A stretch of DNA of 50,454 nucleotides from Candidatus Gottesmanbacteria bacterium RBG_16_52_11 (GCA_001779095.1 MFJD01000004.1:116876-167329); one strand, 5' to 3'. Positions 1 to 50,454 are shown, counted from the stretch's first letter. Program-made: numbers and translations. Notes: generated by a model from the sequence alone, not told the origin.

Positions 1-25
1 GACTGAAGCGACGCCTGACGAGCTA

Positions 26-826
26 ATGGCACCGGCTCCTGACAAAACAGGCGGGGAACCCGGCGAACTGCCAGACATAGTTGCTGAATCTTTGGAGCAG
101 CAAGAGAATATTTCTGTCGCCGTCCCCGAGGAGCAGCCGGAGGGAATTCCCGAGGTAGCTCAGGCCATTCCGGAGGAAGTAGCAGATGGCCTGCAAGCCG
201 AAGCAGATACTGAGACTGTTTCATCACCTGAGGCGGAGCTAACAGATGCCGCAGTTGCGGAGACTGCTGAAGCGGTACTTGAGATTGAGCAAGATCAGCC
301 AGCGAGAGCTGCAGTAGAGGCAGTTGAATCTAAAGTACCTGCTAAAGAGCAGGTAACCGTTCAGGATGAGGCTACCGCCGAAAACACTGCAGCGCCCCCG
401 GTGATCCACACTGTCGTACAGGTGGTAACTCCACCCGCTACATTTGTAGTGAAGCCGCCAACAAAAAAACGGATTTTCCCCTTATTAGGGGTATTGTTGG
501 TGATTGGCGCTGTACTGGCATATTTTATGACAGATTTACCATGGCTGTATTGCTTATTTCTTGGCTATGGGGGTCTTGCCCTAACGGCGCCGTGGTGGAT
601 TGATTCATACGCATGGTCTTTCGCGGGAACGGACAAGCGTCATGCAGAGGGTCAGTTGTTAGTCTGGAGCGGAGTAATAATATGTTCGGCTACGCTGATA
701 TATTGGCTGCAATTCGATGCAGCCCATCCTGATATAATAGGGCTTTCCGTTGATTTCATTGTTGAGTTCGGGATAGCCCTTTTCCTGATGTTGGTGGGAG
801 CGGTAATTCTGGAGAAAACCAGCTGA
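26..826 (+). CDS. Hypothetical membrane protein: acidic Glu/Ala/Pro-rich low-complexity N-terminal half, C-terminal half with about four hydrophobic helices
   Basis: 266-aa ORF from the track. The frame stays open back to window position 2, so the true start may lie upstream of the window. Hydrophobic segments include FPLLGVLLVIGAVLAYF, LYCLFLGYGGLALTAPWW, LLVWSGVIICSATLIYWL and IVEFGIALFLMLVGAVIL. Confidence 0.5.
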   Translation: MAPAPDKTGGEPGELPDIVAESLEQQENISVAVPEEQPEGIPEVAQAIPEEVADGLQAEADTETVSSPEAELTDAAVAETAEAVLEIEQDQPARAAVEAVESKVPAKEQVTVQDEATAENTAAPPVIHTVVQVVTPPATFVVKPPTKKRIFPLLGVLLVIGAVLAYFMTDLPWLYCLFLGYGGLALTAPWWIDSYAWSFAGTDKRHAEGQLLVWSGVIICSATLIYWLQFDAAHPDIIGLSVDFIVEFGIALFLMLVGAVILEKTS

Positions 827-866
827 CTTTTCGGAAAGAGGATTGGTACGGCTCAGGCCGGACCAT

Positions 867-995
867 GGGTCTCCTCTTTCTTTTCCCGGGGACAATAAGT
901 TGCCTTCGGAAAATCAGAGGAGACCCAAAAAGTAGAAGAAAAAGGCAATCCCGCTGAACCGGATTATGCTCCGGGGAAGGCGGGATTTTTCGTGG
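867..995 (+). repeat. Composite structured intergenic element, copy 1: long-loop hairpin plus a 51-nt terminator-like module
   Basis: A 10-bp stem gggtctcctc (867-876) pairs with gaggagaccc (917-926). The 51-nt segment 945-995 is identical to 1641-1691. That module folds as aatcccgc (947-954) / gcgggatt (980-987) with an inner ccgga/tccgg stem, and runs into TTTTT (986-990). Confidence 0.6.
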
Positions 996-1087
996 CAGCT
1001 TGTAGTGATTTCTAATATATGGTAGGTTGCAATTGCTCTTCGTACCTTTACATTAACCGCTCAGAACCAGAAATCAGGAGACTTGAG

Positions 1088-1507
1088 ATGAATAAAGTCA
1101 GCTTGTTTTTTATATTTGCCGTATGGGGACTGCTGATACTTATAGCATTAAATAATGAACAGTTTGGAGGTTTCGTCGGAATAATTATTCTTTCTTTGGC
1201 CATAGTCATAAGCCCGGCACTAACCAACCAGAAGATTTGGCAAATGGAAAAAAACTTATGCATCAGGTATTGCCAATGGATGGTAGACAGAACGAATATC
1301 ATGTTTGGCCTGACTATGGTCAGCATTGTTTTGCTCGGGATCGGGATGGTAAATGACGTTAAGGGGGATTTAGCCTTCATAATCGGCTTTCTAGGCTATA
1401 ATTTATTTTATACCGTACCTAGTGTATTTGATTTTATGCACTACCCGAGCATATATTACCGGCTACCTAGCTGGATAAGAGCCGAGATTGAGCCATATGA
1501 CATCTGA
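1088..1507 (+). CDS. Small hypothetical integral membrane protein (about 4 TM helices), in a visibly AT-richer segment
   Basis: The track ORF is 1019..1507. I prefer the internal ATG at 1088 (MNKVSLFFIF...) because AGGAGA lies about 8 nt upstream. The protein is hydrophobic throughout, and I recognise no family. Confidence 0.55.
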   Translation: MNKVSLFFIFAVWGLLILIALNNEQFGGFVGIIILSLAIVISPALTNQKIWQMEKNLCIRYCQWMVDRTNIMFGLTMVSIVLLGIGMVNDVKGDLAFIIGFLGYNLFYTVPSVFDFMHYPSIYYRLPSWIRAEIEPYDI

Positions 1508-1564
1508 TTTCTAGAATACTATCTGAAAGCGGAGTTTACCCGTTTACGCAATTACGGGTAAACC

Positions 1565-1691
1565 CCTCTCTCCTTGATTCCTTGTCCTTAATAACCGTTA
1601 AGGCCGAAGAAACAGGAGAGAGGTAAGGTAAGTGTGAAGAGCAATCCCGCTGAACCGGATTATGCTCCGGGGAAGGCGGGATTTTTCGTGG
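1565..1691 (+). repeat. Composite structured intergenic element, copy 2
   Basis: A 10-bp stem cctctctcct (1565-1574) pairs with aggagagagg (1614-1623). Its sequence differs from copy 1, but both arms differ together, so pairing is kept. The identical 51-nt module follows at 1641-1691. A separate 9-bp hairpin tttacccgt/acgggtaaa sits at 1535-1562. Confidence 0.6.
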
Positions 1692-1920
1692 AATGGCGGC
1701 ACCCGGACAGCCATAGGATTGACTTTTACGTTGTCCGTATGCTATTTTCCAATCCAGCATATGAATTTACCGGCCACAGTGCAGGTTGTCTATACTTTTG
1801 ATGACGGAATGTACCGGGTAAATTTCGGGCTGACCGATCCTGAAGGTAATTTGCATAAACTATACCCTGGTTACAGACGGTGATTTCGATACTGACGAAC
1901 GATTCCGCGTTAGTGTCCAA

Positions 1921-2214
1921 ATGTCCGACCGGTGGGAAATATTCGTGGCGGATAAGGGATTAGCGGACAAAGGCCTCGAATCACTGCCTGACAGTCAGAA
2001 AGCGCTGGCCTTCCTGGTCGGATTATCCGAACCCTACCTGTCAAGCGCCCGAGAGAGAGTCACGGCTGACGGCGGATGCATGGCATCGCGTTTACAGAGA
2101 CTGGAAAGGGAATATGGATCGACAACTGAAATGAGATTTTCATACGGATCACAGATTCTGCATATCGGTGACGGGTCCGCAGGCTTTTTTACAGCGTTAT
2201 TCAGGGAATTCTGA
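1921..2214 (+). CDS. Hypothetical small protein, possible helix-turn-helix (QKALAFLVGLSEPYLSSARER)
   Basis: 97-aa ORF with no obvious Shine-Dalgarno sequence. The HTH-like stretch is only a pattern impression. Confidence 0.3.
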   Translation: MSDRWEIFVADKGLADKGLESLPDSQKALAFLVGLSEPYLSSARERVTADGGCMASRLQRLEREYGSTTEMRFSYGSQILHIGDGSAGFFTALFREF

Positions 2215-2345
2215 TTTTTTCAGCAATTTATTGCTCCTCAGTAAACCTTCGCCTCATCCCCGGGTGTTTTCCCGGAAAAAGTTACGGCTGTATCAGGTAG
2301 CAAAATCGGGAGGGTTTCACTACAATCTGACTTACTACCGAAATT

Positions 2346-4736
2346 ATGCAGCGATTCGGACGATACCTCCCGTTTATTCTCTTTGCGGGGATTACATTAT
2401 TCATTTTCCGCAGTTACTTCTCCAAAGGCCTGGTACCGTTTCCGGGCAATCTCCTTTCGGGATACTATGCACCGTGGTCGCATTACCGGCCGCCGGACTA
2501 TCCCAACGGCCCGGCATTCAAACCCATGGGATTTGACAACCTGCGGATATATTATCCGTTGCGGTCCCTTGCCGTCGGGCAGCTGAAGGACGGCAGGCTA
2601 CCGCTTTGGAATCCGTACAATTTTTCGGGAAACACGCTCCTGGCCACCTACCAATCGGCGGTTTTCCATCCGATGTCGTTCCTGTTTTTTCTGTTGCCCC
2701 AGATCGATGCCTGGTCAGTAATCGTGATACTCCAGCCTCTCCTGACCTGCTGGTTCACTTACCTTTTCCTGAGACGATTCCTGCCGGTGCGGTCAGGGAT
2801 TTTCGGTGCGGTGGTATTTGCCCTGTCCGGATTCATGATTGTCTGGTGGGAAGAGTCATTCATGGCGGGTTATTCGGCACTGGTGCTGCCACTGGCTTTG
2901 TTCGCGTTTGAAAAATGGCGGGAGGAGGGAAGCAGAAGGTGGCTGGTGCTATTAACCGGCGCATTTGTCTGGAGCATACTGTCAGGCTGGTTTCAGATGA
3001 CATTCTACCTGACCGCTGCCCTTACTGCCTGGGCTGTCTACCGCAGCCGGATGCGCGGATTCATAATTGCCGCCGGATGTTTCATGCTTTCAGTATTTCT
3101 CTGCGGTATCCACCTGGTGCCGGCATTTGAAGCGTACCGCGAGAGCGCCAGAGGAACGACTGATGCCCGGTTCCTGTTTGACGGGTACCTCCTCAAACCC
3201 GAACACCTGGTTACCTTCCTGGTCCCCGATTACTTCGGCAGTCCGGCAACATACACATACTTCGGGAACGGATTTTACTATGAACGGGTGGTATGGTTCG
3301 GCATCATTCCCCTGATGCTTGCCCTTTATGAGCTGGTCCGGTGGAAGTCACTGGCGCGGAAAGAACGATTTTTCGGCATCATGTTCCTGGTCTGCCTGTC
3401 GCTCGGGTTGTCGCTGCCGACGACATTTTTCCTGCTTTACCAGCTGAAACTGCCTCTTCTGTCAGTGATCATCCCGTCCCGGATATTTTACCTGTCCACG
3501 TTTGCGGGGGTTGTGCTTTCCGCATTCGGAATGGAGCGTTTTCTGCGGGAGCGCCGGATTGAGGATGTCCTGATCACTTATGCCATCTTCGGGACGGCAC
3601 TGACGGTTGCCTGGTACGTGCCGGTCACCATGGTCCGGGAGTTTACCGGCCGGATGGTGGAGGCGGAAATTATGACCCGCAGCCTGATGATTCCGACGGT
3701 TTCCTTCGGCATCGGACTTTTTTCCATGTGGCTTTACGCCAACCTGAAACGGTTTACGCCGTTACTGTACGGCATACTTCTTCTCGTGACCGTCGCCGGT
3801 TCACTGGTTTTTGCCAACAAGTATCTGTATTTTTCGGAACGCCGGTTTATATATCCTGAAACGCCGGTCATGGAAAAGATCCGCGAAATGGCCGGTTTTA
3901 ACCGTTTCTGGAGCTTCGGGCGGGGATACACGATCGAAAATAATTTCGCTACGATGCACCGTCTGCAGTCGCCCGAGGGTTACGATTCGTTTTATATCCG
4001 GCGGTACGGGGAGCTGCTCCATGCCGCAGCCAACGGGGGACAGTACAGTGCGGAAATACCCAGAGCCGACGCGCTGATACCGCAAGCTGAACATATCGGC
4101 AGCGTACCGGAAAACCATTACCGCTGGCGGCTGCTTAATCTGCTCGGAGTAAAATATATCGCCGGAGCAACCAGCCCGCTGCCGGAATTTGCAGCCGCTG
4201 ATCCGGATCCGGCACTCCTTCAGCCGGTCTGGCGGGACAGAGAGTATTCGATCTGGGAAAACCGGGAAGCCCTGCCGCGGGCGTATCTGGTGGGCGAAGT
4301 CCGGAATATTACCGGAGACCAGAAGATCCTGGACTTCCTGTTTGATCCGAACACGGATCTGCGAAAGCAGGCGGTTCTGGAAGGGTACGGCGGCATGGGG
4401 TCGGGAAGCGGGGGAACGGCGGAGATTACCAGGTTTGAGCCCAACGACGTGACGGTATCCACCGTTGCTACCCAAGGCAGCATACTGATACTGTCGGATG
4501 CCTACTACCCGGGTTGGCGGGCGGAAGTGGACGGGAAACCGACAAAACTCTACCGGGCTAATTACGCTTTCCGGGGAGTGGAAGTTCCGGCCGGGACCCA
4601 TACGGTTACGTTTTTATACCGGCCGGTAGCCTGGACTATTGGGCTGGCGCTATCCGGAACCGGGATATTATTATCCGGCGTGACTCTCTATTTATATTCC
4701 CGGCGGCGGAGGGATCCGCGAAGCAGATATGTTTAA
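2346..4736 (+). CDS. YfhO-family polytopic membrane protein (GT-C-like glycosyltransferase)
   Basis: 796 aa. The N-terminal region (GFDNLRIYYPLR...LPLWNPYNFSGNTLLATYQSAVFHP) and the C-terminal region (ILILSDAYYPGWRAEVDGKPTKLYRANYAFRGVEVPAGTHTVTFLYRP) match my memory of the YfhO family. Many TM helices lie between them. Confidence 0.85.
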   Translation: MQRFGRYLPFILFAGITLFIFRSYFSKGLVPFPGNLLSGYYAPWSHYRPPDYPNGPAFKPMGFDNLRIYYPLRSLAVGQLKDGRLPLWNPYNFSGNTLLATYQSAVFHPMSFLFFLLPQIDAWSVIVILQPLLTCWFTYLFLRRFLPVRSGIFGAVVFALSGFMIVWWEESFMAGYSALVLPLALFAFEKWREEGSRRWLVLLTGAFVWSILSGWFQMTFYLTAALTAWAVYRSRMRGFIIAAGCFMLSVFLCGIHLVPAFEAYRESARGTTDARFLFDGYLLKPEHLVTFLVPDYFGSPATYTYFGNGFYYERVVWFGIIPLMLALYELVRWKSLARKERFFGIMFLVCLSLGLSLPTTFFLLYQLKLPLLSVIIPSRIFYLSTFAGVVLSAFGMERFLRERRIEDVLITYAIFGTALTVAWYVPVTMVREFTGRMVEAEIMTRSLMIPTVSFGIGLFSMWLYANLKRFTPLLYGILLLVTVAGSLVFANKYLYFSERRFIYPETPVMEKIREMAGFNRFWSFGRGYTIENNFATMHRLQSPEGYDSFYIRRYGELLHAAANGGQYSAEIPRADALIPQAEHIGSVPENHYRWRLLNLLGVKYIAGATSPLPEFAAADPDPALLQPVWRDREYSIWENREALPRAYLVGEVRNITGDQKILDFLFDPNTDLRKQAVLEGYGGMGSGSGGTAEITRFEPNDVTVSTVATQGSILILSDAYYPGWRAEVDGKPTKLYRANYAFRGVEVPAGTHTVTFLYRPVAWTIGLALSGTGILLSGVTLYLYSRRRRDPRSRYV

Positions 4737-6298
4737 TTTGCGGACCCGGTTTGTTCAAGGGGTTGTCCGGGAAGAATCGGTGTAATGTGATACGTATCCT
4801 CTACGCTTTTCCACTGTTGGGGAGTGATTTTTTCATATTTTTCCGTTATGACGTGCAGGCATGAGGGGTCGGAGTAGGAACGCAAACGGACGTAACGGTT
4901 CCTGGTCCATTCCGGCAGGGTTTTGAGATCCCCGTTGGCACAAGTGCCGTAATAGAATGTCGGCGGATCGGAATGAAACATTTCTTCACGCGCCCGGGCG
5001 TAGACCGGGAAGCCCGGCATGAATGATGTATACCAGCTGTACTTATACGGTGAGGGCAGCTTGGCCTGCCAGAAGATCAGATCGTCGGCACCGTCCAGAA
5101 ACAACGTGTCTCCCGGCGTGGCGAGTGTCGAGACGACCGAACCATAATACTGGTAGTGGCCGTAGTTGGTAAGGAATTCTTCGTGGGGGACGACTTTGTC
5201 ATGGAGAAATGAAGCCGGGTTGGTTACGTGCCAGATGGCCAGGCCGGATAGCGCGGCTACTCCCAGCCAGCGGGCTAAGCCGTGATAACGCCAGGCCAGA
5301 CCGGCTGCAGCGGAAGCCACAATGGCAAACCAGACCATCATGTGGAAGGCTTCGTAATAGATTTTACCGGGAGGTTCGGGACGGAGGTTGGATAGGAATA
5401 ATAATCCGTATATCAGGGGAATCCAGATAAACCGGCGTTTTTCCCCGATCAGGTATACCAGTGCGATAAGCAGGAGTCCGGCTTCATAATACCGGAAAAG
5501 TGGCCAGTCGCCGGCCGGCAAAAACATCCGGACCGGATAGGCTAAGGCCGGGATCAAGTTACGTCCGGCAAATCCCTGACTGTCCGACTTGTAGTTGAGC
5601 ACGGTTGCCCGGTTAACGGTAACGACGTTGAAAAAGTAATCTTTTACGGGCAGGGAAAATACCAGAACGGCGCTGAATAGTCCCAGGATTGCCGCCGACA
5701 CCAGGCGTTCGCGGCCTTTCATCCGGAAAACCGCCACCACCGCAAACAAGGAGAGGGCCGCCGGAACGTAGGGTTCACGTTCAAACACCGCAATCCAGGT
5801 TCCCACGGCTACTAAAACCACGTCCATATATCTGCCCCAGCGGTCCTTGGCCGGGAGAAGCAGCGATAATACCAGGTACGCCACCGGATAGACGGTGAAA
5901 GCCTCGCCCAGATAACGGTCGCCGAAGATGTAAAACTTGACCGGTTCGTAGATGAGGGCAAACAGGAAGGCCGGCGGTCCGAAGCGGATTCCCATAGCGG
6001 CAACCCAGAGGAAGGAAAATAACCATAACGCCTGCCGATGGCGCAATACCAGGTCATAGATATTGATCGGGCGGGTGACCGTCTGGATAAGGGCACTGCC
6101 CAGGGGTGTGAGGGGCTGGTGGTTGAAGAAAACCTGCGAATACAGCTCCCTGCCTTGGGTAACGAAATATCCGCCGACGAAGCTGGAGCAGTCGTCGAAG
6201 CAACCGAAGGCATTGATTTTGGGTCGGTAGGCACGGTAGAGGAGTCCGTACATGAGTGCTGCCAGTACCAAAACCGTCAGAACCTTCAATATTTTCAT
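4733..6298 (-). CDS. Polytopic membrane protein, unclassified GT-C-like, with C-terminal soluble domain
   Basis: 521 aa. TM1 is followed by an acidic loop motif, GCFDDCSSFVGGYF, then about 10 further hydrophobic helices and a roughly 150-aa hydrophilic C-terminus. Its stop codon overlaps the stop of the convergent YfhO gene (4733-4736). Confidence 0.65.
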   Translation of the reverse strand: MKILKVLTVLVLAALMYGLLYRAYRPKINAFGCFDDCSSFVGGYFVTQGRELYSQVFFNHQPLTPLGSALIQTVTRPINIYDLVLRHRQALWLFSFLWVAAMGIRFGPPAFLFALIYEPVKFYIFGDRYLGEAFTVYPVAYLVLSLLLPAKDRWGRYMDVVLVAVGTWIAVFEREPYVPAALSLFAVVAVFRMKGRERLVSAAILGLFSAVLVFSLPVKDYFFNVVTVNRATVLNYKSDSQGFAGRNLIPALAYPVRMFLPAGDWPLFRYYEAGLLLIALVYLIGEKRRFIWIPLIYGLLFLSNLRPEPPGKIYYEAFHMMVWFAIVASAAAGLAWRYHGLARWLGVAALSGLAIWHVTNPASFLHDKVVPHEEFLTNYGHYQYYGSVVSTLATPGDTLFLDGADDLIFWQAKLPSPYKYSWYTSFMPGFPVYARAREEMFHSDPPTFYYGTCANGDLKTLPEWTRNRYVRLRSYSDPSCLHVITEKYEKITPQQWKSVEDTYHITPILPGQPLEQTGSAN

Positions 6299-6345
6299 GC
6301 TCCCATTATACTTGAAGGGCGCATTCAGGAGATTTTGTAATTCCT

Positions 6346-8358
6346 GTGGGAGACCTCTACAATACGTATGTGTTTTCCCTAACCGATCCGCGATTATTCC
6401 TGTACTGGATTTATTTTCTGGGAGCTGTGATTCTGGCGTTTGCCGTGCCCGGGGCGGTGCTGTTGCGGCGGTTCAAGCCGGGTTTACTCATGCTGTGGGG
6501 AGTCGGGATTCCCATGGGAATTGCCCTGTGGGCTTGGCAGGGATATATTTTCGGGTACCTCAATATCCGGTGGGCATCGTATCTCTATCTGTTGGTTTTT
6601 GTTGCCGTTTGGGTATGGCCGTTTGTCCATCGCCACCGGCGGCCTAAACCGAAATCGGTGATTTCCGGAAAACCGGATGCGGTTAGTGCCGGCATCGTCG
6701 TTTTAGGAGCCCTGTTTCAGCTATTCATGATTCTCTTTACGGCGGTGCGGTACCGCGGCACCATGTATTTCTGCTGTGCCATGGTGGAGGACAACTGGTG
6801 GTTTGCCGCAATCGCCCGGGAACTGGTGCGGCATTTTCCGCCAATGCAGCCGGGGATGTACGGGGTGCCCCTGGCCAATTACCATTACTGGTCAAACCTG
6901 GTGGTGGCGGAACTATCCCGGGTATTCGGACTGCCGATACTCCATACGCAGTTTCAGTTCATGGGGCTCCTGTTAGCCTTAACTCTGGGTGTGGGCGTCA
7001 TGGCGCTGGGGAACCTGTTTTTCTGGCCGCGAAACGTAATCCGGTGGATGCTGTTTTTCTTTTACTTCGGCAGCGACGCCATTTACTGGCTGTTGTTAGG
7101 ATTAGGGAAAGGGATGAGCTTTTCCATGAATTCCCTGGAGAACGGGACCCTGTTGCTGGCAAACCTGCCCCGGGCGTACGCGGTCGTGGTGCTTATCGCC
7201 GCCATCGGGCTTATTCATCTGGTCCATACTTCCAAAGACCGGTGGATATGGCTGGTGACGGCGTTGGTTCTGGCGTCCCTGGCGGGACTTAAAATTTACG
7301 TGGCGGTGTTTGCCTATACCGGTCTGGTAGCCGCTACCCTCTATCTACTGGCAACCCGTCAACCGTCCGGACAGCTCATGCGGCTGGGCATTGCCACCGG
7401 AATTCTGGCCCTGGTTGTCTATATTCCCACCAACAGCACCGCCGGCGGGCTGTTCTATACCGGATTCTGGCGGTTCGAAAATTTTATCGTACAGGAACAG
7501 CTGGGCCTGTCCCGGTGGGAATTAGCCCGGGTGGTGTTTGCTGAACACCGAAACCTGATCCGGGCCCTGGGGTACGACTTGTGGTTTTTCACCGTCTATA
7601 CCGCTGCCACCTTCGGCACCAAACTATTGGGGCTGTTTCAGACGCGCCGCAGCTTACGGATGATACCGGGGTACCTTCAGGCATTCCTGATCGGCGGAAT
7701 GGCCGTCAGCTTCGTGGCCGGCGGATTTTTCCAGCAGCGGGTCGGTTCATCCAATACCTTCAATTTCCTGGTTAATGTGTTTATCTTCGGATCGTTGTAT
7801 GCTGGCCTGGGAGCATGGCAACTTTCGGGGATGTTTCCCCGGCCGTTATCTTTCGCCATAGTGACGCTGATTGTGGCCGTAACCATACCCCGGTCGATTT
7901 CCGAAGTGCAGAAAACGTATGCCGCTGTCAGTGGTACCGGCGGATTTCACCTGAACCGTCAGGTGGAGGAGGGGCTTGTGTACCTGCGGGATCGGGTGCC
8001 GGCGGATGCAATCGTAGCCGTCGATACGGACGATCTGTCGTTTGACCATAATTCACCGACCGTCAGTTTTCTGGCCGACAAAACCACGTATTATTCCGGA
8101 ATGGGACTGTTGAAACATTTCAACATGGATACCTTTGACCGGGATAAGACCATGTATGCGGTGTTCCGTCGTTCCGATCCGCGCATAACGGCCGCACTTC
8201 TGAGAGGTCAGGGGATAAACTACCTGCTGGTGGCTACACCGTCAGCTATACCGGCGACCGAGTCGGGTCGTTTTCTTACGCCCGTTTTCCAAAACGAAAA
8301 GGTCTCGGTACTCAAGGTGATGCGTGACAGTCTCCGGCCGATAATCGAAGCGCATTAG
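6346..8358 (+). CDS. Polytopic membrane protein, unclassified GT-C-like, with C-terminal soluble domain
   Basis: 670 aa with a GTG start at 6346 and AGGAGA at 6327-6332. There is an acidic/aromatic loop (MVEDNWWFAAIARE...ANYHYW), many TM helices, and a C-terminal domain of about 150 aa. Confidence 0.65.
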   Translation: MGDLYNTYVFSLTDPRLFLYWIYFLGAVILAFAVPGAVLLRRFKPGLLMLWGVGIPMGIALWAWQGYIFGYLNIRWASYLYLLVFVAVWVWPFVHRHRRPKPKSVISGKPDAVSAGIVVLGALFQLFMILFTAVRYRGTMYFCCAMVEDNWWFAAIARELVRHFPPMQPGMYGVPLANYHYWSNLVVAELSRVFGLPILHTQFQFMGLLLALTLGVGVMALGNLFFWPRNVIRWMLFFFYFGSDAIYWLLLGLGKGMSFSMNSLENGTLLLANLPRAYAVVVLIAAIGLIHLVHTSKDRWIWLVTALVLASLAGLKIYVAVFAYTGLVAATLYLLATRQPSGQLMRLGIATGILALVVYIPTNSTAGGLFYTGFWRFENFIVQEQLGLSRWELARVVFAEHRNLIRALGYDLWFFTVYTAATFGTKLLGLFQTRRSLRMIPGYLQAFLIGGMAVSFVAGGFFQQRVGSSNTFNFLVNVFIFGSLYAGLGAWQLSGMFPRPLSFAIVTLIVAVTIPRSISEVQKTYAAVSGTGGFHLNRQVEEGLVYLRDRVPADAIVAVDTDDLSFDHNSPTVSFLADKTTYYSGMGLLKHFNMDTFDRDKTMYAVFRRSDPRITAALLRGQGINYLLVATPSAIPATESGRFLTPVFQNEKVSVLKVMRDSLRPIIEAH

Positions 8359-8508
8359 GCATAATGTCATTCAGGTCATGTGTTATGCATTTCTCCTCAA
8401 TATAAATGTCCGAATATCACAAACCTTTCTTTATTACGTGAACGTATCAGTTATTATTTGAACGAACCCGATTTCAGTACTGTTAATGAATACAATTTCC
8501 GGAATTTC

Positions 8509-8537
8509 TTGTCCGGCATATTAAATAACTGTATAAT
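8509..8537 (+). promoter_or_regulatory. Sigma70-like promoter upstream of rpsA
   Basis: TTGTCC (8509-8514), an exact 17-nt spacer, then TATAAT (8532-8537), about 35 nt upstream of the S1 start. Confidence 0.45.
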
Positions 8538-8572
8538 ACTGCCTACACTCAAAAAGAAAGGCGGTAACATGG

Positions 8573-9817
8573 ATGGCAACAAAACTCAAATCTCAAATGT
8601 CAAAACTCAAAACTAAGGACGGAAAAGAAAAATTAAAGAAAACATCCCAGAGGAAAACCGAAGACAAAGCTACTGAAACAGAGTCTGCAACCCGCAAAGA
8701 CACCGCCGCAAAAACCGGCAAAAAAACCTCCGCAACCGTTGCCCAGACCATGGAGGAGCTTCTGGCCCAAACTGGATATGTACTTAAAGGCGTTAAGAAG
8801 GGCGATGTGGTGGAAGGAATAATCACCAATGTCAACCCCCGGGAAATAACGGTGGATACCGGCGGCAAATCCGACGGCGTGGTAATCGACCGGGAACTCG
8901 AGTCCTATCGGGATGCCCTGCTGGCTCTTAAACCCGGTACGAAAGTCGTCGCGCAGGTGATTGTGGCCGAAAACGACCGCGGGCAGTCCGTACTGTCGCT
9001 GAGGCGGCACATTTTCGAAAAACGCTGGTCAGACCTGGCCAAATCCAAGGAAGAAGGCGCGACGCTCGAAGTGACCATCAAAGAAGTGGTCCGGGGCGGG
9101 ATGCTGGTCGACAGCGGGGGACTCCGGGGTTATGTTCCCCAGTCGCAGATAGACAGCAGTCTGGGACGGCAACTCGACAAGTCGGTAGGCAAAAGGATCC
9201 AGGTCAAAGTCATCGAAGTAGACCGCGATACCAACAGGCTGATTTTTTCGCAGCGTGCGGTGAGTGAGGAAGAAACTCTTTCGAAACAGAAACAGATCCT
9301 GACGGCGCTCACCATCGGTGACTCGGTGCAGACGACTATTACCGGAGTCGTCCCGTTCGGAGCGTTTGCCAAATTCAGCGTTTCCAAGGACGGGAAAGAC
9401 CATGATGTTGAAGGTCTGATACACATCTCGGAAATAGCCTGGGAAAAGGTCGAAGACCCGAACCAATACCTGAAGACCGGTGATTCGATCAAAGTAAAGA
9501 TAATCGGTGTCGATACCAAAACCGGCAAACTCACCCTGTCACTCAAACAGCTCCTGCCTGATCCGTGGGAAAACGTCACGGATATGTTCGAGAAAGACAG
9601 CCAGGTGAAGGGGACGGTGACCCGGGCGACGCCGTACGGGGTATTCGTTAACTTGAGCCCCGGTATCGAAGGCTTAATCCATATCAGTAAGATTTCCCCC
9701 GGTGAGGAACCTGCGGCCGGCGACGAAATCACCTGTACCATCGAAGATATCCAGCCGGAGAAGCGTAAAATCAGCCTCTCGATGACCCTGACGGAGAAAC
9801 CGATCGGATACCGGTAA
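8573..9817 (+). CDS. rpsA: 30S ribosomal protein S1 (short, about 4 S1 domains) with Lys-rich N-terminal extension
   Basis: 414 aa with repeated S1/OB motifs (GDVVEGIITNV...GGKSDGVV; GATLEVTIKEVVRGGMLVD; IQVKVIEVDRDTNRLIFSQR; GLIHISEIAWEKV; VKGTVTRATPYGVFVNL...GLIHISKI). The first roughly 60 aa are Lys/Thr-rich. Confidence 0.9.
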   Translation: MATKLKSQMSKLKTKDGKEKLKKTSQRKTEDKATETESATRKDTAAKTGKKTSATVAQTMEELLAQTGYVLKGVKKGDVVEGIITNVNPREITVDTGGKSDGVVIDRELESYRDALLALKPGTKVVAQVIVAENDRGQSVLSLRRHIFEKRWSDLAKSKEEGATLEVTIKEVVRGGMLVDSGGLRGYVPQSQIDSSLGRQLDKSVGKRIQVKVIEVDRDTNRLIFSQRAVSEEETLSKQKQILTALTIGDSVQTTITGVVPFGAFAKFSVSKDGKDHDVEGLIHISEIAWEKVEDPNQYLKTGDSIKVKIIGVDTKTGKLTLSLKQLLPDPWENVTDMFEKDSQVKGTVTRATPYGVFVNLSPGIEGLIHISKISPGEEPAAGDEITCTIEDIQPEKRKISLSMTLTEKPIGYR

Positions 9818-9844
9818 GCTGTCGGGGCTTCGTATTTACCATTT

Positions 9845-9894
9845 CCGTAAATTCCGGCAGGACAGTAATGATATACCCGGAAATTATGGTTTTT
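9845..9894 (+). terminator. Hairpin plus T-run downstream of rpsA, overlapping the stop codon of the convergent gene
   Basis: ccgtaaattccgg (9845-9857) pairs imperfectly with ccggaaattatgg (9877-9889), 12 of 13 positions counting one G-U. TTTTT follows at 9890-9894. Confidence 0.4.
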
Positions 9895-11278
9895 CCGGTT
9901 TAACTTCGGTCTCCATTCGTCGGTTAGCCAGTTCCGTCAGTTCCGCCCTGACTTTCCGGGGATCGGACGATTCGACCGTCATGCCGTAAGGCTTGCGGGG
10001 CAGTTTGGGCGCCTGGTACTTGCCGAACACAACATATGGCTCCCGGCCGATGACCGCCACTCCCCAGGCGGATGACCAGAGCGACGGCATGCCGGTCATA
10101 TCAGAACTGGTTTGGCCCGTCGTTTCATCCGTGATGCGTTCCGCATCGCTATAGGGATTAGCAGCTATCCGCGTTAACCGGTCCAGACGGGCCTCGGGTG
10201 TCTCATCAGGGAGGTCAACCAGGGCCCCGGTCAGTTCCAGGCGGCGTTTCCTCCGGGCCAGTTCAGTACCGTACAAAGCAGTTTCAAAGTCTTTCGGGGG
10301 GGACTCTGCTGAAACAGTGAATGCATCCAGTCCGGCAAGTTCCTTGCTGCGGGGGTGACTGGGCTGTCCGATAACGTCACGATCAGGCAGCGACCTGGGG
10401 GCAACTTCGACGGCATGGGTCCCTCCGAATTCGAATGTGGCCAGCTGCGGCGGATTGCCTGCCCGGGCCAGATGCACGGCATAACCGCCGGTGAATGTGA
10501 TGCCCCTGTCCCGCATTTTTGCGGCCAACTGCCGGGCAGTTCCGATATCGCCGGCATCAAGAAACATACCGGCAACTGCGTTCACCCAGACTGATCCGGC
10601 GGGATCGGTATCTGCCTGCGTAAACAGGGCGTCCACGACCACCATGCAGCCGGTATCGCGGTTGATGCCCATAGCCGGTCCGCCGCCGGAGAGGCCGGGG
10701 TAGGCGAGAAAGGTAATGGTTTTATCACCATCTGACTGGTGAACAATGCGGTAGCGGTAACCGGCTTCATCAAACGGCAGGCCGGCATCGCGTTTCCGGT
10801 TGATGTCAACCAGCGCCGTATCACCCTCGTTTTCCTCGGTATGGATCAGGGAAATCCGGCCGTTGCCTTTCTCACGGACGATAATCGTCTGACAGCCGGC
10901 ATCCAGCTCCATGTCAAGTACGATAGCTTCAGCGGGTGATATTTCCGCACCTGATGCAAAACCCTCCAGCCGGTCCAGGTAGCGCTTGCCGTAATCCACG
11001 CCCCCGGCAGTAAATACGCCCGAAGAAACGAGAGAGCGGAAGTGATCCAGGGCACTTCCGGCGGTCTTTTCCAGATTATCCCAGGGACCGGCACCGGATC
11101 TGACCTCATCCAGCACCTGGCGGGTAATTCCCTTCATGCGTGATCCGAATTCCCGTGAGGCAGCAGTCACCGAATCGCTCCGGATGTCAATTACCTCATG
11201 GTCTGCAAATCCGTGAAGTCTGACGGGGGATTGGTCCGGCGGTCCCGGTGTCTCGGTCATATTACCGGATTGTACCAT
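9884..11278 (-). CDS. Hypothetical protein, possible Ntn-hydrolase of the C45 (acyl-CoA:6-APA acyltransferase-like) type
   Basis: 464 aa. A candidate nucleophile context is LDAGCQTIIV. LIHTEENEG and AYPGLSGGGPAMGINRDTGCMVVVDALF resemble my memory of C45/AAT-family motifs. This has not been verified by any search. Confidence 0.45.
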   Translation of the reverse strand: MVQSGNMTETPGPPDQSPVRLHGFADHEVIDIRSDSVTAASREFGSRMKGITRQVLDEVRSGAGPWDNLEKTAGSALDHFRSLVSSGVFTAGGVDYGKRYLDRLEGFASGAEISPAEAIVLDMELDAGCQTIIVREKGNGRISLIHTEENEGDTALVDINRKRDAGLPFDEAGYRYRIVHQSDGDKTITFLAYPGLSGGGPAMGINRDTGCMVVVDALFTQADTDPAGSVWVNAVAGMFLDAGDIGTARQLAAKMRDRGITFTGGYAVHLARAGNPPQLATFEFGGTHAVEVAPRSLPDRDVIGQPSHPRSKELAGLDAFTVSAESPPKDFETALYGTELARRKRRLELTGALVDLPDETPEARLDRLTRIAANPYSDAERITDETTGQTSSDMTGMPSLWSSAWGVAVIGREPYVVFGKYQAPKLPRKPYGMTVESSDPRKVRAELTELANRRMETEVKPEKP

Positions 11279-11389
11279 CGGCTTTTCCGGATGCGCAATC
11301 CGGTTCGGGAGAAATGCGGCGATGCTATAATCAGCCTATGATCCATCGGCTTCGCTCATGATTGATTCTGTCCGATACAATTCGTGTTC

Positions 11390-12736
11390 ATGAAAATTAA
11401 ATCCGTATTCGTCTGTCAGCAATGCGGCTATGAATCCCCGAGCTGGTACGGGAAGTGTCCGCAGTGCGGTACGTGGAACAGTCTGGTGGAAACGGTAAAG
11501 GAGAGCGGTAAGGCGCCCGCCTCCGCCAGAACTGCGGCGAGGCAGGCGAAACCGGTTAAGCTGTCTGAGGTCAGGCATATTGAAAAAAGCAGGATAAAAA
11601 GCGGATTCGTTGAGTTTGACCGGGTGATGGGTGGCGGTATCGTGCCCGGGTCAGTGACGCTCCTGGCGGGCGATCCGGGAATCGGCAAGTCCACGATGTT
11701 GCTCCATGTCATAGCCAGAACCGGCGGCCTTTATGTATCCGGGGAAGAGTCGGCCGAACAGGTCAAACTCAGGGCTAAACGGCTCGGGATCAGCGGAGAT
11801 AATATCAGCATACTGGCGGAGACGCTGGCGGAAGCAATCGCCGAGGCTATCCACCAGCCTGGAGCCGGCGACAGGGGAATCCTGGTGGTGGATTCGGTGC
11901 AGACCCTGAATTCGGAGGAGTTAGAAGGAATGGCCGGTTCGGTCGGACAGCTCCGCCGGAGTACGGAAATTCTGGTAGCAGTCGCCAAAACTACCGGTAT
12001 ACCGGTGGTTATCATCGGGCACGTGACCAAGGAAGGAGCAATCGCCGGTCCGAAGGTGCTGGAACATATGGTTGATACCGTGCTTTATCTGGAAGGAGAA
12101 CGATACGCCAATGCCCGGATACTGCGGACGCTGAAAAACCGTTACGGGGCGGTTGATGAGGTAGGCCTTTTTGAGATGGGGGATGGAGGACTAAAGGAGA
12201 TAGAAAATCCCTCCGAGATATTTCTTCAGGATAGAGTAACTGATGTACCCGGGTCGGTAGTGACCGTTGTTCTGGAGGGAACCAGACCGCTTCTGATAGA
12301 AATTCAGGCGCTGGCGGTGCCGAGCCCACTGGCGGTACCCCGGCGGGTCGGCAGCGGTGTCGATTACAACCGCCTGCAGGTCATCTGTGCCATCATTCAG
12401 AAGCGCCTGGGGTTGCCGATATCATCCTCCGATATCTACGTCAACGTCTCCGGCGGAATACGGATATCGGAACCGGCGGCTGACCTGGCAATCGCGCTTT
12501 CCATCATATCCTCTTACCAGAACAGGCCGGCGCCCCGTAAGGCAGCCGCTTTCGGTGAGATCGGACTTCTGGGTGAGGTCCGTCGGACTTCCCAGGAAAA
12601 ACGCCGGATTACTGAAGCCCGGCGGCTGGGATATGCCACCCTTATCCATTCCCAGTCGGCACCTACTTTAAGGTCAGCCCTGTCATATCTCCGAAAGGGT
12701 GAGCCGTCAGAAAAAGCTCCGGCCGGGAGGCGGTGA
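11390..12736 (+). CDS. radA: DNA repair protein RadA/Sms
   Basis: An N-terminal zinc finger (CQQCGYESPSWYGKCPQCGTWN), Walker A (GDPGIGKST), the KNRYG motif and a Lon-protease-like C-terminal domain. The track ORF starts at a GTG at 11384; I prefer the ATG at 11390. Confidence 0.9.
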   Translation: MKIKSVFVCQQCGYESPSWYGKCPQCGTWNSLVETVKESGKAPASARTAARQAKPVKLSEVRHIEKSRIKSGFVEFDRVMGGGIVPGSVTLLAGDPGIGKSTMLLHVIARTGGLYVSGEESAEQVKLRAKRLGISGDNISILAETLAEAIAEAIHQPGAGDRGILVVDSVQTLNSEELEGMAGSVGQLRRSTEILVAVAKTTGIPVVIIGHVTKEGAIAGPKVLEHMVDTVLYLEGERYANARILRTLKNRYGAVDEVGLFEMGDGGLKEIENPSEIFLQDRVTDVPGSVVTVVLEGTRPLLIEIQALAVPSPLAVPRRVGSGVDYNRLQVICAIIQKRLGLPISSSDIYVNVSGGIRISEPAADLAIALSIISSYQNRPAPRKAAAFGEIGLLGEVRRTSQEKRRITEARRLGYATLIHSQSAPTLRSALSYLRKGEPSEKAPAGRR

Positions 12737-12887
12737 CACCGGCATCGGATTTTATGTATAATACTCCCCATACTCCCGATCTGCCTCTCCGGCAGGTCAG
12801 GTGACAGCACCACAGTGTAGCCCGCGAGCCGCGGAGAAGATCCAGGTGTTTGATAGTGTTACAATTGCCGTGACGGTTAGGCAGTCC

Positions 12888-13754
12888 ATGAAAAGCAGAA
12901 ATTCTAAGAAAAAATCTAATCCGGCCGTGTCGCCGGAGGAAGTGGTGGCGGCCATACTTCCCCAAGAAGCGGATAAATCCGAAAACCAAGGGAAACGCCG
13001 TCAGGGATTATCGGCCCTGACGCGGCCTACTGCAACGTTCACCCAGACGCTGGCCCACGAAATCGCCAAAAATCTGACCGCATTCGGGCAGATGACATCA
13101 CGGCCGTTCAAGAAAGCATCGGAGCGGAAAGCCAAAGAAGCCCAGGATAAGGCGGAAAATCCGGTCTATGTCGATACCAGCGTGCTGATTGACGGGCGGA
13201 TCCTGCCGATTATCAATAGCGGATTCTTTGCCGGAACATTGATTATCCCGGAATTCATTCTGGCAGAGGTGCAGCATATCGCCGACAGTCCGGATATTAT
13301 CCGGCGGACTAAAGGCAGGCGGGGATTGGACGTGGTGAACAAAATCAAGTCCCAGAAGGCAAATCCGCTGGTGAAATGCCGGTTGGTAAGCGAGGATAAT
13401 CCTGAGGTCAGGGAAGTCGACCATAAACTGGTTGCGCTGGCGAAAAAACGCAAGGCGAAGCTTTTGACCGTTGATTTCAATCTGGCCCAACTGGCAAGAG
13501 CCCAGGGGGTAAAAGTCTTAAGCATCCACGATCTGGCCCAGGCGATGAAAGCGGCACTGGTACCGGGTGAAGAGATGACGATCCGGATCAGCCATGAAGG
13601 CAAGGAGCGGGAACAGGGCGTCGGATACCTGGACGACGGCACTATGGTGGTGGTGGACAATACCCGTACTCTGGTCGGTCATACCGTGATAGCTACGATT
13701 ACCAAAATCCACCAGACGCCCGCCGGTCAACTGTTCTTTGCCAGGCTCAAGTGA
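12888..13754 (+). CDS. yacL: PIN and TRAM domain protein (YacL-like)
   Basis: A PIN region (VYVDTSVLIDGRI...IIPEFILAEVQHIADS...LLTVDFNLAQLA) and a C-terminal TRAM-like region (MTIRISHEGKEREQGVGYLDDGTMVVVDN...). It sits immediately downstream of radA, as in Firmicutes. I prefer the internal ATG at 12888 over the GTG at 12801. Confidence 0.75.
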   Translation: MKSRNSKKKSNPAVSPEEVVAAILPQEADKSENQGKRRQGLSALTRPTATFTQTLAHEIAKNLTAFGQMTSRPFKKASERKAKEAQDKAENPVYVDTSVLIDGRILPIINSGFFAGTLIIPEFILAEVQHIADSPDIIRRTKGRRGLDVVNKIKSQKANPLVKCRLVSEDNPEVREVDHKLVALAKKRKAKLLTVDFNLAQLARAQGVKVLSIHDLAQAMKAALVPGEEMTIRISHEGKEREQGVGYLDDGTMVVVDNTRTLVGHTVIATITKIHQTPAGQLFFARLK

Positions 13755-13755
13755 T

Positions 13756-14616
13756 ATGCTTGAGGGTATGGAAGGGTTCCGGCCCCTGTCCGCCGATGAT
13801 GAAGACCTTCGTGATGCCCGGCCTGATAGTACGAGCCGGTTCAGCGACATCACCCCTCCGGCGCCGGAAAACGGCAGAAAACCCGGCCTGAAACTGTTTT
13901 TCCTCTTAAGCACCGTCCTGTTGATTGCCGGCGTCGGCATCGGGTGGCTGGCCGGCCAGGGTAGTTTCTCCGGAGCCGTAATTACCGGTCTGGAGCCGAC
14001 ACCCAGAACCGCATGTCCCGGTCCTGACTGCCCGGATATCCGCCCGACCGATATGCCTACCGCCTACCCGCTTCCGACCGGAAAGAATGATCCGACGCCG
14101 ATGCCATCGCCGACCCCGGCAGACATGGTGCTCCGGAGCAGCCGGTGCCCGTCAGCCGTGACTGTGCCGGCCGGGCGCATCAACGTTCCCTATGAAAACG
14201 CGTATGCCCGCTGGCAGGTAAAGGAGGTAACCGAACGGTTCGGATTCCTGCCCCGGGCCGAAGAGGTCAACGGCAGGCAGGCTTTGTACGAACTGCGGGT
14301 GGAAGGCCAGATCTACGGCGACGGCGAAATAGTACTGATTGTGGCCTGTCAGGATAACGCCAATAAATGGAGCCAGGAGGATTTCCTGAGTTATGTCCTG
14401 AAAACCGATTTTCTGGTGGATCCAACGATGGCGAGAACCACCCTGTGGGGGAGGGACGTGGCGGTACTGACGTACAAAACCGCATCCGATCAGCCGGCTC
14501 ATACCAACTGGTTCTTTGCCACTCCGACGCATCTCTACAGTATCAGTAAAGGAAACTACATTAACCAATATTTCGATAAAGAGCTGGAGGCCGCCTTCGA
14601 TTCGCTGACTTTCTGA
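13756..14616 (+). CDS. Hypothetical membrane-anchored protein (single TM, Pro-rich linker, extracytoplasmic domain)
   Basis: The ATG at 13756 lies 1 nt after the preceding stop (TGA 13752-13754). The TM segment is LKLFFLLSTVLLIAGVGIGWLAG, followed by a Pro/Thr-rich stretch. I recognise no family. Confidence 0.6.
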   Translation: MLEGMEGFRPLSADDEDLRDARPDSTSRFSDITPPAPENGRKPGLKLFFLLSTVLLIAGVGIGWLAGQGSFSGAVITGLEPTPRTACPGPDCPDIRPTDMPTAYPLPTGKNDPTPMPSPTPADMVLRSSRCPSAVTVPAGRINVPYENAYARWQVKEVTERFGFLPRAEEVNGRQALYELRVEGQIYGDGEIVLIVACQDNANKWSQEDFLSYVLKTDFLVDPTMARTTLWGRDVAVLTYKTASDQPAHTNWFFATPTHLYSISKGNYINQYFDKELEAAFDSLTF

Positions 14617-14917
14617 CGCTCCGGACTGATCTGCCGCTAATATGACTGTCTGCCAGCGCCCGAAATGGTGCTTAAACTCTCCGGCCCGGTGCCGCACGTA
14701 CACTCCGGATTAATTATTACTGGTCCTGTATCCCAGGGTACCCTGAATAGTAATTGCTGAATATTTAAGTCCGGTGACAGGCGTGGGATGGGGTGAGGAT
14801 TAATCCCGAAGTTATCCACAAAAAATATCGGAAAAAATATTGGGCGTCAATACACTCCAGAGTTATTGAAATATATTATAAGATACTGTTTTTCCCGAAT
14901 TATATTTCCTATGGGAC

Positions 14918-14947
14918 TTGACAAGCCGGGAAAACCGTGACTATGAT
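14918..14947 (+). promoter_or_regulatory. Sigma70-like promoter placed for a leaderless transcript of the 59-aa ORF
   Basis: TTGACA (14918-14923), an 18-nt spacer, then TATGAT (14942-14947). The ATG at 14953 is 6 nt after the -10 hexamer. Confidence 0.4.
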
Positions 14948-14952
14948 GAATC

Positions 14953-15132
14953 ATGGACGGAAAACTACTGCTAACGCAGTTGGGTTTGGGACTCTCCAGA
15001 ATGCTGGGGAGGAAGAAAAGAGAGCGCGTATCGCCGCTGACCCGGGAGCGGCAGGAGTTTGAGGAAGAAGCGCGCAGTCAGCTCGAGCAGCTGAAGAAAA
15101 AAGGACTGAGCATCCCGGTATTTACTCTGTAA
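14953..15132 (+). CDS. Small hypothetical protein (59 aa), basic/coiled region after a short hydrophobic N-terminus
   Basis: It is below the ORF-track length cutoff, so I translated it by hand: MDGKLLLTQLGLGLSRMLGRKKRERVSPLTRERQEFEEEARSQLEQLKKKGLSIPVFTL. A good promoter sits upstream and a strong terminator downstream. Confidence 0.4.
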   Translation: MDGKLLLTQLGLGLSRMLGRKKRERVSPLTRERQEFEEEARSQLEQLKKKGLSIPVFTL

Positions 15133-15164
15133 AAAATACACTACCGCGAAACGATTGGGTGAAA

Positions 15165-15195
15165 GATACGTGAAGGGTGCTTCACGTATCTTTTT
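15165..15195 (+). terminator. Rho-independent terminator
   Basis: A perfect 11-bp stem, gatacgtgaag (15165-15175) / cttcacgtatc (15180-15190), with a 4-nt loop, followed by TTTTT (15191-15195). Confidence 0.65.
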
Positions 15196-15331
15196 GGCCG
15201 TCTGGAGGCATCTCAGAGGCCCGAGACGTGCGAGCCCGTTGCAATCGTCTGTTTTTCCTAATAGTTTATGTCAAGGGCAGCGAAAGAGGTGCAGGGAGGA
15301 TTTTGGATTTTGGAAGAGTATAATACTTTTC

Positions 15332-16303
15332 ATGGTTTCGTATAGTAGTGTCATAACGGTTAATTTCCGAATCGGGGAGGATTTTTTCGACGTTTTCCGG
15401 GAAGGTGCAAACCTCTCCTCCGGCAATGTTTCCATCGCCTTGGATATTGATACACCGGTCGTTTCTCTGACACCTAAATCTTTAGAACAGGCCAAGGTCT
15501 CGGTGGTACGAGAATGGAAGCCGTGGACAATTGTTGTCAGCAATGAATGCGTGATGACATATGCGGGTCTTTTGGGAATCAGGAAGTACCGGAATGATAA
15601 GCCATTTGGTTTGGTCGTCTGCGACCAACATTTGGATATCTACGCATACGATTATTGCGGTACTGAGCTTAACAAGGCAACGGTGATCAGGAAATCGCTC
15701 GATGACGGATTGGTCGATCGGGTGGTATTTATCGGAACCAGGCCGTCTGAGGAAGCATGCTACCGGGAAACCGACTACCCGATTCCGGCGCATGACCGGC
15801 AGTACTCCGCACATATCCGGGAGGACCGGATACTATCGGGACATGAGGATAAAATATCCATTATCCCGGTATACCAGTTCGGTACGTTTTCCGAAGGCGC
15901 CATGAAAGCATTCTTCCTCCTTAGGGCGTTGGGGATAACCGATGTTGGGTTGATGGTGGATCTTGACAGTTTCGATTCGCGCCGGATTAGAGGCGTGGCG
16001 TATAATTCCGATTACTCCGCGGAAATCCAGGATTTTATTACCGAAAGAATCAGGGAGAAAAGCAAGCTGCCCGATTTGCCGGTTCTTAAGGAGATAATCG
16101 AATATCTCATGTTCATGGAAAGCGAGATTTCTCAACCGGGCATACCGCCTGATAATATTGGTCAGGAAATCAGTATCGTGAGGGATTTTTTGCGGTCTCA
16201 AGGCATGCGTCTGCTGTATAAAGGGATAACGGAGTACGAGCCAAGCCGTAAGGACAAAGCCACGAAGAGATTACTGGAACAAATCGTACGCGCACTTGTC
16301 TGA
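15332..16303 (+). CDS. Divergent arginase/ureohydrolase-fold protein
   Basis: The track ORF starts at 15155 but would read through the terminator at 15165-15195, so I prefer the ATG at 15332 (MVSYSS...), with TATAAT at 15319-15324. The motifs follow arginase-family order: VVCDQHLDIY (DxHxD), VVFIGTRP, LMVDLDSFDS (DxD) and ITEYEP (ExxP). The usual GGDHS position reads SNECV. Confidence 0.55.
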   Translation: MVSYSSVITVNFRIGEDFFDVFREGANLSSGNVSIALDIDTPVVSLTPKSLEQAKVSVVREWKPWTIVVSNECVMTYAGLLGIRKYRNDKPFGLVVCDQHLDIYAYDYCGTELNKATVIRKSLDDGLVDRVVFIGTRPSEEACYRETDYPIPAHDRQYSAHIREDRILSGHEDKISIIPVYQFGTFSEGAMKAFFLLRALGITDVGLMVDLDSFDSRRIRGVAYNSDYSAEIQDFITERIREKSKLPDLPVLKEIIEYLMFMESEISQPGIPPDNIGQEISIVRDFLRSQGMRLLYKGITEYEPSRKDKATKRLLEQIVRALV

Positions 16304-16497
16304 AACCGGAGCGAGAAGCGATTTTTAGCTTTGAGTCAAAAAGTCCGATCTGCCCCGTACCAAACTTACCCGTATCGCCATCACCCTCCTACGTTCGTGT
16401 TCGTTTCGAGGGCTACGTCCCCGCAAACGAAAACTCACTTCGGAGGATGTGGGAGAGTAAGCTGTTTTTCTGAAAACAGCAACTCTCCCATCAAAAA

Positions 16498-16550
16498 AGC
16501 ATCACTACCGCTAGCAGATTGGGTTTGGGCTACGAGTAGTAATGCTTTTT
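16498..16550 (+). terminator. Long imperfect hairpin plus T-run about 250 nt downstream of the 16303 stop
   Basis: agcatcactaccgctagc (16498-16515) pairs with gctacgagtagtaatgct (16529-16546) at 14 of 18 positions, followed by TTTT (16547-16550). A perfect 16-bp composite hairpin precedes it at 16451-16489. Confidence 0.4.
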
Positions 16551-16716
16551 GTTATTGATATCGTTCATCTTGAGCAGAGATTAGAACGATATCTAAAGGA
16601 AAACGATAACAGGGATATCTGCGCATTGTCAAATCAGAAAGTGAAGCTCGGTAATTGAATTTAGATTGTTTTCACGATACTCTTTTCACCAAAAATCGCT
16701 TCCGGCCGAGCAATAA

Positions 16717-16745
16717 TTGACATTCATTATAGCCAGCGGTAAAAT
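16717..16745 (+). promoter_or_regulatory. Orphan sigma70-like promoter with no downstream ORF
   Basis: TTGACA (16717-16722), an exact 17-nt spacer, then TAAAAT (16740-16745). Downstream plus-strand sequence has only very short ORFs until it runs antisense into the 3' end of the gene at 17296. Confidence 0.4.
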
Positions 16746-17005
16746 CAGTGCAATTAAGAGACGGATGTGATTTGTTGAACAGGTAATATATCCGGGAGTT
16801 GGGAAAGAGCACGGAGCAATTACCGCAATCAGTCTGTTTGACAGACCCTACAGGCAATAGAGTATATTAGACTGTATTAAATAACATCAGGCCAGATGAC
16901 CGGAAATCAGAAAAAATTAATCGGACGATTGGGACGGGAAAATTGAGATAAAGTCGAATTTTCCGGCAATCCGGGTAACAGATAATGCGTACCTGAGACG
17001 GTTTT

Positions 17006-17185
17006 TATGGGGGGTTGATTGTTGGGCCACGTAAATCCCGACTAAGTCGGGACACGTGGCAGGCAGGCTTGAATCGTTAAACGTACACGATGTATGTTCT
17101 GTATGGGGGGTTGATTGTTGGGCAGGCGATCAACTCCCCATAGAGGGCATAGTGTGCGTTTTTACGTTCCGATCAACCCCGTATA
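17006..17185. repeat. Nested inverted-repeat structure built from four copies of a GGGG(G/A)GTTGAT(C) motif
   Basis: Direct 22-nt copies of tatggggggttgattgttgggc lie at 17006-17027 and 17102-17123. Inverted partners are gatcaactccccata (17128-17142) and gatcaaccccgtata (17171-17185). The inner pair gives a 14-bp stem with one G-U. Confidence 0.5.
17027..17059 (+). repeat. Conserved small hairpin element, copy H1 (ACGTAAATCCC...GGGACACGT family)
   Basis: ccacgtaaatcccgac taa gtcgggacacgtgg forms two 6-bp stems separated by an asymmetric internal loop (AAAT opposite AC). The same architecture occurs three times at 35015-35204. Confidence 0.55.
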
Positions 17186-17295
17186 AACCTTACCTTCTCC
17201 CGACGCTTACAGCTTCGCACCCGCCTGTCGGCGAGGCAGGTCGCAGGGGCGGTTCTACGGGGCAGGCTCCCCATAAAGTCTCCCGGTACGCTTTT

Positions 17296-18591
17296 TTATC
17301 GGTCCTGAAGTATTGTCTGAGCTGCAGTCTGTCCCAGTTCCACCGCGTAATTGGTACCGCGGTCCCACGGTACGATGGAGTCCATGTTAGCCAGATACAT
17401 GCCCGGCAAAGGCGTTTTCAGATGCGGGATGCGGGCCGAGTATCCGGTCTGATGCACCGGCTGGGCAAAAGGCCCGGTAAACATGAAAGACCGGAATATT
17501 CCGGCCGGACTGAATTTCTTTTCCAGACGTCGGATGAACGGGGTATAAAGCTCGATTACCTGCGTCTTATCCATTTTCAGATACGCATGGTCGGGCGGCA
17601 GGTAATTGCCGAAATATGTCAGGTGCCGGTTGCCGTAGTGGCTTCTGTCCATGAAATTCGTATGGGCGACGGCTGCCAGAAACGGGAACGAGCGGTCATT
17701 AATATTGAGCCAATAGACCGAATTGAGGATTGGTTCAGCCGTTTCCAGTATTAATAGATGTGCATGCAGGTGGGGAATCGTTTCCGCCGGCCGGAGGTAC
17801 GCCGGGGGCATCCCCGGGACGATTTTTGCAACCAGCGGAGTCGGTATCGTCAGAAGCACCCTGTCCGCACGGACCGGGGTACCGCTGCCGGTAACAGAGA
17901 AACCAGGCCGGGCACCTGGCCCGCTTTCCGGCTCAATCCGGGTGACGGCTGAGCCGGTCCGGATGATGCCGCCGGATGATCGGATCAGGTCCGCCATTTT
18001 TACAACCAGCGTCTGAAAGCCGCCGCGGATATATCCCAGCCTGGTCGTCCGTTTCCTGATCCGTGCCCAGAGCCAGGACGCGGCCACTGTCGGCGCCAGC
18101 TCACCGAATTTACCGTATAAGAGCGGCTGCCAGATCGTCCCCCAGGCCAGGCTGCCGCCCAGGGTGCGGAAGACGGTTTCCGCAGTATATCGTTCCAGAG
18201 GTCGCCAGAAAGGATTGAGTTTAGCTCCCGCCAGTACGAGTCCGGTTCTGATCCGGTCGGTGAAGGGGAGTACCGGAAACCTGAGAAGGCTCAGGGGCGA
18301 ATCCAGCTGATACATACGGCCGTTGACATAGGTGGCAGTCACGGGACGCCTGATGATCAGATCCCTTTCCATTCCGACTGACCCGGCCAGGGCAATCAGC
18401 GATGCGTCGTTGGTGAAAAAATGGTGGTAGGCAAATTCGAGGTGCCAGTCCCAGCCGGCTTCCCGGAATCCGTGAGCCAATCCGCCCAGTACCGGTTCCT
18501 TTTCCAGAAGCGTGACTTGGTGGCCGGCTGAGATAAGCCGTAAAGCTGCTGATAGCCCGGTAAAGCCCCCTCCGATAACCGCGATCTTCAT
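17296..18591 (-). CDS. NAD(P)/FAD-dependent oxidoreductase (amine oxidase / phytoene desaturase-like Rossmann flavoenzyme)
   Basis: I prefer the ATG at 18591 (MKIAVIGGGFTGLSAALRLISAGHQVTLLEKEPVLGGLA), a classic dinucleotide-binding motif at the N-terminus. The track ORF extends 66 codons further upstream. Confidence 0.8.
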   Translation of the reverse strand: MKIAVIGGGFTGLSAALRLISAGHQVTLLEKEPVLGGLAHGFREAGWDWHLEFAYHHFFTNDASLIALAGSVGMERDLIIRRPVTATYVNGRMYQLDSPLSLLRFPVLPFTDRIRTGLVLAGAKLNPFWRPLERYTAETVFRTLGGSLAWGTIWQPLLYGKFGELAPTVAASWLWARIRKRTTRLGYIRGGFQTLVVKMADLIRSSGGIIRTGSAVTRIEPESGPGARPGFSVTGSGTPVRADRVLLTIPTPLVAKIVPGMPPAYLRPAETIPHLHAHLLILETAEPILNSVYWLNINDRSFPFLAAVAHTNFMDRSHYGNRHLTYFGNYLPPDHAYLKMDKTQVIELYTPFIRRLEKKFSPAGIFRSFMFTGPFAQPVHQTGYSARIPHLKTPLPGMYLANMDSIVPWDRGTNYAVELGQTAAQTILQDR

Positions 18592-18697
18592 TCCCGTATT
18601 GTAACAAAGTTGAGCCTGCCTGGTTCCGTATATGCCGCCATGATATACTGTGGGAAATTTCCGCCCACCGCAGGGCAGCGTACTTATACCGAACCGT

Positions 18698-19630
18698 ATG
18701 CATACATTCTCCGCAGTCGTAACGAGTTTACGTCCCCGGCAGTGGATCAAGAATTTAGGGACATTTACACCGCTTTTCTTTTCCGGCAACCTTTTTAATC
18801 CGGCGGGTTTTTACTGGACCGCAGTCGCGACAGTGGCGTTCTGTGCCGTGGCATCTTCAGGATACCTGTTTAACGACGTCATTGATGTCAGGTATGACCG
18901 GACTCATCCGTTTAAGAAATTCAGGGCTATCGCCAGCGGCGCGATTCCCGTCCCGAGCGCCATGGCTCTGGCATTGGCGCTGGCTTTGACCGGACTGACG
19001 GCGGCATACTGGGTCAACTGGCAGGTATTCGTCGCGGCACTTGCTTTCCTGATCATCCGTTATACCAACACTCTGGTCCTCAGGTATGTAGCGATAATCG
19101 ATATCCTGACTATTGCCATCGGTTATGTGATCAGGGTGTATGCGGGGGTGGCGGCCTCCGGATATTATATCTCGATCTGGCTGTCGTTGACGGTGATGTC
19201 GGTTTCACTGCTTCTGGCTATCGGCAAGCACCGGGCAGATCTCACCTTTGCCATGAAGAAACGCGGTAAAGCCGGTTCCTTTATATCTGAAAAAGTAAAG
19301 TACTCAGAACAGATGATTAATACCTATACGGCAATGTTTGCTACTTCGACTATTATCACCTATTCTTACTATTCTTTCCTGACCGAGCTGGCGGGTTTGG
19401 GATTTTTCGTCGGCAGGGACACGTGGTATGCCAGTTCCGTTTTTGACCGGAAATGGATGATGGCTACCATACCCTTCGTCATATACGGCGTGATGCGGTA
19501 CCTTCAGCTCATCTACGAAGAAGGGGAAGGGACGCTTGAGAAAATTATCACTACCGATATCCCGCTGATGATCACCTTCGGCGGCTGGTCGCTGGTATCG
19601 TTTCTGGTCATTTACGGAATCGGAGGCTGA
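18698..19630 (+). CDS. UbiA-family prenyltransferase, decaprenyl-phosphate phosphoribosyltransferase-like
   Basis: LRPRQWIKN, then NDVIDVRYDRTHPFKKFRAIASG (an NDxxDxxxD motif), and about 8 TM helices. I prefer the ATG at 18698 (MHTFSAVV...). Confidence 0.75.
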   Translation: MHTFSAVVTSLRPRQWIKNLGTFTPLFFSGNLFNPAGFYWTAVATVAFCAVASSGYLFNDVIDVRYDRTHPFKKFRAIASGAIPVPSAMALALALALTGLTAAYWVNWQVFVAALAFLIIRYTNTLVLRYVAIIDILTIAIGYVIRVYAGVAASGYYISIWLSLTVMSVSLLLAIGKHRADLTFAMKKRGKAGSFISEKVKYSEQMINTYTAMFATSTIITYSYYSFLTELAGLGFFVGRDTWYASSVFDRKWMMATIPFVIYGVMRYLQLIYEEGEGTLEKIITTDIPLMITFGGWSLVSFLVIYGIGG

Positions 19631-20214
19631 TGAGCAAGTCCCGACCGGTAGTGAAAATCGGCATCGACTTTGACGGAGTCCTGGCATATAACCCTTTCCG
19701 GATTATCCGGGCACCCATTACTTATGTTAAACGCCGGTTTTTCGGGATCCGGAAGCTCCGGTTTTATGTCCCGAATACCCCGTTTGAGCGTTTTGTGTGG
19801 GCGCTGCTTCACGAGTCATCGGTGCTGCCGGCGCGGGGAATCCGACTGCTACCGGAATTGGCGGCCCGTCCTGACGTAAAGCTGTACCTGGTGACCGCAC
19901 GGTTCGGGTATCTCCAGCCGTCGCTTTACCGCTGGCTCGACCGTCACGGGGTGCGTGACCTGTTTGCCGACATCCTCATTAACCGCCGGGACGAGCAGCC
20001 GCATGAGCATAAGCTCCAGACGATCAACCGGTTAGGGCTGAATTACTATATTGAAGACAACTGGGATATCGTTGAGTATCTGCAGGGCAGGACCGATACC
20101 CGGGTGATGTGGATTTACAATATTGCCGACCGGCATTACGGGTACCCGGACAAATACCCGTTCCTTGAGGCTGCGCTAGGCGAAGTCCGGCATAACCTGC
20201 CGGAGCGGAAGTGA
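19630..20214 (+). CDS. HAD-superfamily hydrolase/phosphatase
   Basis: The N-terminal nucleophile motif is KIGIDFDGVLAYNP (DxDG). The start overlaps the UbiA stop (TGATG: stop 19628-19630, start 19630-19632). Confidence 0.6.
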   Translation: MSKSRPVVKIGIDFDGVLAYNPFRIIRAPITYVKRRFFGIRKLRFYVPNTPFERFVWALLHESSVLPARGIRLLPELAARPDVKLYLVTARFGYLQPSLYRWLDRHGVRDLFADILINRRDEQPHEHKLQTINRLGLNYYIEDNWDIVEYLQGRTDTRVMWIYNIADRHYGYPDKYPFLEAALGEVRHNLPERK

Positions 20215-20218
20215 TTTC

Positions 20219-21352
20219 ATGGAGAGAACTAAACCCCGCGTACTATTTCTTCTGACATATTACCGGCCACACTGGACCGGACTGACCCAGTATGCGGCGC
20301 GACTGGCCGAAGGTTTAGCCGGATCGGGATACGATGTATCGGTAGTGACAACCAGGCATGACGGAAGTCTGCCGGGCCGGGAAATGATCCGCGGAGTACG
20401 GATTCTGCGAAGCCCGGTGCTATTCCGTTTTTCCCGGACACTGATTTCTCCGGCAATGTTTCCGGTATTCGTCAGGGAGTTGTTAAACTGCGACAGGGTG
20501 ATCATATTCCTGCCGTTTGCGGAGGTGGCGCTGGCGGCAATAATTGCCAGAGGATTCGGAAAACCGGTGTATCTGGTGCATAACGGCGATCTCAGGCTAC
20601 CAGCCGGCGTGATTAACCGGATACTTGAGTCAACTTATACTGTAAGTACGCTGATCGGGATGTTTGCTTCCCGGGCTATCGTCGGCCAGTCGAAAGACTA
20701 TAGTGAAAATTCTGCAGTGCTATCGAAAGCCGGAACTAAACTGCGGATCATTCCGCCCCTGTTTCCACCTGATTATGTATCAGCACCCCGAAATCAAAAA
20801 CCGGTGAGACGCAAGGCATATACCGTCGGATTTGCCGGAAGATTCGTTGAGGAAAAGGGATTTGACAGGTTGATCCGGGCAGCACCCCTGGTCTGGGAAA
20901 AGCTGCCGGATACCCGCTTCGTCTACGCCGGAGAGACGAAAATGTCATACGAACAATTTTTTGAAAGATTTGAGCAGGATATTGCCGGACTTGGTAACCG
21001 GATGACCATGTCAGGCAGACTGGATGAGGCGGGAATGCGCGGTTTTTACCGAACACTGGATGTGCTGGTGGTTCCGTCCCGGAGCGACTGCTTCCCGTCA
21101 GTACTGGTTGAGGGAATGCTCTCCGGGGTTCCGGCCGTGGTTGCCGATATACCGGGGGCCAGAAGTCCGGTCCGTCAAACCGGAATGGGGGAGACAGTCG
21201 ACGCTGCCGATCCGGCGGCGCTGGCCGGGGCAATCATCAGGGTCCTGACGCATAAAAGCGTGTATACTCGGAACTGGAAGAAAGTTACCGGGGAATTTTC
21301 TTATGAGCGGACTCTCCGCGAATACCGATCGCTTCTTGAGCCGGGAGATTGA
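20219..21352 (+). CDS. Glycosyltransferase family 4 (GT-B fold)
   Basis: VLFLLTYYRPHWTGLTQYAARLAEGLAGSGYDVSVVT at the N-terminus, and LDVLVVPSRSDCFPSVLVEGMLSGVPAVVADIPG (EX7E region) at the C-terminus. Confidence 0.85.
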   Translation: MERTKPRVLFLLTYYRPHWTGLTQYAARLAEGLAGSGYDVSVVTTRHDGSLPGREMIRGVRILRSPVLFRFSRTLISPAMFPVFVRELLNCDRVIIFLPFAEVALAAIIARGFGKPVYLVHNGDLRLPAGVINRILESTYTVSTLIGMFASRAIVGQSKDYSENSAVLSKAGTKLRIIPPLFPPDYVSAPRNQKPVRRKAYTVGFAGRFVEEKGFDRLIRAAPLVWEKLPDTRFVYAGETKMSYEQFFERFEQDIAGLGNRMTMSGRLDEAGMRGFYRTLDVLVVPSRSDCFPSVLVEGMLSGVPAVVADIPGARSPVRQTGMGETVDAADPAALAGAIIRVLTHKSVYTRNWKKVTGEFSYERTLREYRSLLEPGD

Positions 21353-22175
21353 TCCGGCTTTTGCCAGGCGGGCAGCTCTGGTCCTGAATAATCTTGAGGT
21401 AGCTGGAGGAGATAAAATTCTGGATATCGGCTGCGGTAGGGGATTTTATGTCGTCGCTGCCGCGTCTGCCTGGCCGCAGGCCCGGATTACCGGGATTGAC
21501 ACCGTCAGGAAATACCTGGAAATTGCCGGAAATGCCATCCGGCACCTGAAACTCGGCAATGCTCAGGTCCGTCATGCTGACGGCATGAGGTTGCCCTTTA
21601 CGTCGGATTCATTTGACCGGATCATCTGCTCCGAGGTGCTAGAGCATGTTGCATCGGACACCCGACTGGTTTCGGAAATGCTGCGGGTTCTGAAACCCGG
21701 CGGCATAGCCCTTATTACAGTTCCGTCAGCCCATTATCCGTTCCTCTGGGATCCGCTGAATTTCTGCCTTGAAGCATTTACCGGGCAGCATATACCGTCC
21801 CGCATCTGGTGGCTGGCCGGGATCTGGGCCGATCATGTCCGGCTCTACCGCAGTCATGATCTGACGGCGCTTCTGTCAGCGGCGGGTTTTTCGGTCGACA
21901 AAATCTGGTACTCCACCCGGTTCTGTTTCCCGTTCAGTCATTTCCTGCTATACGGGATCGGAAAAAATCTGGTAGAGCGCGGTATGGTCGGATCCGGTTT
22001 CGACCGGTTCAGCATTCAGAGCCCGCCGACAGCACCGGCGCGGATAGCCCGGGCGGTACTGCGGATAGCGGACTGCTTCAATGACACTACGGAAATGCTA
22101 AGCGAACCAAGCCGTTTCGTTAATCTGGTATGTAAAGTCAGAAAGCCCCGGACAAAAAAGCAGCTTCCGTCATGA
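21303..22175 (+). CDS. Class I SAM-dependent methyltransferase
   Basis: Motif I is ILDIGCGRGFY. Also present are FDRIICSEVLEHV and LKPGGIALITVP. It overlaps the preceding gene by 50 nt. Confidence 0.85.
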   Translation: MSGLSANTDRFLSREIDPAFARRAALVLNNLEVAGGDKILDIGCGRGFYVVAAASAWPQARITGIDTVRKYLEIAGNAIRHLKLGNAQVRHADGMRLPFTSDSFDRIICSEVLEHVASDTRLVSEMLRVLKPGGIALITVPSAHYPFLWDPLNFCLEAFTGQHIPSRIWWLAGIWADHVRLYRSHDLTALLSAAGFSVDKIWYSTRFCFPFSHFLLYGIGKNLVERGMVGSGFDRFSIQSPPTAPARIARAVLRIADCFNDTTEMLSEPSRFVNLVCKVRKPRTKKQLPS

Positions 22176-23728
22176 AAAAATCCTTTCTTCAGCTGTCTGC
22201 CGTGATTGGCATCTATCTGATTGCGGCACTTTATAAACTCAGTGAAATACCGGGCGAATGGTACGGTGATATCACCGCCCTTCAAAGCCAGGTCAGCGAA
22301 ATCCTGAAGGGTTCATTCCCGCTCGGATTCCTACTGGGATCAGGCCCCTTGTATCCTTATTTCGCGGCCGTTTTCGTAAAATTTCTTGGCGTTTCCTATA
22401 TGACATATAAAGTCGCGACGGTCTCTGCCGGCGCTGTCGGACTGACATTGACATACGCATACGCCCGGGAATTAGGCGGCAGAAGGCTGGCGGTGGTATC
22501 CGGAATTCTCCTTTCTGTATCCAGCTGGTACCTGGCGTGGGCCCGGCTGGGAAGTACGCCGGTAATGGCCACTCCGGTCCTGTCTGCCGGCATGATGCTT
22601 TGCCTTCTCAGGTACCACCGCAGCGGCCGGGTCATCTGGCTCGGAACCGGAGCCTTACTGTCGGGGTTGGGGCTTTTCACTTATCCCGGAGCTTATTTCT
22701 ATCCGCTGACTTACCTTGCCGCCTTTGTAATACTCCGCCTGAGAACTCTGATTAACATCCGGACGGCAAAGGAACTGACAGTCATCGCACTTTGTCTGAT
22801 ACCCCTGATTACCGGTTTTACCAGAATTGTTCTGTCACAGCCGGCGCAGTTTCTGGATAAACAGGGTTACCTCGGCGCAAAACTATTTCCGGCGCTATCG
22901 CAGGATTCCAACGTTGTTGCTGCTAAACTGGCTGCAAATGCAGCAAAAACATGGGGCAGTTTCCTTTTCACGGGGGACATAATTTTCCGGACAAATGTGC
23001 CGGGATCACCGCACCTGGATCCGGTCAGCGGGGTGCTTTTTTTTACCGGAATACTGATACTTCTGATAAGCCGAAACCAGAGGAAATTGGTGCCGTTTCT
23101 GATCATTCCGCTGTTATTAATCCCGGTACCGTCCATGTCGCCGGCGCTTCCTGACGGAGAAGTACCCAGCATCACGCGGACTTACGGTATGCTGCCGTTC
23201 GTTGTCATCACTGCAGGCATCGGTATTCTGGCTGCAGGGGAATGGGTAAGGAAAAGAACCGGAAAATACCATTCTCAGATCGTAATCGGGATTATCGTGA
23301 TTACAGCTGCGGTTTTTAACCTCAATAAATACTTTTCCCAATATCCTAAAAGTCTTCCGAACCGCAACTCACCTTATGGCAGGATCATTGCCGACAATAT
23401 CGATACGCTGCAGCCGGAGATGCCTGTTTACATGCCGGGCTGTTGTTGGGGGGAATGGGGGCAGCCGGAAGTGCACGGCGTTTATTATGTTCTGAAAAAT
23501 AAAACCGGTAGGGAAAACATTATTCTGGACCAATACCAGCTTACCTGCCGGGAAATCGACACGGCAAACGGCGCCCTGATTATTCTGGATCCCGGCGATA
23601 AGCTGAAAATAGGCCGGTTCACCTACTGTTTCCCCGGTGCCGCTGGTCAACTTCATACCGATAGGTACGGGCAAAAGGTATTTTATTCGCTTTTGGTCCC
23701 GCCGGGCATCCGGGGTATCGACCGCTAG
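22172..23728 (+). CDS. GT-C-like polytopic membrane glycosyltransferase (GT39/ArnT-like)
   Basis: 518 aa. ATGA start/stop overlap with the methyltransferase gene. The first loop reads SEIPGEWYGDIT, followed by about 11 TM helices and a C-terminal soluble domain. Confidence 0.65.
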   Translation: MKKSFLQLSAVIGIYLIAALYKLSEIPGEWYGDITALQSQVSEILKGSFPLGFLLGSGPLYPYFAAVFVKFLGVSYMTYKVATVSAGAVGLTLTYAYARELGGRRLAVVSGILLSVSSWYLAWARLGSTPVMATPVLSAGMMLCLLRYHRSGRVIWLGTGALLSGLGLFTYPGAYFYPLTYLAAFVILRLRTLINIRTAKELTVIALCLIPLITGFTRIVLSQPAQFLDKQGYLGAKLFPALSQDSNVVAAKLAANAAKTWGSFLFTGDIIFRTNVPGSPHLDPVSGVLFFTGILILLISRNQRKLVPFLIIPLLLIPVPSMSPALPDGEVPSITRTYGMLPFVVITAGIGILAAGEWVRKRTGKYHSQIVIGIIVITAAVFNLNKYFSQYPKSLPNRNSPYGRIIADNIDTLQPEMPVYMPGCCWGEWGQPEVHGVYYVLKNKTGRENIILDQYQLTCREIDTANGALIILDPGDKLKIGRFTYCFPGAAGQLHTDRYGQKVFYSLLVPPGIRGIDR

Positions 23729-23742
23729 ATCCGTGAACCGGT

Positions 23743-25524
23743 TCAGATATTTCCGGTGATCCGGCCGAAGATTTCCTGTCCGGTCAGCCGCTCCTGGTTA
23801 TGAAGAATTATCACCTTCGGATGATCATAGACAGTCCAGGTTTCATCCATATAGTCGTCGACGAAGGAAACGCCCGATTGCGGGCAGTCATCGAAACGAC
23901 TGACAATTTCCCCGTACGTACCAAACGGCAACCGGATGCAGACTGACGCTGCCGGCAATGCCAGATTGGGACGGGATGTGAACTGGGCAGCGATTTCATA
24001 CCCGAGACTTCCGTTGATCAGTTTTTCATAATACGTCCGGCTTTGGGGAAATCTGACCGGCAGGCGGGTCAGGGAACCGTAGGCACGGTTGCTTGACAGG
24101 GTAACGAAATCAGCTTCAGCAAGAACTGTGGCGACGGATTTCCATTTCTCCACGTTGTCCGGACCGAATACCGGCAATTCCCGGATTCTGTAATCCTCCT
24201 TTAATTTACCGGTCAGGGAAATCGGCAGGTAGTCATCCCAGTGTTCGCCGGCTATGACGGATCCTTTGGGAGCCGCGGCATAAATCCAGCGGGAAGCTGC
24301 TATCCGGGTGTGGGGTTTCAGATAGATGCCGGTAACCGCCACCGGCCAGACAATGAGCGCTGCCATAACCAGTGCCGTAACGGATGCGCCGCGGCGGATC
24401 CGACCGGAAAAAACAGAGAGCGCAACACCGGAGATAACCGCGATCAGAGGATACAGGACATAGAAGTACCGGATTGCTTTTGCAGTCTGTACACCGTGAT
24501 AGATAAAAACGGTAACCAGCGCTGCCGAAATGACCACGAATACTGATTTTCTGATCCGGCTGAGATTACGGATCAGGAAAATGCCGGCCCAGATTGAAAG
24601 GAGCGCATGTGGCAGCCCCAGTCCGACAAAAACCAGATTCATAAGCGGGTAAATGATCGGGATCGTGCCATCCCATTGTAGGGCAGGCGGAAACATCGCA
24701 CCCGGCGTATCGAAAGATTTCAATTCCTGCCAGTTTTTCAGTACTTTCGGATTCAGGGTCAATGAACCGGAGGAAAAAAGATACGGATAGGCAATCCGTA
24801 CGGTCACCGCCAGCAGCAGTGTAAACCCGAGAACGGAGAGGACAGACCTGACTACGTTCCGGTGCCGGATAAACCTGATCAGGAAAGAAACCGCTACGGC
24901 CGGTAAAACCAGCGCGGCGGAAATTTTACTGGCTACAGCCAGACCGAATGCCACCGCCGACGGATTTTCCCGGCGGGAAACGATAAGTGTCAGTCCGAGT
25001 ACCGCAAACAGCGTCAGGTAAGGATCGACGGTGAAAAAATGCGATATCTGGATCGGCAGGGCCATAGTGGCATAAACAAATGCGGCCATAATGCCAGCCT
25101 GCGGTAAACCGGACATGAGTTTTGCCAGCCGGTATACCAGAAGCAGGACCACCAGATCACAGACCGCCGACATCGCCCGGCCGGTGAGCGTCAGGTTCAT
25201 GTAGTCTCCGGATTTAAGAAGCTCTGCTACGGCTTTCACCATTATGACCGGTAAAGTCCCGTAAACATAGAATCCGCTGCCGATATTATGCGGATTCAGA
25301 CGGGACCGGGCGGTATCGAAGTATTCCGGTACCGATGCCGGCCATTTCATGGAAGTGGCCACCATGGTCAGAAAGCGCTCATCCGGGTGCAGGTGTGCGC
25401 CGGCATCCCAGTTGATCCCGGAGAACCGGAAGACTGCGGCCAGAATCAGGACCGTAATCAGCTGGGCCGGAACGGATATGCGCAGCCAAAACGTCCATAT
25501 TTTCCCGTGCGGTGTTTTATCCAT
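23743..25524 (-). CDS. GT-C-like polytopic membrane glycosyltransferase (GT39/PMT_2-like)
   Basis: 593 aa. The first loop is INWDAGAHLHPDERFLTMV. There are many TM helices and a C-terminal soluble domain. A 3-nt gap separates it from the upstream gene. Confidence 0.7.
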   Translation of the reverse strand: MDKTPHGKIWTFWLRISVPAQLITVLILAAVFRFSGINWDAGAHLHPDERFLTMVATSMKWPASVPEYFDTARSRLNPHNIGSGFYVYGTLPVIMVKAVAELLKSGDYMNLTLTGRAMSAVCDLVVLLLVYRLAKLMSGLPQAGIMAAFVYATMALPIQISHFFTVDPYLTLFAVLGLTLIVSRRENPSAVAFGLAVASKISAALVLPAVAVSFLIRFIRHRNVVRSVLSVLGFTLLLAVTVRIAYPYLFSSGSLTLNPKVLKNWQELKSFDTPGAMFPPALQWDGTIPIIYPLMNLVFVGLGLPHALLSIWAGIFLIRNLSRIRKSVFVVISAALVTVFIYHGVQTAKAIRYFYVLYPLIAVISGVALSVFSGRIRRGASVTALVMAALIVWPVAVTGIYLKPHTRIAASRWIYAAAPKGSVIAGEHWDDYLPISLTGKLKEDYRIRELPVFGPDNVEKWKSVATVLAEADFVTLSSNRAYGSLTRLPVRFPQSRTYYEKLINGSLGYEIAAQFTSRPNLALPAASVCIRLPFGTYGEIVSRFDDCPQSGVSFVDDYMDETWTVYDHPKVIILHNQERLTGQEIFGRITGNI

Positions 25525-25527
25525 ATT

Positions 25528-27201
25528 TCAGAGCCCGGGACAGATATCGCTGACCCGGTAAATACTGACGCCGGTATCTGAATTGCGGTAAGACGGGCGG
25601 AAGCTGCCTTTCCAGAGCGACCAGTTAACCTTGATAAATCCTTCAGGCTTGTCGCTGAGTTCTACCAGGTCAATGGATTGCCCGCTTAGTATACGGCAGG
25701 CAGTATTCCCGTCGGGCGCATTATAGATGGCGTTCATTATTTCCTCCCGGGCATCCTTGTCATAGCCGTAGGACCAGGTGAAGTAAGCGTATCCGGAGTA
25801 AATATCCCGTCCGACCAGTGAGGCCGGATGGTAGAACCAGTTGCTGTTAAGAACCAGGTCGTCAGGAGCGCTGTGATTGAGAAAGTATACGGCTTCCGGA
25901 ACCACGGGATAGTCGTACAGGCCGCCGATCCGGTCGTTGGCTATAACGGAAATGTCGATGATTCCCGAAACCGTAACCAGGAAGATCAGGATTACGGTGA
26001 GAGTTTTGGGCAGTAATCTGCCGAAACCCCGGCCCAGCCGCCAAAGCCGGTACAGGGCCAGGGCGGAATAAGCCGAACCCATGATCACGACGAAATTGAA
26101 CAGCTTGTGGTTGTTGATCATATCCGGTGATAGCCTGAAAACATTAGGCAGTGCAAACAGCAACAGAAGCGGCAGCGCCAGCAATTTCAGCCGGCGGGAC
26201 GCCAGCAGGAATCCGGCCGGCATCAGAATCAGATGGAAGCCCAGGTTGTGCCACCAGTACCACAGGAATTTCCCCGCAGTTAACGGCTTTTCGATCAGGT
26301 ACCCCGGATCGATGCCGATTGCCGCCGGATCGGCGGTGATGTTGCGGTACACCAGAAAGGCGGGTACCAGGACGACGAAAGCGGAAAGCACCGGGAAACG
26401 CGCCGGCGGATGCAGGAAAAACAGGAAAAACAGGTAAGTTACCGCGATCAGAAGTGCCGCCTGATTAAGGAAAAACAGCGATCCGGCCAGGACTCCGACA
26501 CCGAGACCGGAGAGAAACCGGATTCTCAGGGGCTGTTTCGGATCATGGATTAACAGAATATAAATCACCGCCAGGCATACCGCAAAAGACAAAGCCAGAT
26601 GCCGCTGGTTCGTGTAAATATTGAAGTTCCAGAAAGCACTGACAGGGCCTCCGTCCCAGGGCCCGAAAGCCGGAAACCGGTCAGCCGAGAGGATTTCCAG
26701 CGGCGTTGCCGGCGACAGAGGATGAGCCCGGAAGAATTTCAGGAAAGCCAGCGATCCGTTGAAAAGGAAAAAAAGTACGGTCAGCAAAGCTACACCGGTA
26801 CTGGCAAACAACCGCCGGATCAGAAGAAACAGGAACACCAGAAGCCCGGACAGTCCCAGGGCACTGGGTATATTGACGGCCCAGTCGAACCGTAATCCGG
26901 CACGTTCCAGAACTCCCGCGATCATGTAGAAAAGGAAATGGTACCGGATTTTTTCTCCCGGAAACAGCGGGGACTGGGGAGCCTGCCAATGGGTAATCCG
27001 CCACCAGTTGCTGCCTATGGAGAACGACCGGACCAGCGGCAGGTGGGCACCGAAATCACTCCAGAGCGTTGATGCGATGCGGATGGTGTGCGTCTCCGGA
27101 TCGTATCCGAGGGTATGCAGCATCAGCCAGAAGGAAAAGACCAGAAATCCGGTAAACAGCAGTAATGTTCCGATCTGACGGCGTGGGAGTGCTGTCAACA
27201 T
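25528..27201 (-). CDS. Polytopic membrane protein, unclassified GT-C-like
   Basis: 557 aa. The first loop is TLWSDFGAHLPLVRSFSIGSNW. There are about 12 TM helices and a C-terminal soluble domain. Confidence 0.6.
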   Translation of the reverse strand: MLTALPRRQIGTLLLFTGFLVFSFWLMLHTLGYDPETHTIRIASTLWSDFGAHLPLVRSFSIGSNWWRITHWQAPQSPLFPGEKIRYHFLFYMIAGVLERAGLRFDWAVNIPSALGLSGLLVFLFLLIRRLFASTGVALLTVLFFLFNGSLAFLKFFRAHPLSPATPLEILSADRFPAFGPWDGGPVSAFWNFNIYTNQRHLALSFAVCLAVIYILLIHDPKQPLRIRFLSGLGVGVLAGSLFFLNQAALLIAVTYLFFLFFLHPPARFPVLSAFVVLVPAFLVYRNITADPAAIGIDPGYLIEKPLTAGKFLWYWWHNLGFHLILMPAGFLLASRRLKLLALPLLLLFALPNVFRLSPDMINNHKLFNFVVIMGSAYSALALYRLWRLGRGFGRLLPKTLTVILIFLVTVSGIIDISVIANDRIGGLYDYPVVPEAVYFLNHSAPDDLVLNSNWFYHPASLVGRDIYSGYAYFTWSYGYDKDAREEIMNAIYNAPDGNTACRILSGQSIDLVELSDKPEGFIKVNWSLWKGSFRPSYRNSDTGVSIYRVSDICPGL

Positions 27202-27237
27202 TTCTCAATTGTAGCACGGTGAGGGGACGCAGCCGGA

Positions 27238-28926
27238 TTAATCAGTGGCTGCTCCGGCAACGCTGCCCAGATCCTCGGACCAAACTACGACAACGGATTT
27301 ATGTCCGGATGCGGTGTCCAGCGGAAACGGGCCTTCAATCTGCCAGCGGGGGTAATTATTATCAGATGCAATTTTCCCGAAACACGGATTATCCGTTGTC
27401 ATCAGGACTACTGAGCCGGAATAATCACAGTCCATGGCAGCAGCTGTTTCTGCCGTAAAACCCGACGCATAACCGTCCCAATAATATACCGCAGCATCTC
27501 CGAAATTGTCGGTTTTCACCAGTTGGGTAATATCAGCCGTCAGTACGAATTTCTGAGGCAGGATGCGCAGAAGCCGGGGGGACAGGTCACGGACCGCCAT
27601 TGCCAGTTCGGACTGGCCGGTTGTCTTCTGATCCATATATAACCGGTACTGACGGATAATACCTGAAACAATAAGGGGAATCAGCAACGCAGCCAAAATG
27701 TGCCGCTTGACCGGCAGATGACGGACAGCCGCCGTAAAAAGCAGGACGAAAAACGGTATCGAGACGGTCGACCGCTTCAGCATATAATCGACAGCCGCTC
27801 CGCCGGCATACCCCTGCATCATCATCCCGGCCATAAGCGTTCCCCAGATCCAGACCGCGCAGACAGCCCCCATCCAGCCGTTGCCGCCGACAAGGGAATA
27901 AACCAGGATGCCCAGAAATATCCATCCGAAGAATCCAACAGTCCAGGGAACACCGTACGGAGTGATCAGAAAATGGTTTAAAACGTTACCGGAGGTGACA
28001 AGTACCGTCTGAATTGCCGGTAAAAGCGGTTCACCGTCGCCGGCAATGCGGATATCAGTCCGATATCTCAGGCTGAGCAGTAATCCGGCCAAAAAAAGTA
28101 CAATAAACGCCATCGGAACCAAAGCCGAAGGTTGCCCCCGGATTCCCCGGCGGAAAGCATCAGTTAACAGGTACACGGTCAGAAGTCCGCATAAAGCCAG
28201 TCCGGGCGTGTACATGAAGGCCAGTGTGTACGCCAGCATGCCGATGAGTGCCGGATAAATTATATTTTTTGTTGTCTCCGACCGGAGAACCAGTCCTGCT
28301 CCCAGGAGTGCCAGCGCGGAAGGATATGCTGCCTGTTCGAAATTGAATACCACCCACCCCAATACCGGAAATAACCAGGGAGTCAGAACGGCCGATGCGG
28401 TCAGGATATCGCGGGCCGGATGATCCGCGAGCCACCGGTACAGGCCGTAGGCAAATACCGGCAGGCCGATCAGGAAGTAGACCGCGTTACCCGCCTGGAG
28501 GGAAAAAACGCTGCGTCCGAACAGCAGGGTAGGCAGTGCCGGGATAAAGTACTGCTTGGCCGGGTAACCATAGAGGCAGGTGCCGGCGTATGCGTTCCCT
28601 TTGCCTTTAAGCAGTGATACGGCGCAGGCGATCTCATGCGTCGATTCGAAACTCATAAACTGCGCCCGGGTACTCAGGTACAGTATTGTTGCCAGTGAGA
28701 TAAGTACGGCAACCGCGGAAAGAACTGCTTTCCCGCGCCCGGCATCACAAGTCAAACGGATCAGTAACATGCCTGACGATACTGCGAAAACCAGCCAAGC
28801 ACATACCCAGGCTAGTACGCCGACCGTGCCGTATGCCGGGCTTCCGATGACGGCAATGTCGGCTGCTACCATTAAGGCAGTAAGACTTACCAGGCCGGCA
28901 GGCAATAGACGTGTCAACCGTTTCAT
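27238..28926 (-). CDS. Polytopic membrane protein, unclassified GT-C-like
   Basis: The track ORF begins at a TTG at 28944; I prefer the ATG at 28926 (MKRLTRLL...). It has about 13 TM helices and a C-terminal soluble domain. Confidence 0.6.
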   Translation of the reverse strand: MKRLTRLLPAGLVSLTALMVAADIAVIGSPAYGTVGVLAWVCAWLVFAVSSGMLLIRLTCDAGRGKAVLSAVAVLISLATILYLSTRAQFMSFESTHEIACAVSLLKGKGNAYAGTCLYGYPAKQYFIPALPTLLFGRSVFSLQAGNAVYFLIGLPVFAYGLYRWLADHPARDILTASAVLTPWLFPVLGWVVFNFEQAAYPSALALLGAGLVLRSETTKNIIYPALIGMLAYTLAFMYTPGLALCGLLTVYLLTDAFRRGIRGQPSALVPMAFIVLFLAGLLLSLRYRTDIRIAGDGEPLLPAIQTVLVTSGNVLNHFLITPYGVPWTVGFFGWIFLGILVYSLVGGNGWMGAVCAVWIWGTLMAGMMMQGYAGGAAVDYMLKRSTVSIPFFVLLFTAAVRHLPVKRHILAALLIPLIVSGIIRQYRLYMDQKTTGQSELAMAVRDLSPRLLRILPQKFVLTADITQLVKTDNFGDAAVYYWDGYASGFTAETAAAMDCDYSGSVVLMTTDNPCFGKIASDNNYPRWQIEGPFPLDTASGHKSVVVVWSEDLGSVAGAATD

Positions 28927-28995
28927 GTGATTTGCCGCAATCAATTATCAGAAACATTGTAGCACCGGGGATACCCCGGCTATAATGCTAACCAT

Positions 28996-31314
28996 ATGGG
29001 ACCGGACATCGCCGCTATCGTCAGATTCTGGGGTGTCCTGTTTGCCGTCGGCGCAGCCGCTTATCCGCTGACCCGCCGCCTGTTTCCGGCCTGGCAGACC
29101 CGGGGTTACCTTCTGGCCAAGGCAGTCGGGCTGGTAACTATCTCCTTCATCGTGTGGACGGGTGCGCATTTCCGGATCATGCCGTTTACTACTGTCAGTG
29201 TCGTGATTGCAGCGGCAGCGGTATTTGCCGTGGGGGTAGCGGCCGGCCGCAGCCGCGGTAGTCTGAAGGGGCATAAGCCGTCTGTGCCGGTTGCAGTAAC
29301 TGCAGCGGCAATCATGCGGGAAGAAATGTTCTTTTTCCTGGCGTTTCTCACCTGGGCCCTGGTCAAGGGCCATGAACCCAGCATCCACGGGCTCGAGAAA
29401 TTCATGGATTTCGGTTTCGCCCGCACGATTTTAAACAGCACGTTCCTGCCGCCGCCCGACCTATGGTGGGCCGGGGGAACCATTAATTACTACTATTTCG
29501 GCCACTATGTCATGGCACTTCTCACGAAAGTTTCCGGCGTGCCGCTGGAGGTAACTTTCAATCTGATGCTGGCAGCGCTGTTTGCCTTCACTCTCACCAT
29601 GTCGTATGCCATAGCCATAATGATAGCCCGTACCGGATTCGCGGTCCGAGGTCAGGCAGATGAACATAAACACCGGCTTCCGGTTCTTCTGACCGGAGTA
29701 CTGGCAGCGCTTCTGGTAACGCTGGCCGGGAACATGCAGACCCTGTATGCATTCACGAAAGGGTATACCGGAGAGGACGTTAAACCGTTCTGGGAATTAT
29801 TATGGACCCCGGCGGAATTTCCGGAGCGCCTGACCGAGGGCCTTGACCGGTACTGGTATGCCAACGCCACCAGGTTCATTCCTTTCACCATCCACGAATT
29901 TCCCAGTTATTCATTCGTGGTTTCCGATATTCACGGCCACGTACTATCACTGCCGTTTGTCCTTTTGGCAATTGCCTTCATCATCCAGATGTTTGCCGTC
30001 AGGGATTACGGCGGCAGGGAGGACGGAGTGAGCTGGGAACGGCCGTTTGTCTACGGAATACTGGTTGCCGTCCTGTTCATGACCAATGCGCTGGACGGAC
30101 TGATATATTTCGGACTTTTTGTGACAGGCGCCCTGTTTATCCCCGGTAACGGTAAATTCCGGCTGAAACAAATCGGCGCCACAATCGCGCCGGCACTGGT
30201 TGCCATACCGGCTGTCTGGCCGTTTCTGAATAATTTCTCGTCTTTCGTATCCGGACTGGCTGTCAACTGCCCGCCGGCCATACTGGCCAACCGGAAAATC
30301 GGTCCGTTCCTGTTCGAAACCGTTGATAAGTGCCAGAAATCTCCGGTCTGGATGATGTGGCTTTTGTGGGGGTTTTTCATATTCTGCGCCGTCTCGCTTT
30401 TCCTTCCCGCACTGAAACAACTGATTCCCGGCTGGTTCGGCAGAAACCGCAGTCCGGCCGGCCGGCAGACGCACGGAAATGTCATGGATAAACTGTTGGC
30501 GCTGATTTTCCTGTACTGCCTGGGCCTGATCATTTTCCCGGAGTTTTTTTATTTCAAGGATATTTATCCGGCTCATTTCCGCAGCAACACCATGTTCAAA
30601 CTGGGTTACCAGGCCTTCATCATGTTTTCGCTGATTAGCTCATATGCCATCAGCACGGTTATTTTCAACAAAGGTATAGCCAGGTCTTCCGGGAAGAAGA
30701 TCGGACGGGTGATTTTTGCGTGCCTCCTGATTCCGCAGCTGTTTCTGGTGTCCATTTATCCGTTATTCAGTGTCCGGTCATACTTCGACAGCCTGAAGAC
30801 CTGGCGGAGTCTGAACGGCTTCCGGTGGCTGCGGGAGGAATACCCGGATGATGCGGCAGGTATCGCCTGGCTGGAAGCACATGCGGAGGATGATATGCGG
30901 CGGGCAACCGTTAATCCGGACTGTTACATCTTCTCCGATGCCAGGACCATTCCGCGTCAGCTATGCAGCCGGACACTCCCTGTAGTTGCCGAGGCAGACG
31001 GCGACAGTTATACCGATTACGCCCGGGTGAGCGCATTTACCGGAGTGCCGACCGTAATCGGTTGGCCGGTGCATGAATGGTTGTGGCGGGGTTCGTATGA
31101 TATCGTTGCGCCGCGCCGGGAGGATGTCAGGGTGCTTTACGAAGATGACAGTCCAGCCAAGACGGCTGACGTGATCGCGCGGTATAATATCACCTACGTT
31201 TTCGTCGGCACCCTGGAACGGCAGAAATTCGAAAGACTGAACGAGGATAAATTCAGGCGCATCGGCCGGCAGGTATTCAGCCAGGGACAGACAGCCGTTT
31301 ATCAGATTCCGTAA
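28996..31314 (+). CDS. DUF2298 / 'Chlor_Arch_YYY' domain membrane protein (GT-C-like)
   Basis: 772 aa. EKFMDFGFARTILNSTFLPPPDLWWAGGTINYYYFGHY contains the YYY signature that names this family, which is found mostly in Chloroflexi and Archaea. Confidence 0.8.
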   Translation: MGPDIAAIVRFWGVLFAVGAAAYPLTRRLFPAWQTRGYLLAKAVGLVTISFIVWTGAHFRIMPFTTVSVVIAAAAVFAVGVAAGRSRGSLKGHKPSVPVAVTAAAIMREEMFFFLAFLTWALVKGHEPSIHGLEKFMDFGFARTILNSTFLPPPDLWWAGGTINYYYFGHYVMALLTKVSGVPLEVTFNLMLAALFAFTLTMSYAIAIMIARTGFAVRGQADEHKHRLPVLLTGVLAALLVTLAGNMQTLYAFTKGYTGEDVKPFWELLWTPAEFPERLTEGLDRYWYANATRFIPFTIHEFPSYSFVVSDIHGHVLSLPFVLLAIAFIIQMFAVRDYGGREDGVSWERPFVYGILVAVLFMTNALDGLIYFGLFVTGALFIPGNGKFRLKQIGATIAPALVAIPAVWPFLNNFSSFVSGLAVNCPPAILANRKIGPFLFETVDKCQKSPVWMMWLLWGFFIFCAVSLFLPALKQLIPGWFGRNRSPAGRQTHGNVMDKLLALIFLYCLGLIIFPEFFYFKDIYPAHFRSNTMFKLGYQAFIMFSLISSYAISTVIFNKGIARSSGKKIGRVIFACLLIPQLFLVSIYPLFSVRSYFDSLKTWRSLNGFRWLREEYPDDAAGIAWLEAHAEDDMRRATVNPDCYIFSDARTIPRQLCSRTLPVVAEADGDSYTDYARVSAFTGVPTVIGWPVHEWLWRGSYDIVAPRREDVRVLYEDDSPAKTADVIARYNITYVFVGTLERQKFERLNEDKFRRIGRQVFSQGQTAVYQIP

Positions 31315-31334
31315 AATCCCGCCTGCGCCGCAGA

Positions 31335-31363
31335 TTGACAATCAGACTGTTTCGTGGTTTAAT
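31335..31363 (+). promoter_or_regulatory. Sigma70-like promoter with long leader upstream of rho
   Basis: TTGACA (31335-31340), a 17-nt spacer, then TTTAAT (31358-31363). This predicts a 5' UTR of about 150 nt, and AAAGGAG lies just before the ATG at 31520. Confidence 0.5.
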
Positions 31364-31519
31364 ACGCCTTAAGAGCGACAGAACCCTCTTTTTGAAAGCA
31401 TAACCTAAGGATTTTCCCGGAGAATTGCATTACATTTGACCCATGTGCAATCCATCGTAAACCCGTACGAAATTAAGCCGTGTACCGTGCCGGTTGGTAG
31501 TCCTGTAAAGGAGTAAACT

Positions 31520-33016
31520 ATGGCCTATCGCGCCTCAACAAAAAAAACAGCAGCCAAAAAGAAACCAGTTTCCGACCAGGGGGGAAGTGAGCCTGCAGCA
31601 GCCGAACCTAAGCAGACTGAGTCTTCCGTAAGTGTGGAGGATATCGTCGGTGGCCCGGTAACACCCGCGGCAGTCCCGGAACCCGTTGCCCCGGTTCAGA
31701 AGCAGCCCGTCCAGGAGCCCCGGCGCCCGGCAGCACCCGGAATGACGCCGGTACCGTTCCGGATGGGCAGGTATCACCGGATGCCGCGCAGGGATTTCGG
31801 GGACCGCCCCGGTAGGGAAAACGGAAACGGATTTACCCAGGATATCAATGTCCCGACCGAGACTGTCCGGGGAATTCTGGACATCATTCCGGAAGGACAC
31901 GGATTTCTGCGGCCGAAATTCACTCCGAGTGAGCGTGACGTATACATTTCCCAATCACAGATCCGGAGGTTTCTCCTGAGAAACGGTGACATGGTTGAAG
32001 GTCAGGCCAGGCAGCCGAAAGACAACGAGCGGTACTGGGGACTTCTCAAAGTCGAAAAGATTAACCAGCAGGAAGCCGAAAGCATGTCCGTCCGGCCGAA
32101 ATTCGAGGACCTGGTGCCGGTTTATCCCAACAAACAGATTGTCCTGGAGACGGAAAGCTTACCTTTGTCTACCCGGATCGTCGACCTGGTCGCACCGATC
32201 GGCTTCGGTCAGCGGGGATTGGTGGTCAGTCCGCCCAAAGCCGGCAAAACAACGATTCTCAAAGAACTGGCATCCGGTATATCCGCCAATTATCCCAACG
32301 TGCACCTGATGGCGGCACTGATCGGAGAACGTCCGGAAGAGGTAACCGATATCACCCGTAACGTCAAGGGGGAAGTTCTGGCCAGCAATTTCGACGAATC
32401 GCCGGCTGATCAGACCAGGATTGCGGAAGTGGCGCTGGACCGTGCGAAGCGGTTGGTGGAGATAGGGAAAGACGTCGTTATACTTCTGGATTCGATTACC
32501 AGGCTGGCCAGGGCTTATAATCTGGTGGTTAATCCGTCCGGCCGCACGCTATCCGGAGGATTTGATCCGGCTGCTCTGTACCCGGCCAAACGGTTTCTGG
32601 GAGCAGCCCGCTGCGTGGAGCCGGTTGCTGCCGGCACATCCGGATCGGCGCAGACAACCAAGCAGGAAGAACGTTATACCACCGGCGGTTCACTGACCGT
32701 CATCGGGACAGCCCTGATTGATACCGGAAGCCGGATGGATGACCTGATTTATGAGGAGTTTAAGGGTACCGGAAACATGGAGCTGCACCTGTCGAGGTCC
32801 CTTCAGGAGCGGCGGATTTTCCCCGCTATCGACGTGGAAAAGTCCGGCACCAGGCATGACGAGCTTTTATTGGGAGAGGAACCGATGAAGAGGGTAACGA
32901 CATTGCGGCACATGCTGTCTCTTCTATCAGCCGAAGAACGGACCATGATGATGATCGACCGGCTTTCGAAAACCAAGTCGAACGCCGAATTCCTCGAATC
33001 GCTTGCCAAAGGATAG
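31520..33016 (+). CDS. rho: Transcription termination factor Rho, atypical N-terminus
   Basis: The RNA-binding region (GHGFLR...[41 protein letters not shown]), Walker A (PPKAGKTT) and [28 protein letters not shown] are all present. Confidence 0.9.
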   Translation: [498 protein letters not shown]

Positions 33017-33081
33017 CTGTCCGTGCTGCCCCGGAAGTTTGCAAATGACCGGAGGCTCTGTTACCCTTTCTACTTGCTACG

Positions 33082-34149
33082 ATGAGGAAATGGCTTGCGA
33101 CAGTATTTGATGATATCCGGCTCTGGAGCAGGGGGTGGTACCTGTATGCAGAAAAAAAGCTCCGGCGGTTCGGAGTGGCATTTGAGAGCCAAAAATCCCT
33201 GCTGGTTGATTTCCTCATGGCCAGACGGGGCAGTTACCAGCGGCCGTTCCTCCATTTTTCCCTCGGCATCATATTCGTCGTCGGCGTCATGAGTGCGCCG
33301 CTTCTGACCAGTTCCCAGCCGAATGCCGCCAGCGAGTTTACTCCGCCTTCGGCGGTTCTGACGTCTCTCGATTTTTCCGAGTACGGCATCCAGACACAGA
33401 TTTCCGAAAAACCCCGCGATCAGGTGATTACATATGCCGTGCAACAGGGGGATACGCTCTCGGGAGTTGCCGAAAAATTCGGGATATCCGTCGACTCAGT
33501 CAAATGGGCGAACGATATCAACCGGGACGCACTGAAAGTCGGTCAGGAACTGAAAATCCCGCCGGTCACCGGAATCATCCACAAAGTCCGGGAAGGGGAG
33601 ACGGTTTATTCGATCGCCAAGAAATACAAGACCGATGCCCAGAAGATCGTCAACTTTCCGTTTAACGACTTTACCGACCTGGATACCTTTGCCTTAAGCG
33701 CCGGACAGACACTTGTCGTACCGGACGGAACGATCGCCGACGTGCCCTCACCGGTAGCCCAGGCCAGGCCGCCGGTCACGACCGGGGGGACAGGCCAGTT
33801 CCAGTGGCCGACCAACGGATCCGTATCCCAGTATCCGATCTGGTACCATATGGCCGTCGATATCGCCAACAACAGCGCTCCGCCGGTCGTAGCGGCAGAT
33901 TCCGGTACGGTCGTCGTGGTGCAGTACCTGCGGTACGGTTACGGATTCCATGTCATTATCGATCACGGCAACGGATTCCAGACGCTCTACGGGCATATGT
34001 CGGAAATTTACGTCGATCCGGGTGACGGCGTGAAGCGGGGCCAGATGATCGGTAAAATGGGATCGACCGGAAGGTCAACCGGCACTCATCTCCATTTCGA
34101 AGTCCGCAAAGGCGGTAGCGCTATAAATCCTTTAGGTTATTTAAAATAA
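33082..34149 (+). CDS. LysM domain-containing M23 family metallopeptidase
   Basis: An N-terminal TM helix, two LysM repeats (YAVQQGDTLSGVAEKFGISVDSVKWAN; HKVREGETVYSIAKKYKTDAQKI), and M23 motifs HMAVD (HxxxD) and GTHLHFEV (HxH). Confidence 0.9.
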   Translation: MRKWLATVFDDIRLWSRGWYLYAEKKLRRFGVAFESQKSLLVDFLMARRGSYQRPFLHFSLGIIFVVGVMSAPLLTSSQPNAASEFTPPSAVLTSLDFSEYGIQTQISEKPRDQVITYAVQQGDTLSGVAEKFGISVDSVKWANDINRDALKVGQELKIPPVTGIIHKVREGETVYSIAKKYKTDAQKIVNFPFNDFTDLDTFALSAGQTLVVPDGTIADVPSPVAQARPPVTTGGTGQFQWPTNGSVSQYPIWYHMAVDIANNSAPPVVAADSGTVVVVQYLRYGYGFHVIIDHGNGFQTLYGHMSEIYVDPGDGVKRGQMIGKMGSTGRSTGTHLHFEVRKGGSAINPLGYLK

Positions 34150-34237
34150 TTTGTCTCCCGTAATGCATTTATTATTCATTAAGACTCATAGTCTATCATA
34201 TATTGCACATGGGGTAGTTCTTTAGTACAGTATTAAT

Positions 34238-34966
34238 ATGCCCAGATACGCCGACTATTTAATAGAGCGTATTAGGTATTTAAGAATTAAAGGGAATTCG
34301 TATGGTGAAATCCAAAAGGCAGTGAGGATTCGTATTCCAAAGAGTTCTTTAAGCTATATTTGTCGGAATGTTCGGTTACCAGATGAATATATTGAACGTA
34401 TTCAGAAGTTAAGCAGTGCGGGTTTATCCAAAGGCAGACTAATTGCAGTAGAAACAAACCGGATCAAACGGGAAAAATTCTTCCGGGATTTAGTACAACA
34501 GTATGCTCCAACTGCTAAATTAACTCATTCTGTAGATATTGGGAAAATTGCCTTATCCATGCTTTGCCTGGGCGAAGCTTCGAAATATAATCCGAAAACG
34601 CGCAAAAGTTTTAGCTTGGGGAATTCAGATCCAAGAATTATTGTGATTTTTATCCGTCTGTTACGACAATGCTTTCCATTCGATATAAATAAAATGCGGG
34701 CCACAGTACAGTGCCGGGCTGACCAGGACCCGGTGGAGCTGAAAAGATTTTGGATTAAGTCAACCGGTATACCAGAACACCTATTTTATAAACCATTAAT
34801 CGATAATCGCACAATTGGAAAACCAACGAAGAAGCATAACTATATGGGGGTTCTACGGATAGATTATTTTGACACAAAGGTTCAGCTGGAATTGGAGTGT
34901 TTAGCGGATTTGATTTATAATCAACTACGTTTAAATGAATCAGATGGGCCGGTGGCGCAACGGTAG
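34238..34966 (+). CDS. AT-rich ORF: N-terminal HTH plus possible single-motif LAGLIDADG-type homing endonuclease domain
   Basis: 242 aa. An HTH-like stretch (GNSYGEIQKAVRIRIPKSSLSYI), a degenerate LAGLIDADG-like stretch (IALSMLCLGEASKYN), and then FSLGNSDPRIIVIFIRLLRQCFPF. The last 21 nt, including the stop codon, lie inside the tRNA-Ala gene. Confidence 0.4.
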   Translation: MPRYADYLIERIRYLRIKGNSYGEIQKAVRIRIPKSSLSYICRNVRLPDEYIERIQKLSSAGLSKGRLIAVETNRIKREKFFRDLVQQYAPTAKLTHSVDIGKIALSMLCLGEASKYNPKTRKSFSLGNSDPRIIVIFIRLLRQCFPFDINKMRATVQCRADQDPVELKRFWIKSTGIPEHLFYKPLIDNRTIGKPTKKHNYMGVLRIDYFDTKVQLELECLADLIYNQLRLNESDGPVAQR

Positions 34967-35017
34967 CGCGCCTCGATGGCATCGAGGAGGCTGAGAGTTC
35001 GAATCTCTTCCGGTCCA
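34946..35017 (+). tRNA. tRNA-Ala (anticodon GGC)
   Basis: Folded by hand. Acceptor stem GGGCCGG/CCGGTCC with the G3:U70 Ala identity pair; D stem GCGC/GCGC; anticodon stem CCTCG/CGAGG with loop ATGGCAT; T arm GAGAG-TTCGAAT-CTCTT; discriminator A. CCA is not encoded (CCG follows). Confidence 0.85.
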
Positions 35018-35057
35018 CCGCGTCAAATCCCACATACGGGACACGTGGTTAATTCGG

Positions 35058-35128
35058 GGGCCTATAGGTAAACGGTATACCGCAGTCTTCGCATGGCTGA
35101 GTTCCGAGTTCGATTCTCGGTAGGTCCA
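35058..35128 (+). tRNA. tRNA-Ala (anticodon CGC)
   Basis: Folded by hand. Acceptor stem GGGCCTA/TAGGTCC with G3:U70; D stem GGTA/TACC; anticodon stem CAGTC/GGCTG with loop TTCGCAT; T arm CCGAG-TTCGATT-CTCGG; discriminator A. CCA is not encoded. Confidence 0.85.
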
Positions 35129-35215
35129 CAACGTAAATCCCTTCGGCAAGCTCGGGACACGTTGCAAGCCAACGTAAATCCCTTCGGCAAGCTCGGGACA
35201 CATTGCAAGCCAACG
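35129..35215 (+). repeat. 41-bp tandem repeat (2.1 copies), each unit containing one ACGTAAATCCC...GGGACACGT hairpin
   Basis: Units at 35129-35169 and 35170-35210 differ at one position (acgttg versus acattg). A partial third unit, caacg, lies at 35211-35215. The array sits between tRNA-Ala and the 3' end of the convergent transporter gene. Confidence 0.8.
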
Positions 35216-35240
35216 CGTTAGAACCGGACGTTGTTTCCCC

Positions 35241-36371
35241 CTACACGTACACGTACCTGCGGTATTTTTTATTGCCGAAGAGAATAACGGGAAACAGGAG
35301 CATGGCCAGTCCTAAAAGGAAATATATGAAAAACGGTTTTCCTTCCCAGACAAAACTGGCCCAGGCGGCTCCCAAACCGATTACCCGTCCCAATGTCAGG
35401 ATCAGTTCCCGTCCGGGTATGGCTTTGGTCAGTTCTACGCCGCTGTCCACTACCATAGCCGTAGTCAGGGTCCAGAAAACCGGTAACAGGAACTGAACTG
35501 ACGCCGTCAGAATAAGCCAGGATGATACATCTCCGCCGCCGGCGGCAAACAGAAACGTCAGTGCCGAGAGGGCCATGGTAATAGGATAGAGAAAAACGGC
35601 GCGCTTACGCATCCGGTCGGTCACGGACCCCAGGGTCATGGTAGCGACAGCCCCGACCAGCGACAGGAAAGCCAGGTATGTACCGTAGCCGGCCGGTGAC
35701 CGGATAAAGTAGAGGGTATAGAAGGGAATAATCCCGAATACCAGAGTTTCCCAGATACCCTCAAGAAACAGGAGGGTCCGGATGGACCGGATTGACGCCA
35801 GACTTTCACGGACGGAATAGTCCAGCACAAAATCCCGCTGCCGGGGAATGAGAAATAGTACCGGCAGCAGAAATACCAGGGAAAATGCCCAGATATAATT
35901 CATCGAGACGCTGGCCAGAGCGCCGGCTAAAAGCGGCGCCAGCACGGAGATAATAGTATTGGAGGTGAACATCATCGCAGAATTGCGGCCGGTCTTTTCC
36001 GGGGTACCGGCCGAAAAATACCCGACGTTGAACGGTAGGAAAAAGAAGTAGGCTGTCGTGCCGGCAAGAACCGAAGCCAGGTAAAACTGCCATGACGAAG
36101 TAATCCGGATGATAAGCATCAGGGACAGCATCGAGACGAGCGTAGCCAGAAGATAAGAACTCCGGGACCGCAGGCGGGTGAAAACAGTGAGGAGGGCGAT
36201 CTGTCCGGCGAAGTAGAAGGTCAAACCACCCATCATATCCGACAGGGTTATCCCCTGAGCAAGGTAATGGGTCGGCAGGATGGCACCTGAGAAAGTCCTC
36301 AACCACACGTAGGCGATAAGGAATACCAGAGGTCCGGTGACCGGATTATTACGCATGAAGAAATTGTACAC
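35241..36371 (-). CDS. MFS-like transporter (about 11-12 TM helices)
   Basis: 376 aa and uniformly hydrophobic, with short loops and basic loop residues. It has a GTG start at 36371; an alternative ATG lies at 36356. The family call is by general appearance only. Confidence 0.55.
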   Translation of the reverse strand: MYNFFMRNNPVTGPLVFLIAYVWLRTFSGAILPTHYLAQGITLSDMMGGLTFYFAGQIALLTVFTRLRSRSSYLLATLVSMLSLMLIIRITSSWQFYLASVLAGTTAYFFFLPFNVGYFSAGTPEKTGRNSAMMFTSNTIISVLAPLLAGALASVSMNYIWAFSLVFLLPVLFLIPRQRDFVLDYSVRESLASIRSIRTLLFLEGIWETLVFGIIPFYTLYFIRSPAGYGTYLAFLSLVGAVATMTLGSVTDRMRKRAVFLYPITMALSALTFLFAAGGGDVSSWLILTASVQFLLPVFWTLTTAMVVDSGVELTKAIPGRELILTLGRVIGLGAAWASFVWEGKPFFIYFLLGLAMLLFPVILFGNKKYRRYVYV

Positions 36372-36484
36372 GTGTCCTGCCGGCTGCCGCCAGAGCCGGT
36401 TTGACAGCGGTCAGCAATTCGGGATAATCCGTCAGACACTAAAAAGAAGCCCGTCAGTCAGCTCTCGTAAACCAACCGGCTTCT

Positions 36485-50454: not shown

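Follow-up and report, generated by a model that had tools for sequence, protein, structure and literature searches.

A conserved, probable envelope-glycosylation locus of Microgenomates with a predicted UbiA-type route to a lipid-linked ribose donor

A UbiA-type enzyme, a HAD protein and a flavoenzyme are encoded side by side in an uncultivated Microgenomates (CPR) bacterium, which raises the question of whether the three form a complete route to a lipid-linked pentose. The original prediction was a complete, non-orthologous polyprenyl-P-arabinose pathway in which HAD protein and flavoenzyme stand in for the PAP2 phosphatase and for DprE1 (epimerisation at C2), respectively, and the donor passes to GT-C transferases. 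The window (the whole stretch of DNA analysed, 50,454 nucleotides) was compared with profile and structure collections and with related loci. Very probably, the cluster serves to produce a lipid-linked sugar donor of ribose type and to decorate the cell envelope with it. We lean towards a conserved envelope-glycosylation locus in which UbiA would make the ribose donor, the HAD protein is tied to a GT4 enzyme and the flavoenzyme is not DprE1. The predicted UbiA branch and GT-C setting were retained; the roles given to the HAD protein and the flavoenzyme, and the status of an undescribed system, were not.

The gene cluster is densely packed and genuine; its features are collated in Table 1. The UbiA stop and the HAD start overlap (TGATG, 19628-19632), a gap of 4 nt (20215-20218) separates HAD from GT4, and overlaps of 50 nt (21303-21352) and of ATGA (22172-22175) join GT4 to the methyltransferase gene and the latter to the GT-C gene. 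The 106-bp divergent spacer is bordered by the flavoenzyme CAT (18589-18591) and the UbiA ATG (18698-18700), and no sigma-70-like promoter was found in it with a consensus scan. The translations contain RPRQWIKN, NDVIDVRYDRTHPFKKFRAIASG and DFDGVL, and the Pfam search matched Amino_oxidase, UbiA, Glycos_transf_1 with Glyco_transf_4, Methyltransf_11/25 and PMT_2. Genes, overlaps, spacer and motifs were all located at the positions first given for them. Because the gene order and similar overlaps recur in an independent contig (L001, UbiA protein 67% identical), the genes are real and not chance ORFs.

Table 1. Features of the cluster and its flank (positions counted from the first letter of the window).
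Feature	Coordinates	Strand	Remarks and basis
Flavoenzyme ORF	17296-18789	-	MKIAVIGGG start at 18591; gene 17296..18591 (ORF list)
Divergent intergenic spacer, flavoenzyme/UbiA	18592..18697	.	106 bp; sequence read directly
UbiA ORF	18650-19630	+	ATG at 18698; gene 18698..19630 (ORF list)
HAD-superfamily phosphatase-like gene, stand-alone	19630..20214	+	ORF list, model, Foldseek
GT4-family glycosyltransferase	20219..21352	+	ORF list, Pfam
Class I SAM-dependent methyltransferase	21303..22175	+	ORF list, Pfam
GT-C glycosyltransferase, PMT_2/Agl23-like type	22172..23728	+	Pfam, NCBIfam
TM593, PMT-type GT-C glycosyltransferase, core locus member	23743..25524	-	Pfam, family profile
TM557, polytopic membrane protein, GT-C-like layout, without known family	25528..27201	-	Hydropathy scan
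TM568, polytopic membrane protein without assigned family	27238..28944	-	Hydropathy scan
DUF2298 membrane protein, core locus member	28996..31314	+	Pfam

The UbiA protein is assigned by sequence comparison to the PRPP-dependent polyprenyl-phosphate 5-phosphoribosyltransferase branch (PPPRS/DPPR-synthase-like). The NCBIfam decaprenyl-phosphate phosphoribosyltransferase models matched it in the range of 1e-46 to 1e-34 (E=3.6e-46, 3.9e-42 and 2e-34) and the HAD-UbiA fusion model NF006088 at E=2.2e-42, compared with 1e-8 or weaker for the other UbiA subfamilies (quinone, heme and archaeal-lipid prenyltransferases); its score lies below the equivalog cutoffs (157.6 vs 207). Rv3806c (8j8j, E=9.5e-25) was the sole PDB match, with 30% identity across the aligned part, and 9/10 of its substrate-binding residues are kept: R12, K18, Y56, N59, D63, K73, R76, R129 and Y143 correspond to R22, K28, Y70, N73, D77, K87, R90, K143 and Y157 of Rv3806c, while Y138 of Rv3806c has N124 as its counterpart. 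The binding of PRPP and Mg by these Rv3806c residues was established by structure determination and mutagenesis, and the phosphoribose-binding sites are not conserved across the wider UbiA superfamily (Rv3806c structure paper). The CPR UbiA family retains these PRPP- and Mg-binding residues throughout. Profile values, the single PDB match and the kept residues together uphold the predicted Rv3806c-type branch over a quinone or heme enzyme.

The surroundings of UbiA relatives were surveyed in 80 UbiA-centred loci. A WecA-like gene lies directly upstream in 55/56 loci and a HAD gene directly downstream in 2/53, and the flavoenzyme is nearby in 1/80, so that the co-occurrence of UbiA, HAD and oxidoreductase is not conserved family-wide. 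The arrangement of the window recurs in approximately 13 further loci; the UbiA genes linked to HAD fall into one clade within the WecA-linked genes and keep the UbiA-HAD order throughout. This distribution is best explained by a relocation of the UbiA gene directly ahead of HAD in one sub-lineage that includes this genome. No other phosphatase was visible in the WecA-UbiA operons examined.

Relatives of the HAD protein were collected from 208 species genomes; 80 loci were examined, 38 of which were complete, each with at least 9 kb on either side. Among the complete loci, GT4 (37), TM593 (37), DUF2298 (31) and TM557 (24) were the most frequent members, followed by the flavoenzyme (15), PMT_2 (14), the methyltransferase (10) and UbiA (9). 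The region is best explained as belonging to an envelope-glycosylation locus that is conserved in Microgenomates (CPR/Patescibacteria) and flanked by the housekeeping genes S1-RadA-PIN and Rho. Its core is the HAD-GT4 pair with TM593, TM557 and DUF2298, often accompanied by the PPOX/phytoene-desaturase-like flavoenzyme. What follows GT4 varies: sugar-modifying genes occupy this slot, in the present genome the methyltransferase (Pfam Methyltransf_11/25/31/23) and the PMT_2-type GT-C. In other loci, SDR epimerase, UDP-glucose dehydrogenase or FkbM-type methyltransferase genes sit in place of the methyltransferase.

The membrane proteins near the cluster are GT-C or GT-C-like (PMT, PMT_2, DUF2298), in agreement with the predicted setting. 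The GT-C enzyme encoded last in the cluster matched PMT_2 (E=2e-9) and, under the cutoff, NCBIfam TIGR03663 (Agl23, E=8e-7). In the TM593 family, Pfam PMT was matched by 9/14 members (best 1.4e-11) and PMT_2 by 7/14; the family profile matches yeast Pmt1 (6p25, E=8e-6) and ArnT, and D48-E49 is invariant in the loop following TM1. TM557 has about 9 hydrophobic segments and an invariant S48-D49-F50 past TM1, and gave no Pfam or PDB profile match. TM568 (about 10 segments) gave no Pfam match and is weakly conserved (8/80 loci), and the DUF2298 protein matched its family at E=3e-90.

No Pfam or NCBIfam match was obtained for the HAD protein. Its confident predicted model (pLDDT 91) had the anticipated HAD phosphatase fold, and Foldseek returned the HAD sugar-phosphatases YniC, CbbY and AlnB (TM 0.55-0.61), the last of which we take to be a ribose-5-phosphate-adduct phosphatase. 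D13xD15, K128 and E142-D143-N144-x-D146 are invariant among 28 relatives, and Microgenomates/Patescibacteria were the only source of family members found. GT4 follows directly downstream in 66/75 loci; UbiA lies directly upstream in only 10/68. At least seven full-length HAD-GT4 fusion proteins (P0367, P0372, P0375, P0377, P0378, P0418 and P0430; HAD N-terminal, GT4 C-terminal) and two truncated ones were identified, whereas no HAD-UbiA fusion was found within this family and NF006088 matched 0/28 members. The conserved partner of the HAD protein is GT4, not UbiA, and the proposed substitution for a PAP2 phosphatase is disfavoured on these counts. The partner itself matched Glycos_transf_1/Glyco_trans_1_4 (E ~1e-25) and Glyco_transf_4, with generic GT4/GT5 C-terminal domains as PDB matches (glycogen synthase, sucrose-phosphate synthase 6kih, PimA and MshA), and is predicted to be a GT-B-fold, normally retaining, nucleotide-sugar-dependent glycosyltransferase.

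Against the preferred reading, the UbiA score lies below the cutoffs, N124 departs from Y138 of Rv3806c, and a flippase gene was looked for in the window and not found. The TGATG overlap also suggests that the HAD protein serves UbiA in this genome. It could then be a dedicated 5-phosphatase within a split, 'three-component-like' ribofuranose system, with the PMT_2 GT-C using unepimerised polyprenyl-P-ribofuranose and with GT4, methyltransferase and flavoenzyme acting on the acceptor glycan or elsewhere. We consider this possible but rather unlikely. The constant UbiA-HAD order in the HAD-linked clade, AlnB among the Foldseek matches, the absence of another visible phosphatase from the examined WecA-UbiA operons and the published combination of HAD phosphatase, UbiA-type synthase and GT-C (PMC11127046) are consistent with it; however, the HAD family is older than its association with UbiA and otherwise bound to GT4, sequence profiles do not assign the protein to the PRP type, and the window yielded no flippase gene of the GtrA, SMR or MATE type.

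The flavoenzyme has, according to its predicted model (pLDDT 93.8), the fold of an FAD-dependent oxidoreductase of the amine-oxidase/PPOX/phytoene-desaturase superfamily. Full-length matches were obtained to Pfam Amino_oxidase (E=4e-33) and to the HpnE model (84 bits), and the protein passed the cutoff of NF005560 ('hypothetical protein'; 387.6 bits, cutoff 252). The best Foldseek matches were PPOX (TM 0.79-0.80) and plant phytoene desaturase (TM 0.85); neither VAO/DprE1 nor UGM was among the 50 matches listed. Identity to any characterised member is nevertheless <20%, and the gene stands in a glycan-assembly setting instead of one for the synthesis of tetrapyrroles, carotenoids or hopanoids. 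A signal peptide is absent, since the Rossmann GxGxxG motif stands right at the protein start. In clusters without UbiA the flavoenzyme keeps company with TM557 and DUF2298: TM557 adjoins it in L005, L006 and many other loci, and DUF2298 adjoins the flavoenzyme/TM557 genes in L005, L006 and the P0135 contig. Enzymes of this fold are known for C-C or C-N dehydrogenation, isomerisation or saturation of lipophilic substrates and are not known to oxidise secondary alcohols of sugars. The flavoenzyme more likely acts on something lipophilic in the GT-C machinery, for instance the polyprenyl carrier, than as a substitute for VAO-type DprE1, a role also at odds with an enzyme that travels with GT-C genes regardless of UbiA and with a window in which no DprE2-like or other SDR reductase was found.

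One tentative and rather doubtful version is that the flavoenzyme tailors the lipid carrier: it would saturate or desaturate polyprenyl phosphate, and a dolichol-like product, for instance, would suit the PMT/Agl23/DUF2298-type GT-C enzymes, whose archaeal and eukaryotic relatives use dolichyl-phosphate sugars. Its best named relatives act on isoprenoids, its place beside TM557 and DUF2298 is independent of UbiA, and heme and carotenoid pathways are, to our knowledge, generally missing from CPR genomes. The proposal draws on fold and context, however, and a literature search found no polyprenol reductase of the phytoene-desaturase family.

The complete arabinose pathway is improbable. It is consistent with the UbiA type, the translational coupling of UbiA and HAD, the divergently adjacent flavoenzyme, the recurrence of the arrangement in one clade, and the removal of the ribose 5-phosphate by the HAD domain of Citrobacter youngae ORF15 (PMC11127046). 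The flavoenzyme is also commoner in UbiA-containing complete clusters (7/9 vs 8/29, Fisher p=0.016, uncorrected for shared ancestry), and a functional link of UbiA, HAD and flavoenzyme may exist within this sub-lineage. Against the pathway stand the flavoenzyme fold, the missing reductase, the 8/15 complete flavoenzyme loci that lack UbiA, the scarcity of the flavoenzyme in the UbiA-centred loci, and a HAD protein that is fused or adjacent to GT4 and does not resemble, by profile, the HAD domain found in UbiA fusions. An ordinary prenyltransferase of the aromatic, quinone or heme kind, with no part in glycan synthesis, is a very improbable reading of UbiA: Pfam membership and the sub-cutoff score would allow it, but the profile contrast, the kept phosphoribose- and pyrophosphate-binding residues and the WecA-like and GT-C neighbours argue against it.

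In the preferred reading of a conserved locus with a HAD-GT4 pair, UbiA would transfer ribose-5-phosphate from PRPP to polyprenyl phosphate at the cytoplasmic face, as its conserved catalytic residues suggest. By analogy with known pathways, removal of the 5-phosphate and flipping would follow, and a GT-C enzyme would add the pentofuranose from polyprenyl-P-ribofuranose to an envelope glycan or protein, a step that matches published 'three-component' systems and mycobacterial arabinan synthesis. Adjacency and fusion suggest that GT4 glycosylates a phosphorylated acceptor from which the HAD protein strips the phosphate; in this sub-lineage the latter may additionally dephosphorylate the UbiA product. 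Glycosyltransferases and HAD phosphatases also form the sucrose-phosphate synthase (GT4)/SPP and trehalose-6-P synthase/OtsB pairs. Tight coupling, occasional fusion and the match to 6kih recall the former; here, in contrast, HAD is N-terminal and GT4 C-terminal, and the pair stands amid GT-C membrane enzymes, not compatible-solute genes.

With the mycobacterial decaprenyl-phosphoarabinose pathway (Rv3806c, Rv3807c, DprE1/DprE2, Emb/Aft) the locus shares a homologous first enzyme and GT-C enzymes as presumed consumers. The coupling of UbiA to a WecA-like initiating transferase in most CPR relatives recalls arabinogalactan, which is built on decaprenyl-PP-GlcNAc. The window, however, lacks a PAP2 phosphatase, VAO-type DprE1 (the flavoenzyme fold is unrelated), DprE2 and Emb/Aft-type GT-C enzymes (GT53/GT85). 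In the three-component pentofuranose system of C. youngae O1/O2 (ORF15-ORF14-ORF12), the HAD-UbiA protein ORF15 draws on PRPP to form the polyprenyl-P-Ribf that a GT-C enzyme uses (Kelly et al. 2024, PMC11127046). Common to both are a UbiA-type enzyme predicted to load polyprenyl phosphate with ribose-5-P from PRPP, its N-D-x-x-D-x-x-x-D motif, a HAD-fold protein encoded beside or with it, and GT-C transferases. The window differs in its separate HAD protein of another family partnered with GT4, in the absence of MATE, SMR or GtrA flippase genes and of an SDR or DprE1/E2 epimerase, in GT-C enzymes of the PMT/PMT_2/DUF2298 type instead of GT136, and in its CPR host.

Systems outside actinobacteria that derive polyprenyl-P-pentofuranose donors from PRPP and employ HAD-type 5-phosphatases together with GT-C transferases have been published (PMC11127046), so that the window represents a variant of a pathway type described in 2024 and the label 'undescribed' was overstated. 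The variant itself is new and lies in a conserved, uncharacterised glycosylation locus of Microgenomates.

The region is a real feature, a glycan-assembly locus, and all coordinates of the original prediction were reproduced from the ORF list and by direct reading of the spacer between the flavoenzyme and UbiA genes (see the table). Its gene order recurs in L001, the closest relative, a locus on an independent contig with a UbiA protein that shares 67% identity with that of the window: S1/RadA/PIN, flavoenzyme, UbiA, HAD, GT4, methyltransferase, GT-C, three large membrane proteins, and DUF2298. L001 additionally carries, between RadA and PIN, a gene for a 140-residue EamA-type membrane protein (5567-5989) that is lacking at this place in the window and is a possible candidate for a small transporter or flippase of the locus. 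Among the proteins encoded in the window are S1, RadA, Rho, and an M23 peptidase, which are housekeeping proteins of bacteria, and the named relatives of its proteins all belong to Candidatus Gottesmanbacteria, Amesbacteria, Woesebacteria, Roizmanbacteria, or the "Patescibacteria group"; the window thus derives from a CPR genome of the Microgenomates type. A stretch of approximately 1 kb upstream of the locus (16304-17295), bounded on one side by a weak arginase-like ORF (15155-16303) and on the other by the 3' end of the flavoenzyme gene, contains no convincing ORF and gave no Rfam or tRNA match; the Rfam and tRNA scans of the window returned two tRNA-Ala genes alone, well away from the locus. 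Many GTDB records with this Microgenomates-type locus (L009, L011-L013, L017, L020, L023, L024, and many more) carry the title "uncultured Gammaproteobacteria bacterium" (TPA_asm MAGs), which looks like a labelling error at the source.

Features of the locus, of its surroundings in the window, and of the variable slot in relatives (positions are those of the window unless a locus of a relative, L, is named)
Feature	Position	Strand	Remarks
Flavoenzyme	start at 18591	-	begins MKIAVIGGG; Pfam Amino_oxidase
Divergent spacer, flavoenzyme/UbiA	106 bp		read directly
UbiA	18698-19630	+	ATG at 18698; Pfam UbiA
HAD	19630-20214	+	TGATG junction shared with UbiA; no Pfam or NCBIfam match
GT4	20219-21352	+	4-nt gap after HAD; Pfam GT4 domains
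Class I methyltransferase	21303-22175	+	50-nt overlap with GT4; Pfam
GT-C	22172-23728	+	ATGA overlap with methyltransferase; Pfam PMT_2
TM593	23743-25524	-	large membrane protein
TM557	25528-27201	-	large membrane protein
TM568	27238-28944	-	large membrane protein
DUF2298	28996-31314	+	large membrane protein
Further large membrane proteins	2346-4736, 4733-8358, 39200-41797, 41902-43848, 45540-47297, 47347-49005
tRNA-Ala pair	34946-35019, 35058-35129		anticodons GGC, CGC; tandem, 38 nt between
Variable slot, L010	11700-12704
Variable slot, L058	11712-13925
Variable slot, L015	11610-12958
Variable slot, L022	11498-12421, 17413-18144

The UbiA protein was recognised in the original prediction as a member of the phosphoribosyltransferase branch, and this was borne out by NCBIfam profiles, by the PDB match, and by the residues that bind PRPP. 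It matches Pfam UbiA (E=1.9e-15), and its top NCBIfam matches are three models of decaprenyl-phosphate phosphoribosyltransferases (E=3.6e-46, 3.9e-42, and 2e-34); a high score was also obtained with NF006088 (E=2.2e-42), a HAD-UbiA model of 482 residues in which 188 positions precede the UbiA part. The quinone, heme, EboC, and archaeal-lipid models gave 1e-8 or weaker, so that the phosphoribosyltransferase models lead the other UbiA subfamilies by about 38 orders of magnitude. The scores lie below the curated equivalog cutoffs (NF008978, 157.6 vs 207; NF008977, 144.7 vs 234; NF008976, 119.4 vs 474), which makes the protein a divergent member of the branch that does not qualify as an equivalog by NCBI's criterion. 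Its sole PDB match was the mycobacterial polyprenyl-phosphate phosphoribosyltransferase Rv3806c, for which the residues that bind Mg and PRPP are described; the pyrophosphate and the 5-phosphate of PRPP are contacted by R22, K28, Y70, K87, R90, Y138, K143, and Y157 (PMC10994848). Those of them that form the phosphoribose-binding sites are not shared by other enzymes of the UbiA superfamily (PMC10994848). In an alignment of 16 sequences (the window protein, 14 CPR relatives, and Rv3806c), R22, K28, Y70, N73, D77, K87, and R90 of Rv3806c are invariant, as are N59, D60, D63, and D67 of the first Asp-rich motif N-D-x-x-D-x-x-x-D, which binds Mg-pyrophosphate. R12, K18, Y56, K73, R76, and Y143 of the window protein match PRPP-binding residues of Rv3806c, the last of them corresponding to Y157, which is also retained in most relatives. 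The residue at K143 is either R or K in the alignment (R129 in the window), and the lone differing position is Y138, retained by most relatives but replaced by N124 in the window; the Y138A mutant of Rv3806c retains 41% activity (PMC10994848). On these grounds, the window protein is predicted to be a PRPP-dependent enzyme of the polyprenyl-phosphate 5-phosphoribosyltransferase type.

The partner that UbiA genes keep in relatives is a WecA-like gene. In Gottesmanbacteria relatives (45-48% identity), a Glycos_transf_4 (WecA/MraY-family) gene precedes UbiA and overlaps it, and among 80 UbiA-centred metagenomic loci a WecA-like gene lay directly upstream of UbiA in 55 of the 56 testable cases; HAD followed directly downstream in 2/53, and the flavoenzyme occurred anywhere in the locus in 1/80. 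The overlap with the end of the WecA/MraY-family (PF00953) gene amounts to about 55 nt in most Microgenomates (L002 8973-10939; L003 8973-10939; L087-L166). Upstream of the WecA-UbiA pair are GT2 genes and genes for a weak PMT_2-like protein and for a small membrane protein without a family (119-130 residues), and in some cases a PMT_2 GT-C is encoded downstream of it. This gene set has the appearance of a wall-glycan operon of its own that is widely conserved. In a neighbour-joining tree, the HAD-linked UbiA genes, that of the window included, form one long-branched clade nested among the WecA-linked ones, which is most simply explained if UbiA was moved or copied once into the HAD-GT4 locus. 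Conservation of the neighbourhood, which the original prediction had demanded, thus holds within the HAD-linked sub-clade but not at the level of the family, where UbiA is mostly linked to WecA.

The HAD protein was modelled as a confident HAD fold (pLDDT 91) with Foldseek matches to many HAD sugar-phosphatases. The catalytic residues D13xD15, K128, and E142-D143-N144-x-D146 are kept across the family, and the motif II residue varies (T, S, or G). The family comprises no more than 231 clusters at 90% identity and is thus a small one; its members all have about 190 residues. Relatives were found in 208 species genomes, from which 80 loci were retrieved and the window proteins mapped onto them. 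Of the 75 loci testable for this, 66 have GT4 immediately downstream of HAD, and UbiA immediately precedes HAD in 10/68. Among the 38 complete loci (at least 9 kb on each side), the mapped proteins were present as follows: GT4 37, TM593 37, DUF2298 31, TM557 24, flavoenzyme 15, PMT_2 GT-C 14, methyltransferase 10, and UbiA 9. An exhaustive search with the HAD profile among 1.8 billion representative proteins returned 225 relatives, several of which are 550-600 residues long; all seven full-length long proteins scanned (P0367, P0372, P0375, P0377, P0378, P0418, and P0430) consist of an N-terminal HAD and a C-terminal GT4 domain, and two truncated ones start in the same manner. All fusions among the longer matches checked are with GT4, and none with UbiA. 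The HAD-GT4 fusion is apparently an undescribed bifunctional architecture, and the HAD domain appears to be specific to the CPR.

Assignment of the HAD protein as a phosphoribose 5-phosphatase of the PRP type was rejected: none of 28 family members matched the HAD-UbiA model NF006088 at E up to 1, and Foldseek gave generic HAD sugar-phosphatases alone. The adjacency to GT4, the fusions with it, and the negative result with NF006088 together argue that HAD evolved as the partner of GT4; family-wide adjacency or fusion to the phosphoribosyltransferase was found from neither side (10/68 and 2/53 loci; fusions with GT4). In the corresponding two-step reaction, GT4 would act on or yield a phosphorylated intermediate, which HAD would then dephosphorylate. 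The partner in the family being GT4, a role of HAD in place of the mycobacterial PAP2 phosphatase, as originally proposed, would be secondary at best. Given the TGATG coupling to UbiA, HAD may also process the UbiA product in this genome.

The flavoenzyme matched NCBIfam NF005560 (PRK07233, named "hypothetical protein" by NCBI) over residues 1-430 of 431 with 387.6 bits (cutoff 252), and its best named relative in NCBIfam was HpnE. The model (pLDDT 93.8) superposes on protoporphyrinogen oxidases (TM ~0.8), on a plant phytoene desaturase (TM 0.85), and on 3ka7, an uncharacterised oxidoreductase from Methanosarcina (Foldseek). A relation to UDP-galactopyranose mutase was dismissed, the sequence match being marginal (E=0.006) and confined to the N-terminal FAD-binding motif. 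A DprE1-like enzyme was likewise rejected in view of the PPOX/PDS fold; neither a VAO-type (DprE1) nor a mutase-type (UGM) structure was among the 50 Foldseek matches listed. No member of the DprE1 family and no SDR reductase (DprE2) or other candidate reductase or epimerase was found in the window. In relatives, the flavoenzyme gene usually lies beyond TM593 and TM557, on the opposite side of the locus, where it is divergent from DUF2298, and it is also found beside TM557 and DUF2298 in genomes with neither UbiA nor HAD nearby. (On the contig of P0135, a related protein, a gene with a product of 14,528 residues was called at positions 1-1561, a few kb from flavoenzyme/DUF2298.) The enrichment of the flavoenzyme in UbiA-containing clusters (7/9 vs 8/29, p=0.016) is weak evidence because these clusters form one clade. 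Its proposed role as a substitute for DprE1 is therefore unsupported in view of its fold, the absence of a reductase partner from the window, and its retention elsewhere without UbiA. As a guess, the flavoenzyme might work on a lipophilic substrate such as a polyprenyl carrier; a literature search gave nothing relevant on PRK07233 or on a polyprenol reductase of the phytoene-desaturase type.

The battery of GT-C proteins described around the cluster was confirmed in that PMT_2 and PMT-type TM593 were matched, with DUF2298, TM557, and TM568 alongside. The GT-C protein after the methyltransferase is PMT_2/Agl23-like (Pfam, NCBIfam). TM593 is a multi-pass protein with D48-E49 invariant after TM1 in the first extracytoplasmic loop; nine of the 14 members of its family match Pfam PMT (PF02366), and the family profile matches yeast Pmt1 (6p25, E=8e-6) and ArnT, by which the family is assigned, from sequence, to the PMT-type (GT39-like) GT-C enzymes. 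The DUF2298 match was strong, and the literature search gave nothing relevant on this family. TM557 and TM568 have a GT-C layout and no detectable family; as the TM557 profile gave no match in PDB or Pfam, it is the layout that suggests its GT-C nature. Large polytopic membrane proteins are unusually abundant in the window (about 12), among them two YfhO-like proteins, two PMT_2 proteins (one besides that of the cluster), one DUF2298 protein, and several without a family; one membrane protein combines about 11 hydrophobic segments with a C-terminal NPCBM sugar-binding domain. For a small genome, this concentration of probable GT-C enzymes is out of the ordinary. What follows GT4, a methyltransferase in the window, differs between relatives, where the slot is occupied by an SDR epimerase/dehydratase, a UDP-glucose dehydrogenase, FkbM-type methyltransferases, or a small GT2. 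A variable sugar-modifying slot is typical of surface-glycan loci that differ between strains. Since the SDR gene of L010 directly follows UbiA-HAD-GT4, its product is a possible pentose epimerase, comparable to ORF13 of Citrobacter youngae.

In C. youngae, polyprenyl-P-ribofuranose is formed from PRPP by a synthase of the UbiA type that carries a HAD "PRP" domain at its N-terminus; the predicted flippase is a MATE protein, and the pentofuranose is transferred by a GT-C enzyme (PMC11127046, Kelly et al. 2024). Optional epimerases (an SDR or DprE1/E2 homologues) alter the sugar in such systems, and candidate systems were named in further bacterial species (PMC11127046). The first Asp-rich motif is found at N247 in ORF15 of C. 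youngae and at N59 in the window UbiA; this offset of 188 residues is that of NF006088, which very probably represents the architecture of ORF15. A HAD phosphatase in place of the mycobacterial PAP2 enzyme is thus not new, and the claim of an undescribed pathway was anticipated in its general idea in 2024 (PMC11127046). Like the three-component pentofuranose system, the window has a predicted gene for a polyprenyl phosphoribose synthase and genes for GT-C enzymes (PMT_2 and PMT-type TM593). Unlike in that system, no dedicated flippase of the MATE, SMR, or GtrA type was found among the window ORFs of at least 150 residues scanned, and no hydrophobic small ORF in the intergenic gaps; an MFS protein (35241-36371) was the sole transporter found. 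The literature search gave nothing relevant tying the CPR to the phosphoribosyltransferase.

The proposed pathway as a whole, with arabinose as its product, is consequently not upheld, the flavoenzyme part being unsupported and the HAD part at best secondary. The locus is conserved in Microgenomates, is uncharacterised, and is a variant of the published pentofuranose-donor systems; it very probably serves both to make and to use a lipid-linked pentofuranose donor. We regard it as rather unlikely that HAD-GT4, the PPOX-like flavoenzyme, TM557, and DUF2298 constitute a lineage-wide Microgenomates pathway without a characterised counterpart. In such a pathway, GT4 and HAD would, for example, act on the UbiA product to give a lipid-linked glycosyl-ribose donor, most genomes would supply the UbiA product in trans from the WecA-UbiA operon, and the flavoenzyme might modify the lipid-linked donor or the polyprenyl carrier before use by GT-C enzymes. 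If true, this would be a new route by which bacteria unable to make their own lipids make and tailor lipid-linked sugar donors.

Two attractive yet unsupported functional assignments were corrected ahead of annotation, and a conserved Microgenomates glycosylation locus was found to sit beside housekeeping genes. The CPR/Patescibacteria represent a large share of bacterial diversity, and the make-up of their envelopes is almost unknown. The predicted PRPP-dependent lipid-linked pentose synthase appears to be widespread in Microgenomates, its gene being coupled in most genomes to that of an initiating enzyme of the WecA-like kind, a logic also followed in mycobacterial arabinogalactan synthesis. 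It is predicted that the HAD and GT4 proteins act as a unit, and that the envelope glycans of these organisms contain pentofuranose.
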